From Alphaproteobacteria bacterium (GTDB lineage: Bacteria > Pseudomonadota > Alphaproteobacteria > Bin95), in contig CAXXWS020000002.1 in NCBI GenBank assembly GCA_963665325.3, forward strand, positions 448,001 through 512,000: DNA of 64,000 bases, in the 5' to 3' direction. Made by a program: the position numbers and the translations under genes. Within the stretch, counting starts at the first letter, position 1. Each line of letters opens with the position of its first letter. The notes under the pieces were generated by a model. The model made no database searches. It saw nothing but the letters and a program-made list of their open reading frames with translations, and was not told the DNA's origin. Shown in pieces: positions 1-64,000 of the stretch.

Positions 1-1548
1 GCCCGCTACAACATGGCCGAGCATGCCTGCGAGCGGCATGTGGGCAGCACCCGGCCGGCGATGATTTGCCCGGACCCGGCGGGCGGCGAGCCGCGCCTCT
101 GGTCGTTTCGGGAACTTTCCCGGTTATCCAACCGGCTTGCCAATGCACTCGCCGCCGCCGGCATCGGGCGCGGCGACCGGGTTGCCGTGCTGCTGGGGCA
201 GGGCGTGGAAACCGGGCTAGCCCATCTCGCCGCCTACAAGCTCGGGGCGGTGGCGCTGCCGCTGTTCACGCTGTTCGGCGAAGAGGCGCTGTCGTACAGG
301 CTCCGCCATTCCGGCGCGAAGGCGCTGATTACGGATGCGGAAGGCCGCGAAAAAGTGGCCGCGCTCGACCTGCCGGACCTCTCGACGGTGATCGCGGAGG
401 GCTTCTGGGAGGTGCTGGAGCGCGGCTCGGACCGCTTCGAGATGGCCGATACCGGCCCCGACGACCCGGCTCTGCTGATCTACACCTCCGGCACGACCGG
501 GCCGCCCAAGGGGGCGCTGCACGGCCACCGGGTGCTGCCGGGGCATCTGCCGGGCGTGGCGCTGCCGCAGGAGTTCTTTCCGCAACCGGGGGACCTGTTC
601 TGGACGCCGGCGGACTGGGCGTGGGCCGGCGGGCTGCTGGACGTGCTGCTGCCGGCTTGGGCGGCGGGCGTGCCGGTGCTGGCCTCGCGTGCGGGCAAGT
701 TCGACCCGGAGGAGGCGTTCGCTCTCATCGCGCGCCACGGTGTGCGCAACGCCTTCCTGCCGCCGACTGCGCTAAAGATGATGCGCCAGGCGTCGGACGC
801 CGCGCAGCGCACGCCCGGCCTTGCCATGCGCAGCATCGGCAGCGGCGGCGAGAGCCTGGGCGAGGAGCTGCTCGGCTGGGGTCGCGATGTGTTCGGCCTC
901 ACGATCAACGAGTTCTACGGCCAGACGGAATGCAACCTGGTGATCGGCAATTGCGCGAGTCTGTTTCCTGTCCGGCCCGGCTGGCTCGGGCGCGCCATTC
1001 CCGGCCATGAGGTCGCGGTGCTGGACGGCGCCGGCAACCCGCTGCCGCCCGGCGAATCGGGCGAGATCGCCGTGCGTCGCCCGGACCCGGTCATGTTCCT
1101 CGGCTACTGGCAGGACCCCGACGCGACGGCGGCCAAGTTCAACGGCGAGTGGCTGCTGACCGGCGATCTCGGCGTGCAGGACGAGGACGGCGCCTTCCGC
1201 TTCGTCGGGCGCGAGGACGATGTGATTTCCTCTGCCGGCTACCGCATCGGCCCCGGCGAGATCGAGGAATGCCTGATGGGCCATCCGGCGGTCGCCATGG
1301 CCGCGGCCGTCGGCGCTCCGGATCCGGTGCGCGGCGACATCGTGAAGGCATTCGTGGTGCTGCGCGAGGGCGAGGCGCCGACGGAGGCGCTGGAGGTCGT
1401 GCTCCGCTCCCATGTCCGCGAGCGCCTTTCCGCACATGAATATCCCCGCGCGGTCGAGTTCGTGGGCGAGTTGCCGATGACCGCCACCGGCAAGATCCGC
1501 CGCCGCGACCTGCGCCAGCGGGAGCGCGAGAAGGCGGGCCTCTCGTGA
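1..1548 (+). CDS. AMP-dependent acyl-CoA synthetase (5' end probably outside window)
   Basis: AMP-binding motifs YTSGTTGPPKG, YGQTE, TGD and GYRIGPGEIE; frame is open from base 1. Confidence 0.93.
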   Translation, partial: ARYNMAEHACERHVGSTRPAMICPDPAGGEPRLWSFRELSRLSNRLANALAAAGIGRGDRVAVLLGQGVETGLAHLAAYKLGAVALPLFTLFGEEALSYRLRHSGAKALITDAEGREKVAALDLPDLSTVIAEGFWEVLERGSDRFEMADTGPDDPALLIYTSGTTGPPKGALHGHRVLPGHLPGVALPQEFFPQPGDLFWTPADWAWAGGLLDVLLPAWAAGVPVLASRAGKFDPEEAFALIARHGVRNAFLPPTALKMMRQASDAAQRTPGLAMRSIGSGGESLGEELLGWGRDVFGLTINEFYGQTECNLVIGNCASLFPVRPGWLGRAIPGHEVAVLDGAGNPLPPGESGEIAVRRPDPVMFLGYWQDPDATAAKFNGEWLLTGDLGVQDEDGAFRFVGREDDVISSAGYRIGPGEIEECLMGHPAVAMAAAVGAPDPVRGDIVKAFVVLREGEAPTEALEVVLRSHVRERLSAHEYPRAVEFVGELPMTATGKIRRRDLRQREREKAGLS

Positions 1549-1598
1549 ATGCCTCCACGGCAGACCGCAACTCGGCCCGCAGGTAGCGTGCCTACCCG

Positions 1599-2834
1599 AT
1601 GAACACGACGGCCCTCATCGTCACGGTCTGCGTCGCCCAGTTCATCGGAATGATGGGCTCCACCACATTCAACGGCCTTCTTCCCGTTCTCCGGGATGAG
1701 TGGGGGATGAGCAACACCCAGGGCGGTTTGATGTCCGGCATCATCTTCGGCGTCTATGCGCTCTCGGTGCTGGTGCTGGTGACGGCGACCGACAGGTTCC
1801 AGGCCCGCCGGATCTACCTGATCGGCGTCTTCGCCAGCACGGTCAGCCATCTGGGCATGGCCTATGTGGCCCATGATTTCGTCACGGGCATGGTGTTCCG
1901 CGCGATTGCCGGCTTCGGCTGGGCGGGGACCTACATGGTCGGGCTCAGGGTGTTGACCGATGAGCTGGAAGGGCGGATGCGGTCGCGCGGCGTGGCCTTT
2001 CACGCGGCCGCGATGGGCACGGGCGGCTCGCTCTCCTTCTTCCTGGCGGGCGAGATCGACCGATGGCTCGGTTGGGAAGCGGCCTTCATGGTCAGCGCGG
2101 CCGGTACGGCAGGCGCTTTTCTGATCGCGCTGGTGCTCTTCCCCCGCCGCGAGCCCACGCCCTCCGGCACGAACCCGTTGGCCGATTTCCGTCATGTGCT
2201 GCGCAACCGCTCGGCGATGGCCTACATCACCTGCTATGGGGTGCACACTTGGGAGATGTTCGCGGTGCGCTCCTGGGCGGTTGCGTTCCTGACTTTCTCG
2301 GCGATGCGCTCCGGCCTCGGGCCGGAATACTGGTTTGCGCCCACCGTGGTCGCCATGCTGATGGAGCTTTTGGGGACCACGAGCAGCCTTGCCGGCAACG
2401 AGCTTGCGATCCGCATCGGCCGCCAGCGCTGGGTATTGCTTGCGATGAGCGTATGCATGGCGCTCGCCTGCGCCACCGGTTTCATCTCCCACTGGGGCTA
2501 CTGGGCGGCGGCAGTACTCTGCATCATCTACAACATGGTGATCTACGCGGACTCGGCGGCCCTCACTGCCGGCACGATCGGCGCCTCGGAGCCCGAACGG
2601 CGCGGCGCCACTCTCGCCGTACACTCGCTGACCGGCTACGGGCTGGGCTTCGTCGGGGCGGTGGTGCTGGGAGGCATCCTCGACGTTATGGGCGGTGAGA
2701 GCGTGCTGGCCTGGGGCGTGGCTTTCGCGCATATAGCTCTGGTGATGGCGCTCGGACCGCTGGCGCTGCTCTTCCTGAAGCCGGCGGACCTTGCGGGCGA
2801 CCGGGCGATCCGTCCCGGGCCGGGGAGGACGTGA
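1599..2834 (+). CDS. MFS transporter
   Basis: 411 aa with ~12 hydrophobic segments and an MFS loop motif (TDRFQARR). Confidence 0.9.
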   Translation: MNTTALIVTVCVAQFIGMMGSTTFNGLLPVLRDEWGMSNTQGGLMSGIIFGVYALSVLVLVTATDRFQARRIYLIGVFASTVSHLGMAYVAHDFVTGMVFRAIAGFGWAGTYMVGLRVLTDELEGRMRSRGVAFHAAAMGTGGSLSFFLAGEIDRWLGWEAAFMVSAAGTAGAFLIALVLFPRREPTPSGTNPLADFRHVLRNRSAMAYITCYGVHTWEMFAVRSWAVAFLTFSAMRSGLGPEYWFAPTVVAMLMELLGTTSSLAGNELAIRIGRQRWVLLAMSVCMALACATGFISHWGYWAAAVLCIIYNMVIYADSAALTAGTIGASEPERRGATLAVHSLTGYGLGFVGAVVLGGILDVMGGESVLAWGVAFAHIALVMALGPLALLFLKPADLAGDRAIRPGPGRT

Positions 2835-3205
2835 CGGCCATGCACGAAGACGAGGTGCTTGCCGCGAACGAGGCTTTCTACCGCGCCTTCGACGACGGCG
2901 ACCGGGATGCGATGCGCAGGCTCTGGGCCGAGCGCGCCCCCGTCGTTTGCGCCCATCCGGGCGGCGCGGCGATCATCGGGCGCGAAGCCGTGCTCGCAAG
3001 CTGGGACGCGATCCTGGGCGCGTCCACACGGCCGGCCATAGTCTGCCTGTCGCCGAACGCGCTGTGCTATGACGGTTTCGCTCTGGTAAGCTGCGTGGAG
3101 CGGCTGGCCGGCGGCGTTCTGGTGGCGACCAACGGGTTCGTGCTGGAGGACGGCGTCTGGCGAATGGCGCTTCACCAGGCCGGCCCGGCGCCCGGAGGCC
3201 GCTGA
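2831..3205 (+). CDS. NTF2/SnoaL-like protein
   Basis: VLAANEAFYRAF...GD...W...HPG...GR..V..SW signature; GTGA overlap with the MFS gene. Confidence 0.85.
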   Translation: MTAMHEDEVLAANEAFYRAFDDGDRDAMRRLWAERAPVVCAHPGGAAIIGREAVLASWDAILGASTRPAIVCLSPNALCYDGFALVSCVERLAGGVLVATNGFVLEDGVWRMALHQAGPAPGGR

Positions 3206-3244
3206 GGCGGCCGTTCCGTTTCCGCGTGGAGGAGAACGCGCACC

Positions 3245-4072
3245 ATGCCGACTGCCCATGTCAACGGCACCGATATATTCTACTCGATCCAGGGGCCGCA
3301 AACCCGGCCGGTCGTGACCCTGTCCCATTCGCTGATGGCGAACCACCGCATGTGGGATGCGCAGATGCCGGCGCTTCGGGACTATTGCGTGCTGCGCTAC
3401 GACACGCGCGGCCACGGCGCCTCGGCGGCCCCGGAAGGCCCCTATTCGCTGGATATGCTGGCCGACGACGCGATTGCCCTGCTCACTGAACTCGGCATCG
3501 AGAAGACGGTGTTCTGCGGGCTCTCAATGGGCGGCATGACCGCCCAGACCTTCGCGCTCAAGCGCCCGGACCTGCTGCGCGGCCTGATCCTCTGCGACAC
3601 CTCCAGCCGCTACGACGCCGAGGCGCGCGAGCAATGGAAGGAGCGCATTGCAGCGGCGGAGGAAAACGGCATCGAGTCCCTCGTCGAAGGCACTATCGAC
3701 CGCTGGTTCTCGCCGGATTTCTGCGAGCATCACGGACAGGAAGTGGATGCCGTCCGCTCCATGATCCGGTCCACGCCGCTCGCCGGTTACAAGGGCTGCG
3801 CGGCGGCCATTTCCAAGCTCGACCTCACCGACCGCCTGCACGAAATTCATGTGCCGACGCTCGCCATCGTCGGCGAGAACGACCCCGGCACGCCGGTGTC
3901 CGCGCATGAGGTGATCGCGAACAAGATCCCTTCGGCGGACCTGCTCGTGCTGCCGCGCGCGCGCCATCTCTCGAATATCGAGGACTCGCTCGGCTTCAAC
4001 ACCGCGCTGCGCGCCTTCCTGATGGAGCACTCAGGCGCCCGCAGCAAGGCGGGGGAGATGTACGGGTTCTGA
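3245..4072 (+). CDS. pcaD: Alpha/beta hydrolase, 3-oxoadipate enol-lactonase-like
   Basis: RYDTRGHG, GLSMGG nucleophile elbow, RWF and HLSNIE motifs. Confidence 0.8.
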   Translation: MPTAHVNGTDIFYSIQGPQTRPVVTLSHSLMANHRMWDAQMPALRDYCVLRYDTRGHGASAAPEGPYSLDMLADDAIALLTELGIEKTVFCGLSMGGMTAQTFALKRPDLLRGLILCDTSSRYDAEAREQWKERIAAAEENGIESLVEGTIDRWFSPDFCEHHGQEVDAVRSMIRSTPLAGYKGCAAAISKLDLTDRLHEIHVPTLAIVGENDPGTPVSAHEVIANKIPSADLLVLPRARHLSNIEDSLGFNTALRAFLMEHSGARSKAGEMYGF

Positions 4073-4102
4073 CCCGCATTTCTCACCAGGGTCATGGTCT
4101 GC

Positions 4103-4129
4103 GCGGTGCTGTCGGCCCGACAGCACCGC
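4103..4129. terminator. Intergenic hairpin between convergent genes
   Basis: Near-perfect palindrome gcggtgctgtcggcccgacagcaccgc; a second hairpin lies at ~4323-4350. Confidence 0.45.
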
Positions 4130-4374
4130 CCTTCGGGTCGCGCCCAGGCGTCCGCCCGCGGCGGCGTAAACGCCGCCATCCAAACAAACTGCCGCGTTGC
4201 GCGCGGCGTCGCGGGCCTCAACCGTAGGCTGTGCTACGCTTTTCGGCCCGCTCCTTGCGGAGCGAACGCCTGAACAGCGACGCAGGCCGTGACCTTGGTG
4301 AGAAATGCGGGCTAACCCGAAAGGGGCCGCATCCTTGCCGGGTGCGGCCCCAATCGGTTCCAGCCGTTACGGCC

Positions 4375-5673
4375 TCAGTCCGCGGCGGCGAGCGCCCGGT
4401 CGAGGTCGGCGATGATGTCGTCGATATGCTCCAGGCCGATGGAGAGGCGCACATATCCGGGCGTGACCCCGGTTGCCGCCTGCTCTTCCTCCGAGAGCTG
4501 CGAGTGGGTGGTGGACGCCGGATGGATGGCGAGGCTGCGCGCGTCGCCGATATTGGCGACATGGAACAGCAGTTCCAGCGCGTCGATAAACGCCCGCCCG
4601 GCCTCCTTGCCGCCCTTGAGCTCGAAGCCCACCAGCGCGCCGTAGCCACCGTCCAGATAGGCGTCGGCCCGGCGTCTCTCCTCCCCGTCCATCAGGCCCG
4701 GATAGATCGTCTTCGCGACCTTGGCGTGGCCGTTCAGGTAGTCGGCTACCGCGGCGGCGTTGCTGTTATGCCGTTCCATGCGCAACGGCAGCGTCTCCAG
4801 CCCTTGCAGCGCCAGGAAGGCGTTCATCGGCGTGGTCGCCGCGCCGAGGTCGCGCAGGAGGGTGGTCCGGGCCTTGATGATGTAGGCAATGGGCCCGAGC
4901 GGCTTGACCGCCTGGGTCCACACGGCGCCGTGATAGCTCGGGTCCGGCTCGTTGAGGTATGGCTGGCGCTCCGGGAATGCCTCCCAGTCGAAATTGCCGC
5001 CGTCGATCAACATGCCACCGATGGAGGTGCCGTGCCCGCCTATATATTTGGTCGTGGAATACATGACGACGGCCGCCCCGTGGTCGAAGGGCCGGCAAAG
5101 CAGCGGCGCGGCGGTGTTGTCCATGATGAGCGGAATGCCGTATTCGCGCCCGATGTCGGCGACCTCCCGGATCGGGAAGACATGGAGCTTCGGGTTCGGC
5201 AGCGTCTCCGCGTAGAAGGCGCGCGTCCTGTCGTCGATGGCGCGGCGGAAGTTCTCGGGGTCCGCCGGATCGACGAAGCGCACTTCGATGCCCTGGTCCT
5301 TCAGCGTATTGGCGAACAGGTTCCAGGTGCCTCCGTAGAGGTCGGTCGCGCTCACCACATTGTCGCCGGCATGGGCGACGTTCTGGAGGGAGAATGCCGT
5401 CGCCGCCTGGCCCGATGCCAGCGCCAGAGCCGCGACCCCGCCTTCCAGCGCCGCCATTCGATCCTCCAACACGGCGTGGGTCGGATTCATGATCCGCGTG
5501 TAGATATTGCCGAGCTCGCTCAGCGCGAACAGGTTCGCGGCGTGCTCGGTATCCCGGAACTGGTAGGACGTGGTCTGGTGGATCGGGACGGCGACCGAAC
5601 CGGTGTTGGGGTCGCCTCGGTGGCCCGCATGGAGCACGATCGTCTCGGGACGCGGGCTGCGGTTGCTTGACAC
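4375..5673 (-). CDS. metY: O-acetylhomoserine aminocarboxypropyltransferase (PLP-dependent)
   Basis: PIHQTTSY, IYTRIMNPT, STTKYIGGHG (PLP lysine) and ANIGDARSL motifs; GTG start at 5673 follows a GAGGAG RBS. Confidence 0.93.
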   Translation of the reverse strand: MSSNRSPRPETIVLHAGHRGDPNTGSVAVPIHQTTSYQFRDTEHAANLFALSELGNIYTRIMNPTHAVLEDRMAALEGGVAALALASGQAATAFSLQNVAHAGDNVVSATDLYGGTWNLFANTLKDQGIEVRFVDPADPENFRRAIDDRTRAFYAETLPNPKLHVFPIREVADIGREYGIPLIMDNTAAPLLCRPFDHGAAVVMYSTTKYIGGHGTSIGGMLIDGGNFDWEAFPERQPYLNEPDPSYHGAVWTQAVKPLGPIAYIIKARTTLLRDLGAATTPMNAFLALQGLETLPLRMERHNSNAAAVADYLNGHAKVAKTIYPGLMDGEERRRADAYLDGGYGALVGFELKGGKEAGRAFIDALELLFHVANIGDARSLAIHPASTTHSQLSEEEQAATGVTPGYVRLSIGLEHIDDIIADLDRALAAAD

Positions 5674-5762
5674 TGGCAGAGAACTCCTCTCTTGCGTGAG
5701 TGGGCGCGGGAACATAAGCGAACGGCTGGGAAAATCAATTCGGGCGGGAGGCCGAACCCAAG

Positions 5763-6125
5763 ATGCAGGTCCTGATTTTGCCGGGCGACGGCATCGGCCC
5801 CGAGATTGCGGGCGCGGCAAGGCGCGGGCTGGAGGCGCTGGACGCCCGGTTCGCGCTCGGGTTGCAGCTCTCGGAAGGCCGCGTTGGCCTCGCGGCGCTC
5901 GAGCGGGACGGCACGACCTGGCCGGATGCCGCAGAAGCAGCGGTGCGCGCGGCGGACCTGACGATCCTGGGTCCGGTCGATACCGCCGCCTATCCTTCGC
6001 CGGAGGAGGGCGGTGTCAATCCGAGCGCCGCCGTCCGCACGCGGCTTGAGCTCTATGCCAACATGCGCCCGAGCCGGGCGCTCAAGGGCGTGCCGGCGCT
6101 GGCGCCCGGCATGGACGTGCTGGGT
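5763..6125 (+). pseudogene. 5' third of an isocitrate/isopropylmalate dehydrogenase-family gene, interrupted
   Basis: LPGDGIGPEI and R..LELYANMRP present; similarity stops at GMDVL, just before the expected RENTEG motif; the rest of the 236-aa ORF is non-homologous read-through. Confidence 0.85.
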
Positions 6126-6297
6126 ACCCGACCGACGCATTCGGAAGATTCGTCAACGAAGCACGTTCGAGGGAGACGGTATTCGCCCGTCATGACGAGG
6201 TCAAGGGGACATCGCAGAAAAAGAGAAGGCCGCCGGTTAGAGCCCAGCGGCCTTCCTGAATGCGGTTTCGCCCTTGCTTCGTTGCCAACCACCCAGT

Positions 6298-6318
6298 GCA
6301 GCAGCAGCAGCAGCAGCA
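6298..6318 (+). repeat. (GCA)7 microsatellite
   Basis: Seven perfect GCA units near the element's left end. Confidence 0.8.
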
Positions 6319-6948
6319 AATCTCAGGCCAATTACCGTCAATCGCGTGACCGGATAATTGGCCGCTGCCGCAGCTTTGTCAAGCGCTGGGTCGGTGGAGC
6401 GGCGCATTTTTCCGCCGCTGCCGGGTTCTCCGTAACTCGATGGAAACACGAGGGTTTTCCAACGCCGGTCTGAACGCCTGCGGATCGGTTCCGAAGAGGC
6501 CTTCCCCGAACCCGTCCGGGAAGCGCAAGCGCCGTCCTCGCACTGGCCGGGCCCGGGACGCGGTCGGTAATCATGCGGGCTTTCCCAAGGGCATGCGCCC
6601 CAGGGAGGCCGTCCACCGCGTGAAAAACGAGGTCACGGCAGCCGGCACCGGACGGTGCCGGAACCGCGAGGGCGCGGTCGGGCTGCCCGCCTTCAGGCTC
6701 TTCCCTGTCCACGAATCGGACTGCCTTGCCGGCAGCCGTGCCTTGGTCCGGAGCTCCACGAGCAAGACGGACGGGAGGTTCGGACGGAGTGTCCGGAAGG
6801 TCCGGAAACGCGAAAATGTGCTGCGGCGGATTAGCGCAGCTTTGCCCAATGACTCTCCGGACTGCGCCCGCACAAGAAGGAAGGGCGCCATCGGCCTCGA
6901 CGGGCTGGACGTGTCCGGCGGCAGTCCCGCTGACGAGGGGGCCGCGCG

Positions 6949-8913
6949 ATGACGGAAGCGGCCATGGACGCGATCCCCGAAGCGGTTCGCCAGGCGCTCG
7001 AGGCGACGAGCAGGCGTTACGGCCGGTATTGCCGGCGATCTCGCGAAGCGGCCGAAGATGCGCTGGAGATCGGCCGCGCGCTGCTCTGGATCAAAGAGCA
7101 GATCCGCCACGGGCTCTGGATGCTGGCGCTAACGGCCATGAAGATTTCCTATGACGCCGCCTCACGCCACATGCGTCTCGTGCGGCGCGGCGCCACTGTC
7201 GAAATGATCCAGGAGCATGGCGTCACCGGCGCGCTGATGCTGCTGTCGCAGCCGCGAGCGCCGGCTCCCGAAAAGGCGGCAGGCGACGCCGCGACGGAAG
7301 ACGCTGAATTTTGCAGTTCTGCAAAATTTGAACCGCCGCCGACGGCGCCCGAATCTGGTGAAGCGCCCGCCCCGCCGGACGAATTCGAGGAACCCGTTCC
7401 GGAGGGCGGGGACGCTGGCGAAGGCGATGCCGGCGCCATCGAGGCGGCCTGGCAGACGGTGCGCGAGCGCCTTCGAAGCGAGTTTGCTGATGGCGAGTTC
7501 AAGGACTGGATCGAGCACTGCCGTATCGAGAGGTGCGAGACCGGGGCGGCCGTCATCGCGCCCACTCGCTTGATCGGTGACCGGGTCCGCAAGGAATACG
7601 GCGATCGCATCCGGGACATGTGGAGGCAGCAACTCCCCGATGTGGAGTTGGATTACGGTGTAGCTCCGGAGCGCGGCACGGCACAGGGCAGGCTGGCGAC
7701 GGAACCGGAGCCGGAGGACGACCCGGACGACACACCGCTGTGGCCTTGGCCGCTCGACATGAAGCATTCGGGCGACCGCATGATCAGCTGTCTCATCGCG
7801 CAGGAGATCAAGCTGCCGCAGGCCCGGGAACCGCTCGCCATCCTGGCCTACTGGAACTTCTTTGACCGGGACGGAAAGCAGCGGCCGGCGTCGATACACA
7901 ATGATCGCCTCGCCAAGCTTTTGAACGTCGATGTGCGTACGGTCCAGGGCTGGCTGGACGATTGCCGACGAGCCGGATGGCTACACTCGGTGCCGCAGCG
8001 CGGCACTCTGCCGGATCTGCAATATGTCTGGCCGAACACACCGCCGGAAATACGCCAGCGAAACATGCCGCTTCCCAGAACCTTTGACCGGACGCACCGG
8101 GCGAGCGCCCTGGAGGCTGCCGAATCCGCTGCGGCCAGGCCAGATGGTGAACCCGGCTTCACGCTGGGGGTGAACCTGGCTTCGTCGCGGGGTGAACCCG
8201 GCTTCACCCCGGGGGTGACGCAGGACTCACCCTTAAACGGGAAAGAAACTGGAATTAAAACGGGAAGGAGGGGGACGCGCGCAGGGCGCGAGACCCCGCA
8301 ACCAGATTCCCCCCACCCCCCTGAGGCAATCCGGGCTTTCGGGATCTGGAACGAGGTCGCTGCCGCAACCGGAATGCGGCCGGCAGTCGAACTCGACGCG
8401 GAGCGCGCGGCGAAGCTGGAGGCGCGCGTCCGGGACGCCGGCGGCATGGACGAGTTTCGCGCGGTCTGCGAGCGCGCCGGCAGAAGCAAGGCGCTCACCG
8501 GCAGGAAGCCGGGAAGCTGGCCGGCGGACCTGGATCAGTTTCTGGAGCCGAGGTTCTTCCGCAGGGTCCGCGAGGGCGGTTGGGACGATGCGCCCGGCGA
8601 GTTGGAGCAGGTCACTCAGGCGCTCCGGGATGCTGACCCGGAGGAGCTGCGCGCCGAGGTGCTCATGTCGCCGCTGGCCGATGACGCGCCCGGTTTCGTC
8701 GCGGCGCTTTGCGAGCGGATCGGCGTCGGCTGGGTCCGATCCTGGCTGAAGGACTGCCGGCTCGAATGGCGCGGCGACAGTGACGCCGGGCTGCTATTCG
8801 CCAGCGGCTTCGCGGCAGACCGCGTCGACAGGGACTACGGCGACGCGATCCGCGACCTTTGGCGGGAACTGCACGGCGGCGAGCTTGTCCTGGAAACGAG
8901 GCGGGCGGCGTGA
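6949..8913 (+). CDS. Replication initiator-like protein: DUF3102-like N-terminus, DnaA N-terminal-like domain, HTH, phage Rep C-terminal-like domain, second DnaA_N-like domain
   Basis: IGRALLWIKE..HG.W; W..VRERLRSEF...F..WI...APTRLIGDRVRKEYGDRI; LAKLLNVDVRTVQGWL; SW.ADLD.FL; final SWL...SGFAADRVDRDYGDAI. Confidence 0.72.
   Translation: MTEAAMDAIPEAVRQALEATSRRYGRYCRRSREAAEDALEIGRALLWIKEQIRHGLWMLALTAMKISYDAASRHMRLVRRGATVEMIQEHGVTGALMLLSQPRAPAPEKAAGDAATEDAEFCSSAKFEPPPTAPESGEAPAPPDEFEEPVPEGGDAGEGDAGAIEAAWQTVRERLRSEFADGEFKDWIEHCRIERCETGAAVIAPTRLIGDRVRKEYGDRIRDMWRQQLPDVELDYGVAPERGTAQGRLATEPEPEDDPDDTPLWPWPLDMKHSGDRMISCLIAQEIKLPQAREPLAILAYWNFFDRDGKQRPASIHNDRLAKLLNVDVRTVQGWLDDCRRAGWLHSVPQRGTLPDLQYVWPNTPPEIRQRNMPLPRTFDRTHRASALEAAESAAARPDGEPGFTLGVNLASSRGEPGFTPGVTQDSPLNGKETGIKTGRRGTRAGRETPQPDSPHPPEAIRAFGIWNEVAAATGMRPAVELDAERAAKLEARVRDAGGMDEFRAVCERAGRSKALTGRKPGSWPADLDQFLEPRFFRRVREGGWDDAPGELEQVTQALRDADPEELRAEVLMSPLADDAPGFVAALCERIGVGWVRSWLKDCRLEWRGDSDAGLLFASGFAADRVDRDYGDAIRDLWRELHGGELVLETRRAA
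8146..8270 (+). promoter_or_regulatory. Iteron-type origin candidate inside the rep gene
   Basis: Four GGTGA...TCAC-type quasi-palindromic repeats at 8146, 8169, 8191 and 8214 (22-23 bp period), followed by an A-rich tract at 8233-8270. Confidence 0.7.
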
Positions 8914-8939
8914 GGCAAGAACAGCCGGAGGAGGAAACG

Positions 8940-9311
8940 ATGGAGCGCAGACGGTTGCCATACACAGAGATGCGCGAGGACGTCGATGGCAATTTGCTCT
9001 CGGCAGCCGGATACATCCAGGCCCCCCGCCACCTTACCGTGATACGGCTGAATTCATCGGACGAGATCGAGAGCTTCCGCAAGAACCCGGAGGGCTTTTT
9101 CGCCGAGAGGCACGGCGCGACTGTCGAGCAATATCGCGACTGGATCGACACGGACGGGCGGCCCCGCTGCGCAGGGCGCACGGCGAAAGGCCGTCATTGC
9201 CGCAAACTCGTACCCGGGGCCCGCTTCTGGCCTTTCGATGCCTGGCTCCGCGCGCACCGGCGCAAGTTCTGCGCCGTTCATCGCGGTCCGCTGGACAGGG
9301 CTGACAGATGA
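8940..9311 (+). CDS. Hypothetical protein with a Cys/His motif (C.G.TAKG..C...FCAVH)
   Basis: GGAGG RBS; first of a chain of coupled ORFs downstream of rep. Confidence 0.7.
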   Translation: MERRRLPYTEMREDVDGNLLSAAGYIQAPRHLTVIRLNSSDEIESFRKNPEGFFAERHGATVEQYRDWIDTDGRPRCAGRTAKGRHCRKLVPGARFWPFDAWLRAHRRKFCAVHRGPLDRADR

Positions 9312-9484
9312 CCATCCGCGAGATCGACGTGCATGTCGGCGCGCCCGGCATCCATCGCTGGCACCGCCTCCGGCTGGACCTGCCCGACGATGCGGACCGC
9401 GAAGCGGTGATGAAGGCCGTCGCCGAGGAGTTCGCGCGCCGCGAGGCCGATTTCTATGCCCGACAGGGGAGGTTGCCGCTATGA
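9308..9484 (+). CDS. Small hypothetical protein (58 aa)
   Basis: ATGA overlaps at both ends; MTIREIDVHV... Confidence 0.55.
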   Translation: MTIREIDVHVGAPGIHRWHRLRLDLPDDADREAVMKAVAEEFARREADFYARQGRLPL

Positions 9485-9774
9485 CCCGCGAATCGCTCTT
9501 TCGCAAGAGGCCCCGGAACGCCGCACCGGCAAGCGAGCTGGAGCGCCGGCTGGCCGACTTTCCCGCACTCGTCGAACCGTTCGCCTGCGACCGCCTGGTG
9601 ATGAGAGTGACGAGACCGCGTTCCGACTTCCCCTTCACGATCGGGATATTTCACCGCGATCCCGACCCGTTCGACTACCGCATCGCCGCCAGGACGGCGT
9701 CGGACGCCGCGGCGATCGTCGCCCGCATGCGCGCGCTCGGGCGCGGCGCATGGATCGCGGAGGTGAACGCATGA
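9481..9774 (+). CDS. Hypothetical protein
   Basis: GGAGG RBS and ATGA coupling. Confidence 0.6.
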   Translation: MTRESLFRKRPRNAAPASELERRLADFPALVEPFACDRLVMRVTRPRSDFPFTIGIFHRDPDPFDYRIAARTASDAAAIVARMRALGRGAWIAEVNA

Positions 9775-9872
9775 GCAGGCCGCCGCGCAGGCAAGCACCG
9801 CCGTCTCCGGCAGCAGAACCGACTTCAGCAAATAAATGCAATTTGGGGCCGTCACCTACAGGGAGCACTCCC

Positions 9873-10538
9873 ATGCCCGACCGTTCGCATTCCACCCCCG
9901 ACATCCTCGCCTTCGTCAGCCAGAAGGGAGGGGCCGGCAAGACGACGCTGGCGCTCAATGTCGCCGCCCATGCCGTCCAGGCCGGGCGCCGGGTCACCGT
10001 TCTCGACTGCGACCCCAATTGCTCGGCCGTCATCTGGGGCGACCTCCGCTCCGAGGCCGCGCCCGAGGTCCGCTACTGCCCCTATCTCCGGCTTGAGAGG
10101 GAGATCGACCGGGCCCGGACGAAGGGTTCGGACTTCATCCTGATCGACACGCCGATGGGCGCGGACGGAGGCCCCGTCGCCGGGGCGCGCCATGCCAACC
10201 TGGTGGTGGTCCCCTGCCGGCAGTCTCTCTTCGACCTCGCCGCGATCCGCGCGAGCCTCGATGTGGCCGCGCTAGCCGGCACGCCGGCCGTCGCGGTGCT
10301 GAATGCAGTCCCGACGCGGGCCGCGCACTGGGAGAGCGAGGCGAGGGACCTGCTCGCCGGCCAGGGGGTGCAGATGCTGCCGGCCGCCATCCGCAACCGC
10401 GTCGCCTTCGTGCGCTCGTCCCGCACCGGCCAGGGCGTCGTCGAGTCCGACCCGCGCGGCGCGGCCGCCAACGAGATCCGCGCCGTGGGCGACGCGCTTC
10501 TCGCCTGGCCGGTCCGCGCGCTCAGGGCCGCCGCATGA
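9873..10538 (+). CDS. parA: ParA-family partition ATPase
   Basis: Deviant Walker A QKGGAGKTT, D.DP and IDTP motifs. Confidence 0.92.
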   Translation: MPDRSHSTPDILAFVSQKGGAGKTTLALNVAAHAVQAGRRVTVLDCDPNCSAVIWGDLRSEAAPEVRYCPYLRLEREIDRARTKGSDFILIDTPMGADGGPVAGARHANLVVVPCRQSLFDLAAIRASLDVAALAGTPAVAVLNAVPTRAAHWESEARDLLAGQGVQMLPAAIRNRVAFVRSSRTGQGVVESDPRGAAANEIRAVGDALLAWPVRALRAAA

Positions 10539-11599
10539 GCAAGGAAAAGCGGAACGCCGGCAGCGCGCTGATCGAGCACATCGAGGACTGGCGCACCCGC
10601 AATCCGGCTGCGGCGGCCGGGGCCTCCCACATCGACCCCTCGACTGCGCGCCAGCGGAGCACTTGGCCGATCGGCCTCGACCAGATCGAGATCGGCCCCC
10701 GCTTGCGCGAGGTGGACGAAGCCGCAGTCAAGCAGCTTGCGGAGTCCATGGACCGGATCGGCCTTCAGAACCCGATCCAGGTCCGCCACAATTTCGGGAT
10801 CGACCCCGATACCGGCGAATACGAGCGCGACCTCGACAAGGGCGGGTTCGCGCTCGTCGCCGGCGCCCACCGGGTCGAGGCCGCGAGGCGTCTCGGATGG
10901 GGCCGGATCGAGGCGTTCGTGCTCGACGATCCGAGCCCTGACGAGCTCGCCCTGGTCGAGGTCGACGAGAATCTGGTCCGCACCGAGCTCACGCCTCTGC
11001 ATCGCGGCCGCTTCGTTGCCAGGCGCGAGGAACTCTATAAGAAACTGCACCCCGAAGCTGGGCACGGCGGTGACCGCAAGAGCCTGGAATACCAAGACAA
11101 AATCAAGTCCGAAACTTTAGGTTTTGATTTTTCGTCGCCTTCGTTCGTCGAAGAGACGGCAGAGCTGACCGCGCTTTCCAAAGGCACAGTCGAGCGCGCG
11201 CGGCGCATCGGCAAGCACATCCTCCCCGAACTGCAGGAAGAGCTTGAAGACACGCCTATCGCGCGCCGGGAAGGCGATCTCTACCGGCTGGCGGGCCTTT
11301 CGGAAGGCCAGCAGCGGCGCGCCCTTGAGCGGCTTCGCGAAGCGGAGGAGCCGCCCGAAACGCTCTCCGCGCTGATGCAGAAGACGGACGCGCCGCCCGC
11401 GCACCCGAGGGAGCCCACGCGAGCGCAGCAATTCGCGAAGCTCGAGAGCGCCTGGTCCGGGATCGCGCCGCACGACCGGGTCACCGCACTCCACCGGCTC
11501 TGCCTGTCGATCGACCGCGAGCAGCGCGACACGCTTGTCGAGGCGCTGGCGGTGCGATCCGGCACCGCTTCCCTGGACGGCGGTGCAGACCGGCCATGA
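10535..11599 (+). CDS. parB: ParB N-terminal domain protein
   Basis: LAESM...GLQNPI, LVAGAHRVEA, ENLVR.ELT and HGGDRKS motifs; coupled to parA. Confidence 0.88.
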   Translation: MSKEKRNAGSALIEHIEDWRTRNPAAAAGASHIDPSTARQRSTWPIGLDQIEIGPRLREVDEAAVKQLAESMDRIGLQNPIQVRHNFGIDPDTGEYERDLDKGGFALVAGAHRVEAARRLGWGRIEAFVLDDPSPDELALVEVDENLVRTELTPLHRGRFVARREELYKKLHPEAGHGGDRKSLEYQDKIKSETLGFDFSSPSFVEETAELTALSKGTVERARRIGKHILPELQEELEDTPIARREGDLYRLAGLSEGQQRRALERLREAEEPPETLSALMQKTDAPPAHPREPTRAQQFAKLESAWSGIAPHDRVTALHRLCLSIDREQRDTLVEALAVRSGTASLDGGADRP

Positions 11600-11713
11600 G
11601 CATCCTCAAACGCTTCCCGGTCGGGTCTCACAAGCCCTTGTCGGCGCCGACGAAACTTCTAGTGCGCCCGCAGGTCGACGTGACCAGCGCCGCCGACGCA
11701 CTTGCTGTTTCCG

Positions 11714-11983
11714 CTAACACGTCTCGTTTATGGCCGCCCAGCGATCATGGGAACGTTCGTCCGGACCCGCAAAAGGGTCTTCCTCCCCAATTGTGCCATC
11801 CATCTCCCCCTGGATTTCCTCGAAGTAGTCGCGACGGTGCCGCTCCTCATAACCGACTTCCGGCTCTGGGCCCTCGTCCAGAACGGGTTCGGTCTGCTCT
11901 GCCCTGGCCCGCGCAATCCGGGCTCTCGGATCGTCCAACGGGGACAACCATGGCAAATCCAGGTCACGTTCATCCGACGTCAT
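11714..11983 (-). CDS. Small acidic hypothetical protein
   Basis: AAGGAG RBS; fills the parB-DUF5131 gap on the opposite strand. Confidence 0.45.
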   Translation of the reverse strand: MTSDERDLDLPWLSPLDDPRARIARARAEQTEPVLDEGPEPEVGYEERHRRDYFEEIQGEMDGTIGEEDPFAGPDERSHDRWAAINETC

Positions 11984-12103
11984 CACGCGCTCCTTGTCGT
12001 TCGGCACCCTATTGTAGGATTGGCACCTGCCGCGGAACAGCGCTCTCTCGCCTCAAGACAAGCCTCAACGTCCACCGCCCCCGCCGCTGCCGGGCGCCTT
12101 CCC

Positions 12104-13087
12104 ATGGCTGAGCGCACCGATATCGAGTGGACCGACGCGACCTGGAACCCGGTGACCGGGTGCAGTATCGCCGGCCCCGGCTGCCGGCACTGCTATGCGA
12201 TGCGTCTCGCGGGGAGCCGGTTGAAGAACCACCCCTCGCGCCGCGGCCTGACCAGGCGAGGCAATGCAGGACCGGTATGGACCGGGAAAGTCCGGCTCAA
12301 CGAGCAATGGCTCATCGATCCTCTCCGCCGCCGCGCCCCGAAGCGCATCTTCGTCTGTGCGCATGCCGATCTCTTCCATCCGTCCGTCCCGACGGAATGG
12401 ATCGATCTCGTCCACGCCGTCATGGCGCATGCGCCGCGCCACGACTTCCAGGTCCTGACCAAGCGGTCCGCGCGCATGGAGGCGTATTTCACCGATCCGG
12501 CCCTGGAAGAGAGGGTGAGAGCCGCGTCCCAGGCGCTGCGGCTGAACTATCCCCGCCGGCGCGATCTCGGCCTGCTACCGGAGCGCCCCCTGTTTCCGCT
12601 GCCGAACGAATGGCTCGGGGTTTCCGTCGAGGATGAGCCTCGAACCCTGCGCATCGACCATCTCAGACGAACGCCGGCTGCCTTACGGTTCGTCTCTTTC
12701 GAGCCGCTGCTGGAGTATCTCGGACCTCTCGATCTCAGCGGGATCTCCTGGGCGATCGTCGGAGGCGAGAGCGGCCCCGGGGCGCGCCCGATGCGGATCG
12801 ACTGGGTCCATGCAATTCACGACGCCTGCTTCGACCAGAACGTCGCCTTCTTCTTCAAGCAGTGGGGCGGCACCCGCCCGAAGAGCGCCGGAAGGCTCCT
12901 CGACGGCGCCCTTCACGACACCATCCCGGAACGGCGCGAGGACGGCTCCTGGTTCATCCCGCTCCCGACCGAAAACCACAACTTCAACGAAGCGGTCCGC
13001 AAGATGGAAGTCATCCTGGACAAATGCCGCCCCGACGCGCCGCCCTCCCACCGGGTGCTTTGCGCGGACGGTAGCCGGCTCGCCTGA
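12104..13087 (+). CDS. DUF5131 / phage Gp37-Gp68 family protein
   Basis: IEWTDATWNPVTGC...GC..CYA, QVLTKR, EPLL, GGESG and FFKQWGG motifs. Confidence 0.92.
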   Translation: MAERTDIEWTDATWNPVTGCSIAGPGCRHCYAMRLAGSRLKNHPSRRGLTRRGNAGPVWTGKVRLNEQWLIDPLRRRAPKRIFVCAHADLFHPSVPTEWIDLVHAVMAHAPRHDFQVLTKRSARMEAYFTDPALEERVRAASQALRLNYPRRRDLGLLPERPLFPLPNEWLGVSVEDEPRTLRIDHLRRTPAALRFVSFEPLLEYLGPLDLSGISWAIVGGESGPGARPMRIDWVHAIHDACFDQNVAFFFKQWGGTRPKSAGRLLDGALHDTIPERREDGSWFIPLPTENHNFNEAVRKMEVILDKCRPDAPPSHRVLCADGSRLA

Positions 13088-13091
13088 GCTT

Positions 13092-14147
13092 ATGGCCCGA
13101 AGACGCCACATGGAGCGCGATGCCGCCATCAGCCGCGCCGTCGCTGCCGGCCAGAGCGTCCGCTCCATTGCCGTCGACTACGACCTCGCCGTCTCGACGG
13201 TCTACGGCATCACCCGCCGCGAGGGCTGGACGTTCCATAACGGCCCGAGGCAGAAGCCCGGCTTCTGCGCTCGCGGCTGCTGCCCGCGTCCCCTGCCGCG
13301 CCCGCGCAACCGCTTCTGCAGCCATGAGTGTTTCGTGGCCTGGCGCCGGGCCCATCTTCCCGTCTGCCCCGGATGCGGAGGCAGGGTCGGGCGCCTCTCC
13401 TCCAAGTTCTGCTCGCGCCTCTGCTACCGGCTCTGGCTCCGGGACCGCTGGGCCGAAATCAACGAGGACCGCGACTGCCGCATCCTCATGGAAGCACGGT
13501 CCGGGAGGCCGCTGGCGCGGATCGCCGCCTTCCACGGCGTCAGCCACAGGACGGTCTCGAAGGTCGTCAACGGCCATCGGCAGGAAGACGGCGCCGTTTG
13601 CTCGGCTCCCGGCTGCCAGGCTCCGCTCCCACGGCGCCGGCTGCGTTTCTGCAGCGCCTCCTGCCGCCGGGCCTGGAACGAGGCACAGAGGCCGCCCTGC
13701 GCGAACGGTTGCGGCGCCCGCGCCAGCCGGCGCTCGGGTCGGTTCTGCGGCTCGCGCTGCCATGCCGCTCATGCCGCAGGCGAGGCCCGCCGGCGCAATC
13801 TCGTCCGCGACACATTCATGGTCCTCGCCGCGGCCGCCGGCGTGCCGCCCGCGGAGATCGCGCTCCGGACCGGCCTCAGCAAAGGCTATGTCTCGCAGAT
13901 CGTCCGCCGCCGCGACCGCCGTCTTCTTTCCGCCCCCGATCGCAAGGAGTCCGTCAGCATGTCCAGCATGCACATCCTGCCCGACGACCCCGACTGCCCG
14001 GATTGCGGCGCCCGCATGTGGAGCCGCACCGCACCCCGGACGAGGGAGTGCCAGGCATGCGGGTTCGTCCAGCATCTCGAGACGCTCGAAGAGAACGCAG
14101 AGCGTCTCCAGCGCGAAATCGACGCCGAAATCGCAAGCGGTGCCTGA
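13092..14147 (+). CDS. Protein with three HTH-like modules alternating with C..C-x-FCS..C zinc-finger pairs
   Basis: Repeated RD..I...A.G...IA...G.S..TV modules, four FC(S/G)..C motifs and a terminal CPDC...CQAC ribbon. Confidence 0.65.
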   Translation: MARRRHMERDAAISRAVAAGQSVRSIAVDYDLAVSTVYGITRREGWTFHNGPRQKPGFCARGCCPRPLPRPRNRFCSHECFVAWRRAHLPVCPGCGGRVGRLSSKFCSRLCYRLWLRDRWAEINEDRDCRILMEARSGRPLARIAAFHGVSHRTVSKVVNGHRQEDGAVCSAPGCQAPLPRRRLRFCSASCRRAWNEAQRPPCANGCGARASRRSGRFCGSRCHAAHAAGEARRRNLVRDTFMVLAAAAGVPPAEIALRTGLSKGYVSQIVRRRDRRLLSAPDRKESVSMSSMHILPDDPDCPDCGARMWSRTAPRTRECQACGFVQHLETLEENAERLQREIDAEIASGA

Positions 14148-14191
14148 CTGCCGCACGCCTTTCCCCCGAATCCCCGCCCCTGGAGGACGAC

Positions 14192-14419
14192 ATGACCCCG
14201 GCAATCCCACCCCGCCTGTTCTACCCGGAACCGCTGTTCATGCACGACACGGCGCGCTGCCGCTGTTGCGGCTGTCACGACCTGGACGCCTGCGTGGACG
14301 AGGACTCCGACATGGCGTGCTGGTGGGTCGAGCCCGATCTCTGCTCGGCCTGCGCTGCCGAGCTGGCCGCAGGGCTCGATCCGGAAATGGCCGGCCTCTA
14401 TGCCGGGGACGGGGAATGA
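14192..14419 (+). CDS. Small Cys-rich protein (CRCCGC..D..AC...C.WVE.DLCSAC)
   Basis: GGAGG RBS; motif typical of small phage zinc-binding proteins. Confidence 0.7.
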   Translation: MTPAIPPRLFYPEPLFMHDTARCRCCGCHDLDACVDEDSDMACWWVEPDLCSACAAELAAGLDPEMAGLYAGDGE

Positions 14420-15132
14420 CCCCCGCGCCCCATGACCGGGCCCGGACGGGACGGCGGTGCGCCTGCCGGCTCCTTGCAGCTGCCGCGCTCGCCGCCTGTC
14501 TCTCCTGGCCCGCCGGGGCGGAGGTGATTTCCGGGAAGGCCCGCGTGGTGGACGGCGACACGCTTGCCGTTGCCGGCCAGCGCATCCGCCTCGACGGGAT
14601 CGACGCCCCCGAGACGCGGCAGACCTGCCGGCGCAACGGACGGCGATGGGCCTGCGGGAAAGCCGCGACGAAGGCCATGCGCCGCCTCATCGGCCGGAAC
14701 CCGGTGCGCTGCGAGGTCAGCGACCGGGACCGCTACGGTCGTGCGGTCGCGACCTGCCATGCGGCCGGCCGGGACCTGCAGCAGGAACTGGTCCGCCAGG
14801 GTCTGGCGCTGGTCTACCGGCGCTACTCGACCCGCTACGTCCCCGAGGAGGATGCCGCGCGCCGGGAGCGCGCCGGCCTCTGGTCCGGGGCGTTCGAGGA
14901 GCCCTGGAACTGGCGCCGGCAGCGCCGCGAACGCAGGCAAACCCGGAACCCGCCGTCCCGCAATGGCGGTTCCTGCCTCATCAAGGGCAACATCTCCCGG
15001 AACGGCCGCATCTACCATGTGCCGGGCGGCGAACATTACGACCGGACCCGCATCGACGAATCCCGGGGCGAGCGCTGGTTCTGCACGGAGGCCGGGGCGC
15101 GGGCCGCCGGCTGGCGTCGCGCCCGGCGGTGA
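14416..15132 (+). CDS. Secreted thermonuclease (SNase) family protein with an ExoI-like C-terminal domain
   Basis: Signal peptide; VVDGDT, IRLDGIDAPE, DRYGR and C.IKGNI...WFC.E..A..AGWR motifs. Confidence 0.9.
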   Translation: MTPAPHDRARTGRRCACRLLAAAALAACLSWPAGAEVISGKARVVDGDTLAVAGQRIRLDGIDAPETRQTCRRNGRRWACGKAATKAMRRLIGRNPVRCEVSDRDRYGRAVATCHAAGRDLQQELVRQGLALVYRRYSTRYVPEEDAARRERAGLWSGAFEEPWNWRRQRRERRQTRNPPSRNGGSCLIKGNISRNGRIYHVPGGEHYDRTRIDESRGERWFCTEAGARAAGWRRARR

Positions 15133-15234
15133 GTGCGTCTTGCCGGCTATGCCCCGAAGGAACGCCGCAGCCCGTTGCCGCCCCGCGCGCGCGGGGCCAG
15201 AGCGTCCCGTCTTTCGAAACCCGAAGGACGGGAC

Positions 15235-16824
15235 ATGACAACGGACGGCTCCCCGATCGCGCGCTTCGCGATCTATGCGCGCTATTCTTCCCCCTTGCAG
15301 GAGATGACCTCGATCGCAGGCCAGCTCCGCCTCTGCCGCGACCGCGTCGCCACTCTGGGCGGCGTGATCGCGGACGAATACACCGACCCGGAGCTTTCGG
15401 GCACGGCCATGCAGTTGCGCCCGGGGCTCCGGCAGCTGATCGAGGACGCCCGCGCGAGACGGTTCGACGCCGTCTACGTCGAAGCTCTCGACCGGCTCGC
15501 CAGGAGCCAGGCCGACATGACTTGGCTCTATCGGGAGCTCCGGTTCCTGGGGATCGACCTGTACAGCCTGGAGGACGGGCAGGTCGACGCCCTGCATGCC
15601 GGCATCAAGGCAATAGTGAGCGAGATGTTCATCGAAAATATCGGCAACAAGACGCGCCGCGGCCAGATCGAGGCCGTGCATGATCTTCGCCTCATCGGGT
15701 CCAGCGTCTATGGCTACAGGATCGCCAACCGCATCGACGAGAGCGGGAAGCCTGTCCGCGGGCTGCGGACCGTCGAACCCGGGGAAGCGGAGGTCGTGCG
15801 GCGCATCTACCGGCTCTATCTGGACGGCATGAGCCCCACCCAGATCGTCCGCCTGCTCGACCGGGAAGACGTGCCCGGCCCGGACGGGGAACCCTGGACG
15901 GTCCGCACCGTGCGCGGCACCAGCCAGAACGGCATCCTGCGCAACGAGATCTATTGCGGGCGGCTGATATACGGGCGCACCCGCAGCCGGCGCCATCCGG
16001 ACACCGGGCGGCGCCATTTCGATGCCGTCCCCCGCGAGCAATGGACCATTACCGAGGCGCCGGAGCTGCGCATCGTCGACGAGGAGACCTTTCAGGCCGT
16101 CCAGGACGAGGTGCAGCGCCGCCGCCGCCGCCACCACGCCGTGGTGACGCCGCAGCGCAAGGCGGCCTATCCGCTGACCGCCAGGGTCCGCTGCGGCCTT
16201 TGCGGCTCGCACATGATCATTGCGGACAGGAACACCTATCGCTGCGTGACCCGCCGGCGCGACCCGGAGAGCTGCAACAACGGCCGCGGCATCCTGCTGG
16301 AGGACCTGGAGGATAGTGCCGCCCGGCAGCTCTTCGGCTGGCTGCTGTCCCGCGACCGCGACTGGCAGGACATGTTCGCGGCCGCCGGGCGCGAGAACGC
16401 CGGGCGCCGCCGCATCCTCCAGGAGCGGGCCGGGGACGCCACCGACGGGATCGGCCGCCTGCTCGCCGTGATCGAAAGCGGCATCCCCTCGACCAGCATC
16501 GGCGACCGGGTTCTCGAGCTTGAGCGCGCCCGCAACGAAGCGTTAGCAGAACTGGAGCGAATGCCGGAACCGCCGCCGCCCGCCAGTTTCGACGTCAGGG
16601 CGTTCATGCGCGGGCGCGTCGCCGAGTTCCGGCGCGCCGTCGCCGGTAGCGCGCGGACCGACCGGCGCGAGCAGGTGCTGCTCGTCCTCCGCGACCTGAT
16701 CGCCCATATCGAGGTGCGCCCGTCCGACGGCCCCGAACGGGTCGAGGTGGAGACGGCCCCCGACATCCCGGCGATCGTCGAGATGATTTCGCGCCATGCC
16801 GCCGCCGGCGAACGCGGCGCATGA
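15235..16824 (+). CDS. Large serine recombinase
   Basis: YARYSS catalytic serine, LDRLAR, recombinase domain (YGY...ILRNEIY.G), zinc ribbon CGLCG and a coiled coil. Confidence 0.92.
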   Translation: MTTDGSPIARFAIYARYSSPLQEMTSIAGQLRLCRDRVATLGGVIADEYTDPELSGTAMQLRPGLRQLIEDARARRFDAVYVEALDRLARSQADMTWLYRELRFLGIDLYSLEDGQVDALHAGIKAIVSEMFIENIGNKTRRGQIEAVHDLRLIGSSVYGYRIANRIDESGKPVRGLRTVEPGEAEVVRRIYRLYLDGMSPTQIVRLLDREDVPGPDGEPWTVRTVRGTSQNGILRNEIYCGRLIYGRTRSRRHPDTGRRHFDAVPREQWTITEAPELRIVDEETFQAVQDEVQRRRRRHHAVVTPQRKAAYPLTARVRCGLCGSHMIIADRNTYRCVTRRRDPESCNNGRGILLEDLEDSAARQLFGWLLSRDRDWQDMFAAAGRENAGRRRILQERAGDATDGIGRLLAVIESGIPSTSIGDRVLELERARNEALAELERMPEPPPPASFDVRAFMRGRVAEFRRAVAGSARTDRREQVLLVLRDLIAHIEVRPSDGPERVEVETAPDIPAIVEMISRHAAAGERGA

Positions 16825-16938
16825 AACCCGCAAGTGTGAGGAAAGCCTGACCCCTGAACCCGAGGGTGCGGTCAAGCCGCGCCCCCTGTCTGCCGGCCCG
16901 GCCGGCCCTGTCACGACAACCCCAGGAGGAACGCTCCC

Positions 16939-17307
16939 ATGTCCAACGTCATCCCGATCGAGCCATACCTGTGGGACCAGGACGCGTCCGAATATCTGTA
17001 TCCGGACGAGGACTTCCACGAATACGACTACGAGCCGCTGCCCGAGCCGGTGCCGGTCTACGAGCCGCGCCCGAAGACCTACGACCTCCAGAAGCTCTCC
17101 GAGCTCACCGCAAAGCTCGGGCGGGAGTCCGGCTTCAATCTCGGCATCGACGAGACCGCGGTCGAGGCCGCCTTCCACTTCGCGAAGGAGCAGGCCGGGC
17201 GCATGGAGGTCCCGCTGGAGCAGGCGCTGGAGATCGCGGGCTGGGCCATTCTCAACTACGAGCGCGGGCGCCGCGACCCGGAACTCTACAGGATCCGGCC
17301 GTTCTGA
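16939..17307 (+). CDS. Acidic hypothetical protein
   Basis: AGGAGG RBS; high-GC3 codon usage. Confidence 0.75.
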   Translation: MSNVIPIEPYLWDQDASEYLYPDEDFHEYDYEPLPEPVPVYEPRPKTYDLQKLSELTAKLGRESGFNLGIDETAVEAAFHFAKEQAGRMEVPLEQALEIAGWAILNYERGRRDPELYRIRPF

Positions 17308-17418
17308 AGCGCCGCCAACCATAACCTCCTCGCCGCGCCGCCGGTCGCTGCCCCGGCAACCCCGGAGCCGGAAATGTCCGGGGCGCCTCGGGAGGGCCAG
17401 GAAGAGGGAGGCGGCGCC

Positions 17419-18447
17419 ATGCGTGGCGATCCAGCGCCAACACACAGCCTGAAGGACCTGAACGCCTTGCTGGCGGCCGATATCGAGGCCGTTTGCCGAC
17501 ATTACCTTCCGAACGGGAAGCGCAACGGCAACTACTGGCAGGTGGGCAGCACCGCCGGCGAGGAGGGCGCCTCGCTGCGCATCAACCTGTCCGGGCGCTG
17601 GCGTGGACGCTGGAGGGACTGGGCCAACCCGAAGGACCGGGGCAGCCCCCTCGACCTGATCCGCGCCGTGCGCAACTACGCCAGCATCGGGGAAGCGGCC
17701 GCCGAGGTGCGCCGCTACCTGGCGCTTCCGGCATATGAGCGGCCCCGGTGCGGTCCCCGCCGCCCGGACGGCGCGCCGGAGGCGCAGACGGGCCTGGAAC
17801 GGGTGCTCGAGGGCGCGAAGACGATCGGGGCAGACGACCCGGCCGGGCGTTATCTCGCCTCGCGCGGCCTCGCCATAGAGGACGCCCGCGCCGCCGGGCT
17901 GCGCTTCCGCCCCGACACCTGGGTCCAGGTGGACGGCAAGAAATGCGAGCTGCCGGCCCTGCTCGCGCCGATCCGCGCGCTCGACGGCACGCTGGAGGGC
18001 CTGCAGCGGATATTCCTCGCCCCGGACGGAAGCAAGGCCTCGATCCCGGACCCGAAACGGACCAGCGGGCGGCTCTTCTCCGGCGCCGTGCGCTGGCCCA
18101 TGTCCGGGGCGAGCCGCATGGTGCTGACCGAGGGGATCGAGGACGCGCTCGCCGTCATAAGGGCACTCGGCGCCGGCCGGCCTCACGATATCGCCGTCGC
18201 GGCCGCGATCTCCGCCGGGCGCGTCCACCGCGTCGGCCTCTCCCCGGACATCCGGCGCGTGACGCTCGTCCAGGACCGCGACATGGCGGGCGAACAGGCA
18301 TGGGTCGCACTCTGCCGCGAGCATGGAGGCTCCGCCCTGCTGCTCGACCGGATCATTCCCGGCAAGAAGGACGCCAATGACGAGCTCCTCGCGCTCGGCC
18401 CCGCCGGGTTCCTGGCGAGGCTCGCGGCCCAGGGACTGTCCGGCTGA
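17419..18447 (+). CDS. Toprim-domain (primase-like) protein, copy 1
   Basis: AVCRHYLP.G...W..G...GE.G.SL; YLASRGL; TEGIEDAL; D.D.AG; KDAND. Confidence 0.85.
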   Translation: MRGDPAPTHSLKDLNALLAADIEAVCRHYLPNGKRNGNYWQVGSTAGEEGASLRINLSGRWRGRWRDWANPKDRGSPLDLIRAVRNYASIGEAAAEVRRYLALPAYERPRCGPRRPDGAPEAQTGLERVLEGAKTIGADDPAGRYLASRGLAIEDARAAGLRFRPDTWVQVDGKKCELPALLAPIRALDGTLEGLQRIFLAPDGSKASIPDPKRTSGRLFSGAVRWPMSGASRMVLTEGIEDALAVIRALGAGRPHDIAVAAAISAGRVHRVGLSPDIRRVTLVQDRDMAGEQAWVALCREHGGSALLLDRIIPGKKDANDELLALGPAGFLARLAAQGLSG

Positions 18448-18618
18448 CACGGGGGCTGCAGGGCCACCGCCGCGCACGCCGCAGCCCTCCCGCCGGCGCC
18501 TCCGTTCCCGGCCGGCCGCCGGAAGTTGGGGAAGGGGTTGCCGAGGTATCGATGCGGGCGCGGCTTGCTTCCGGCCCGTTCCGATCCCATACTCCCCAAC
18601 GGACAGGAGACGAGGCAC

Positions 18619-19161
18619 ATGACCTCTCCCGAAACCCCTTCCCCGGAACCGCAGCGCAGCATGTTCGGCATCGGTGACGGCAGCTGGAAGGCGATGATCC
18701 CGGCCGCCACCGTGCTCACCTTTTTCGTGCTCTTTCTGGTCGGGATACTCGGCTGGTTCGACAGTCGCATCGACGGGGTCGAAATGCGCCTGACCGCCCA
18801 GATCGTCGAGGTGAAGGCGGATCTGACGAACCGGATTGATGAGGTTAAGGCAGACCTCAGAGCAACCGAGACTCGCCTGTCCGACCGGATCGACCGGGTC
18901 GAGACTCGCCTGTCGGACCGGATCGACCGGGTAGAGACCGATCTCGGCACCCGCATCGACGGGGTGAAGGCGGAACTGGCTGCGAGCGAGGCGCGCCGCG
19001 CGGCCGTGGATGCGCAGCTTTCCGCCGATATCGAGCAGGTCTCCGCCGGTGTCGCGGAGAACCGGGCCGCGCATCGCGAGCTCGCCGGCTTCGTGCGCGC
19101 CAGCCGCTCGCAGGAGCCGCCTCCGGCGAGCGACCGGCCGGGTCCCGCACCGCCGCAGTAG
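18619..19161 (+). CDS. Membrane-anchored protein with an 11-aa coiled-coil repeat
   Basis: One TM helix, then RID.VE(T/K)RL repeats; AGGAG RBS; candidate promoter TTGCTT-17-CATACT upstream. Confidence 0.8.
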   Translation: MTSPETPSPEPQRSMFGIGDGSWKAMIPAATVLTFFVLFLVGILGWFDSRIDGVEMRLTAQIVEVKADLTNRIDEVKADLRATETRLSDRIDRVETRLSDRIDRVETDLGTRIDGVKAELAASEARRAAVDAQLSADIEQVSAGVAENRAAHRELAGFVRASRSQEPPPASDRPGPAPPQ

Positions 19162-19287
19162 CCGCACGCACCCCATAGCCGGCGCCGTTTTCGCCCCTTC
19201 CCGGCCCAAGGTCGGGAAGGGGTTTTTCGTGGCGATCCGCGCGGGCCGTCCTGTTCGCGCGTCCCTCCACGACAGGAGACGCTGCCC

Positions 19288-20580
19288 ATGCCCGGCGCGC
19301 CGGCTTCCGTCCCTCGCGACACGCATCAACCCGCCGAAGCGGCGGACTGCAACTGCAACAGCGGCAAGTCCGCGGACGCTACGCCGCCCGTCCGTTCATA
19401 TTCCTGGCACGCGCGGCGCCGGCTCGCCACGCGCGGCCTCTGCCTGAACTGCGGCCAGGTGCCCCCGGCGGACGGCGCGAAATACTGCTCCGGCTGCATC
19501 GAGCGCCGCCGCGCCAGCGACCGCAAGGCCGCCCGCAAACGCCGCCTGCTGCGCCGTAACCGCGGCCTCTGCGCAGAGTGCGGCGCCGTGGCCGAAAAGC
19601 CCCGCCAGCGGCTCTGCGAGGCCTGCAACGACAAACACCGGGCCGTGAGCCGCCGGCGCCAGCAAGACCGAAAGGAAGAACGGAAGCGGGCAGGCCTGTG
19701 CGTACAGTGCGGAGGCAGGGCGCCGGCCGAAGGCAATGCGAGCTGCGACGACTGCCTCGCCCAGCGCCGGCTGGCATACCGCGTCCGCATCGACCGCCGC
19801 CGGCGCCAGGGCGACCGTTCGCTCTGCATCGAGTGCGGCAAGGCGCCCCCGGCTCCCGGCCGCCGCCGCTGCCCGGACTGCCAGCCGCTCACCGCCGGGC
19901 GCGACAGGGACGCCGCCAGACACCGCCGGGAGGCCCGCCGCTCTGTCGGCCTCTGCACAGTCTGCGGGCAGCATTCCGCCGTCCGCGGACGCACGGCCTG
20001 CGAGGCCTGCCTCGCGGGCTGGCTTGACCAGTACAACCGCAAGACCCTGGCCCGCGTCGCGCAAGGCCTTTGCATCCGGTGCGGGAAAGAGCCCCCGGCA
20101 ACCGGGTTCACCGCGTGCGAGCCCTGCCGGGACAGCCACCGCGCCGCCAGTCTTGCGAAGTGGCGCCGGCGCACTGCCGAACGCCGCGCCATGCAGCGCT
20201 GCATACGCTGCGGCGAGGATCTCGCCGACGGGGAGCAGGAGGTCTGCGAGCCCTGCCGCGACACCCAGCGCCTGAGCGCGCGCCGGCGTGCCGACCGCCG
20301 CAAGGCGCTGGGCGTCTGCGTTCGCTGCGGGCGGCGCCCCGCCGGGCGAGGAGCGCGCGACTGCGGCCCCTGCCGCGACCGCCAGCGCGCCTACGCCTGG
20401 CGCGGCATGCCCGACCTGCCGCCCCGCTACACCGTGATCGAGATCGCCACCGGCACCGATCACGGCACCTGGGAAACCGTCCAGGAGGTCGCGGGCGCGC
20501 TCGCCTATGCGAAGCTGACGCTCGACGACGTCGAGATCCTGACCGACGCCGCGCCCATGGCCGCCTTCAGGAGCTGGTGA
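19288..20580 (+). CDS. Tandem C4 zinc-finger repeat protein A (8 x CxxC-x11-CxxC plus basic helix)
   Basis: Eight GLC..CG..P...G...C..C repeats; AGGAG RBS; 59-aa C-terminal tail shared with its paralogue. Confidence 0.8.
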   Translation: MPGAPASVPRDTHQPAEAADCNCNSGKSADATPPVRSYSWHARRRLATRGLCLNCGQVPPADGAKYCSGCIERRRASDRKAARKRRLLRRNRGLCAECGAVAEKPRQRLCEACNDKHRAVSRRRQQDRKEERKRAGLCVQCGGRAPAEGNASCDDCLAQRRLAYRVRIDRRRRQGDRSLCIECGKAPPAPGRRRCPDCQPLTAGRDRDAARHRREARRSVGLCTVCGQHSAVRGRTACEACLAGWLDQYNRKTLARVAQGLCIRCGKEPPATGFTACEPCRDSHRAASLAKWRRRTAERRAMQRCIRCGEDLADGEQEVCEPCRDTQRLSARRRADRRKALGVCVRCGRRPAGRGARDCGPCRDRQRAYAWRGMPDLPPRYTVIEIATGTDHGTWETVQEVAGALAYAKLTLDDVEILTDAAPMAAFRSW

Positions 20581-20715
20581 CGCCGCCTCGCATCCCCTTC
20601 CCGGTCCCCGGCAGCCGCAACGCCGCCAAGGTCGGGAAGGGGTTGTTCGTGCGATCCGCGCGGGTCCGCCATTGGCAACCGCCCGCGCCCGTTTCCCGAT
20701 CAGGAGATATCGCAC

Positions 20716-21027
20716 ATGCCCGGCATGCCCGTTTCCGTCCTTCGCCCCGATGCGAACACCTTTCTGACGCACGTCTTCGGCCGCGGCCTCCAGGACAAGA
20801 CCTATGTGGTCGAGCGCTACCGCACCGGCATCGACGGCGAGATCCGGCGCCTGCCGGGCGGCAGGGGCCATCCGCTCACCCTCTCGCTGGCGACCGTCCG
20901 GGAGCTGCGCCCGGCGCGCAACGAGATCCTGATCTGCCGGTGCGAGAAAAAGCCGGACTCCGGCATCCAGTACTGGGGGGTGTGGGCGACCGGGCTCTTC
21001 GCGGAGGGCAGGCGCAAGGGGCGCTGA
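20716..21027 (+). CDS. Hypothetical protein (103 aa)
   Basis: AGGAG RBS; follows motif copy 3. Confidence 0.75.
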   Translation: MPGMPVSVLRPDANTFLTHVFGRGLQDKTYVVERYRTGIDGEIRRLPGGRGHPLTLSLATVRELRPARNEILICRCEKKPDSGIQYWGVWATGLFAEGRRKGR

Positions 21028-21137
21028 GGCGTTCACGCTCCGGCGCCTCGGTTCTCCCCTTCCCGGTCAGCAAGGTCGGGAAGGGGTTTTTCCTTCCGAA
21101 CCCGCCGTCGCTCGCTTTCCAGTCGTCAGGATCCGCC

Positions 21138-22322
21138 ATGGCACCGAGCCGCACCACCCAGCTGCGCCACGCCCGCCGCGAGGCAGGCCTTTGCCAGGAA
21201 TGCGGACAGGTCCCCCCGGAGGGCAACTCCACGCACTGCGCCGCTTGCAGCCAGCGCCGGCGCGAAAACAGGCGCCGGTCCCAGCAAAAGCGCCGCATGC
21301 GTCTTCGCGAACGCCTGCTCTGCCTGGACTGTGCCAAAGCCGCGCCCGAGCCTGGCCGCGCCCGTTGCTCTTCCTGCGCCGAAACGCACCGCACCGCCAC
21401 CAGGCACACCAACCGGCTCCTCCGCGAAACCCGGCTCAAGGCCGGCCTCTGCCGCCAATGCGGCCAGAAGCCTGCGGCGCCCGGCAATGCCACCTGCGAC
21501 GACTGCCTTGCCGCGCGCCGCCAAGCCTACCGCGCCAGCACCGCCAGGAAACGCCGCCGCACTGACCCCTCTGTCTGCCTTGACTGCGGCAACAACTCTG
21601 CGGCCCCCGGCAAACCCCGTTGCCCCGCATGTGTTCGTCTCGCCGCCAGGGCCCTCCGCGACCGGCTCCGCGCGGCCGGCATCTGCACAACGTGTACGGC
21701 ACGCCCCGTCACCGACGGTCACACCACCTGCGGTCACTGCCGGGACGCCAATCTCGCCTGGTTTCACCGCGAACAGGGCCGCCGCAAATCCGAAGGCCTC
21801 TGCCGCAAGTGCGGGCAGCAACCTCCCCTTGCGGGATTCACGCTCTGCCTGCCATGCCGCGAGAAGAGCCGCTTCGCTGGCCATGCGACCTGGGTCCGGC
21901 AAACGACGGAACGCCTGACATGCGGGTTATGCGTGCGTTGCGGGCAACATCCCGCTGCGGAGGGCGTCCGTGAATGTCCCGCTTGCCGTGAATACTCCCG
22001 CTCACGGGCGCTGGCCTATTACCGCCGAACGTCGTCCGAACGAAAGGCGCTGGGCCTTTGCGTCCGTTGCGGCAGGCGGCCCCCCGAACGCGGCACGCTC
22101 GACTGCGGTCCCTGTGGCGACAAGCAGCGCGCCCGCGAGTATCGCGGCATGCCCGACCTGCCCGACCGGTACACCCTGATCGAGATCGCGACCGGAACCG
22201 ATCACGGCACCTGGGACAACCTCCAGGAAGTCGCGGGCGCGCTGGCCTACGCGAAGCTCACGCTCGACGACGTCGAGATCGTCACCGACGCCGGGCCCAT
22301 GGCCGCCTTCAGGAGCTGGTGA
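21138..22322 (+). CDS. Tandem C4 zinc-finger repeat protein B (8 repeats)
   Basis: Same architecture and near-identical tail as 19288-20580; AGGA RBS. Confidence 0.8.
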   Translation: MAPSRTTQLRHARREAGLCQECGQVPPEGNSTHCAACSQRRRENRRRSQQKRRMRLRERLLCLDCAKAAPEPGRARCSSCAETHRTATRHTNRLLRETRLKAGLCRQCGQKPAAPGNATCDDCLAARRQAYRASTARKRRRTDPSVCLDCGNNSAAPGKPRCPACVRLAARALRDRLRAAGICTTCTARPVTDGHTTCGHCRDANLAWFHREQGRRKSEGLCRKCGQQPPLAGFTLCLPCREKSRFAGHATWVRQTTERLTCGLCVRCGQHPAAEGVRECPACREYSRSRALAYYRRTSSERKALGLCVRCGRRPPERGTLDCGPCGDKQRAREYRGMPDLPDRYTLIEIATGTDHGTWDNLQEVAGALAYAKLTLDDVEIVTDAGPMAAFRSW

Positions 22323-22426
22323 CGCCGGCCCCATCCCCTTCCCGCCCCGGCAGCCGCATGGCCGCCAAAGGTCGGGAAGGGGCTTGTCGAGGGTGACTGC
22401 AAACAGCCACCCGGAGGACATATCCG

Positions 22427-22693
22427 ATGCCCGAGCCCGCCCCCTCGATGCGCACGTTCCGGATCGACGGAATCGGCCATGCCGGCGAGACCCTCGACAC
22501 CTGGTTCGTCGAGGCCCCCTGTTCCCGGCAGGCGCTGTCCCGCCTCTCCGAGAGCCTGGCGGACCGCGCCGAAACCGCCGGCTGGCGCCTCTACACGCTC
22601 CAGTACTGCGCCGATATCCGCATCGACGAAGTCGACGCCGCGCTGGCGTCCCCCGGCGCTGCCGCCTATATTCCGCAACAGGGAGTCGCCTGA
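22427..22693 (+). CDS. Hypothetical protein (88 aa)
   Basis: GGAGG RBS; follows motif copy 5. Confidence 0.72.
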   Translation: MPEPAPSMRTFRIDGIGHAGETLDTWFVEAPCSRQALSRLSESLADRAETAGWRLYTLQYCADIRIDEVDAALASPGAAAYIPQQGVA

Positions 22694-22696
22694 TCC

Positions 22697-23065
22697 ATGG
22701 CCATGACCGCATTCGAAACCGCCACGCTGGCATTCCAGAAGGCGACCGTCGCTTTCCAGGAATCCACCATGCGGTTCCAGGAATCCACTATCGGATTCCA
22801 GAACGCTTCCCTCGAGCTGCAACGCGACGGTCTCTATCTCCAGGAGGCCGCCATCTACGTCCAGGCCGGCGTCGGCCTTCTTCAGGCTGCCCTGATCGGC
22901 TACGGGCTCTGGATGATGCACCGCGCGTCCACGGACCGGAACCGCCTCATGGACGAAGAACGTGTTCGCGCCGATCGGCGACATGAGGAAGCCATGACCG
23001 CCCTCAAGGAGCTGATCGCGCGCACGGCGTCCCCCTCCTCTCCTCCCGGCGCCAGCGCCGCTTGA
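22697..23065 (+). CDS. Heptad-repeat membrane protein
   Basis: FETATLA/FQKATVA/FQESTMR/FQESTIG/FQNASLE heptads followed by a hydrophobic helix. Confidence 0.7.
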   Translation: MAMTAFETATLAFQKATVAFQESTMRFQESTIGFQNASLELQRDGLYLQEAAIYVQAGVGLLQAALIGYGLWMMHRASTDRNRLMDEERVRADRRHEEAMTALKELIARTASPSSPPGASAA

Positions 23066-23198
23066 CCCGCCGGGCGTTCTTCGCCCCGCATCTCCTTCCC
23101 TTCCTGCCCGTTCCCGGCCGCTGCGGCATTCACGCCGCAAAGGTCGGGGACGGGTTTTTCGGGTGGTGCCAACCAGTTCCACCGAAAGGGCTTGAGCG

Positions 23199-23552
23199 AT
23201 GCAGCACATGAACGAGACCATCCGCAGCGTGCTGGCCGCGCACGGCATCGAGCGAAGATTCGCTGTCCTGCTCGCGGACCACGCAAGCAGCAATTTCAAC
23301 GAGCATTCCTACCTGGTCGAGTGGCCGGGCGAGCTCGGCGGCGCGCTCGTCTACCGGAGCGAGGAGGCCTGGCGAGCCGCCGCGGGCGACGACGCCTCCT
23401 GCTTCGACCTCTGGCCCTGGGCCGTCGAGGAAGTCTGCACCGATTACATGTACGCGGCGATGTACGAGGCCGGAATGTTCGACGAACACGGCGAGGTGGC
23501 GGAGGACTGCCCCCAGCGCGAAGCGGCGATCCAACTCTGCCTGGGCAACTGA
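23199..23552 (+). CDS. Acidic hypothetical protein (117 aa)
   Basis: Follows motif copy 6; rich in Glu, Asp and aromatic residues. Confidence 0.72.
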   Translation: MQHMNETIRSVLAAHGIERRFAVLLADHASSNFNEHSYLVEWPGELGGALVYRSEEAWRAAAGDDASCFDLWPWAVEEVCTDYMYAAMYEAGMFDEHGEVAEDCPQREAAIQLCLGN

Positions 23553-23682
23553 CCGGTCCGGCATTCCGGTCGGCGCTTCCCCATCCCCGGCCTTTGCGGC
23601 ATCGACGCTGCGAAGGTGGGGAAGGGGCTTTTCGCGGTGAGTTCGAGCAACTCGCAATCAACCAGTTGCAGGGAGCAACACC

Positions 23683-24102
23683 ATGAACGGCCTGAACCGC
23701 GTCGACCTGATCGGCAACCTCGGCGGCAACCCCGAGATCCGGACCATGCAGAACAGCAGCGAGGTCGCCAATTTCTCCATCGCCACCAACGAGGTCTACA
23801 AGGACCGCCAGACCGGCGAGTACAAGGAGCTCACCGAGTGGCACCGGATCGTCGTCTACCAGCAGGGTCTCATCGACATGCTGAAGAAGCACGGCGAGAA
23901 GGGCCGCCTGGCGCACATCACCGGCAAGCTGCGCACCCGCAAGTGGACGGACCGCGACGGCAACGACCGCTACTCCACCGAGATCGTGGTCGGCCCCCGC
24001 GGCTGCATCAACTTCCTCGACCCCAAGCGGGACGGGGCGGGGAACGGAAACCGTCCGCCGGCGCCGCCCCCGGAAGCCTATCAGGACGATTTCGCCGCCT
24101 GA
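23683..24102 (+). CDS. ssb: Single-stranded DNA-binding protein
   Basis: NRV.LIGNLG..PE, TEWHRIV, G.LRTRKW.D..G..RYSTEI and an acidic tail (DDF). Confidence 0.95.
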   Translation: MNGLNRVDLIGNLGGNPEIRTMQNSSEVANFSIATNEVYKDRQTGEYKELTEWHRIVVYQQGLIDMLKKHGEKGRLAHITGKLRTRKWTDRDGNDRYSTEIVVGPRGCINFLDPKRDGAGNGNRPPAPPPEAYQDDFAA

Positions 24103-24115
24103 GCGAACGCCCCCC

Positions 24116-24150
24116 AGCCCCGGAACCCGAGGGTTCCGGGGCTTCTTCCT
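24116..24150 (+). terminator. Intrinsic terminator-like hairpin after ssb
   Basis: agccccggaaccc-ga-gggttccggggct followed by a pyrimidine run; similar hairpins close other cassettes at 24675-24700, 27274-27306 and 27941-27970. Confidence 0.7.
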
Positions 24151-24406
24151 TGTACGCTCAGCAACGTCCCGGGGCCCGCCTCGGCGCGTTTTTTCGTTGC
24201 CCCCGTCCGCGGGTCCCCCGCACTTCGGTGACCTCCGTCTTCCCGGGCTGGGCCCGGAAGGGATGGCGGAACGCGGCCGCTCTTTGCTGATCGCCGGAGC
24301 GCCGCCCCGGTCCGGAGAAGGTGGGGAAGGGGTTTTCCGGGCGGCATTGCGGGCCTCGCTCCTGCTTGCCCTCGTGCTACAATCCCCCACAGAAAGGAGC
24401 TGCACC

Positions 24407-24664
24407 ATGACCGCAGCCGATCTCGCCCCCTGGACAACGCCCGCGATCACCATCGCCCTCATCGCCTGGCTCCGCATGGACCTCGGCAAGCGCATCGACC
24501 GTCTCGAGGAGCGAATGGACCGGCGCATCGACGGCATCAACGCGCGTCTCCGTGCCCTGGAAATCGCCGTCGGCGCCATGGCGGCCAAGCTCGACCTGCT
24601 CGAGCGCTACTTCCTGCGGCCGAACGAGCCTCTCGACAAGCCGTCCCCGGAAGCGTCCGAGTAG
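24407..24664 (+). CDS. Small TM plus coiled-coil protein (85 aa)
   Basis: AAAGGAG RBS; TGnTACAAT extended -10-like box upstream. Confidence 0.78.
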   Translation: MTAADLAPWTTPAITIALIAWLRMDLGKRIDRLEERMDRRIDGINARLRALEIAVGAMAAKLDLLERYFLRPNEPLDKPSPEASE

Positions 24665-24945
24665 CTTCCCCCTGACCCCGGCCTCCGCGCCGGGGTTTTT
24701 CCATTCCGACGATCCAGCGCCTCGGGCCCCGCCCCCGGGGCGCTTTTTCGTGCCCCCGTTCCCGGCCTGCCCGTACTGCCGGGCGTCCCGCATGCCGGGC
24801 GCTGGCCGGGAAGCGTTCTGTGCGGCCGGCCGTCGCCCATCAGCCGCCGTCGTGCCGGCCGCGAGGCAAGAAAGGTGGGGAAGGGGTCTGTCGGGCGGTA
24901 TCGCGGCCATCCCGGTCGCGACCGCAGCCCGAAAGGATTTTCGGA

Positions 24946-25122
24946 ATGACCGTTCTGCTGGACCTCGCCTTCGACGCGATCGACGATCGCCACGCCGTCG
25001 CCGAGCTCGGACTCGATGCGCTCCCCCTCCGCGACAGCGTCCTGGAGGACAGCCTGCCCCGCTGGGGAGACCAGGCGACCCTGTTCCCCTGGGAGCCCGA
25101 TACCGCCGGAGACGCCGGCTGA
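24946..25122 (+). CDS. Small acidic protein (58 aa)
   Basis: AAAGGA RBS; follows motif copy 9. Confidence 0.6.
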   Translation: MTVLLDLAFDAIDDRHAVAELGLDALPLRDSVLEDSLPRWGDQATLFPWEPDTAGDAG

Positions 25123-25747
25123 ACCCTGTCGCCCCGATGCCCCCCGGCGTCGGGGCGATCGTTCTGTACCGGCTCACCGCCGCGGCCCCCCGGTCCGTGC
25201 CTATATGCCTGCCGGCAGTCGCTTCGCTCCGGTAGCGGCATCGTGGGCGGGGATGGCCGGTCCGGAGCCGGGCCGCATCGAACCCGCCGTCCGGTCGCAG
25301 GCTCCCTCCCGTCACGTCCGCTGCTGACCGCCCGGTTCCAGACCGGCTGCGGGGACGCCGGGCCGCGACCGCCGCGCCGGGCGGGCTTCGCCCTTCCCCC
25401 CGTCACGCCGCCCGCTTGAGGCCCGGCTTGAATCTGAAATCGACACCCTCGCTGCGCTCGCCCGGCGCAGGCGCCGGATGAGGGCCGCTTCGCGCCCTGG
25501 CGGAGCGTGCTGCGCACGCGGGAGGCCGGTCGTGGCCTTCGGCATGCCGGGGGCGCTGCGCTGTGACCCCCCGGCAGGCCGAAAGCCGTTGGTGGGGGGC
25601 AGGGGCAGCCGGAGGCATGGCGGCATGGGGAGACCTGGAAATGCAACCCGCGACCTCGGGCAGGCCTGGAAAAGGTGGGGAAGGGGTTGTTCGGGTGGAT
25701 TCGCGGCCAATCCGGTCGGCGACGGTGATCCGGAAGGAGGATCGGTC

Positions 25748-26776
25748 ATGGCGGTCATGCATGGAGGCATTTCGCTGCAGGAGCTGGCAGCGCGGCTGGC
25801 GACCGAGATCGAGGCGGTCTGCGCCTACTATCTGCCGAACGGCCGGCGTGACGGCCCGTTCTGGCAGGTGGGCAGCGTCGCGGGCGAGCCCGGCAGCTCG
25901 CTGCGCGTCAATCTGGCGGGCCGGCTGCGCGGGCGCTGGAAGGACTGGGCGAACGGGCGGGATCGCGGCGACGCGCTGGACCTGATCCGCGCGGCCCGGG
26001 ACCTGGCGTCGGTCGGCGAGGCCGCGAAGGAGGCCCGGCGCTTCCTGTCCCTGCCCGATGCCGAGCGCCCGGCTTCGGTCGTGTCCGTTGCGGCATGCCG
26101 GCCGGTGAACCGGGCGGGCCTGGAGCAGGTGCTGGCCCGTTCGCGCGCGATCTGCGCCGACGACCCGGCCGGGCGCTATCTCGCCTCGCGCGGGCTGGCG
26201 GTGGACGACGCGCGGGACGCCGGCCTGCGGTTCCGGCCCGACGCCTGGGTGCAGGTGGACGGGCAGAAGCTGGAACTGCCGGCCCTGCTGGCGCCGATCC
26301 GCGCGCCGGACGGGACGCTGGAGGGCCTGCAGCGCATCTTCCTCGCCCCGGACGGCGGGAAGGCGGCGATCGCGGACCCGAAGCGGACCAGCGGGCGGCT
26401 CCACTCCGGCGCCGTGTGGTGGCCTGCTGCCGACGATGCGCGGCACGTGGTGCTGACCGAGGGCGTGGAGGACGCGCTCGCGGTCCGCCGGGCCCTGGGC
26501 GCGCATGGCCGCCGGCATATCGCCATCGCGGCTGCCGTGTCCGCCGGGCGCATCCCGCAGGTCGCCCTGCCGCCCGGCACGGTGCGGGTCACGCTGGTGC
26601 AGGATCGGGACCGCGCGGGCGAGGAGGCCTGGGCCGCGCTGGTCAACAGGCATGCCGGCCCGGATGTGCTGGTCGGGCGCCTCGTCGCCGGCGCGAAGGA
26701 TGCGAATGACGACCTCCTCCGGCTCGGCCCCGCCGGATATCGCCGGCTGCTGCTCTGCGGGGGCCTGCCGGCCTGA
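25748..26776 (+). CDS. Toprim-domain (primase-like) protein, copy 2
   Basis: Paralogue of 17419-18447 with the same 1029-nt length; AAGGAGG RBS. Confidence 0.85.
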   Translation: MAVMHGGISLQELAARLATEIEAVCAYYLPNGRRDGPFWQVGSVAGEPGSSLRVNLAGRLRGRWKDWANGRDRGDALDLIRAARDLASVGEAAKEARRFLSLPDAERPASVVSVAACRPVNRAGLEQVLARSRAICADDPAGRYLASRGLAVDDARDAGLRFRPDAWVQVDGQKLELPALLAPIRAPDGTLEGLQRIFLAPDGGKAAIADPKRTSGRLHSGAVWWPAADDARHVVLTEGVEDALAVRRALGAHGRRHIAIAAAVSAGRIPQVALPPGTVRVTLVQDRDRAGEEAWAALVNRHAGPDVLVGRLVAGAKDANDDLLRLGPAGYRRLLLCGGLPA

Positions 26777-27008
26777 GCCACGATGCCCGGCGCCATCGGC
26801 GTCGGGCATCTGTTGCGTACCGGTCCGGGGCGCAGTTGGCGCCGGCCCCGCCGCGCCGTGGCGGTGGATGGCCGCGGAACGGGCCTGGAAGGGAATGGCG
26901 GGGCGTTCGGGGGATTTCGGCTGCCCGTACGCGCCGGGGCCGGCCGATGCGGCCGGGAGAAAGGTGGGGAAGGGGCTGTTGGGGTAAATCCCGAACAGGA
27001 GAGAGACG

Positions 27009-27266
27009 ATGAACGGCGACGCATACTGGACCGTGGACATCCTGCTGCCCTACTACACCGGCGGGCAGCGCTGGCGGGTCGTGCATGGCGGCGGGAGCGA
27101 GCAGCTCGCCCGGCGCATGCTGGACGCGGAGCGCCGGAACGGCAACCGCGCGCGCCTGCGCTGCTGGACAGCCGAGGTCGTGGACGCCGATGAGGTGCAA
27201 GACCTCGCCGAAGCGGTCCCCGTTCCTCAGCCTGCCGACCGGCTGGACAACGCGGTCCCCTTCTGA
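27009..27266 (+). CDS. Hypothetical protein (85 aa) ending in an SSB-like acidic tail (DNAVPF)
   Basis: AGGAG RBS; follows motif copy 11. Confidence 0.72.
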   Translation: MNGDAYWTVDILLPYYTGGQRWRVVHGGGSEQLARRMLDAERRNGNRARLRCWTAEVVDADEVQDLAEAVPVPQPADRLDNAVPF

Positions 27267-27599
27267 AGCAGAGAGCCCCGGCGCCTCCGGCGCCGGGGCT
27301 TCTTCTATGTACCGCTCCGGCGGCCTCCTCCCGGGCGGCCGGGAGACCGGCTCCGCTATCCGGAACCCTGGCGGGGCCTCCGCAGGCTCCGGCCCCGCCA
27401 GGAACCCGGAAGACTGCGCCTGGAAGTTCCTCCTGACGGCGACGTCTGGCGCAAGCGCCAGGTCGCTTCGCTCCCGGGCCGGGAAGGAGGAATGCTGTCG
27501 GCCGGCGCTTCGGCGGCGAAATCCAAAAGGTAGGGAAGGGGTTGTTCGGGTGGAATTGCGGTCAATCCCGGCCGCGATCGCGAAGAGATGGAGACAGCG

Positions 27600-27932
27600 A
27601 TGTCGATTCCCGCCAACCGGGCCCTCGTGCCGTTCCGCCCGTTCCTGATCGTCCGCGTGGCCGAGTTCGATGACGAGCCCGCCGAGATCCGCACCGCTGC
27701 CAGCCGCGAGGACTGCGAGCGCGCCCTGTTCGACTGGATCGAGGAGAGCGTCGTCCCCAACGAGATCTCCGGCGGGTCCTTCAATCCCGGTGAGGGCTGT
27801 TACACCTTCGCCGCCAGTGAATATGGCGAGCTTCGCCACCAGCGGACCGAACGCCCGGACGGAGGCTGCCACTTCGGTCCCTGGGCCGAAGAAGCCCGTC
27901 CCGCCGCCGGCAACGACCCGTGGCCGTTCTGA
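27600..27932 (+). CDS. Hypothetical acidic protein ending DPWPF
   Basis: GGAG RBS; follows motif copy 12; terminator downstream. Confidence 0.7.
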   Translation: MSIPANRALVPFRPFLIVRVAEFDDEPAEIRTAASREDCERALFDWIEESVVPNEISGGSFNPGEGCYTFAASEYGELRHQRTERPDGGCHFGPWAEEARPAAGNDPWPF

Positions 27933-28149
27933 TCCCGATCGCCCGGCGCCGAAAGGCGTCGGGCTTTCTTCATGTTGCGGTCGCCGGGACGGCTCGCCCT
28001 CAACGCTGCGTTGCGCCCCGTCCGGCTCCCGCATTACCTGCCGGAGCCCGGGGTTTCCTGCCGATTGTCCGGCCCGCACCCCGCTTCACCCATCGGGGCC
28101 CCTTGCGCCGATCCGCGCCGCTGCCCTATCCTTCGCTCATGAGGTATGC

Positions 28150-28330
28150 CCTGGAGAATGTCGAGAAAATAGGTTGGCACACCTGTGCACCCAGGTGCAA
28201 TTCAAACTATCAACAATTTCAACGACTTATCCGGTCGATGAAATTCGGAAGGCGCGGCACACGGAACCCGGAGGACCAGCCGCCCGGTGGATGTATCCGG
28301 GGAGCACCGATCGCATGCTCCGATCGGCCA
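28150..28330. promoter_or_regulatory. Candidate oriT / relaxase promoter region
   Basis: AT-rich non-coding island between the cassette array and the relaxase genes; short inverted repeats cacctg-N6-caggtg (28180-28197) and ccgatcg...cgatcgg; nic site not identified. Confidence 0.4.
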
Positions 28331-28370
28331 TTCCTGCGCTTGCCTGTTACGTGAACACTGGGCCCTGACG

Positions 28371-29627
28371 ATGGTAGCGAGGATCACCAAACTGACGAAA
28401 CCGGACCTCTATGCCGGACGCAGGGCGCCCTGGACCGGCAAATGGCGCAACCCGTCAGGCCTGCTGCATCTCGCGGACGGCGGCGCCGTTTCCGACAGGG
28501 ACTTCCTTTCCCTGTGGAGGGGGTTCGCGCCCGGAGACGGCTGGCCCCTGTCGCGCCGCGCCCTCAGCCGGACCCACATGCCCGGCTTCGACATCGTGCT
28601 CTCGCCCGACAAGTCGATCTCGGCGCTCTGGGCCATCTCTCCGGAGTTCGACCGCAAGCGCATCGAGCGCACGGTCATGGACGCGGCCGGGATCGCGATC
28701 ACCCGCACGGTCTTCCGGCATTGCGCTGTCACCCGGGCCGGTACGTCCGGCAGGAATTTTCAGGTTGAGACCGGCGACATCCTGGTCGCGATCTTCCCGT
28801 TCCACATCTCCCGCGAACTCGATCCGCAACTGGACGTCAGCTGCGCCATCTTCAATTTGGTGCAGACGCACCGGGACCTGAGGTTCCGGACCCTGCACGC
28901 CTATCCCCTGTATTCCTGGCAGAAGGCCATCGGCGCCACTTTCCGGAGCCGTTTGGCGTATCGGTTGCGCAGCCGCCTCAGCATCGGGATGGAACGGCAT
29001 GGCGAGCAAGGCGAATACACCCGCATCCGGTGCATGGACCCCGGCCTCGAAGAGTTCTGGAGCAAACGGAAATCAAAGTTGTTGGCCAGTCGGGCAAGGA
29101 AGACAATGCCCGACCCGACATCCCTCCACGGCGCCCAATCATCGAGTGCGCCTCTGCGGATCAAACGCACGGCGATCGACGCTGACACGGCCAGGTTCAG
29201 GGATGAAGCAGCCGCATTCGTCGATCCCGATGCCCTGCATACACGGATCGTCCGGTCCGCATCCAATGACGTGACTGAACGCCAGCACGACAGCGTCCGC
29301 CGGGAGATCGACGACATTCCCCGCACGCTCGCCGCGTCGGACCTGGTCTTCAACACGGCCGACATCGTCGCCCGGGTGGAGAACGCCGCCGGCGGCCTGT
29401 TCGACGACGACGCCATGGACGGGTGGCTCGAATTCGCCCTGGCCGCCGACAACCTGCTCCCGCTGGACCATGAAGACCCGAACCCCGACGCCGTCGCCGG
29501 CATGGCCCACAAGCGCCTGTTCACGACCCGTGACATCCTGGACGCCAACCCGGATCACAAGCGGCTTTCCGGCCTCAGAGTTGCGCCTCTACAGCCGGAA
29601 GCACCCACGGAGCCTTCGCGGTGGTAG
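28371..29627 (+). CDS. Degenerate MOBF (TrwC-like) relaxase domain lacking catalytic residues
   Basis: Colinear with the N-terminus of 29621-35974 (PGFDI..S.DKSISALWA), but has no YY pairs and HISRELDPQLDVS in place of H.SR..DPQLHVH. Confidence 0.82.
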   Translation: MVARITKLTKPDLYAGRRAPWTGKWRNPSGLLHLADGGAVSDRDFLSLWRGFAPGDGWPLSRRALSRTHMPGFDIVLSPDKSISALWAISPEFDRKRIERTVMDAAGIAITRTVFRHCAVTRAGTSGRNFQVETGDILVAIFPFHISRELDPQLDVSCAIFNLVQTHRDLRFRTLHAYPLYSWQKAIGATFRSRLAYRLRSRLSIGMERHGEQGEYTRIRCMDPGLEEFWSKRKSKLLASRARKTMPDPTSLHGAQSSSAPLRIKRTAIDADTARFRDEAAAFVDPDALHTRIVRSASNDVTERQHDSVRREIDDIPRTLAASDLVFNTADIVARVENAAGGLFDDDAMDGWLEFALAADNLLPLDHEDPNPDAVAGMAHKRLFTTRDILDANPDHKRLSGLRVAPLQPEAPTEPSRW

Positions 29628-32600
29628 CGACGATCGCCAAGATGGCCGTGCCGTCCTACTACATCGAGAGCCAGGCGGCGCATGAGGGCTACTACACGGG
29701 CGGCGGCAAGGAGCGCCCGGGCGAGTGGTACAACCCGACCGGCCTCTTCCGTCTGAAGGATGGCGGCCTCGTCTGGGAGAAGAAGTTCTACGCCCTCTGT
29801 GGCGGCCGGTCGCCGGAACTCGACGGCACCGACCTCGTGCGCAATGCCGGCTCGGAGAAACGGTCGCCCGGCTTCGACATCACCTTCTCGGCCGACAAGT
29901 CGATATCCGCGCTCTGGGCGGTCTCGCCGAGGGCGGAAGACCGCGAGAAGATCGAGCGCGCCGTGATCGACGCCGCGCGCTGCGCTCTCGACGAGACCGT
30001 GTTCAGGCATTGCGCGACCACGCGTGTCGGCAAGTCAGGCGTGGATCTCCGTATCGAGACCGGCGACATGCTGGCGGCGATCTTCCTCCACCGCACGTCG
30101 CGCGAGGGCGATCCGCAGCTGCACGTGCATTCGACGATCTTCAATGTCGTCAAGACGCACTCTGACGGCAAATACCGCGCCCTGCACGGCTATCCGCTCT
30201 ATTCCTGGAAGAAGGCCGCAGGCGCGGCGTTCCGGGGCCATCTCGCCCACATCATGCAGGAACGCCTCGGCATCGCCATGGAGCGGCACGGGCCCGAGGG
30301 CCAGTACAGCCGCATCCGCGAGATGGACGGCGATCTGGAGCAGTTGTGGAGCAAGCGGCGCGCCCAGCTCGTTGCGACCGTTGCCGAACATCTGGGCGAG
30401 GAAGCGCTCGCCAACCCGGCCCAGATGGCCGCCGCGACGCTTGCAACCCGTTCGCGAAAGCCCGAGGGCGGTCCCTCGACGGAGGAAGACATCGAGCGCT
30501 TCCTGGAGGAGGCCGCTGAACTCGTCGATGTCGCGGAACTCCGGGACCGCATCCGCAATGCCGGGATCGAGGAGCTCACCCACGAGCGCATCGCCGAAAT
30601 CCACGACGAGATCGTCGCGATCCCGGAGAAGCTCGCGCGGATGGAGGCCGTCTTCAATGTCCCGAACATCATGGAGAAGCTCGAGAACGCACTTGCCGGC
30701 GCCGTCGACCGCGAGGCCATGCAGCGCTGGCGCGAGGTTGCGCTCGGGAATGCCGAGCTGGTCTCCCTCGAATATCCGGAGCCCGCCATCGAGGCCCAGG
30801 CCGGCATGGCGCACAAGCAGATCTTCACCACGAAGGAAACGCTCCGCGCCGAGCGCACCCTGCGCCACATCTCCGGCCTCTCGGTTTCGGACCGCACCCA
30901 CGCCGCCGATCCGGACAAGGTCGCGCGGCTCCTCGAGGACCTCGGCAACCGGGGCAAGCGCTTCAGCGCCGAGCAACGCAGGGCCATCCAGTACGCCGCG
31001 GCGGACTCCGGGCGGATCGCCCTCATCGAGGGGGCGGCCGGCGCCGGCAAGTCCCACGTGCTGGGGCCGCTCGCGGACCTCTGGCGCGCCGAAGGCTACA
31101 AGGTGCGCGCACTCGCGGTCGCCTGGTCGGTCGCACGCGAGCTCGCCAGCGACATCGACGCGCCGCCGAGCGCCGTCCATCCCTTCCTGAAGGACGTCCA
31201 CAAGGGCGCCGTCAATGTCGGCCCCGACACCGTCCTGGTCGTGGACGAAGCCGGCATGCTGTCGACGCGCCAGACGCTGCAGCTCGCCAGGCTGAGCGAG
31301 GAGACCGGCTGCAAGCTCCTGCTGGTCGGCGACACGCAGCAGCAGCAGCCGATCGAAGCCGGGCCGGGCATGCGCATCGTCAAACAGCGCGTGAAGGGCG
31401 TGCGCATCGACCGCATCCGCCGACAGCTCCCGACGGTCGAGGACTATCTGCGCGAGATCGTGGGCCTGCCGGCTGAAGAAGCCATTGCGACGGCGGCGCC
31501 GATGACCCGCGAGGAACGCGACGCCGCCAGCAAGCGCTACACCGCCATGCGCCGCGAACGCCGGGCGGCCGGCGAGGAGCCCCTCTCCATCAAGCGCCCC
31601 TGGCAGCTCGGCGTATCGGCGCTGCTGCGCACGGGCGCCATGCACCAGGCGTTCATCGAGATCCACAAGCGCGGCCGCTTCACGCTGGCCGAAGGCAAGG
31701 AAGACGCGCTGCTCCGGCTCGTCGCCCACTGGTCCGCCTGGATGGCGGAGAACCCGGAGGGCGAGGCCGTCGTCATGGCGCGCACCCGCGCCGACGTGCG
31801 CGCGCTGAACGCCCTGCTTCGCGCCCGGCACCACGGCGCGAACGCACCGCCCGACTACAATCCCGCGACGGACTCCGCCGTCATCCGGATCCACCGCTTC
31901 CGCGACCGGGGCAAGGCCGTGGAGGACGATTTAGAGGTCCGCATCGGCGACCGCCTCCGGATCGGTGCCACCGTCTCCCGGCTCGGCCTCTACAACCGCG
32001 ACGCGGTCACCGTCACCGGGCTCGAAAAGCAGCAGGCCGAGGACGGCAGCACGCAGGTCCGCATCACGGCCCGAACGCAGGACAATCGAACGGTCCGCTT
32101 CGAGCCCGGCGACATCCGGAACTGGACCGGCGAGATCGCCATTGACTACGCCTATGCGGCGACCTGCACGACCGCCCAGGGCCTCACCATCGACGCCGGC
32201 TTCCTTTTGCTGGACGAAGGCATGGCGCGCGAGACCACCTATCCGGCCGCCACCCGGCACACGCGCCACCTGCAGGTCGTCGCCGACCGCCTGCCGGTCG
32301 CGATCGCGATCGCCGGCGCCACGCCCGACGGCGAGCCCGGCCATGAGGTCTCCGACGAGGAGATCGTCGCCACGCTCGGCCGGCTCTGCGGGCGCTCGCA
32401 GCCCAAGCAGGCCGCGATCGACTACATCCTGGCCGCAAACCAGGCGGACATGCCGCTCCAGGGCGAGCTCGAGATCGGGCGCGAGCCGGTCCCGGCCGCC
32501 GAAGCCGCCAACGACGCCGTCCAGCCCGGCACGGCCGGCGCCGGGCCGCGCTCTCCGGGCGAGCCTCCCGGCGCGGCCGTGCGCCGGCATGCCGACCGCG

Positions 32601-35600
32601 CCGCCGTCCAGCGCATCCTTGCGGAGGCGAAGCGCCAGATCCCCGAGAACGCCGCCCGGGCCGAGGCCGTGGCGCTCGCCGCCGACATGGAGGAGGTCGA
32701 AGAGGACTGGGCCCGGATCGCGGCCGATCCCGCCCCTTCACCCGACCTCGCGCCGCAGGTGCAGCACGCCCTCGACCGGCATCGCCAGGTCCTGCGTCGC
32801 GTGCGCGTGTTCCTGCGCAACCGCAACCGCACGCGCGGCAAGAGCGACAGCCGGGACCGAACCCGCGTCTCGGACCGGGGGCTCGAGCGGTTCGCGCGGC
32901 TCAGGCGCAACATGCGGGGCCGCTGGCGCGACACCCTCAACGAAGCCAAGGCCGAACGGACCGCAGAGGCGCTCGACCGCGACTGGAAGGAACTCCGGTC
33001 CCGGGTCGGCCCCGATCCGCTCGCATTCCTCGAAGAGCCCGAACATGCGGTCCTCGTCCGCCGCACCGCCGAACTGGCCGGGAGCCGAACCGCCGCCCCC
33101 GCGACGGCTCGCGACTGGCGCGCCTTCCTCGACGAACACTTCACCTCCCTGTCGCTCGAACTCTGGCGGGTCTGGAACGCCGCGCATCCGGGCGCGCCGG
33201 AAAGGAACCGGTCGGCCCGGGATGTCGCTGCCTACCGCACGCTTCTCCGACAGGCCCATACGACCCTGGCGACCTTCCGCTGTCTCACCGGCCGCAACAA
33301 TGCGCTGGAACTCCAGCGCTGGCGCGACTTGCTCGTCCATGCGCCTACCTACCGGGAGGCGCTCGGAAGCCTCGCCCGCTCCCTGGACAATGAAGAAAAG
33401 GACCTCCGGCGCCGGGAGACCAAGCTCGCAGGCTCCACCCTGCCCACGAGGCGGCTGGCCGACCACATGGCGAACCTCGGCGCCGCCGCCCGCCTTCCCA
33501 GCTTCAGGGAGAGCCAGCGCAAGACGATCCGCCGCTTCGTCCGCCAGCACCGCCAGGCGCGCAAGGAGGCTGGCGTCACGCGCACCGACGCGCCCTGGCC
33601 GACCGATGGGCAGATCGAACGCCGGATCGAGACCGGACGCGAACTCCGCGAGGGCTGGCGCCGGGTCCGCGAAGTCACCCGCGACGATCCGCTGGCCGCC
33701 CTCGACTACCTCGAAGCCCGGTTGGTGATCGAGCGCTCCGCCGAACAGGCGCTGGACCCTTCGCTCGACGCCGATACCGCGAGGGAACGCACGGCGTTCC
33801 TTGTCCGGGAGCTGCAACAGCTGGACACGGCGCTGGAGGCGGCCCGGACCGCCGTCCGCGCGCCGACCGCCTCCCCGGGATGGAGCCATGCGGAGTTCGA
33901 GCAATATGCCCGCCTGTGGAACCGCGCCGCCGCGTTCACCCGCACCCTCACGATGCTGCCCGACGGATTCGCCGTTCCGAGCGTCCCCGGAGGCAAATGG
34001 CAGGACTGGCTGAGCGCCACGCCGAACACGCGGGAGGCGTCCGACATGCTGCTGCGGTCCATACGGGCCGAGGAGGCCGCGATCCGCGACCGCGAAACCG
34101 TCCTGCCCGGTTACACCCTGCTGACCCGGCGCCTCCACGACCACATGGAAACCCTCGAGGCGCTCACCGGACCCGGCGAAGACACGGCCTTGAGGAGCGA
34201 CGGCGAGCGTCGCGAGCTCCGGAACCTGCTGGAGTCCTGGGTCGAGGCGCGCGAGGCCGCCGGCGTCACCCGCACGGACGTCCGATGGCTCTCCGACAGC
34301 GAAGCCGATCAGGCCGCCGCAAGGAGGGCCGAGGGACGCGCCCTCAACAAGGCATGGCGGGACTTCAGAACCGGCGATCGTCCGGTCCATCCGGCTCTGC
34401 TCGACCAGCCGGACCACGGCAGTCTCATCGCCCGCACGGCCGCATTCGCCCTGGATCTGGAGGACAGACGCCCCGAAACCGGACGGAAATGGCGCGAGCT
34501 TCTCGAGATGCACCTCCAGCAGCTTGCCCGCCAACTGAACGACGCATTCGAGAGCATAGCCGGAAGCAGCGACCGTAGCGCCCGCAATGTCGAGCAGTTC
34601 AACCGGTATTTCCGGCTGCCCCGGCGCGTCGACGCCCTCGCGGACATGCTTGCGGCGGTGCCTCCGGCCATGACGCAGCCGGTCGATTTCGACCTGCAGG
34701 ACTGGAAGCGCCGCCTCGCTGAGGCGCCCTCAGGCGACGATGTCTATGAACGGCTTGTCGAGGACCTCTTCGAGGAAGAGCGTATCGTCACGGAGCGGGA
34801 GGACGGCCTTCCCGGTTCGACCCTTCCGACCCGCCGCCTTGGCGAACATATGGCCGTGCTCGAGGCGCTGATCTCGAGCGACGTGGTGGGCTCCGGGGAC
34901 AAGGAGTATTTCCGGGGCCTCCTGGACGCCCATCGGCAGGCCCGGGCGGACGCGGGCGTCACGGTTGCAGACCTGCCATGGCCCGACACGCCCGAACTCC
35001 AGGTCGAGCATGACTATCGACGCATTCGCAACGCCGTCGAACGGGCCGCCGGCCGAGCCAGCGACAGCGCGCTCATCAACGAGCCCGGCATCGAGGCTCT
35101 CGGGCCCGAAGCAGCACGCCTGCTCGCAACGCCCTGGCTTTCCGCCGACGGCCGCCGCTACCTCGATAAATTCCAGGACCTGATCGACACGGAAATCCGG
35201 CAGCGCAACGATGTTTCCGGAACCATCGAAAGGGCCCGCGCCCATCTCCAGGAATACCCTGCAATTCTCGACCGCGCGCTTGCCCCCAAACCGCCTGAGC
35301 CCACCCCGGACGACCAGGACACCCGCCCGGGCCTTTTCGGCCGCGTCCGCCGGCTTCTCGGCGCCGAGGACGACATTCCCGCCCGCCCCGCGGATCCGGC
35401 CCCGGCGCCGCAGGCGCTCAACGATTTCGATCCGGACTACCGCAAGTGGGATGTCCTGGCTGAGCAACTCGTCAAGAGGTTCCGGCATTGGCGCTCGGCA
35501 GCCCAGCTCGCCCGCCGCGATTTCGTCGAGCGCCGATGGATCGACATGGCCGATCTCATCGCCGAGTTCGAAGCGATCCGCAGCGCCGCTCGCGACCCGA

Positions 35601-35974
35601 AGGCCGAACCCTATCGGATCGAAACCCCGGATGCCGGCGCCTTCGCGGCCGCAGACCAGCGCCACGATCCCGACCGCCTCGCGACCCTGCTGCGCGACGT
35701 CATCGGGCCCGAAGACGAGCGCAGCAGCGAAGCCGTGCTCGAACTCGCCCGCAGGAACCGCGCCTGGCCCGACGAGACCCTCGCCGTCTTTCGCCGGCAT
35801 GCCAGGCAGGCAGCCGCCGCCGGCGAAACCCGTTCCCTGTCGCGGCTCGCGGCCGGCCTGCCCAGAAACCTCACCCGGAGCCTCACGAACCTGTCGGAGG
35901 TGACCTGGCAACATCAGGGCGAGGACATAGACCGCCGGCGAGAGCGTGAGCAGGGATACGACCGCTCAATGTGA
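29621..35974 (+). CDS. MOBF relaxase-helicase (TrwC/TraI-like) with a long C-terminal extension
   Basis: SYY...GYY tyrosines, DKS.S and HRTSREGDPQLHVH HUH motif; RecD-like GAAGAGKS, VDEAGM, LVGD..Q and YAYA.T...AQG.T motifs. Confidence 0.95.
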   Translation: MVATIAKMAVPSYYIESQAAHEGYYTGGGKERPGEWYNPTGLFRLKDGGLVWEKKFYALCGGRSPELDGTDLVRNAGSEKRSPGFDITFSADKSISALWAVSPRAEDREKIERAVIDAARCALDETVFRHCATTRVGKSGVDLRIETGDMLAAIFLHRTSREGDPQLHVHSTIFNVVKTHSDGKYRALHGYPLYSWKKAAGAAFRGHLAHIMQERLGIAMERHGPEGQYSRIREMDGDLEQLWSKRRAQLVATVAEHLGEEALANPAQMAAATLATRSRKPEGGPSTEEDIERFLEEAAELVDVAELRDRIRNAGIEELTHERIAEIHDEIVAIPEKLARMEAVFNVPNIMEKLENALAGAVDREAMQRWREVALGNAELVSLEYPEPAIEAQAGMAHKQIFTTKETLRAERTLRHISGLSVSDRTHAADPDKVARLLEDLGNRGKRFSAEQRRAIQYAAADSGRIALIEGAAGAGKSHVLGPLADLWRAEGYKVRALAVAWSVARELASDIDAPPSAVHPFLKDVHKGAVNVGPDTVLVVDEAGMLSTRQTLQLARLSEETGCKLLLVGDTQQQQPIEAGPGMRIVKQRVKGVRIDRIRRQLPTVEDYLREIVGLPAEEAIATAAPMTREERDAASKRYTAMRRERRAAGEEPLSIKRPWQLGVSALLRTGAMHQAFIEIHKRGRFTLAEGKEDALLRLVAHWSAWMAENPEGEAVVMARTRADVRALNALLRARHHGANAPPDYNPATDSAVIRIHRFRDRGKAVEDDLEVRIGDRLRIGATVSRLGLYNRDAVTVTGLEKQQAEDGSTQVRITARTQDNRTVRFEPGDIRNWTGEIAIDYAYAATCTTAQGLTIDAGFLLLDEGMARETTYPAATRHTRHLQVVADRLPVAIAIAGATPDGEPGHEVSDEEIVATLGRLCGRSQPKQAAIDYILAANQADMPLQGELEIGREPVPAAEAANDAVQPGTAGAGPRSPGEPPGAAVRRHADRAAVQRILAEAKRQIPENAARAEAVALAADMEEVEEDWARIAADPAPSPDLAPQVQHALDRHRQVLRRVRVFLRNRNRTRGKSDSRDRTRVSDRGLERFARLRRNMRGRWRDTLNEAKAERTAEALDRDWKELRSRVGPDPLAFLEEPEHAVLVRRTAELAGSRTAAPATARDWRAFLDEHFTSLSLELWRVWNAAHPGAPERNRSARDVAAYRTLLRQAHTTLATFRCLTGRNNALELQRWRDLLVHAPTYREALGSLARSLDNEEKDLRRRETKLAGSTLPTRRLADHMANLGAAARLPSFRESQRKTIRRFVRQHRQARKEAGVTRTDAPWPTDGQIERRIETGRELREGWRRVREVTRDDPLAALDYLEARLVIERSAEQALDPSLDADTARERTAFLVRELQQLDTALEAARTAVRAPTASPGWSHAEFEQYARLWNRAAAFTRTLTMLPDGFAVPSVPGGKWQDWLSATPNTREASDMLLRSIRAEEAAIRDRETVLPGYTLLTRRLHDHMETLEALTGPGEDTALRSDGERRELRNLLESWVEAREAAGVTRTDVRWLSDSEADQAAARRAEGRALNKAWRDFRTGDRPVHPALLDQPDHGSLIARTAAFALDLEDRRPETGRKWRELLEMHLQQLARQLNDAFESIAGSSDRSARNVEQFNRYFRLPRRVDALADMLAAVPPAMTQPVDFDLQDWKRRLAEAPSGDDVYERLVEDLFEEERIVTEREDGLPGSTLPTRRLGEHMAVLEALISSDVVGSGDKEYFRGLLDAHRQARADAGVTVADLPWPDTPELQVEHDYRRIRNAVERAAGRASDSALINEPGIEALGPEAARLLATPWLSADGRRYLDKFQDLIDTEIRQRNDVSGTIERARAHLQEYPAILDRALAPKPPEPTPDDQDTRPGLFGRVRRLLGAEDDIPARPADPAPAPQALNDFDPDYRKWDVLAEQLVKRFRHWRSAAQLARRDFVERRWIDMADLIAEFEAIRSAARDPKAEPYRIETPDAGAFAAADQRHDPDRLATLLRDVIGPEDERSSEAVLELARRNRAWPDETLAVFRRHARQAAAAGETRSLSRLAAGLPRNLTRSLTNLSEVTWQHQGEDIDRRREREQGYDRSM

Positions 35975-36427
35975 TCGCGTCGGCCCGGCCGGAGGTGCGC
36001 CCCCGGACCCGCTTCCTCTTCTCCCATTGCGATGTGCCAGGTCGTCGACCGTATAGCGATCGAACACTGCGAAGAAGGCTTCCTCCGCTTCCGTGAGAAT
36101 GGACCGGTAGCGGCAGCATGAGGCGGTCCGGCACGCGCCGGCCCCGTCGGGAAAGCACTCGGCGAGCGGTATGGAACTCTCGACATGACGCACTATCGCG
36201 CCAAGCGAAATTGTCCCTGGCGGACGAGCCAGCCTGACCCCGCCGTTCTTTCCGCGAACCGTCTCCACGTGCCCGGCCCGTCCCAGCTGCCAGACGACCC
36301 TGGTCAGGTGGCTTCGGGAAATCCCGCAGCACTCCGCGATCTCGCGGATGGTGGAGAGGCGCTCTTCGTATACGGCGAGATACACGAGCGCCCGCAGGGC
36401 ATAGGCGGTATGCTTGCTCAGCCGCAT
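35966..36427 (-). CDS. Rrf2-family regulator, NsrR-like
   Basis: T.YALRALVYLA, IREIA...IS..HL..VV, RGKNGG and three C-terminal Fe-S Cys (ECF...C...C). Confidence 0.88.
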   Translation of the reverse strand: MRLSKHTAYALRALVYLAVYEERLSTIREIAECCGISRSHLTRVVWQLGRAGHVETVRGKNGGVRLARPPGTISLGAIVRHVESSIPLAECFPDGAGACRTASCCRYRSILTEAEEAFFAVFDRYTVDDLAHRNGRRGSGSGGAPPAGPTRSH

Positions 36428-36812
36428 TGCCTGCCTCCGGCGTGGCCCGACGAGGGCATGGACTCACGGCACCATCCTCCTCAGCTTGAGCGCAAGCGCA
36501 TTCATGGTCCAGCGCCGAATGCTGGCCCCGATCGGCGGATCGACTTTCCTTCGCGGTCTGTGCCAGGCTGCTGCTGCGCGGTGCTGAACCTCCAATGGGC
36601 GCCGCGTAGCGCCCTGGCGGAGGTCAACGACAATGCTCCGGGCGCCGCCAGGGCGCTCCTCATGAAAGCCGGGTGACGACACCCCGATCGGGAGGAGTCT
36701 TCCAGCCGCCCGATCCCCGGAAACTGGAGGCGCATCCAGGCCTGTGTCAAACTGCGATCCCGTGCCGGAGCGGCGCGGTTCGACCGTTATCGACCAGTAT
36801 GGGAACGCCGCC

Positions 36813-39800
36813 ATGTCCGATTACGACAGTTCCGATGGAATAGCTGCCGGCACGGCCGATATCATCGACAATCTGACGCCCGGCGCCGGTCCCGGCTTCC
36901 GCGAGCATGACGGGCGCGAGGCCGGCGATGTCGAGATGGCCCGCACCGGCGTCGACCTGCTGTTCGCCTCGATCGGCTCGGGGCTTTGCCCCGACGGCTC
37001 CGTCCTTGCCGACGACCGCGACCGCCTGCTCTGGAACGCCGTCGAGCAGCTGCGCAGCCATGTCGGGCGCCTGGAAGCGCGGCTGGAGAGCCGTCTTCGG
37101 GAACCGACAGAGGAGCAGCGCGAACAGCGCGCCGGCGACAACGAGGCCGACGGCGGAGAGACCGACGTCCTGCTTGCGCAGGGGGCCGAGAACACGCAGC
37201 TGCAGCGCGACATCCTTCGCCGGACCCTCGACCATGCGCTGAACCGCTATGGCGAGGTCGTGGGGCGTCCGTGGCTCGCGCGCCATGGCACGGTGAATAC
37301 CGGCGCGTCGGAACACGGGCTCGGCAACCAGGTCGACGCTTCGGCATGGTTCGCCGCGCGGGAGCTCCGGGAACCCGCTCCCAATATCGTGACCCATGTC
37401 CGCGAGGCCATGGAATATGCGGACAGGAAGCGCGCCGCGCTCCGCGATGCAGCCGGGGAGCAGGAGCTTCTGCCCCGTCTCGAGGACCTGACCTTTCCCT
37501 TCGACGCCGGCGGCCGCGAAGAGACGGCGGCTTCCGTCGCCGGCATGTTCCAGGCGCTGGAGCTGATCTTTCCCGACGGGACCCAGCTCCAGGACGAGCG
37601 CCGCGCTGGCGCCTGGCGCACGGTGCGCATGTTCGACGCCGGCGCCATCAGGGCCGCGGAGGACGCGCTCCGGCGCATGACGGACCATCCCGCGCTCGGG
37701 CCCGACCCGGCCCCGGAGGCCGCGGCCCTCTTCGACGAAGGCACCCGGGAGTCGATGCTGCGCGTCCAGCAGCTCTCCAGGGCGGCCGATGCGGCCGGCG
37801 CCCTCTATTGCGAGACCACAGGCGAGGAAGAGTGGAAACGCCGCGACCCCTCCATGACGGCGGCCGGAGGTCCCCGCGACCGGACGTCCCTTACCGGCCG
37901 GCACTACGCGGCCGCCGGGCGCGCCGTCGCTCTCGGACATCCCGCGCCGCATCAGCTCGACGGGCCGAACGTCGTCATCGTCGGCAGTCCCGATCTCGAC
38001 ATGGTCCGGGACCGCGAGACCGTGGAAAGGCGGCTCTCGCAGCTGCATCGGCAATATCCGCAAATGGTGCTGCATTACGGCGCCCGGCTGCGCGACGCCG
38101 GAGGCGTGGACCGCCTCAAGGGCATCGACGCCATCGTCCACCGCTGGGCCACCGGCCGGGGTGTGCCGCTTGTTCCCAACCCGCCTGTCTGGGACGCGGA
38201 GAACAAGCGCTTCAACCTCCATGCCCGCGACGACGCCTGGATCGCGACGAACCCCGACCTGGTCGTCGATTTCGGCGGCACCGGCAATGCCCACATGCGC
38301 TTTCTTGCGCTGGCCCGGGAGAAGGGCCTCGGATCTCCCGGCCAGCATGCCGGTCCGCGCAGCTACGAGACCGGCAAGGCCTGCGTCTTCCGGAGCACGC
38401 GCGGCGAGTGGGGCATATTCAACAACTCCGCGCGCCTGCCCGAACCGATCTCCGCTGCGGACCGCGCCTTCGCGACGTCGGAACATCTCTACCAGGCAGC
38501 CAGGTTCCGCCGATCGCCCGAAGTCCAGGCCCGGATCGCCGGCGCGCGCTCCGCAGTAGACGCCGCGAAAATCGGCAGTGACGAGACCAACGGGCCCGAT
38601 GCCGACTGGAACCGCCGCCGCGTCGACGCCATGCGCTGGGTCATCCGCATGAAGCGCGAGGCCCATCCCGGGCTTGTCGATGCCGCCCTCCAGAAGACCG
38701 GCGACCGGGAGATCGTCGGATCCTCGGACGAAGACCGGTTCTGGGGGGCGCGGCCGGAGGACGGCAGGCTGGTCGGCCAGAACACTCTCGGGCGCCTCTG
38801 GATGGAGCTGCGCCAGCAGCTCCGGGAGGGCGATCCGCTGTTCCGCGCGTCGGCCTGGACGAATCCCCTGACGCCCGACCCCCGCTCCGCCGGCGCCGTC
38901 GCACACACTTCCGAAGCGATCGTCACGGAAGAACAAGCCGGGACATCCCGGTCCGATGGCGAGGCCCGCATCCTTCGCTGGGCCGGCATCGGCTCCCGTG
39001 ACACGCCCGCCGACGTCCTGAACGACATGACCAGCCTGGCTCGCCGTATGGCGGACTCAGGTTGGCACCTTTTCTCTGGGGGCGCCAAGGGCGCTGACAC
39101 GGCATTTGCAGCCGGCACTCCGGCCGACCAGCGAACCATATGGCTTCCCAAGCCGGGTTTCGAAGGCCTCCGTGGACCCGACTGCCGCGTTCTTTCTCCG
39201 GATCGCGCGCAGGAATGCATGGCGATCGCCGAGCGACTTCACCCCGCCTGGGACCGGTGCGACGACTTCGCTCGCAAAGCCCATACCCGCAACGTCGCCG
39301 TTCTCCTCGGGCCGAACCTGGACACTCCCGTCGATGCCGTCGTCTGCTGGACCGAGGACGGAAAGATCAAGGGCGGTACCGGCATGGGCCTCCTGATCGC
39401 CCGGGAGGCGAATATCCCCGTCATCAACCTCGCGACAGAATCCGCAGGGTCCGCATGGGAACGGCTCCGGCAGCTGCAGCACCGGCCGCCTGCCGCACGG
39501 ACTGCGACCGCCACGACATCCGCGACCGCAACCAGGTCGCGGGGTCCCGATCCCGACCAGCGCCGGGAGTTCCGGCAGCAACGGCTCCAGGCCAGCTTGC
39601 GCGGGATGCTGCACGGCCTGCCCCTCAAGCGCCTGGACCGTCCGGTCCTGGCCGAACTCCACCGTGAGAGGGCCCGCACCGCCGCCGAGGAGCGCCTCGA
39701 CAGCCTGTCCCGCGACCAGCTGCACGACGCCCTCGAGAGCATCGAGGAGCAGGCCGGGCAGCTGCGCGCCGAATTGGGCGCCGGCGGCCGCTCCGGCCCC

Positions 39801-42107
39801 CATGCGGCCGAGACGGGCAAGCAGATCGCCGCGCTGGACGCCGCCGGCGACCGCATCCACGCGGTGCTGGCCGAAAAGAACTTGGCGGCGCTTCGCGAAC
39901 AGGAAGGCCTGGACACCGAAATCGCGGCGGACGCCCAGGAGCGCGTCATGTCCGTCATGCTGTCCGTCTGGAAGCTCGCCTCGGAAGGCCCGCTCGCCAT
40001 GGAGCCCAATCTCCTTCTCGGCGCGGCCGCCGGCATCTTCATTGGCGAGGCCGGCAAGGTCGGCGTGGACCTTGCCGACCGGACGCGCATCCGCTCCGGG
40101 CATGCGCTGGCGCATACGCCGGGCTCCGAGGAGGAGACGCTCGCGCTGGCAAGCCGCGGCCCCGGCCAGGATCCCAAGAAGTCCGGCGAGGCCTTCGAGC
40201 ACATGCTGACCGACGTCGAAACCAAGGAACGCGACGAGCAGTACAAGGCCCTTGCGCATCGCAGTCGCCTGCTCGACGTCATGGCCGAGACCGCTCAGAC
40301 CTTCGCCCAGGCGAGCCGCGTGGACATGCGCCGGCAGGCCGCCGCCCGCGAACGGCGCCTGACCGGGCACCTCGAGGGCGTGGCGTCCGGACCGGCCGTC
40401 CAGCGCCGCCAGGACGAGCTTCGCGCCGCCCATGGCGAGCTCATCGACAACATGTTCGGAAACCTGGCCGCCCTCTGCCCCGTGGACCATGTCTCCGCGG
40501 CCGATCCGCATCACGGCTCGTCCTCGGACCGCGACCGGCTCCTGGCCCGCTTCGCGTCCCTCTTCCGGGAGGTCGATCGCAAGATCGGGAAGCAGATCGA
40601 CCGCATCTCGGGCACCGGCAAGGACCCACGCAATACCGGCAGGCTCCGCGAAGCCGGCGCCTGGCTACGCGAGCTCGCCGGCCATGCGGAACAGGCCATC
40701 GGCAAGCATACCGGCCGCGCTCCGCTCCTCTGGAACCGGCGGGAAACGCAGACCGCCGGGGAATGGCTGATGGCACGCCAGCGCCGCGCACTTCAACTCG
40801 AGAAGGCCGAGGCGCTCGCACCCGACGGCCGCCATGTCGCCATCGTCGGAGGGCGCGACCTACACAGCCGCCATGCCGGCCGCATCGCGGAGCTGCTCAA
40901 CCGCGAGCGCGCCGCCAATTCCGGCGAGCCGCTGGTCCTGCACTGCATCGCCCGGGACGGCGCCGGGCGCTACGCCGCCGAATGGGCCGCCTCGCACGGC
41001 GTCACCTGCGTCACCCACCGCCCGCACCGCTACTCGCCGGCGCATCTCAGGCGCCGCGACGACCTGGTTCTCGGCATCCCGCCCGACACCGTCTGGAACT
41101 TCGGCGCCGAAGGCGGCCATGAACGGGCCGCAAGCATGCTTCTCGACCGCGCGAGGGAGCAGGGCGACGGCATCGATATCCGCGACATGGCCTCCGAACT
41201 GGAAGGCCCGCTCTCCGGGGATATCGTCATCGAGCCGCGCGAGCAGGTGGAACGGGACTATGCCCGCATCCATTACGCCTGGCAGAAGGCGGAGGCGCTC
41301 GCCGGCGACGGGCCGCTGATCTACCGGGAGGGCGTAGAGGAGCTCCTGCCCGATATCGCCCGCACTCTTGCCAGCCCGCATCTCGCCGGCAAGGAACGGC
41401 GTTTCCTCGACGCGTTCAAGGGCTCGATCGAGAGCGAGGTCCGGGTGCGCGACGAGATCTCCCGCGCCATCGACCGCGCCCGGGACCATCTCGCGTCCTA
41501 CGGGGCGCTGCTGGAGCGGCGCGGACCGCACCAGGCCGGCACGGTGCTCAACGACGTCGATACCGACTACCGCAAGTGGGATGTCCGGGCCGAGCTGATG
41601 GTCCAGACCTTCGACAACTGGTTCGGCACCGGCAACACGGCCCACCGCGAGCACCTGGACCGCCGGCGCCTCGACCTCACCGACCTCGGCGCCGAGCTCC
41701 GCGCCATCCGCAAGGCCGCCCGCGATCCGGAGGCCGAGCCCCACCGGGTCGAGGTCTCTGTCGAGATCGGGGTCCATTCCTGGGACCAGCTCTTCGAACG
41801 CAGGCGTTTCACCGAACTCACCCTGGAGACCCTCAAGCCCGAGGACGAGCGCAGCCCGGAAACCGTCGCCGAGTTCGCCCGCTGGTCCCGGGCCTGGCCG
41901 AAGGAAACCCAGGCGACCTTCAAGACGATCGCGACCGAGGCGGCGCGCGAGAAGGAGCAGCTTCACACCAAACGCCTCGCCGCCGGCCTCCCGCCCGGCC
42001 TCGCCGCCGGCATGCTCCACATCAGCGAGGAAATCTGGTCCTACCAGGGCGAGGAGATCATGAGGCGGCAGGCCGAGCGCAGCCGAGGCATGGGAATGTC
42101 AGCATGA
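36813..42107 (+). CDS. Polyvalent protein: DUF2493-type SLOG modules, NADAR, a further SLOG domain and a relaxase-like C-terminal domain
   Basis: SLOG ~37960-38330 (MVLHYG..KGID); NADAR ~38360-38830 (TSEHLYQA, D.FWG, GQN.LGRLWMELR); SLOG ~38970-39480 (AGIGSR.TP, SGGAKGAD, GGTG); SLOG ~40825-41190. Confidence 0.85.
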   Translation: MSDYDSSDGIAAGTADIIDNLTPGAGPGFREHDGREAGDVEMARTGVDLLFASIGSGLCPDGSVLADDRDRLLWNAVEQLRSHVGRLEARLESRLREPTEEQREQRAGDNEADGGETDVLLAQGAENTQLQRDILRRTLDHALNRYGEVVGRPWLARHGTVNTGASEHGLGNQVDASAWFAARELREPAPNIVTHVREAMEYADRKRAALRDAAGEQELLPRLEDLTFPFDAGGREETAASVAGMFQALELIFPDGTQLQDERRAGAWRTVRMFDAGAIRAAEDALRRMTDHPALGPDPAPEAAALFDEGTRESMLRVQQLSRAADAAGALYCETTGEEEWKRRDPSMTAAGGPRDRTSLTGRHYAAAGRAVALGHPAPHQLDGPNVVIVGSPDLDMVRDRETVERRLSQLHRQYPQMVLHYGARLRDAGGVDRLKGIDAIVHRWATGRGVPLVPNPPVWDAENKRFNLHARDDAWIATNPDLVVDFGGTGNAHMRFLALAREKGLGSPGQHAGPRSYETGKACVFRSTRGEWGIFNNSARLPEPISAADRAFATSEHLYQAARFRRSPEVQARIAGARSAVDAAKIGSDETNGPDADWNRRRVDAMRWVIRMKREAHPGLVDAALQKTGDREIVGSSDEDRFWGARPEDGRLVGQNTLGRLWMELRQQLREGDPLFRASAWTNPLTPDPRSAGAVAHTSEAIVTEEQAGTSRSDGEARILRWAGIGSRDTPADVLNDMTSLARRMADSGWHLFSGGAKGADTAFAAGTPADQRTIWLPKPGFEGLRGPDCRVLSPDRAQECMAIAERLHPAWDRCDDFARKAHTRNVAVLLGPNLDTPVDAVVCWTEDGKIKGGTGMGLLIAREANIPVINLATESAGSAWERLRQLQHRPPAARTATATTSATATRSRGPDPDQRREFRQQRLQASLRGMLHGLPLKRLDRPVLAELHRERARTAAEERLDSLSRDQLHDALESIEEQAGQLRAELGAGGRSGPHAAETGKQIAALDAAGDRIHAVLAEKNLAALREQEGLDTEIAADAQERVMSVMLSVWKLASEGPLAMEPNLLLGAAAGIFIGEAGKVGVDLADRTRIRSGHALAHTPGSEEETLALASRGPGQDPKKSGEAFEHMLTDVETKERDEQYKALAHRSRLLDVMAETAQTFAQASRVDMRRQAAARERRLTGHLEGVASGPAVQRRQDELRAAHGELIDNMFGNLAALCPVDHVSAADPHHGSSSDRDRLLARFASLFREVDRKIGKQIDRISGTGKDPRNTGRLREAGAWLRELAGHAEQAIGKHTGRAPLLWNRRETQTAGEWLMARQRRALQLEKAEALAPDGRHVAIVGGRDLHSRHAGRIAELLNRERAANSGEPLVLHCIARDGAGRYAAEWAASHGVTCVTHRPHRYSPAHLRRRDDLVLGIPPDTVWNFGAEGGHERAASMLLDRAREQGDGIDIRDMASELEGPLSGDIVIEPREQVERDYARIHYAWQKAEALAGDGPLIYREGVEELLPDIARTLASPHLAGKERRFLDAFKGSIESEVRVRDEISRAIDRARDHLASYGALLERRGPHQAGTVLNDVDTDYRKWDVRAELMVQTFDNWFGTGNTAHREHLDRRRLDLTDLGAELRAIRKAARDPEAEPHRVEVSVEIGVHSWDQLFERRRFTELTLETLKPEDERSPETVAEFARWSRAWPKETQATFKTIATEAAREKEQLHTKRLAAGLPPGLAAGMLHISEEIWSYQGEEIMRRQAERSRGMGMSA

Positions 42108-42427
42108 GCGCCGGCGATGCCTCCGGCGGGTCCGGTTCCTATCGAACCCTCGCCGACCGCTTCACGGAGCGCTACGAAGCCGACGATTCATGGTGGAGCA
42201 AGGTCGAGGAACGCTGGCGCGAGGACGACGAGGAAAACCGTATCCTGCTGGCACCCGTCTCGCGCACCGTCGACTATGGCGACATGGAAGGCTCCGACCA
42301 CCTCACCGTTACCTGGAAGGACGCCTCGGCCATCATCGTCACCTTCCTCGGAACCGAAGACGAGAACTGGGACTTCATCGACGATCACGGCCGGGTCCGG
42401 GGGGTCCGGCTCGACACCGGCCGGTAG
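42104..42427 (+). CDS. Small acidic protein coupled to the polyvalent gene
   Basis: ATGA overlap; 107 aa rich in D, E and W. Confidence 0.68.
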   Translation: MSAGDASGGSGSYRTLADRFTERYEADDSWWSKVEERWREDDEENRILLAPVSRTVDYGDMEGSDHLTVTWKDASAIIVTFLGTEDENWDFIDDHGRVRGVRLDTGR

Positions 42428-42858
42428 CTCCGGGCCCGGACGCCTGCCGCCGCATCCAGTGGTGGCATTGTTCCCGCTGGCGCGCCCCGGCGGCACAGGA
42501 GCCTGGCTTCCCTGGCATTTTCCTTCCCGGAAGTCGTTTCCGGGCCTGTGAACGGTCGTATCGCGACAAGTGTCGATCCTCCGTCACGGGCGATTCTCTT
42601 CCCGGCACAGACAGACGGCACCCATGACAGGCGGCCGGGCTGTTCCGGGAGATGGGATCGTCATGTCGCTGCTCGTCGGTTCCCGTCGCCCCTCGGCCTG
42701 TCATGTCCGGGTCGTGCCGTCCCTTCGTCCCGACAACGGCGCACCGGCGCGAACAGAGGCCTGATCCCATGGATGCTTGCGCGATCATGCATGACGAACC
42801 GGACCTGGAGGTCCGCTGGCAAAGCGGCGAGCCGACGGGTCTTCTGTCGGTTGTCTCG

Positions 42859-43251
42859 ATGTCGAAACCTGCGATCGTCGACCAGGCCGATCTCGAGTGG
42901 GAAGGCGGCGAGGACGCCAGCCTTGCCGCGGGAGAAGGGATTCGCTGGAAGGTGCTGATCGCCGGCGAGCGGACCGAGACCCGTGGCCTTGCCACCGGGA
43001 TTGCCGAGGTCGCACCGGGGGCGGAACTCATGTGTCACCGCCATGAGCCTGCCGAGATCTATTTCATCGTCAGCGGCCGGGGCGAGATGGAAATCGAGGA
43101 CCGGTCGCAGCCGGTGGGGCCCGGCTGTGCGGTCTACATCCCGCCCGACGTCAGGCACGCGCTGCGCTGCACCGGGGCGGAGCCACTCGTACTCGTGTTC
43201 GCCTTTCCCCGCGACCGCTTCGACGAGATCGCCTATCACTTCGAGCGCTGA
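42859..43251 (+). CDS. Cupin-domain protein resembling DddK/DddW DMSP lyases
   Basis: GIRWK.LI, G.AE.APG..L..HRH.PAEIY, YIP....HAL and FP.DRF.EI.Y motifs; start uncertain. Confidence 0.75.
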   Translation: MSKPAIVDQADLEWEGGEDASLAAGEGIRWKVLIAGERTETRGLATGIAEVAPGAELMCHRHEPAEIYFIVSGRGEMEIEDRSQPVGPGCAVYIPPDVRHALRCTGAEPLVLVFAFPRDRFDEIAYHFER

Positions 43252-43460
43252 CCTCCCCGGATAATGCGCGATTCGCGATACGCTGCCGGCGCCCGGCCGT
43301 AACCGTCAAACCGCCTGCGCATGCTCTGTCCGCAAGGGGATCGCCCGGCGGACAATGCCGGCCGCGATCCCGACCCACGCAAAACCGGGGCCCTGACTGT
43401 CTCATATGACTGGTACGGAAAGAATTGCAAAAGCGGGACCTTATCCGTACAGCTTTCCTC

Positions 43461-44135
43461 ATGACGGAAACGCTCATCGGATATGCGCGCTGCTCCACCG
43501 ACAGGCAGGATCTGGCCGCCCAGCGCCAGGCGCTCCTGGAGCTGGGCGTGGCCGAGGAGCGCATCTATACCGATCACGGCCTCACCGGCACGACCCGGCC
43601 CCGGCCCGGCCTGGACCAGGCCCTCGCCGCCGTGCGCGAGGGCGACACGCTCGTCGTGCCGAAACTCGACCGGCTGGCAAGGTCCGTCCCGGACGCCCGC
43701 GCCATCGCCAACCGGCTGTTGGAGCGCGGCGTAAAGCTGGCCCTCGGCCGGGCGCTCTACGACCCGGGCGGCCCGATGGGAAAGATGTTCTTCAACATCC
43801 TCGCCACATTCGCCGAGTTCGAGGCCGATCTCATCCGCACGCGCACCCGCGAGGGCATGGCCATCGCTCGCGCCAGGGGAAAACTGCGCGGCAAGCAACC
43901 CAAGCTGTCCGACAAACAGCAGCGGGAACTCTGTCGCATGCATGCTACCGGCGACTACTCCGTCAGCGACCTCGCCGAACTCTTCTCCGTCTCGAGGCCT
44001 ACCATCTATCGAACCCTCAATCGGCGCCGACCCCTTAGCACACATATCTGCTCCCTACCGGAATCCACCCGAGGAAACCGCCAAACCGCTCTCCCTAAAG
44101 CGCCAGGACGATCCTGCCAGTCGCCTAAGCGGTAA
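43461..44135 (+). CDS. Small serine resolvase/invertase (C-terminus extended through an IR)
   Basis: IGYARCST, KLDRLARS, AEFE..LI..RT.EG and HTH LAELFSVSRPTIYR. Confidence 0.93.
   Translation: MTETLIGYARCSTDRQDLAAQRQALLELGVAEERIYTDHGLTGTTRPRPGLDQALAAVREGDTLVVPKLDRLARSVPDARAIANRLLERGVKLALGRALYDPGGPMGKMFFNILATFAEFEADLIRTRTREGMAIARARGKLRGKQPKLSDKQQRELCRMHATGDYSVSDLAELFSVSRPTIYRTLNRRRPLSTHICSLPESTRGNRQTALPKAPGRSCQSPKR
44034..44071 (-). repeat. Degenerate 38-bp Tn3-family terminal IR
   Basis: Reverse complement CGGGTGGATTCCGGTAGGGAGCAGATATGTGTGCTAAG fits the GGGG...CTAAG pattern. Confidence 0.6.
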
Positions 44136-44182
44136 TACTCTGCTAGCCACGACCGTGACTTTCGAACTTGAGAGGCAAACTC

Positions 44183-44506
44183 ATGGGAAAACATTTCATT
44201 GCTGTCCTCGCGACAATCGTCTTCGTCGCAGGTTGCTCGACGCAGCAGGACAGGGAAGATCTCGCTGTCGAGTGGCGAAAGTGCGTGGACGGCATCGTTA
44301 TCGCCGGCTGGACATTGAACCAGGTGGCACCGTCATCCGACTTCGGAAAAACAACTGGGTTGGCTATCCGCCAGTGCGGAACCGGCGGTCTGAGCGCTGC
44401 CGAAAGGTTCAAGTATGTCGCGACCAGTCTAAAATCGATCCAAGAGAACGCTGACGGTTTCGTGCGCGAGTTCGAAGCGCGCGAGGACAAATCAAAAATC
44501 AATTGA
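44183..44506 (+). CDS. Small lipoprotein
   Basis: Signal peptide with lipobox VAG-C; GAGG RBS. Confidence 0.7.
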   Translation: MGKHFIAVLATIVFVAGCSTQQDREDLAVEWRKCVDGIVIAGWTLNQVAPSSDFGKTTGLAIRQCGTGGLSAAERFKYVATSLKSIQENADGFVREFEAREDKSKIN

Positions 44507-44566
44507 AATGCGGCTCGGTCCCAGAGCCGATCCGGGGTCGTTTACGGATGAGTGGCAAATGACACT

Positions 44567-45178
44567 CTAAGCGCCGAGCATGCGCTTGCCGTGGTCTCGG
44601 AGATTTCCCTGCGGATCGACATAGCGGTAAAGGGTGACAGGCGAGATTCCGAGTTCGCTGCACAGTTCCGATACCGACGTATCCTGATGCGCCATGGCCG
44701 CCTGGATCGTGCGGATCTGGGCCTTTGTCAGGGCGGGCTTCCGCCCGCCCTTGCGGCCGCGCGCCCGGGCCGCCCGAAGCCCGGCCATGGTCCGCTCGCG
44801 GATGAGCTCGCTCTCGAACTCCGCAAGCGCGGCGAAAATGCCGAAGGACAGCCGCCCGGCGGCGGTGGTCGTGTCGATCTGCGCGCCCTGGCCGGTGAGG
44901 ACCTTGAGGCCGACGCCGGCGTCCGAGAGCCCGGTCACGGTTTTCACCAGGTGATGCAGGCTGCGTCCCAGGCGGTCGAGCTTCCAGATGACGAGCACGT
45001 CGCCTTCGCGCAGCGCCTTCAGGCAGACATCGAGCCCCGGCCGCTCGTCCTTCTTGCCGGAGGCATGATCCGTATAGATTCGACGCTCCTCGACGCCGGC
45101 AGCGACCAGCGCGTCGCGCTGCAGGTCGAGCGATTGGCTGCCGTCGGCCTTCGAGACGCGGGCGTAGCCGATCAGCAT
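44567..45178 (-). CDS. tnpR: Tn3-family resolvase
   Basis: MLIGYARVS, KLDRLGRS, AEFE.ELIRERT and HTH; stop codon lies inside the IR. Confidence 0.92.
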   Translation of the reverse strand: MLIGYARVSKADGSQSLDLQRDALVAAGVEERRIYTDHASGKKDERPGLDVCLKALREGDVLVIWKLDRLGRSLHHLVKTVTGLSDAGVGLKVLTGQGAQIDTTTAAGRLSFGIFAALAEFESELIRERTMAGLRAARARGRKGGRKPALTKAQIRTIQAAMAHQDTSVSELCSELGISPVTLYRYVDPQGNLRDHGKRMLGA

Positions 45179-45345
45179 CTTTCACAAACGTTCGTTTGCG
45201 GAAGACCCCGACGGCGGCAGGCATCAAGCATGAAATCCGTTCCTTATCCCATCTCTAAAACAACAATACACAATCGCTGACGTTCGGGACAAAGGTCACA
45301 CGGTCCGTCGCACGCCCATCCCGAACAGGTAACCCCGCAGCGCAC

Positions 45346-45759
45346 TCAAGGAGCCGCCTGCGGAAGAACTGCAATATTCTCATCGTTGGCAGCCTTCGAC
45401 AGCGCGCGATCGAGCGTGGCCAGCATATCGCCCCGGCGCCACGCGGTTTCGAGATAGACGGCGTCGTAAGCGCTCAATGCATGTTTGCGGGCCATTTCCA
45501 GGACGACGCCGTGATCCTGGGTGTCGTCGCGTTCGAGATGCAGCATGCGCAGACGTGCCAGGCTGGAAAGACCGCGTTCTCGCGAGATGCGCCCACGACG
45601 TTCATTCACTATCAGGACACTGCATATCTCATGCCAGAAAAGGCCGGGCACGACGCCTCGTGCTGCCGCGAGGCCGTCCAGTACGAGATCGGCTGCCGGC
45701 GAACTCTCGCCTGGCAGGAACCAAGAGGCGGCAACCGAGGCATCGATGACGATCGCCAT
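45346..45759 (-). CDS. vapC: VapC PIN-domain toxin
   Basis: IVIDASV..W...E, LSAYDA.YL and LATLD..L motifs. Confidence 0.9.
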   Translation of the reverse strand: MAIVIDASVAASWFLPGESSPAADLVLDGLAAARGVVPGLFWHEICSVLIVNERRGRISRERGLSSLARLRMLHLERDDTQDHGVVLEMARKHALSAYDAVYLETAWRRGDMLATLDRALSKAANDENIAVLPQAAP

Positions 45760-45992
45760 CAGGCGCGCCCTTCCTCCTTCGCGGCCCGGATGTCCTCGGC
45801 AGAAACGCGGGGGCCTTCGGGCCGTTCCCGCTTGATGAGTTCGATAACCTCGGAAACAGGCCTGTCGATGGGAACGATGCGGGCTGCGGGAACCCCGTTG
45901 CGTGCCAGAATGACCTCCTGTCCCTCTTCAGCCTCAGCAATCAGGTGCGACAACCGCGCTTTGGCCTCTCCAATGTTGACGGTGTGAGACAT
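45759..45992 (-). CDS. Phd/YefM-family antitoxin
   Basis: VNIGEAKARLS.LI...E.G.EV...RNG.P.ARIVP; overlaps the toxin start. Confidence 0.9.
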   Translation of the reverse strand: MSHTVNIGEAKARLSHLIAEAEEGQEVILARNGVPAARIVPIDRPVSEVIELIKRERPEGPRVSAEDIRAAKEEGRA

Positions 45993-46099
45993 GCGCGAAT
46001 CTCCAAAGAATCGGGTTGACGTGAGCTTCCGATAACAGCGCGTTTTCGCTTGGTCAAGGCATGGTCCAGCGAGAGACCGGCGGTTGCCTCGGTTGGCCT

Positions 46100-46228
46100 T
46101 GTCGGGCGAGTATTCCATCAGTGATCTCGCCGAACTCTTCTCCGTCTCGCGGCCGACCGTTTATCGCACTCTCAACCGGCGACAATCCGCGTGACATACC
46201 GTCCTGTCCCTTGCCGGAATCGATTCAT
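46100..46228 (+). pseudogene. 3' remnant of a resolvase plus a decayed IR
   Basis: Encodes GEYSISDLAELFSVSRPTVYRTLNRR, paralogous to 43950-44030, followed by IR-like ccggaatcga. Confidence 0.75.
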
Positions 46229-46255
46229 GGATACTCGTCCGGCCGGGCTGGAGTG

Positions 46256-47776
46256 TCAGTCGAACAGATCGCCCGTCATATCCACCGTCGGCCACTTCCG
46301 GCGATGCCGAACCTCCTCGTAGCGTTCTTGCGCCAACGCTCGGGCATGTCGCGCTAATTTAACGTCTCGCATCCACCCGGCCTTGCGATTTTCATCGAAC
46401 AGACCGTGCATAGTCAGCCTCGCGCCCTTCCTTCCGTTGCATGGGCGGCAAAGCAGAACCCGATTCGAAATGTCGTTCTCGCCGCCGTCTGCGCGAGGCT
46501 GGACATGGTCAAGCTCCATGAACGGCGCTTCCAGCTCCCGGCCGCAACCGGCACACAGGACAAGCCCTTCGGTCACGCTCTGCGCCTCGGCCAACTCCCT
46601 CACGATCTCCGCACGCGACAGCCTCTGCCACGGCTCCAAGGGCAGAGCGCGCCTTTCAATGGTTCGTAGGAAGGACGCCGCGGTCTCGCCGTTGTCGGTG
46701 CGCTCCGGAAGCTCTTTCTCGTGATGAATGTCGCCAAATGACAAGCTGGCTCTCTCTTGCCCGTCCGGCCCGCGAAGCATCCCGTCCTTCTTCAGGCGTT
46801 CAATGACGACCTCGTACGCCTTCTCCCAAATGTCGATCCCGGTCCACTGCCTGCCGTTTTTCTCCGCCGCGACGCATGTCGTCGCGCAACCGGCGAACGG
46901 GTCAAGCACCATGTCACCGGGATCGCTCGAAGCCCGTATAATGCGCTCGTAAAGCGCAAGTGGCTTCTGTGTCGGGTATCCGGTTCGCTCTGACTTGGGT
47001 GCGCGGCCGATGTTGACAAGGACATCCCGCGCCGCAACTCCCTTGGAGTCGGACAGATAGAATTTACGGCGCGGCTGGCCATTCCGGGACCAGTGGATCA
47101 GTCCGTCCGCTTCCAGGCGCTCCAGACTCTCCACCGTGAAGCGCCAGTTCACGGCCTGAATCCCGCGCCACGTGAATTCATAGGTCTGGCCGGATACCCC
47201 GCCGCCCTTCAATGGCATGGTGGTGTAACGGCCCCGCTCATCCCGATCCCGATAGTTTTGCCTGATATATTCCGGTGTCAGCGGGTCGTATTGCTGGTTC
47301 CACACTGCGTGATCGGAATTGGTGTAGTAGAGAATTCCGTCATGAACACGCGCGTAGGACTTGGCATCGCTGCGACCTGCGGAGCGTTCCCAAATGATCT
47401 CGTTTCGGAAGTTCTTCCGTCCGAATATCGCGTCCATAACCGCTTTGAGGTAGTGAGATGCAGCATCATCGCAGTGCAGATAGATGCTGCCTGTCCGCTT
47501 CAGGATACGGCGCATTTCCAATAGCCGAACGGCCATGAAGCACATAAAGGCCCCCATGCCGTCCGAGTGTGCGTAGCGAGCGCTCTCGATAGCCTCCATG
47601 AGCCGGGGATAGTCGTCGGTGATCTGGTCAACCCAGTCCTGCTGCACGTCATCCTTCCACGACCACCGGTCCTGAAACTTTGCACCCCTGGCGAGGCTAT
47701 CTGGCGTTGCATGGAAATCCCGGCCTTTATTGAAAGGCGGGTCCGTTGCAATCAGATCCACGCACGCGCTGTTCAT
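46256..47776 (-). CDS. Beta-class N6/N4 DNA methyltransferase fused to a C-terminal HNH domain
   Basis: DPPF, YPTQKP and LDPFAGCATT motifs; then CAGC...LDHVQPR..GG.N...N...LC..CN..K. Confidence 0.9.
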   Translation of the reverse strand: MNSACVDLIATDPPFNKGRDFHATPDSLARGAKFQDRWSWKDDVQQDWVDQITDDYPRLMEAIESARYAHSDGMGAFMCFMAVRLLEMRRILKRTGSIYLHCDDAASHYLKAVMDAIFGRKNFRNEIIWERSAGRSDAKSYARVHDGILYYTNSDHAVWNQQYDPLTPEYIRQNYRDRDERGRYTTMPLKGGGVSGQTYEFTWRGIQAVNWRFTVESLERLEADGLIHWSRNGQPRRKFYLSDSKGVAARDVLVNIGRAPKSERTGYPTQKPLALYERIIRASSDPGDMVLDPFAGCATTCVAAEKNGRQWTGIDIWEKAYEVVIERLKKDGMLRGPDGQERASLSFGDIHHEKELPERTDNGETAASFLRTIERRALPLEPWQRLSRAEIVRELAEAQSVTEGLVLCAGCGRELEAPFMELDHVQPRADGGENDISNRVLLCRPCNGRKGARLTMHGLFDENRKAGWMRDVKLARHARALAQERYEEVRHRRKWPTVDMTGDLFD

Positions 47777-47963
47777 GGCGCGAAGGAAGTCAAGATTGTC
47801 CCCTTGGAAGAGGGTCCGGTTGGACCAATTCGGCCTGGCTTCATTGAGTCGGCGGTCGGCGGTCCCTTTTTCACCTTATCCCGTGCCATATCGGAGGTCC
47901 AATTCGAGTTGTTCGCGCAGCTTCGGAAATGCCCGCCGATCGACAGTCGATCAACGCAGGCGG

Positions 47964-48200
47964 TCAACCTTGTGCCGCGAGCCGGTGAGCACGGGCGCGG
48001 ACGTGTTCGGGGCGTCGGCGCAGGCGGGGATCGTGACGGCATTCCACCATCCGTCGCGGGCCGCTATCGAGGTCGGCGTCTATGCCGTGCGCTTCGAAGT
48101 AATCCCGCTCAAGCTCGCCCGCTTCGCGGGTGTTGCACTCGAACCAGAATAGCGGCCTGCCGTCAGCATCGTAGATGGTCAGCACATGCACATACATCAT
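47964..48200 (-). CDS. Small hypothetical protein
   Basis: ATGA-coupled to the upstream ORF. Confidence 0.45.
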   Translation of the reverse strand: MMYVHVLTIYDADGRPLFWFECNTREAGELERDYFEAHGIDADLDSGPRRMVECRHDPRLRRRPEHVRARAHRLAAQG

Positions 48201-48403
48201 GGATATCCGTCGCGCCTTTCCCTGTTGAGTCTGCGCCAGTCGTCGAGGCAGGCCGGGCAATACTGCCGGTCGCCTTCGGTGTTGATTTCGTCGAGCGGGT
48301 CGAGGCAGCGTTCGCAATACGGCTCGCTGAGCGGCTGTCCTGCCAGAAGGCAGGCGTCCATCTGTCGGCTGTTGGCGTCGCGCCGGTCGCGCCAGTCGGG
48401 CAT
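48197..48403 (-). CDS. Small zinc-ribbon protein
   Basis: CERC...CPAC motif. Confidence 0.5.
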   Translation of the reverse strand: MPDWRDRRDANSRQMDACLLAGQPLSEPYCERCLDPLDEINTEGDRQYCPACLDDWRRLNRERRDGYP

Positions 48404-48548
48404 TGCGTTTCGTCCGATTGCAGCCGGTGTTGCACGGCTGCGAGTTCATTGAGTTCGGTTTGCCATCGTTGCGATGAGCGGGCGAAGCAGCCGCATAGCG
48501 TAATGGGAGGTGCACAATGACGGAACTGGAAGCAATTCAAAACGCCGG

Positions 48549-49235
48549 TCACTGACGGCCGGCAGCCGCCGATATCTGTTCTCCGATCAGGGAATCGAGC
48601 TCGGAAATGCGGCCCTTAGCGGCCAGTTCGAGGGCCGCCAGGACGAAAGCCGGGCTTGCCGGCGCCAGGACAGCGGAGACTGTCAGCTCCTCCGGCCCGC
48701 CTGGAGCCTGGAGGTCGAGCAGAATGGCCTCCCTGGTGTTTCCGGCTATGTCCAGCCGCCACATTTCGGGAACGCCCAGACGGCGGTAGAAATCGGGTTT
48801 GTCCCCGTCTCCATGGCTGCGTTCGACCTCGATGACGAGATCGGGCGGCGTCCGGGCTTCGAAGTCCCGGACCTTGTCCGCTTCCCGCCGATCCGCCTCG
48901 ATCCAGCGGTCGGCCGTCGAGCCCAGATAGTAGCATGCGTCAGGTTCGGCGCCCGTGTTCTCCGGGTCGCCCGGAAGCCGCCACCGCGTCGATCCGAGAC
49001 CGATCGCATTGACCCCGAGGCTTCTGCCCATGGCATCCATGAACCGGTCGGCGCCCCGGCTGTAGCGCTCGTGCTCCGGAGACGGCGTCATCAGCGCTAC
49101 GAGCCCGCTCACAGGGTCGATAAAGACCCTCCTGGCGATAATGTCCCAGTCGAGCTTCGCGAGGAGCGGGATCGCTTCGGGATCGAGATGCAGGCGGGTG
49201 TATTCCGATCCCATGCTGCCGATGGTGCGTTCCAT
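48549..49235 (-). CDS. Uma2 (DUF820) PD-(D/E)xK nuclease-like protein
   Basis: M.PS.EHE, EPDACYY, PPDLVIEV, K..FY..LGVPE.W..D. Confidence 0.88.
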   Translation of the reverse strand: MERTIGSMGSEYTRLHLDPEAIPLLAKLDWDIIARRVFIDPVSGLVALMTPSPEHERYSRGADRFMDAMGRSLGVNAIGLGSTRWRLPGDPENTGAEPDACYYLGSTADRWIEADRREADKVRDFEARTPPDLVIEVERSHGDGDKPDFYRRLGVPEMWRLDIAGNTREAILLDLQAPGGPEELTVSAVLAPASPAFVLAALELAAKGRISELDSLIGEQISAAAGRQ

Positions 49236-49338
49236 GCCGGTTCTCCCGCTTGCAGGCGGCCGCTTTCACCCCGACATTACCGGTGAATTCGTCGCCGGGG
49301 AAATCCTGAAGCCGGGCGAACATGTACGGAAGCGGGCG

Positions 49339-50121
49339 CTATTGCAGCAGCCGCTTGATCCGGTCCTGCCAGGTCCGGGTATGAATGATCCTGTCTCGGT
49401 GCAGATTGCCTTCCAGGATTTCCGCCTTTGTCATTTGCGATACCCGATGCCAGTCCAGGTCGAAGACATAAGTGGCGTTGTCGAGCATGGCGCTCTCAAG
49501 GACTGCAAGCCCCCTGGTCCTGAATATGTATGCGACATAGGCTCTGAAGCCCCGTTCGCCGATGTAAATTTCATCGGGGCCGAAGGAGGCGAGTGTCTCG
49601 AGCCGTGACAGGACCGGGGCAGATGCGAGCGGATCGCCGGATTCGAGAATCCTGGTGACGCGTTGGTGGATCTGGCTCCACGGGTATTGGCCAGGAGGCA
49701 GGAGAGACCAGTTTGCGTTGCGGATCGTGGGCGACGGTTCCGCGCCGGCAGGCGGGAAAAGGCTGGGGGGTTGAGGCCTGTCCTTGGACTGTTCGCCGCC
49801 AGGGGCCTGGGTGGCCATGCCGAAATATTCGAGCCAGGAAGGGTCGAGAGTTTCCCTGGCGGTCGGCATCGTCTCGAGGACGAGGGAAACAAGGCGCCGG
49901 CCCTGGTCCCTGCAGTCGGGTGACGGGCAGATAGCAACCAGTCCCCAAGGATAGCGGCCGTCGGCAGCGGCTTTCCCGTCATGGGCCTCGATCCTGAACC
50001 AGCCGGGCTCGGCGTAGCATGTACGCCCGCAGAGCGAGCAGGACATGTGGCCGGAAACGGTCTGCTTTCCGAGAAGGGACTCGATTTCGTGCAGGCCGCG
50101 GGGGCATTCCAGTTTACGCAT
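49339..50121 (-). CDS. Hypothetical protein: N-terminal Cys cluster plus a globular C-terminal domain
   Basis: C/H/C/C ribbon; F..Y..Y.F...AVLES...NATYVF...W...S..TK.EIL...RIIH...W. Confidence 0.7.
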   Translation of the reverse strand: MRKLECPRGLHEIESLLGKQTVSGHMSCSLCGRTCYAEPGWFRIEAHDGKAAADGRYPWGLVAICPSPDCRDQGRRLVSLVLETMPTARETLDPSWLEYFGMATQAPGGEQSKDRPQPPSLFPPAGAEPSPTIRNANWSLLPPGQYPWSQIHQRVTRILESGDPLASAPVLSRLETLASFGPDEIYIGERGFRAYVAYIFRTRGLAVLESAMLDNATYVFDLDWHRVSQMTKAEILEGNLHRDRIIHTRTWQDRIKRLLQ

Positions 50122-50205
50122 GGAGTCGACCCGTCAGAGTGTCATTCGCCACTCATGCGGAATCGACCCAAATGCGGGCAAGGCGCCCGTCGAACTTCCT
50201 TTGCA

Positions 50206-51759
50206 TCACCTTCCCCGAACCTTGATCGTGCAATCCACGTACCCGCTTTCGTCTTGTTCCGCCCGCTGGAAACACCCCCTTATGGCCGAACCGTAGTGCT
50301 CCCAGATATGGTCCTTCCAGCCCAGGGTGGGGTCCGCCCGGGGCAGGAACGGCAAGCGGCTCTGGACCGCCGCGCCGCCGGCGAAGAAAACCAGCGCCAG
50401 CGCCGCCGCCGCCAGTGCCGTCCTTGCCACACGCCGGCGTCCCCGCCTGCGATCCACGGCGATGACGGCCGTCGAGCCCGACAGCATTTCCATCTGCGGG
50501 CCCATCTTCGCGCTCCATGCCTCGATCCTGTCCACGACGCCGCGAATGCCGTCCAGGTTCTCGGCCAGGTTGGCGACCGACTCCTCGCTGAGCCTGTTTC
50601 CCGCCCCGATTTCCTTCTCGGCTTCGGCGTCACTTTGCCTCCTGGCGTCCAATGTCGACTCGCCCGATCCCTCGGAACCGTCCTCCTCGTCTGCAGGGCT
50701 TTCCCGGTTCGCCTGCGGCCCCGTCTCCGGTTCGTCCCGGGCGGCCTCGGCGCGCTCTTCCCCGGCAGGGCTCACTTTACGGCTTCCCGACATCATCTCC
50801 TTGCCTAGCTTGACGGCCTTGCCTGCCACTCCCTTCGCGATATCGAGCCCCTTCTTTGCCTTTCCAGGTCGTGGGGCTGCCGTTTCCGCTTCGCCCGCCC
50901 CTCCTTCGCCTTCGCCTCGACCCGGCGCCCCGCGCTCGTCGTCATCGACATCGGCATCCGGATATCCGCTTGCAGCGTGCGCCCCGCCAGGCGCGTCGCG
51001 GCCTCTTTCCGTTCCGGTCCCGCTTTCAGCTTCCACGCGAGGCATCCCGGACCGGTCGGCGCCCCCGGCCGTCTCTGCAACCTCTCCGTAGCGGTCGGTC
51101 GCTCCAGACCCGGTCACCTTGGCGATCGCCCCGGCCAGAGCCGCATCCGTCTGGCCGTCGTCGGCTTGCCCTTCGGGGACAGCTTCCGGCTCCCGGCTCG
51201 TGTCCGGGCCTTGCCCTACACTTTCGATTTCCAAGCCATCATCCGGGTCCCGGTATTCTCCCTCGCCTTCCGACAGAATCAGGCCGGTCTCCGTGTCGTA
51301 TCTGTCGCCGGAGGGAGTCACCGACACAGCGCGCGTTCCGGCCCCGTCGCCGGCGCCCGGCGCCTCTTCCATGGCCGCGTCATTCGGCGGAGGTTCCGCT
51401 GCCCGTTCCGGCTCGGTGCTGTCCTGCGGGGCCGGGTTGTCGGCGTCCTCAGCCGGCGACGTTTCGACAGCGGTCTCCACACCCCCATCGCCGACCGCTT
51501 CGCTCAGGATTTTCCGCGCTGCCGTCCTCGCCTCTTCGAGGTTCATGTCTGCGTAGCGGGCGATCCGGATCCGGCGGCTCCGGACTTTCCCATCCTCCTG
51601 CCTCGTCCTGGCACTGACGATCCACGATTTTGTTCCCGAAGGCAGGATACGTAATCCGAAACCGGCCAAACCCTCGTCCCAGGCGACCCACTCCCTTTCC
51701 TTGGGCTTCAATGCATCGACGCTCGCCTGATCGAACTCAAACCTCCCTGACATCATCAC
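50206..51759 (-). CDS. Integrase arm-type DNA-binding domain, acidic linker, TM helix and small extracytoplasmic domain
   Basis: WD..L.GFGLRI.PSGTKSW...R..I..Y..M.LEEAR..A; no R-H-R-Y catalytic domain; TM segment ALAAAALALVFFAGGAAV. Confidence 0.8.
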   Translation of the reverse strand: MMMSGRFEFDQASVDALKPKEREWVAWDEGLAGFGLRILPSGTKSWIVSARTRQEDGKVRSRRIRIARYADMNLEEARTAARKILSEAVGDGGVETAVETSPAEDADNPAPQDSTEPERAAEPPPNDAAMEEAPGAGDGAGTRAVSVTPSGDRYDTETGLILSEGEGEYRDPDDGLEIESVGQGPDTSREPEAVPEGQADDGQTDAALAGAIAKVTGSGATDRYGEVAETAGGADRSGMPRVEAESGTGTERGRDAPGGAHAASGYPDADVDDDERGAPGRGEGEGGAGEAETAAPRPGKAKKGLDIAKGVAGKAVKLGKEMMSGSRKVSPAGEERAEAARDEPETGPQANRESPADEEDGSEGSGESTLDARRQSDAEAEKEIGAGNRLSEESVANLAENLDGIRGVVDRIEAWSAKMGPQMEMLSGSTAVIAVDRRRGRRRVARTALAAAALALVFFAGGAAVQSRLPFLPRADPTLGWKDHIWEHYGSAIRGCFQRAEQDESGYVDCTIKVRGR

Positions 51760-51801
51760 CTCCCGCTACAGCCTTTCGTCGCACAGTTCCGGCTCACGCT
51801 G

Positions 51802-52403
51802 GCGCGCCATGGAGCGGCCGTGGATTCCTGGAGCGCGCCCGTGGCGCTGGACCGCGCGCCATGGAGCGGCCGTGGATTCCTGGAGCGCGCCCGTGGCGCT
51901 GGACCGCGCGCCATGGAGCGGCCGTGGATTCCGTGGCGCGCGCCCGTGGGGCTGGCCCGCGCGCCATGGAGCGGCCGTGGATTCCTGGAGCGCGCCCGTG
52001 GGGCTGGCCGCGCGCCATGGAGCGGCCGTGGATTCCGTGGCGCGCGCCCGTGGGGCTGGCCCGCGCGCCATGGAGCGGCCGTGGATTCCTGGAGCGCGCC
52101 CGTGGCGCTGGACCGCGCGCCATGGAGCGGCCGTGGATTCCTGGAGCGCGCCCGTGGGGCTGGACCGCGCGCCATGGAGCGGCCGTGGATTCCTGGAGCG
52201 CGCCCGTGGGGCTGGCCGCGCGCCATGGAGCGGCCGTGGATTCCGTGGCGCGCGCCCGTGGGGCTGACCGCGCGCCATGGAGCGGCCGTGGATTCCGTGG
52301 CGCGCGCCCGTGGGGCTGACCGCGCGCCATGGAGCGGCCGTGGATTCCGTGGCGCGCGCCCGTGGGGCTGGCCGTGCGCCATGGAGCGGCCGTGGATTCC
52401 TGG
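51802..52403. repeat. Non-coding tandem array, 12 copies of a 51-53 bp unit
   Basis: Invariant core ccatggagcggccgtggattcc at 51807, 51859, 51911, 51964, 52015, 52068, 52120, 52172, 52223, 52275, 52327 and 52379. Confidence 0.97.
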
Positions 52404-52445
52404 GGCGCAGCCGGCTCCACTGCTTCGTCGGTTTTCCGCCGAGCC

Positions 52446-54488
52446 TCACTCTGCCGCTGCCGGCATGGACGCCGCCGGGCCGAGGCGCTTGCGTATCTTC
52501 CCGATTTCCTGCGCAAGGTCCCGGTCGAACCGGTCCAGTTCCGACATGGCCTCCCGCCGGCGCAGCAGTCCGGCTGCTTTGAGCTTCCGCTCCACATAGG
52601 GATTGGGATCGGCATCGCCTCGCAGCGCGGCATGCTCCCAGTAGCGGGTGATGGCGAGCCGCATGGCGTCCCTCGGGAGCTCCTTGGAGGCGGCGATCAC
52701 ATACTGCTCGTCCGGTTTCATCATCACCAGGTCCTCGGGGCGCACGATGCGCTCCTTGACGAGGTTGCGGCTGTCGCCGGTGGTGACCTTGTTGGCGGCG
52801 AGCAGGACCGAGCGGCCCATGGGCGTGCCGGAGGAGGTCTGGGTGTAGCCCTCGAAGGTGGCGTGGCCGATGGCCTTGGAGACTTCCTCCGCGCCGGCGG
52901 CGTCCGCGCGCGACCAGCCGAGGATCTGGACGACTTCGGAGAGGTCGATCATCTCCTGGCGGCGCTGCTTGCCCCAGCTGCCGTCGATCCCGGAGAGCGC
53001 CTGGGCGAAGGCCCAGAAATGGACGCCGCGCCCGGCGCCCGTCCTCCAGGCGTCCATGACGGGTTCGAGGTAGCCGACGGCCGGCATCTCGTCCATGACG
53101 ACCAGCATGTCCTTCTTCAGAGACCGGCGGGCGGCGACGGCGAACGGGATCGCGATCCAGAGCCTGAGCCAGGGGCGCGCCGCCTTGAGGACCTCCTCCG
53201 GCACCACGACGAAGATGTCCATGTTGCCTTCGGCCAGGTCGTGCGGATCGAATGTGCTGGCCGCCGTCTGCGCCTGGATCTTCGGATGCGCCAGGAACTG
53301 CATCTGGTTGGCGATCGTGGTGTAGTTCGAACCGCTCTCCTGCTTGCCGATGGCCTGCTCGGACTCCATGGCGCGGTGCGCGAGCCCGCCGGCGAACATG
53401 TCGCCCTCGAGGATCTGCGCCATCAGTGCGCTGCGCCTGTCGGGACCGGCCGAGAGGTTGTCGAACACGTGGGCCAGGTTCCGCTTCTCCTTCTCCGCCC
53501 CATAGGCCGCCCAGGCGATATGGCCGGAGATCAGGCGCTTGGCGCTCTCGTGGAAATGGCGGCTGTTGCCGCCGTCGTTCGCGGGCGGCGTGAGCAGGCC
53601 CTGGACGAGCACATCGACATCCTGGACGGCCTTCTCCTCGCCGCGCAGGAAATCGAGCGGGTTGTAGGTGTGCTTCTTCGCGAAGCGCGGCAGGTGGCAA
53701 TGGGGATGCTGTTCGCGGTGGCGGTCGATAACGCCATAGGGGTCGAGCAGGATGACCTCGCGGCCGAGCTCGCGCCGGCGGCGGGCGACGATCGGATAGA
53801 GCTCGCCGCGCGGGTCGATGGTGACGGTCGAGCCCTGCCAGCCGCGCCCGTGGGGGGCCAGCATGTTGGCGGCGATGAGCGCGCCCTTGCCGGTGCGGGG
53901 CGGGGCGATGGTGACGGCATGGCCCTCGAGCGGCCAGACGGCGAGCGGGGCGCGGCTGCCGGGCCCGGTCTGGCCGAGCAGGATGCCGTCCTGGCGCCGC
54001 GCGAGCTTCCGGAGATGGCGCGCGCCCATGAGCTTCGAGGCGCCGTGGAGCTCGGACTTCGACCGCCTGCGCCTGGCGATCCGCCCGGCGCCGGTGAGCG
54101 CGGTCAGCAGCGCTACCAGCCAGAGGAACCCGAGCAGGGGCGCGATGAGCAGCGGCGCCGCCAGCCGGAACGCGTCGATCGCCGCGCTGCCCTTGGCCAG
54201 CGCCAGGACCCCGCCGAACTCGCCGGCGAGCAGGAACGGCGCCGTGTCGATCGCGATCGACATGGCGGCGATGGCGGCCGTCGGTCCCCAGACGCCGATC
54301 TTCCAGCCGAGGCCGCCGCGCTTGAGCTCGGTGAACAGCAGCACGGCGAGCGAGGCCGCGGCCATGCCGGCAAGCGCCCAGCCCCGCAGCTCCGGATCGG
54401 GCCGTTCGGTCCAGAGCCACCAGACGAGGCCGGCGCCCGGAATGCCGGTCGCCAGCGCCAGGCCCAGATGGGTTGCAAATCCGCCCAT
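52446..54488 (-). CDS. virD4: Type IV coupling protein, VirD4/TraG family
   Basis: N-terminal TM helices, HGA motif, APPRTGKG Walker A, DPRGEL, YNPLD and VMDEM Walker B. Confidence 0.9.
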   Translation of the reverse strand: MGGFATHLGLALATGIPGAGLVWWLWTERPDPELRGWALAGMAAASLAVLLFTELKRGGLGWKIGVWGPTAAIAAMSIAIDTAPFLLAGEFGGVLALAKGSAAIDAFRLAAPLLIAPLLGFLWLVALLTALTGAGRIARRRRSKSELHGASKLMGARHLRKLARRQDGILLGQTGPGSRAPLAVWPLEGHAVTIAPPRTGKGALIAANMLAPHGRGWQGSTVTIDPRGELYPIVARRRRELGREVILLDPYGVIDRHREQHPHCHLPRFAKKHTYNPLDFLRGEEKAVQDVDVLVQGLLTPPANDGGNSRHFHESAKRLISGHIAWAAYGAEKEKRNLAHVFDNLSAGPDRRSALMAQILEGDMFAGGLAHRAMESEQAIGKQESGSNYTTIANQMQFLAHPKIQAQTAASTFDPHDLAEGNMDIFVVVPEEVLKAARPWLRLWIAIPFAVAARRSLKKDMLVVMDEMPAVGYLEPVMDAWRTGAGRGVHFWAFAQALSGIDGSWGKQRRQEMIDLSEVVQILGWSRADAAGAEEVSKAIGHATFEGYTQTSSGTPMGRSVLLAANKVTTGDSRNLVKERIVRPEDLVMMKPDEQYVIAASKELPRDAMRLAITRYWEHAALRGDADPNPYVERKLKAAGLLRRREAMSELDRFDRDLAQEIGKIRKRLGPAASMPAAAE

Positions 54489-54634
54489 GGCGTTCCTTCC
54501 TTCGGAGCTTGTCTGCATTTCCGGTCATGCGGTTGTTCCGGGGGCCGACCCCGACCCGACCCGTCAATCCGGGGCGGCCGAAGCCGCCCCGATCTCCTTT
54601 ATTTTCTTCATCGTGCTGCTCCAGTCGGCGATCT

Positions 54635-56956
54635 TCACAGCCCGTCATCCACGGGCGATTGCGGGCCCGGCCCCCCGCGGCCGGTCGGCAGCCGCCCGCC
54701 GCCGCGCCCTCTTTGACCGACCCGCATCGGTCCGACGCGCCCGAACGCGCCCGCGATGCCGCCGCCGAGGCGGTCGGCCTCGCCGTCCCTGCCGTCGCGC
54801 CCGCCGATCCAGTCCATGGCGATCGAGGGCAGGTGGTCGATCAGCTTGAAACAGCCGTTCATCAGCCCGTAGACGGTCATCAGGTAGATCGCCAACATGG
54901 CGAGCCAGCCGAGCACGCCGATCCCGTCCGAGGCGCCGGCGTCGAACACGAGGCCCCGGAACACGTCGTTGAAGGTGTCCATGATCGTGACGAACAGCAG
55001 GTAGCCAGTGACGAGGCCGAACAGCATCAGCACCGGGCGCAGGATCAGCCCGGGCAGGAAGAGCCAGCCCTGGCGGGTCGCCTGCGTGACGAACCCCTCG
55101 CCGCGCACGGTGTGGCCGGCGAGCCAGACCGGCATGGCGAACACGGCCGCGATGACGGCGACCAGCCAGGCGAGCAGGCCGAACAGGAACCGCAGGAACG
55201 GCAGCACCGGCACGAGATAGGCCAGCACCAGGCCGGCCAGGATCATCACGCCCAGTATGGTCGAGATGAAGCTGTCCATGACCTGCCATGCCGCCTCGAA
55301 CGCATCCAGCCCGCCGCCGATGAGCGGGATGGAGTTCAGCAGGTTCGATCCCGTCGCAAGGCCGCCGAGCAGCAGAATCGAGCCGAGCGCCTTGGTGACC
55401 AGGCTGTGTCCGAGCGAGACCAGGTCCAGGATCGGGTTGCCGCTGTCGACCAGCTGGATGTCCTCGATGTCGAGCCAGTCGAAGGAGCCGCGCCCGATCC
55501 CGCCGATGCCGCCGGAGCCGGGCGCGGGGTCCGCGCCGGCGCCCAGCACGGCCGGATATTCGAGCGAGCCGGCAAGCTGCTCGGCCGCCGCGGTCACCGC
55601 CGCGCTCGCCTGCGGGACGCGCTCGCCGAGCCGTGCGGACGGGCCCGCAACCCTCGGAATGCTTCCCGCGCCCAACTGGTATTCGCCGACATGGCGGGTT
55701 ATGGTCATGAACAGCGAGGCCGCGAGCGTCCAGGGGCTGTTCTTCGCCTCCTCCTGCAGCGCCTCTTCGAGCGCGTTCGTGGCCTCGTCCCGGGTCGAGT
55801 CCGCCGCCGCCCTCACGGTCGCCAGATACGTCCCGAGCGGATCGGCGCCGACCAGCAGCGCCTCGATATCGGGCAGCGGGCCGTCATTGCGCACCGTGCC
55901 GGGGGGTGCGGCAAACCATAGGGCCACCCGGTCCGCAATGGCGCCCAGCGCCGGACGGATGGCGTCGAACGCGGCGCTCTGGGCCTCCGCCATCTTTCCG
56001 CCTGGCGTCACGCCGCCGTCGAGGCCCGACAGCCTGACGCTGCCGCACATGCCCTTCGGCATGCCGCCGGCCTTGCCGTCATAGCTTAGCGTCCGGAAGC
56101 CCCGGCCCCTGTAGGCCCTTCTCTGCTGCTGCAGGGGGCTGGACCTCTGCGTCTCCGTCACCTCGACATAGGGCGGGTCGCCGACCTCCCGGGCCGCCAG
56201 GTTGGCGGTGCGCGCGCAGAGTTCCGCCAGGAAGATCCCCGCAATGGCGGCCCGGAGCGGGCGCTGGTGCGGCGCCGGCGCCACCATGGTCCCGTTGCCG
56301 AGCACGTCGCGGGAGAACTCGCCCCAGACGATCTGGGCGATATCGCCGCCGGTGCGGGCGAGCGAGAGCGCGATATGCTGGCCGCCGGAGAGCCCGCCGG
56401 CGAGCGGGACCATGAGCAGGAACGCGGCCACGATCCGGAGCGTCTCCTTGCCGGTGAACCCCCAGCGGCCCCGGCTTGCGGTATCGACCGTGCCGGCCGC
56501 CGTCCACCAGACGAGCAGCACGCCGGCGAGAACCAGGATCGCGCCGTTGTAGATCGTCAGCATGCCGGAGAGCGCGGTATTGTTGCCGGCATCGAGATCG
56601 GAGAGGAACGCCAGCAGGGCGCGTCCCGCTTGATCGGGCTCGCCCGACAGGTCCGGGACGGGCGGTGTCTGGGCCTCCGCCGGCGAGGACCCTGTCCACA
56701 TGGCGAGCGCGGCCATGGCGATCCATATCAGCCCGGCGAGCGCCATGGCGACGCCGAGCCAGCCGAGCGGCCCGCGCGGGCGCGGCAGTCCGCTCTTGCC
56801 GCGCCGACGTGGCAGTCCGCCTCCCGCTCCCTGCGGCCGTCGCAGGCCGCCGGATATCGTGCGCAGCAGGCCGGCGGCGTCCCCGAGCGCCCGCGCGGCC
56901 GGGCCGAACAGATCGGGCAGCAGGATATAGCGGGCGAGGGAGGGACGGCGCGCCAT
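54635..56956 (-). CDS. DotA/TraY-family membrane protein
   Basis: T..TA..G...LR...A..L..P..GG.S..Q; C-terminal L.Y.VP.LPF..F, P.W...H and RP.LM.FG..L...P...WIG motifs. Confidence 0.85.
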   Translation of the reverse strand: MARRPSLARYILLPDLFGPAARALGDAAGLLRTISGGLRRPQGAGGGLPRRRGKSGLPRPRGPLGWLGVAMALAGLIWIAMAALAMWTGSSPAEAQTPPVPDLSGEPDQAGRALLAFLSDLDAGNNTALSGMLTIYNGAILVLAGVLLVWWTAAGTVDTASRGRWGFTGKETLRIVAAFLLMVPLAGGLSGGQHIALSLARTGGDIAQIVWGEFSRDVLGNGTMVAPAPHQRPLRAAIAGIFLAELCARTANLAAREVGDPPYVEVTETQRSSPLQQQRRAYRGRGFRTLSYDGKAGGMPKGMCGSVRLSGLDGGVTPGGKMAEAQSAAFDAIRPALGAIADRVALWFAAPPGTVRNDGPLPDIEALLVGADPLGTYLATVRAAADSTRDEATNALEEALQEEAKNSPWTLAASLFMTITRHVGEYQLGAGSIPRVAGPSARLGERVPQASAAVTAAAEQLAGSLEYPAVLGAGADPAPGSGGIGGIGRGSFDWLDIEDIQLVDSGNPILDLVSLGHSLVTKALGSILLLGGLATGSNLLNSIPLIGGGLDAFEAAWQVMDSFISTILGVMILAGLVLAYLVPVLPFLRFLFGLLAWLVAVIAAVFAMPVWLAGHTVRGEGFVTQATRQGWLFLPGLILRPVLMLFGLVTGYLLFVTIMDTFNDVFRGLVFDAGASDGIGVLGWLAMLAIYLMTVYGLMNGCFKLIDHLPSIAMDWIGGRDGRDGEADRLGGGIAGAFGRVGPMRVGQRGRGGGRLPTGRGGPGPQSPVDDGL

Positions 56957-56962
56957 GGCGGA

Positions 56963-58102
56963 TCAGTTCGCCCCCGCCCGTCCGGCGACCCTGCGGTCGC
57001 GGTCGATCCGCGCCGCCAGCATCGCGGCCTGGATGGCGAGGCGGCGCTCCTCCAGGCGGAACCGCTCGCGGTCGAGCAGCAGCGAGGCCGCAAGCAGCGA
57101 GGCGGTCTCGCGCAAGAGCGCCTCGCCGCCCATGGACTGGAGCTCCGTCCACCAGGCCGTGCGCTCGAACCGTTTCGCGGCCAGCAGGTCGACCAGCTCC
57201 AGCCGGCTGACAGCCGCTTCCGGATCGCGGTCCGGATCGACCGCCGCCGCCCAGGCGCCGAGTTCGGGTCCGGGCGCCCTGAGCGCGCGCAGATGGCCGA
57301 GCGCCTCGGCCGCCAGCGCGCGCCGGGCGGCGGCCGACCGCGAGGCCATGACGCGCGCGCGCTCCGAGGCGGAGTCGACGGCGCCGAGCGGCTCGGGGTC
57401 CTCGACCGCCGGCACGGTCAGGTTGCGGGAGAGGTCGATCGCCGCCTGCAGCTCGTTTTCCGAGGCGAAGGTCTCGACGCCGAACAGGCTGTCGGGGCGC
57501 AAGTCCGCGCCATGGTCCTCGGACGCGCCCGAGCAGGCCGCGCTCTGGAGCGGCGCGCGGTCCGGGCTGCACCAGCGCTCCAGGATGCGCCGGTAGCGCT
57601 CGGCGCTGTCGGTGGCGGCTGCCGGTGCCGATCCCGTCGCCCGGTCGCCGGCGATGCGGCCGGTCTCGGAGACGGCGGCCGCGCGGCCCGCGAGTCGGCT
57701 CGCGGCGCGCGCCTGGGCGAGGCCCTCCGCGCCGGTGGTCACGGTGCAGGCCGAGCGCGAGGGCCGGCGCGCGACCTGCGCCTTCACCTCGGCCGCCTCG
57801 CGCTCGGTCTGCGCGCGCACCGCGGCATGGCTGTCGATCGCCGTGGTGATCGCCTTCGCGCTCTGCGCGATGTAGCCCGACTGCTGGCCGGTCTGCCTCA
57901 CCAGCGCGTCATGGATGGTGCGTTCCAGGATCGCGATGCGGGCGTTCACCCTGGTGATCACCCGGCTCGCCTCGCTCACCGTCTTCCAGGTCGGCGTGCA
58001 TTTGCCACCGCCGCCGAAGAACGCCTCCGCTGGCGTGGCGGCGAGCGCCCAGGCCGCGACAATTGCCGCCCCGGCCGTCAGGAACCGCGCCGTCCTGCTC
58101 AT
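56963..58102 (-). CDS. Secreted transfer protein (TraW/IcmX-like by position)
   Basis: Signal peptide; helical; RF...W..EL..M...LLRE; directly upstream of dotA. Confidence 0.6.
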   Translation of the reverse strand: MSRTARFLTAGAAIVAAWALAATPAEAFFGGGGKCTPTWKTVSEASRVITRVNARIAILERTIHDALVRQTGQQSGYIAQSAKAITTAIDSHAAVRAQTEREAAEVKAQVARRPSRSACTVTTGAEGLAQARAASRLAGRAAAVSETGRIAGDRATGSAPAAATDSAERYRRILERWCSPDRAPLQSAACSGASEDHGADLRPDSLFGVETFASENELQAAIDLSRNLTVPAVEDPEPLGAVDSASERARVMASRSAAARRALAAEALGHLRALRAPGPELGAWAAAVDPDRDPEAAVSRLELVDLLAAKRFERTAWWTELQSMGGEALLRETASLLAASLLLDRERFRLEERRLAIQAAMLAARIDRDRRVAGRAGAN

Positions 58103-58629
58103 TGCGTCGTTCCCCCGAAGAGGCGGCGGAATCGCTCGCGCTCGATACCGGCGTCCTCGAGGACATTGCCGCGCACGGTCGTGGTCCGCGTCCCCGGAAT
58201 GTCATGGACCGGGCCGGCGAACACGCGCGCGTCGAGGCTTCGCCCGACATGGCGGTTGTAGACGTCGCGGGCCTCCGAGCAGATCCGCTTGCGGGCGAGG
58301 TTGAGGATGCGGTCGAGCGCGGCGCCCGGATCGTGGAGGATGTTGAAGCCGCGATAGTCGAACATGTCCCACACGCAGCTGAGGTCGAGGATCGAGTCCG
58401 GCTTGCGAATGCCCTGGTCGGAATGGCGGATGACCTGGAAATCCGCCTGCACGCCGGCCTCGGCCGCATCCACCAGCGCTTCCGCGACCCGGGGATCGCA
58501 GTCGGCCGGCCCGGAAGGGGGAGTGCCCGGCGCGTCCTGCGCAGCGGCCGGCCCCGCCGATATCAGCAGCAGGGCGAGCAGCGCCGCCGGTCCCCTTCTC
58601 GCCGCCATGCCTGCCTTCGCTGTCTTCAT
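58099..58629 (-). CDS. Secreted hypothetical transfer protein with three Cys
   Basis: Signal peptide (AAA-Q); ATGA-coupled on both sides. Confidence 0.7.
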   Translation of the reverse strand: MKTAKAGMAARRGPAALLALLLISAGPAAAQDAPGTPPSGPADCDPRVAEALVDAAEAGVQADFQVIRHSDQGIRKPDSILDLSCVWDMFDYRGFNILHDPGAALDRILNLARKRICSEARDVYNRHVGRSLDARVFAGPVHDIPGTRTTTVRGNVLEDAGIERERFRRLFGGTTQ

Positions 58630-61600
58630 GCCGCCGCTCCACGCCGCTGTTGTCTGCCGGCCAGCCGGTCGGCCATGGCGTCCAGCACCTCGCGCACCGA
58701 GGCGCGGGAGCGGGCGCCGCGCGCCTCCAGCTCTGCCAGCACGTGCTCGATCTGCTGGAGAGCTGATCCGGCCGGGAACGCCTCGGCGAGCACGCGCCGC
58801 GCCTCGGCCGGCCCGAGGCGGGACTGGACCCTGCGCCTCAGCGCCACGTCCACCGGCCTTGTATTGAGCGCCCAGAGCTCCTGCGGCCCGGGCGCATTGA
58901 CCACCAGCTGCTCCAGCCGCCCGCGTTCGCCGGGGGCGATCAGCAGCGCCGGCGCGCCGCCCGGGCCGGGTCCCGTCAGCTCGAACTTCACGATGTCGTT
59001 CAGCGTGTCCGTCAGGCCGAACGTGGCCGCCATGGCCTCGACCTCGCGCGCCTGGCCGCCCGCGCCCAGGATCCAGTATTGCGTCGCCAAATCGACCAGG
59101 CCGTCGCCGAAGTCCTCCAGCCGCTGGCTGGAGAGCGCGAGCCGGGCGCCCGCCTTCCTTGCCTCGCGCACGTCGCGCTCCACCTGGGCGCGCACGGCCG
59201 GCGCCCCGGCCGTGCGGTGGTATTCGTCGTAGCAGAGCCGCTTCGGGGTCTCGCGGACCTCCCGGTTGCGCCTGGCGTGCCAGTCGCGGTAGCGCTCCGG
59301 CACCCCGGCCAGGTCCTCTTCCGCCAGCCACCAGGTCCGCGTCAGCGCATGGCGGGCCAGCATGTAGAACGCCGCCGTCTGCCGGTCGGCCTCGGGGCTG
59401 CCCGTCGGCGCGACTTCGGCGAGATCGATCACCGCGAGGCGCGCATTGCCGATATCGAAGGACGTCGCCCGGAACATGTTCGGCCAGGCTGAGGAGAGCC
59501 CCGTCAGGATGCGCCGGAACGCGGCCGTCACCGTCTCGCCGCCGGACCCGTAACGGGCCTCGCGCACCAGGCCCTGCACGGCTTCGGCCTGCGCCGCCGA
59601 GGGCAGCTCCGCGAATGTCGGCGCCGCGCGGCGCTGCGCCCGGATGGCGGCCTCGACGGCGCCGGCCTCGAAGAGCGCATCGACGACCTCCCATTGCAGC
59701 GCCTCTCCGTGCAGGGCGATCCCGTAGAGGTCGAGCGCGGCATCCACTTGCGCGTCCTCGCCCCGGTTCCAGAGCTTCGGCTCGCCGTTCCTCGCCGTGT
59801 CGGAGGCGAGCTTGTAGGCTTCCTCGACGGTGGCCCCGATCAGCTCGCGCATGCCGTCGGGCAGGCCGCCGCTGCCGACCGGCGTCACCATCAGCGAGAG
59901 CAGGTTCACGAGGAACGCGCGCTCGGCCGGCAGCGGGAAGCGGCAGCCGAGCTGCGTGTCCATGGGGTTGACGGCATCGGAGGCGTCCATGCGCCAGCGC
60001 CAGCGGCCCGCCTCGTGGCGCCGCGAGACCGGCAATGCGTCGCGCACCATCTCCACGAGCCCGGCCGCCGAGGGCCCGATATCGACGACGGCCTGCAGCG
60101 GCAGGCGCGCCTGGCCGCCCTGGAGGCAGAAGGCGAGCCCGAGCGTGTTCAGCAGCACCGACTTGCCCCGCCCCGGAATGCCGTGGATCAGGTCGAAGCC
60201 GTGCTCGGCGCCCTCGAAGCCGAAGGGCAGCGCCTTGCCGTCGGGCGCCATGAACATGTGCGAGGCGGCCGCCATCCGGTCCGACCGCGCGAGCGGCGCC
60301 GGGCGCGACACCGGCAGCATGCGCAGCACCTGGTGAAGAGGCGCCAGGCCCGCCACCGCAGTCGAGCCGCAGGCGAAGCCCGGCGCCGACATCGCCAGCG
60401 CCTGGAGCGGGTCTCCGGTGACGCGCGTCACCGCGATCTCACCCCAGCCCTCGACGAGCTGCTGCAGACGGCTCGCGCGGCGCGTCAGCTCCTCCCGCCT
60501 CGCTTCCGTCGCGATCGGCCCGTCCACCCAAGTCAGGAACTGGACCCGGACCCTGACCACGGCGCGCCCGGTGTCGGCATGGGCGGCAAGCGCCCGCGAG
60601 GCGTCGCGCACCGCCAGGCTGTCCGAGGAGGAGAACGCCAGGAACGGCGCGAGCGCATGGCGCAGCACCGCGCCCGCATGCTTCATGCCGCCGCCTTCGA
60701 TCAGCACCGAGACGCGGAGCGGCAGGTTGCCGGCGGCCGCCAGCCGCGCCATCAGCTCGGAGAACGGCCTCACGATGCGGGGTCCGAGCTCCATGTCGAA
60801 CGGCGCCCAGAGGCGCGGGCCCAGCAGCACCGTGCGGGCGTCGAGAACCTCCGGGTCCTGGATCAGCACCTGCGGGGCGAGCGGCGGCGGGAAGGCGCCC
60901 AGGATCGCGGGCTCCAGCTGGCGCGGCGGGGCCTCGTTGGCCGAGGTCACCGGAACCCAGCCGTCGCCGACGCTCTCCGGGCCCATCAGCCACCAGCGCA
61001 GCACGCGCACCGCGTCATGCGCGCCGAGAACCCGTGCGACCAGGCCCGTCTCCTCCAGCACGGCCTGCACGGACTCCGTGAACGCCAGATGCCTTGCGCC
61101 CAGCGCGCCGTCGGCCGCGAACGGGCATTGCGACTCGTCATCGCCCGGCGCCCAGTCCTGCATCCGGCGCTCGATCGCCTTCCTCTCGCGCTTCGCCTGG
61201 TCGCGCGGCAGCACGGCCGCGCCGCTCCAGCAGGCGATGGTGAGCCGCTCGCCCGCCGCCCGGGGCGCCAGGCGCTCAACCCTCTCGGCGATCGGGCCCT
61301 CGAGATCGAGCCCGAGCCGGGCGCAGCTCTGCCGCTGGCGCCCGGCCGCGTCCTCGAGCAACCGCCTTCCTTCCTCCGGCGCGCGCTCGAAGACGACATG
61401 CAGCGTGTGGCCGCGCTCCAGGAACGCCGTGCCGAGCCGGCGCTCGACCGTCTCCACCAACCGGTCCAGCTCCGCCTCTCCCATCGCGCTGCGGGCGCCG
61501 CCGACATCGATGACCGACGCAAGCGAGCCGTCATGGCCGATCAGCAGGCCCGTCCCGTCGCGCTCGGCCGCGGCGCGCACCAGCATGAAGCTCTCCAGCG

Positions 61601-61667
61601 GCTTGCGCCGCACGTCCCACGACCAGTGAAGCAGGTCCTCCAGCCCGTCCGCGAGGCCCCGCCGCAT
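58626..61667 (-). CDS. IcmB/DotO (TraU) VirB4-like ATPase
   Basis: DGSL.S...V.G, GIPGRGKS Walker A, IDIG.S, NP.DT.LG.R.P, YDEYHRT and ELWAL.T...D..LR motifs. Confidence 0.9.
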   Translation of the reverse strand: MRRGLADGLEDLLHWSWDVRRKPLESFMLVRAAAERDGTGLLIGHDGSLASVIDVGGARSAMGEAELDRLVETVERRLGTAFLERGHTLHVVFERAPEEGRRLLEDAAGRQRQSCARLGLDLEGPIAERVERLAPRAAGERLTIACWSGAAVLPRDQAKRERKAIERRMQDWAPGDDESQCPFAADGALGARHLAFTESVQAVLEETGLVARVLGAHDAVRVLRWWLMGPESVGDGWVPVTSANEAPPRQLEPAILGAFPPPLAPQVLIQDPEVLDARTVLLGPRLWAPFDMELGPRIVRPFSELMARLAAAGNLPLRVSVLIEGGGMKHAGAVLRHALAPFLAFSSSDSLAVRDASRALAAHADTGRAVVRVRVQFLTWVDGPIATEARREELTRRASRLQQLVEGWGEIAVTRVTGDPLQALAMSAPGFACGSTAVAGLAPLHQVLRMLPVSRPAPLARSDRMAAASHMFMAPDGKALPFGFEGAEHGFDLIHGIPGRGKSVLLNTLGLAFCLQGGQARLPLQAVVDIGPSAAGLVEMVRDALPVSRRHEAGRWRWRMDASDAVNPMDTQLGCRFPLPAERAFLVNLLSLMVTPVGSGGLPDGMRELIGATVEEAYKLASDTARNGEPKLWNRGEDAQVDAALDLYGIALHGEALQWEVVDALFEAGAVEAAIRAQRRAAPTFAELPSAAQAEAVQGLVREARYGSGGETVTAAFRRILTGLSSAWPNMFRATSFDIGNARLAVIDLAEVAPTGSPEADRQTAAFYMLARHALTRTWWLAEEDLAGVPERYRDWHARRNREVRETPKRLCYDEYHRTAGAPAVRAQVERDVREARKAGARLALSSQRLEDFGDGLVDLATQYWILGAGGQAREVEAMAATFGLTDTLNDIVKFELTGPGPGGAPALLIAPGERGRLEQLVVNAPGPQELWALNTRPVDVALRRRVQSRLGPAEARRVLAEAFPAGSALQQIEHVLAELEARGARSRASVREVLDAMADRLAGRQQRRGAAA

Positions 61668-62056
61668 TACTGGAACTTCGGCTTCTGGAGCCCGGGATCG
61701 CGGTCGAGGCCGATACCTTCGACGATCGAATCGATCAGCGCCGGCGCCGAGGCCAGAGCCACCGCGACCAGAATGCCCACCACCGGCAAAGCGAGCCCGC
61801 CGCGCTGCTGGTTCTCCAGGTTGGTCTTGAAGCGCAGGATCGCCCAGCCGCCGACGAATATCGCCAGCCCATAGAACACCCATTCCATCAGGACCATCGC
61901 CTCCTCGATCTGGGTGGCTCCGTCCTCCGCCAGCTCGCCCAGCGTCACCGCCTTCGCCGGACCCGCCCGGAACAGCACCGCGGTGAACGCCGCCGCCGCC
62001 AGTCCCGCCATGAACTCCCGGACCTGCCGGGCCATGGCTTCCATTCTCTCCTTCAT
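61667..62056 (-). CDS. Pilin-like small membrane protein (IcmD/TraR-like)
   Basis: Signal peptide plus two TM helices; GGAGG RBS; coupled to the ATPase gene. Confidence 0.7.
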   Translation of the reverse strand: MKERMEAMARQVREFMAGLAAAAFTAVLFRAGPAKAVTLGELAEDGATQIEEAMVLMEWVFYGLAIFVGGWAILRFKTNLENQQRGGLALPVVGILVAVALASAPALIDSIVEGIGLDRDPGLQKPKFQ

Positions 62057-62091
62057 CTCCAACCTCCTTCTTCCGGTTGAAATCCGCCGTC

Positions 62092-62448
62092 TCATTCGCC
62101 GCGCCAGACGGGCGGTTCATGTCCAATGGCCAAACCCTCCAGCAGCGCCTCGATCAGCGAGGGCGCCGTGGCCAGCGCGACCGCGAAGGCGATCCCCACC
62201 ACCGGCGTAATCAGGCCGCCGGGCTTCGGGGCATCGAAATGCATTTTGAGCCTCAGGAGCGCCCAACCGCCGACGCACACTGCCAGCGCGTAGAATGTCC
62301 ATGTCACCAGCCACGGCAGCAGGTCCTCGAGCGGATGGCCGGGGCGGTACAAGAGGTCCTCGCCCATCCCGTAAGGCTTCGCGACCGCCATGCCGGCCGC
62401 CAGCGACGCGCCGGCCGCGAAGGCGGAATACGCCGCCCGCCGCCTCAT
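62092..62448 (-). CDS. Second pilin-like paralogue
   Basis: W.FY.LA..VGGWA.LR.K...GGL..PVVGI..AVALA.AP.LI shared with 61667-62056. Confidence 0.7.
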   Translation of the reverse strand: MRRRAAYSAFAAGASLAAGMAVAKPYGMGEDLLYRPGHPLEDLLPWLVTWTFYALAVCVGGWALLRLKMHFDAPKPGGLITPVVGIAFAVALATAPSLIEALLEGLAIGHEPPVWRGE

Positions 62449-62978
62449 ATCGGCACCGCCTGGACGCCGAGCGTCTCCTGAAGGGCGCGGACCAGGCCCG
62501 CCATGTGCCAGGCGAGCACGCCGCCCAAGAGGTGCGAGCCGGCCTGCGCCAGCGTCGCCTGGCCGCGCCCGTCCACCGCGTGCTTCAGCACGAACAGGCC
62601 GCGCATGAACGCGAACACGCCGATCCACGCCACCACGGTGAACGCCGCCTGGACCGCGGCGCCGAAGCGCGCCCACTCGCCCGAGGCGGGCGGGATCCAC
62701 GCCACCGCCGCCGCCGCCTCGCGCTCGGCGCCGAACAGCGACTCGCCGCCCGCGGCCAGCACCGCCGGCAGCTGGGCCAGCAGCGGCGCCAGCAGGAACA
62801 GCATCGCCGTGCCCGTCGCCGTGCCGGGCCAGTGGCCGCCCGCATGGCGCAACAGGCGCAGGCACGCCCCCAGGAAGCAGAACGCCGCGAGCGCATAGCA
62901 GACCCAGGTCATCAGCGTCCGGAGCGCCGGGTCGACGTTCTCGACCAGCGCCCGGAAGGCCTCCTCCAGACCGTTCAT
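62445..62978 (-). CDS. IcmC/DotE (TraQ)-like membrane protein
   Basis: Four TM helices; IG..AF.RG...L...H..GG.LA....TLG motif. Confidence 0.7.
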   Translation of the reverse strand: MNGLEEAFRALVENVDPALRTLMTWVCYALAAFCFLGACLRLLRHAGGHWPGTATGTAMLFLLAPLLAQLPAVLAAGGESLFGAEREAAAAVAWIPPASGEWARFGAAVQAAFTVVAWIGVFAFMRGLFVLKHAVDGRGQATLAQAGSHLLGGVLAWHMAGLVRALQETLGVQAVPI

Positions 62979-64000
62979 TGCGCGGCGCCCACGTTGGGCC
63001 GGATGACGGCCCCGCCGGCATCGATCGTGGCGACGGGAGGTTCGCGTCCGGGCGGTGCGGCGCCTGACGCAGGCTCCGCACTGCCGCCACGCTCCTCCGG
63101 CTCGGGCGGCGCGGTCACGACCAGCACCAGCTCGGTGTCGACCGGGACCCGGACCGTCGGCCCGTCCGGAGCGGACTCCAGCAGCACCCGGCTCGCGACC
63201 CGGGCCGCGCTGGCCGCGCCCGCATGGACCTGCTGGCGGTGCGTGGGGGCCCCGCTCTCCACCGTTATCGAGTTGCCCGAGGCATCGCGCGTCACGATCT
63301 GCGCCGTGCGCGCGGCCGCATCGAGGAACCCTTCCGCGAAGGCCAGCGCCGAGGGCAGCAGCACGCGCTGGAACCAGTGCCGGTCGACCTCCCCCGGAAT
63401 GCCGTAGCAGGCGCAGCCCGGGTCCACCGCCCAGCCCTCGACCGCCCAGCTTCGCCGCCCGAGCGAAAGCCGGTCGATCCGGATCACCAGCCGCTCGCCC
63501 TGCTCCTGGAACGCCCCGGTCGCGACGGCGCCCGCCAGAGGCGGCTCCAGCACCTCCAGCACCACCGGGCCCGGCCAGTCGCTGTTCGCTTCGTAGAGCG
63601 TGCGCGCATAGAGGCCCCGGCCGACGGCCAGGGCCGCGAGCGCCGCCGGCAGCCGGGACGCGGCCCGGCCCCGTTCCGGACCGGCCCGGGCGCTCTCCAC
63701 CGTCTCTTCGCGGGCGTATTCCAGCCAGGCCGCCTTGCCCGGCGGCTCGCCCAGCACTTCCAGCAGCGCGTCGAGCGGCGAAGACGACGCCTCCCGGTCG
63801 CGGCCGCGCTCGGGCAGGCGCTCGCGGTATCCGGCCGCCGGCTCGGCGCGTTGCCGCTCCACCGGATCGTCCGGGGCCGGCCGGGCCTCCGGAGGAGCCT
63901 CCACGATGTCGGGAGGCGGTCCGGCTTCGGCGGCGGGCACGGCCGGGATCGTCGCCGGGGGCGGTCCCTCCCGCACAGCGGGCCCGGGAGGTGCTGGCCG
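62975..64000 (-). CDS. DotG/IcmE (TraO, VirB10-like) core protein, 5' part outside window
   Basis: YA......NSD.PGPV, GA...G.F, AVDP and VD.H...R...P.A..F..G motifs; Pro-rich linker. Confidence 0.82.
   Translation of the reverse strand, partial: RPAPPGPAVREGPPPATIPAVPAAEAGPPPDIVEAPPEARPAPDDPVERQRAEPAAGYRERLPERGRDREASSSPLDALLEVLGEPPGKAAWLEYAREETVESARAGPERGRAASRLPAALAALAVGRGLYARTLYEANSDWPGPVVLEVLEPPLAGAVATGAFQEQGERLVIRIDRLSLGRRSWAVEGWAVDPGCACYGIPGEVDRHWFQRVLLPSALAFAEGFLDAAARTAQIVTRDASGNSITVESGAPTHRQQVHAGAASAARVASRVLLESAPDGPTVRVPVDTELVLVVTAPPEPEERGGSAEPASGAAPPGREPPVATIDAGGAVIRPNVGAAQ

Follow-up and report, generated by a model that had tools for sequence, protein, structure and literature searches.

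What does an integrase-type DNA-binding arm domain do on a membrane-anchored protein encoded beside a tandem DNA array, directly behind the coupling protein gene of a transfer system? [quoted passage not shown] We propose, with a probability of roughly 0.4, that the product of this ORF is a membrane-anchored, TraM/StbA-like adaptor that would bind the array and dock on the tail of its own T4CP. Two start codons probably need revision: the homologues point to ATG 51753 as the likely true start of the arm protein (MSGRFEFD..., 515 aa), and the T4CP, whose homologues are 680 aa long, probably begins 10 codons further downstream.

Table 1. Features of the locus in window coordinates, with the evidence or role assigned to each
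Feature	Position	Strand	Evidence or role
Membrane-anchored arm-domain protein gene, 517-aa ORF from GTG	50206-51759	-	ORF; homologues; alignment
Small periplasmic domain, 49 aa, residues 469-517	50209-50355	-	DPTLGWKDH, C496, C510; invariant columns
Arg-rich stop-transfer stretch and single TM helix, residues 436-468	50356-50454	-	hydropathy
Conserved cytoplasmic juxtamembrane helix, residues 391-435	50455-50589	-	helices in structure models
Acidic, mostly disordered linker, residues 91-390	50590-51489	-	composition; pLDDT below 50; conserved columns
Arm-type DNA-binding domain, residues 3-90	51490-51753	-	PF13356, 9.9e-10; model; Foldseek; predicted cytoplasmic
Tandem array	51802-52408	-	11 units of 51-53 bp and a 27-bp half unit; TRF, unit parsing
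T4CP C-terminal tail, last 40 residues	52449-52568	-	proposed docking peptide for adjoining arm protein
T4CP, VirD4/TraG type, 690-aa ORF	52446-54518	-	Pfam T4SS-DNA_transf 1.6e-39, TraG-D_C 3.8e-16, TrwB_AAD_bind 1.4e-7; NCBIfam TraG/VirD4 models
DotA/TraY-family inner-membrane T4SS protein	54635-56956	-	NCBIfam TIGR04346 DotA_TraY 4.2e-71; directly upstream of T4CP
DotG/TraO-like protein	62975-63976		NCBIfam

The sole Pfam match of the 517-aa protein is to Arm-DNA-bind_3 over residues 12–87, and Pfam detects no recombinase catalytic domain in it. Residues 3–90 share both Pfam family and fold with the arm-type binding domains of P4-like integrases; the best PDB matches of the arm-domain model (pLDDT about 90) by Foldseek are the integrase domains 3ju0, 3jtz and 3rmp_C (E 1.4e-4 to 7.7e-4, TMt 0.68–0.88). 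PDB entry 3rmp is titled for attP substrate recognition. Unlike these integrases, the arm protein lacks a core-binding and catalytic domain and therefore cannot recombine DNA; the remainder consists of linker, TM helix and periplasmic domain. The linker is as long and acidic as first described (23% Asp and Glu, net charge -40, pI 4.2) but it is not featureless, as the alignment reveals short conserved islands within it. A single hydrophobic segment, at about residues 447–465 (Kyte–Doolittle maximum 2.11 at residue 447), is preceded by seven Arg within the 10 residues on its N-terminal side, for which an N-in, C-out topology is predicted that would place the DNA-binding head in the cytoplasm. 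The periplasmic domain, modelled with a pLDDT of 80–96 as part of the C-module, is better conserved across the family than any other part of the protein; C496 and C510 are invariant in it. It has no match in Pfam and no fold match in the PDB. The anatomy originally read from the sequence (arm domain, acidic linker, TM helix and two-Cys domain without a catalytic domain) is thus confirmed by Pfam, Foldseek, structure models and a family of homologues.

This family, which is undescribed, comprises 27 full-length clusters with 38–80% identity. Across the family the linker spans roughly 30 to 350 aa, the short-linker relatives being 239–283 aa long in total. The nearest relatives in sequence outside it are alphaproteobacterial integrases (31–46% identity over the arm domain), and the C-module also occurs without any arm domain (P0104, P0109, P0113, P0155 and P0058). 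MobB of R1162/RSF1010 and DUF6118 proteins are small accessory proteins of conjugation and are described as membrane-associated. A feature-based Atlas search with the C-module listed clusters of Mobilization_B and DUF6118 at scores of 0.80–0.82, a range also reached by shuffled proteins; membership in MobB (Pfam Mobilization_B) or DUF6118 was rejected, as hmmscan at E values up to 10 found neither in the C-module or the short relatives. The T4CP is represented by 25 full-length clusters with identities of at least 73%, against 27 for the arm protein, the next T4CP group (~50% identity) being far larger. Nine further T4CP/arm-protein pairs lie on contigs of identical size, one of which measures 4,627 bp, so that the two genes can be at most about 1.1 kb apart there.

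The array corresponds to a single TRF call (period 52, 11.7 copies, 95% matches, score 1050). Parsed on the minus strand, the assembled array consists of 11 full-length units, each measuring 51, 52 or 53 bp, from 52400 to 51829, followed by a half unit (51828–51802), so that the predicted 12-unit array is real but its twelfth unit is incomplete. One half of the unit, of 27–29 bp, is invariant, and the invariant 27-mer occurs 12 times in the window, always within the array (0.00 expected). Shorter sub-motifs match elsewhere in the 64 kb at chance level only, and the array is unique within the window. Its non-coding nature, as also predicted, follows from a unit length of 52 that is not a multiple of three and from a flat GC content (0.78–0.79 at each codon position in every frame); the T4CP and arm genes, by contrast, have GC3 values of 0.92 and 0.75, respectively. 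The CCRTGG-like boxes noted originally are borne out as 40 co-oriented CCAYGG boxes in 607 bp, three to four per unit, a density of 65.9 per kb compared with 1.21 per kb for the remainder of the window, or about 50-fold enrichment. Box spacing is uneven (11/19–20/13/9 bp) and a phasing on one face of the helix is not evident; sub-repeats inside the unit exceed shuffles (p 0.006–0.04). Each unit also contains an imperfect internal inverted repeat. Searches of Rfam and of a plasmid database with the array gave no match. An assembly artefact is argued against by the irregular interleaving of unit variants along the array and by the presence of another array in the corresponding position of a different locus, L001. 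We regard the array as the probable candidate binding platform for the arm domain.

The layout of the arm protein is shared by membrane-bound one-component regulators. In ToxR and CadC, both bitopic, a single TM helix joins a DNA-binding head in the cytoplasm to a small periplasmic domain containing two cysteines, and ToxR binds tandem repeats. An arm protein of this type would sense an envelope, redox or mating signal through its two-Cys domain and switch a promoter embedded in the array, that of its own gene or of the end of the transfer operon, without recruiting DNA. [quoted passage not shown] The head, however, has the integrase arm fold and no OmpR/wHTH domain, promoter prediction gives no sigma-70-like candidate within the array or close to it, and the 64 kb contain no further unit or half-unit sites, which would reduce the regulon to the arm gene itself. 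A linker of ~300 aa, far longer than in ToxR or CadC, and 12 units with 40 boxes greatly exceed the needs of an operator, the context is that of a T4SS operon, and the co-variation with the T4CP tail described below is left unexplained. We consider a purely regulatory role unlikely.

At the DNA level the arrays of two loci, the window and L001, were compared. Both have the order T4CP, array, arm gene (2/2), and their T4SS and T4CP sequences are about 90% identical up to window position 52550, where identity collapses about 100 bp ahead of the T4CP stop. Beyond this point the two loci have different T4CP tails, different arrays and arm domains that are 42% identical, and the array flanks do not align. 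A search of the window and of L001 found no other arm-domain ORF, and hence no P4-type integrase. L001 carries 3.4 copies of a 62-bp unit in the same place, unrelated in sequence to the 52-bp unit and with GGAAACC-like boxes (inverted pairs, p 0.004–0.03), so that the arrays differ in unit sequence, period and copy number (about 12 x 52 vs 3.4 x 62). Both periods are compatible with about 10.4 bp per turn, with two data points only. The shared change of tail, array and arm domain resembles, on sequence comparison, what a cognate reader–site pair would be expected to show. The expectation that homologues have an upstream array and a neighbouring T4CP therefore holds for L001, but the array itself is not conserved, and at least one family member appears to have no large array: P0045, a short-linker relative embedded in a long spurious ORF, has 360 upstream codons that encode no periodic peptide, which suggests that a large array is missing, although one of three units would escape. 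A 72-codon upstream extension in P0003 has no 52-bp periodicity.

Such turnover is also what a fast-evolving neutral or RNA-level repeat at a recombination junction would show, for example a REP-like spacer or mRNA-stability element, with adjacency to the arm gene incidental and the main function of the protein in the C-module, perhaps as a T4SS accessory or entry-exclusion-like factor. The IncI exclusion gene adjoins traY. The array lies exactly where identity between the sister elements breaks down, its whole-array RNA folds slightly better than shuffles (z about -2), and the occurrence of the C-module without an arm domain implies a function of its own. Yet the independent origin of two unrelated arrays in the same slot of 0.3–0.7 kb is unlikely without selection, and the absence of an Rfam family, the enrichment and strict co-orientation of the boxes and the retention of the DNA-binding head over all 27 clusters point the same way, while a periplasmic domain that is the most conserved part is the opposite of an exclusion specificity determinant. 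We hold an incidental repeat to be rather improbable.

Alternatively, the array could be a centromere-like or other cis site of a different protein, such as the ParB-like protein at 10535–11599, which would read it as sopC is read on the F plasmid, while the arm protein would act elsewhere, for instance on oriT or on the arm-type sites of an attachment site beyond the window. Plasmid centromeres have a form similar to this row of about 12 tandem ~50-bp units with an internal imperfect inverted repeat, sopC being 12 x 43 bp; ParA (9456–10538) and this weak ParB_N protein are present with no obvious repeat cluster found beside parAB, and integrase arm domains normally read attP sites. Against this, the array is 40 kb from parAB, occupies the same slot beside the arm gene in both loci, and changes together with the arm domain while the T4SS stays about 90% identical; the hairpin and inverted-repeat potential of the unit is not above shuffles (z -1.3 and +1.0). 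That another protein owns the array is, in our judgement, very doubtful.

The proposed adaptor role gains from the evolution of its C-terminal half. The T4CP has hydrophobic N-terminal segments at residues 44–148 and a hypervariable tail of two types, A and B, and the juxtamembrane helix likewise splits deeply into clades A and B (support 100/99). Distances between tail and helix are strongly correlated (Mantel r=0.93, p=0.0005, 11 pairs, nine of them matched only by equally sized contigs; partial r=0.94 with the T4CP core removed), and the second half of the linker follows (r=0.86). The tail does not co-vary with the arm domain (r=0.17), which lies between tail and helix on the DNA, and correlates at only r=0.45 with its own T4CP core. 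One B-type lineage with two pairs largely drives the tail–helix signal, which falls to r=0.79 among the nine A-type pairs (p=0.011; partial r=0.60, p=0.05). Trees of the arm domain and of the helix conflict in deep clades with 100/100 and 100/99 support, indicating that the arm head is a swappable cassette; three of four clade combinations are seen in the two trees, and L001, with an arm domain closer to clade II, would supply the fourth. The appearance of functional coupling could also arise from block inheritance combined with replacement of the arm cassette on its own.

Among known systems, TraM of F-like plasmids offers the closest parallel. [quoted passage not shown] The two independently swappable modules of the arm protein and the tail–helix co-variation mirror this logic, although the proteins are unrelated in both sequence and fold: TraM, a small soluble tetramer of the ribbon-helix-helix type, binds sbm sites within oriT, whereas the arm protein combines an integrase arm fold, a ~300-aa linker, a TM helix and a periplasmic domain with a 52-bp tandem array and no mapped oriT nearby. 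A relaxosome role is thus not anchored to a nick site, the relaxase genes (28287–35974) being at least 16 kb away and oriT not mapped. StbA of R388 likewise binds direct repeats in a transfer region (stbDRs, two sets of five 9-bp repeats with 2-nt spacing), setting plasmid position and balancing stability against conjugation, as PMC3098194 describes. It differs in being small, soluble and without a membrane anchor, its repeats being 11-bp-phased 9-mers at a promoter adjoining oriT, and no Pfam or NCBIfam match links it to the arm protein. Of the StbA-like tether originally suggested, the co-variation strengthens the connection with the T4CP, while by analogy we favour TraM–TraD over an StbA-type segregation device, the two not being exclusive.

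We thus posit a bitopic inner-membrane protein whose cytoplasmic N-terminal arm domain, borrowed from P4-like tyrosine integrases, would read the short boxes of the array directly upstream of its own gene, while the second half of its linker and the juxtamembrane helix would dock on the C-terminal T4CP tail, encoded just upstream. Through the long acidic linker the head could contact DNA lying tens of nanometres away from the membrane, and binding of the protein beside its own start codon, where no sigma-70-like promoter is predicted, would probably also autoregulate the arm gene. Together with the T4CP, the arm protein would secure the DNA of the element at the membrane, on the coupling protein that the same element encodes, acting as a substrate-recruitment adaptor that resembles TraM (or StbA/MobB) but is assembled from unrelated parts, in which arm domain and array, and helix and T4CP tail, may represent two independently exchangeable specificity keys.

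The window (G+C 60–75%) carries a conjugative element with a DnaA_N-containing replication-type protein, ParA, a weak ParB, a large serine recombinase and two ORFs of the TrwC relaxase type (28287–35974). These two ORFs are consecutive on the plus strand, 28287–29627 (446 aa) and 29621–35974 (a 2117-aa relaxase-helicase), the second starting within the end of the first, and could be a duplicated or split relaxase. The T4SS is of the type IVB/IncI-like kind, as evidenced by a DotA/TraY-family match (4.2e-71) and DotG/TraO-like proteins; in IncI the exclusion gene (ExcA) lies next to the TraY gene. The coupling protein (T4CP) combines a VirD4/TraG NTPase domain with an N-terminal membrane anchor (hydrophobic segments in residues 44–148). 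ORF calls and TRF agree with the gene order of the original prediction, in which the T4CP is followed on the minus strand by a tandem array and then by a gene encoding an arm-type DNA-binding domain, here called the arm protein. A 236-aa ORF at 5763–6473 (+), near 6949–8913, matches an isocitrate/isopropylmalate dehydrogenase profile over positions 1–108 of 348 and no further; placed between ordinary metabolic genes (1–5820) and the DnaA_N-type gene, it may have been truncated by insertion of the element and mark its left end. The element also encodes two paralogous DUF7146 + Toprim_3 proteins (17374–18447 and 25478–26776, +), and of two short tandem repeats one lies within the DnaA_N-type ORF (8146–8218, 23 bp x 3.2) and the other at 18867–18965 (33 bp x 3).

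Positions of the array, its neighbours and other features of the window
Feature	Position	Strand	Evidence or remark
ParA/ParB	9456-11599		40 kb from the array
Phd/YefM antitoxin	45759-46118		cargo-like stretch
N6/N4 methylase fused to HNH	46256-47776		cargo-like stretch
Uma2-family nuclease	48549-49235		cargo-like stretch; PADLOC candidate PDC-S17 also matches
Cys-rich 260-aa protein, no family	49339-50121		cargo-like stretch
Arm protein ORF, 517 aa	50206-51759	-	ORF call; preceded by the array
Tandem array	51802-52408	-	TRF
T4CP	52446-54518	-	Pfam T4SS-DNA_transf PF02534 1.6e-39; also PF12696, PF10412
DotA/TraY-like	54635-56956	-	first in the minus-strand order, then T4CP, array, arm protein ORF

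Pfam, a structural model and sequence composition bear out the architecture read from the sequence at first sight, namely an arm domain, an acidic linker, a transmembrane (TM) helix and a two-Cys domain with no catalytic domain; the ORF also stands, with the ATG at 51753 as its likely start. The sole Pfam domain in the 517 residues is PF13356 (residues 12–87, 9.9e-10), which the protein has in common with P4-like integrases (Pfam, Foldseek), but Pfam found neither their core-binding domain nor a recombinase catalytic domain (PF00589) with its catalytic Tyr, and the remainder consists instead of a disordered linker, a helix, the TM segment and a 49-aa domain. An AlphaFold model based on 26 family sequences has a head (residues 1–90) with pLDDT about 90, a largely disordered stretch (91–390), a long helix (392–431), a helix including the TM segment (441–468) and a C-terminal helix (481–502). 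The top Foldseek matches of the head (3ju0, 3jtz and 3rmp_C; E 1.4e-4 to 7.7e-4, TMt 0.68–0.88) are arm-type binding domains from two P4-like integrases, those of HAI7 and HPI, and a profile search of the PDB with the arm protein gave a weak arm-domain match only (3jtz, E 0.46). The linker is strongly acidic (Asp+Glu 23%, net charge -40, pI 4.2). Since seven Arg precede the only hydrophobic segment (about 447–465, Kyte-Doolittle 2.1), an N-in, C-out orientation is predicted, with a single TM and a periplasmic C-terminus. Conservation within the family is highest in the last 49 residues, which contain two invariant Cys (DPTLGWKDH..W..YG....C...A.....G...C...VR.R). Neither this periplasmic domain nor the C-module, comprising the juxtamembrane helix, TM and periplasmic part, has a Pfam or PDB fold match; searches of Pfam, NCBIfam and PADLOC with the C-module and the whole protein returned nothing beyond PF13356, and none of the curated families in Pfam and NCBIfam covers the C-module. 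Two Atlas leads, Mobilization_B (PF17511) and DUF6118 (PF19613), were rejected, with scores (0.80–0.82) within the noise range and no hmmscan match at E up to 10 for the C-module and six short relatives. MobB is membrane-associated. In GC3 the T4CP gene stands at 0.92, whereas the arm gene gives 0.74 for its arm-domain segment, 0.71 for the linker and 0.85 for the helix-TM-periplasmic part, values that fit a different or more recent origin of head and linker.

ToxR and CadC are membrane one-component proteins with a cytoplasmic DNA-binding head, one TM and a periplasmic domain, and the arm protein shares this layout as predicted. A regulator of that kind would agree with both the topology and the two-Cys periplasmic domain, but we consider it unlikely: its regulon would be the arm gene itself, no promoter-like sigma-70 site is predicted in 49200–52700, and the co-variation with the T4CP described below would be left unexplained. 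The OmpR-type winged helix (Trans_reg_C) characteristic of ToxR and CadC was not found in the protein, for which Pfam gives PF13356 only. Intrinsic terminator-like sites in 49200–52700 are at chance level.

The array has a period of 52, 11.7 copies and 95% matches (TRF). Tandem units of 51–53 bp had been predicted and were recovered, although parsing on the minus strand gives 11 full units and a 27-bp half unit rather than 12. Each unit joins an invariant half of 27–29 bp to a variable half, of which a few variants interleave along the array. The window has 12 copies of the invariant 27-mer, all within the array (0 expected), and elsewhere in the window its sub-motifs match no more often than by chance. 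The array is non-coding, as predicted, because its period is not a multiple of three and its G+C is flat (0.78–0.79 at every codon position of every frame, as against the GC3 of the T4CP gene). It contains 40 unevenly spaced CCAYGG boxes in one orientation, a density of 65.9 per kb compared with 1.21 per kb elsewhere. A hairpin or cruciform was rejected as the main explanation, the window's units folding no better as ssDNA than shuffled sequences (z -1.3 and +1.0); a unit from the second locus considered below gave z -2.1. A 12-mer, CCAGGAATCCAC, is common to the unit junction and to a 21-bp DNA repeat at 22754–22801 (copies at 22756 and 22777); this sharing was judged coincidental, the repeat being coding sequence for a tandem repeat (FQEST) in a small ORF. 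That ORF (22697–23065, +) encodes 122 aa, with a hydrophobic segment and 7-residue repeats (..FQEST..) in tandem. Another protein could in principle read the array: the sopC centromere of F is itself a repeat array (12 x 43 bp), and a distant ParB could act on the present one in a similar way. SopB/sopC-type arrays adjoin parAB, whereas here 40 kb separate the array from the parAB genes, and we regard a separate reader as very improbable.

A scan of species-representative genomes provided a single further locus, L001, from an alphaproteobacterial MAG, and the comparison of arrays therefore spans two loci. In L001 (own coordinates) the order matches that of the window: a DotA-like gene, the T4CP (7376–9670), an array (9724–9933; period 62, 3.4 copies, 91% matches) and an arm-protein homologue (about 10007–11566). 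The expectation that a homologue would have both an upstream array and a T4CP neighbour thus held, with the qualification that unit sequence, period and copy number differ, as do the internal boxes (CCAYGG in the window, GGAAACC-like in L001). From the T4SS through the T4CP the two loci are ~90% identical in DNA as far as window position 52550, roughly 100 bp ahead of the T4CP stop, where identity collapses. Beyond it the T4CP tail, the array flanks, the array and the arm domain (42% identity) all differ, and within the arm gene two islands align, a linker motif and the TM/periplasmic part. Further downstream the two loci have unrelated genes as far as that of a giant protein, encoded on the opposite strand (36744–42107, +, 1787 aa), with YAcAr (SLOG) and NADAR (NCBIfam anti-phage NADAR model, 5.6e-35) domains and a weak DprA-like stretch, which is ~52% identical in L001 (13500–18956, -) and convergent with the arm gene at both loci. 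Between arm gene and giant gene, ~8 kb of the window (42100–50200) have no L001 counterpart, the gap there being ~2 kb, and this stretch looks like cargo inserted directly after the arm gene.

In maximum-likelihood trees, the arm domain and the juxtamembrane helix both form two deep clades (support 100/100 and 100/99, respectively), and the two trees are incongruent, which indicates that recombination has replaced the head separately from the remainder of the protein. The helices of the window and of P0003, whose arm domain falls in the other clade, are 100% identical; conversely, the arm domain of P0016 groups tightly with the window's and its helix is of the other type. Taken as a whole, the data would suit a head that reads the adjacent array and changes together with it.

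A second pattern concerns the T4CP. Its relatives comprise 25 full-length clusters at at least 73% identity, roughly as many as the 27 of the arm protein, followed by a large group at about 50%. We compared 11 T4CP/arm-protein pairs; those of the window and L001 are proven neighbours, and the other nine are inferred from both proteins lying on contigs of equal size, in one case of only 4,627 bp. The last 40 residues of the T4CP are of two types, A and B. In the set of 11 pairs, the pairwise identities of this tail track those of the juxtamembrane helix (r=0.93, Mantel p=0.0005; partial r=0.94 with the T4CP core removed) and, less closely, those of the second half of the linker (r=0.86), the TM/periplasmic part (r=0.45) and the arm domain (r=0.17), although on the DNA the array and the arm domain separate the tail from the helix. 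Within the T4CP, the tail correlates with its own core at r=0.45 and the core with the N-terminal region at r=0.91. Among the nine A-type pairs alone the tail–helix correlation drops to r=0.79 (p=0.011), with a partial r=0.60 (p=0.05), and the B-type tail may be a single lineage; for these reasons we take the signal as only suggestive of co-evolution between tail and helix, short of proof of contact. A complex prediction for the T4CP (690 aa) with arm-protein residues 385–517 gave no verdict (score 0.00 against a mark of 0.32, controls not folded) and speaks neither for nor against contact.

A word-indexed search retrieved 27 full-length relatives (38–80% identity) annotated with PF13356 alone, and an exhaustive HMMER search of 1.84 billion representatives gave 15 clusters at E up to 1e-30; weaker matches were mostly to the arm domain only, many in proteins of integrase length, and integrases aligned to residues about 3–140 only. 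Family members of 239–283 aa with short linkers imply that the linker is a tether of variable length, and short arm-less proteins (P0104, P0109, P0113, P0155 and P0058) that carry the helix-TM-periplasmic module alone mark the C-module as an independent unit. Protein P0179 (148 aa) is 99% identical to the window's C-module and is listed, like the full-length B-type member P0016 (517 aa), on a contig of 5,378,753 bp, so that the module may be present twice, or in two variants, in a single genome. Local HMMs found no second arm domain or C-module in the window or L001, and a P4-type integrase partner was rejected on this basis. PLSDB contains no DNA match to the 6-kb region or to the array and no match to the C-module or a short relative, its matches to the arm protein are to integrases via the arm domain, and T4CP relatives there reach 31% identity at most; lacking DNA, C-module and close T4CP matches, the element family is absent from PLSDB. 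Full-text literature searches returned no description of a membrane-anchored arm-domain protein in a conjugation context.

The array might also be a neutral or RNA-level junction repeat, the protein's real job lying in the C-module. Arm-less relatives would accord with this, and the whole-array RNA folds with z about -2; no Rfam match (E up to 1) was found within 49000–55000. We judge this decidedly improbable; were the array unrelated to the arm protein, the finding would shrink to a new family of accessory proteins in which domains are fused in an unusual way.

We posit, with a probability of about 0.42, that the arm protein is an adaptor anchored in the membrane which, via the array, ties the DNA of the element to the element's own T4CP, autoregulation probably being a side effect. 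The membrane-proximal cytoplasmic segment would pair with the T4CP tail and change together with it, and the data fit a protein of two separable specificity modules. Array binding, tail binding and any effect on transfer are inferred. Against the proposal, array sequence, period and copy number are unconserved across the only two arrays, at least one relative shows indirect signs of having no large array upstream, the boxes are unevenly spaced, and the relaxase genes lie at least 16 kb from the array.

To our knowledge, the choice of DNA and its delivery to the T4CP are understood in few plasmid models only (TraM-TraD in F, StbA/StbB in R388) and hardly at all in type IVB-like elements from environmental Alphaproteobacteria. 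The two modules of the arm protein would follow the logic of TraM, which joins DNA to the T4CP tail: in F-like plasmids, TraM-DNA specificity and selective binding of the TraD C-terminal tail decide which plasmid is transferred (PMC3159463). StbA of R388 acts through direct-repeat clusters and balances positioning and conjugation; these stbDR clusters consist of 9-bp repeats at the stb promoter beside oriT, in contrast to the 52-bp units with CCAYGG boxes found here (PMC3098194). The arm protein is built differently from both: its DNA-binding fold is that of an integrase arm rather than a ribbon-helix-helix (RHH) or HTH, its acidic tether is long, and its membrane anchor is joined to a periplasmic domain. 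Neither RHH nor TraM Pfam matches, TraM's hallmarks being an RHH and a C-terminal tetramerisation domain, nor Pfam or NCBIfam matches to a StbA-type family were obtained for it. As its function would fall within the known class of accessory DNA-binding adaptors that bring element DNA to the T4CP, the protein would not be of a wholly new kind, the unusual feature being the domain recruited.

An extension of the adaptor proposal, which we see as speculative and rather unlikely, is a two-key selector bolted to the membrane, in which the recombinase-less arm domain is a programmable reader with the array as its loading pad, the helix and T4CP tail form a lock, and the module picks which co-resident element is exported; the array might then also be a membrane-attached centromere of the excised element. 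Such a selector would decide the exported element because both keys are exchanged by recombination among sisters with near-identical T4SS, and, if true, it would in effect be a code of cis-preference or incompatibility in conjugation. Tests should be straightforward, since the system comprises one gene, one array and one 40-residue tail with natural A/B and clade I/II (arm-domain) variants. If array and tail are bound, an integrase arm domain can serve without its recombinase as a programmable DNA reader in its own right, the recruitment of substrate can be wired into the membrane, and the specificity of DNA export can evolve through cassette exchange.
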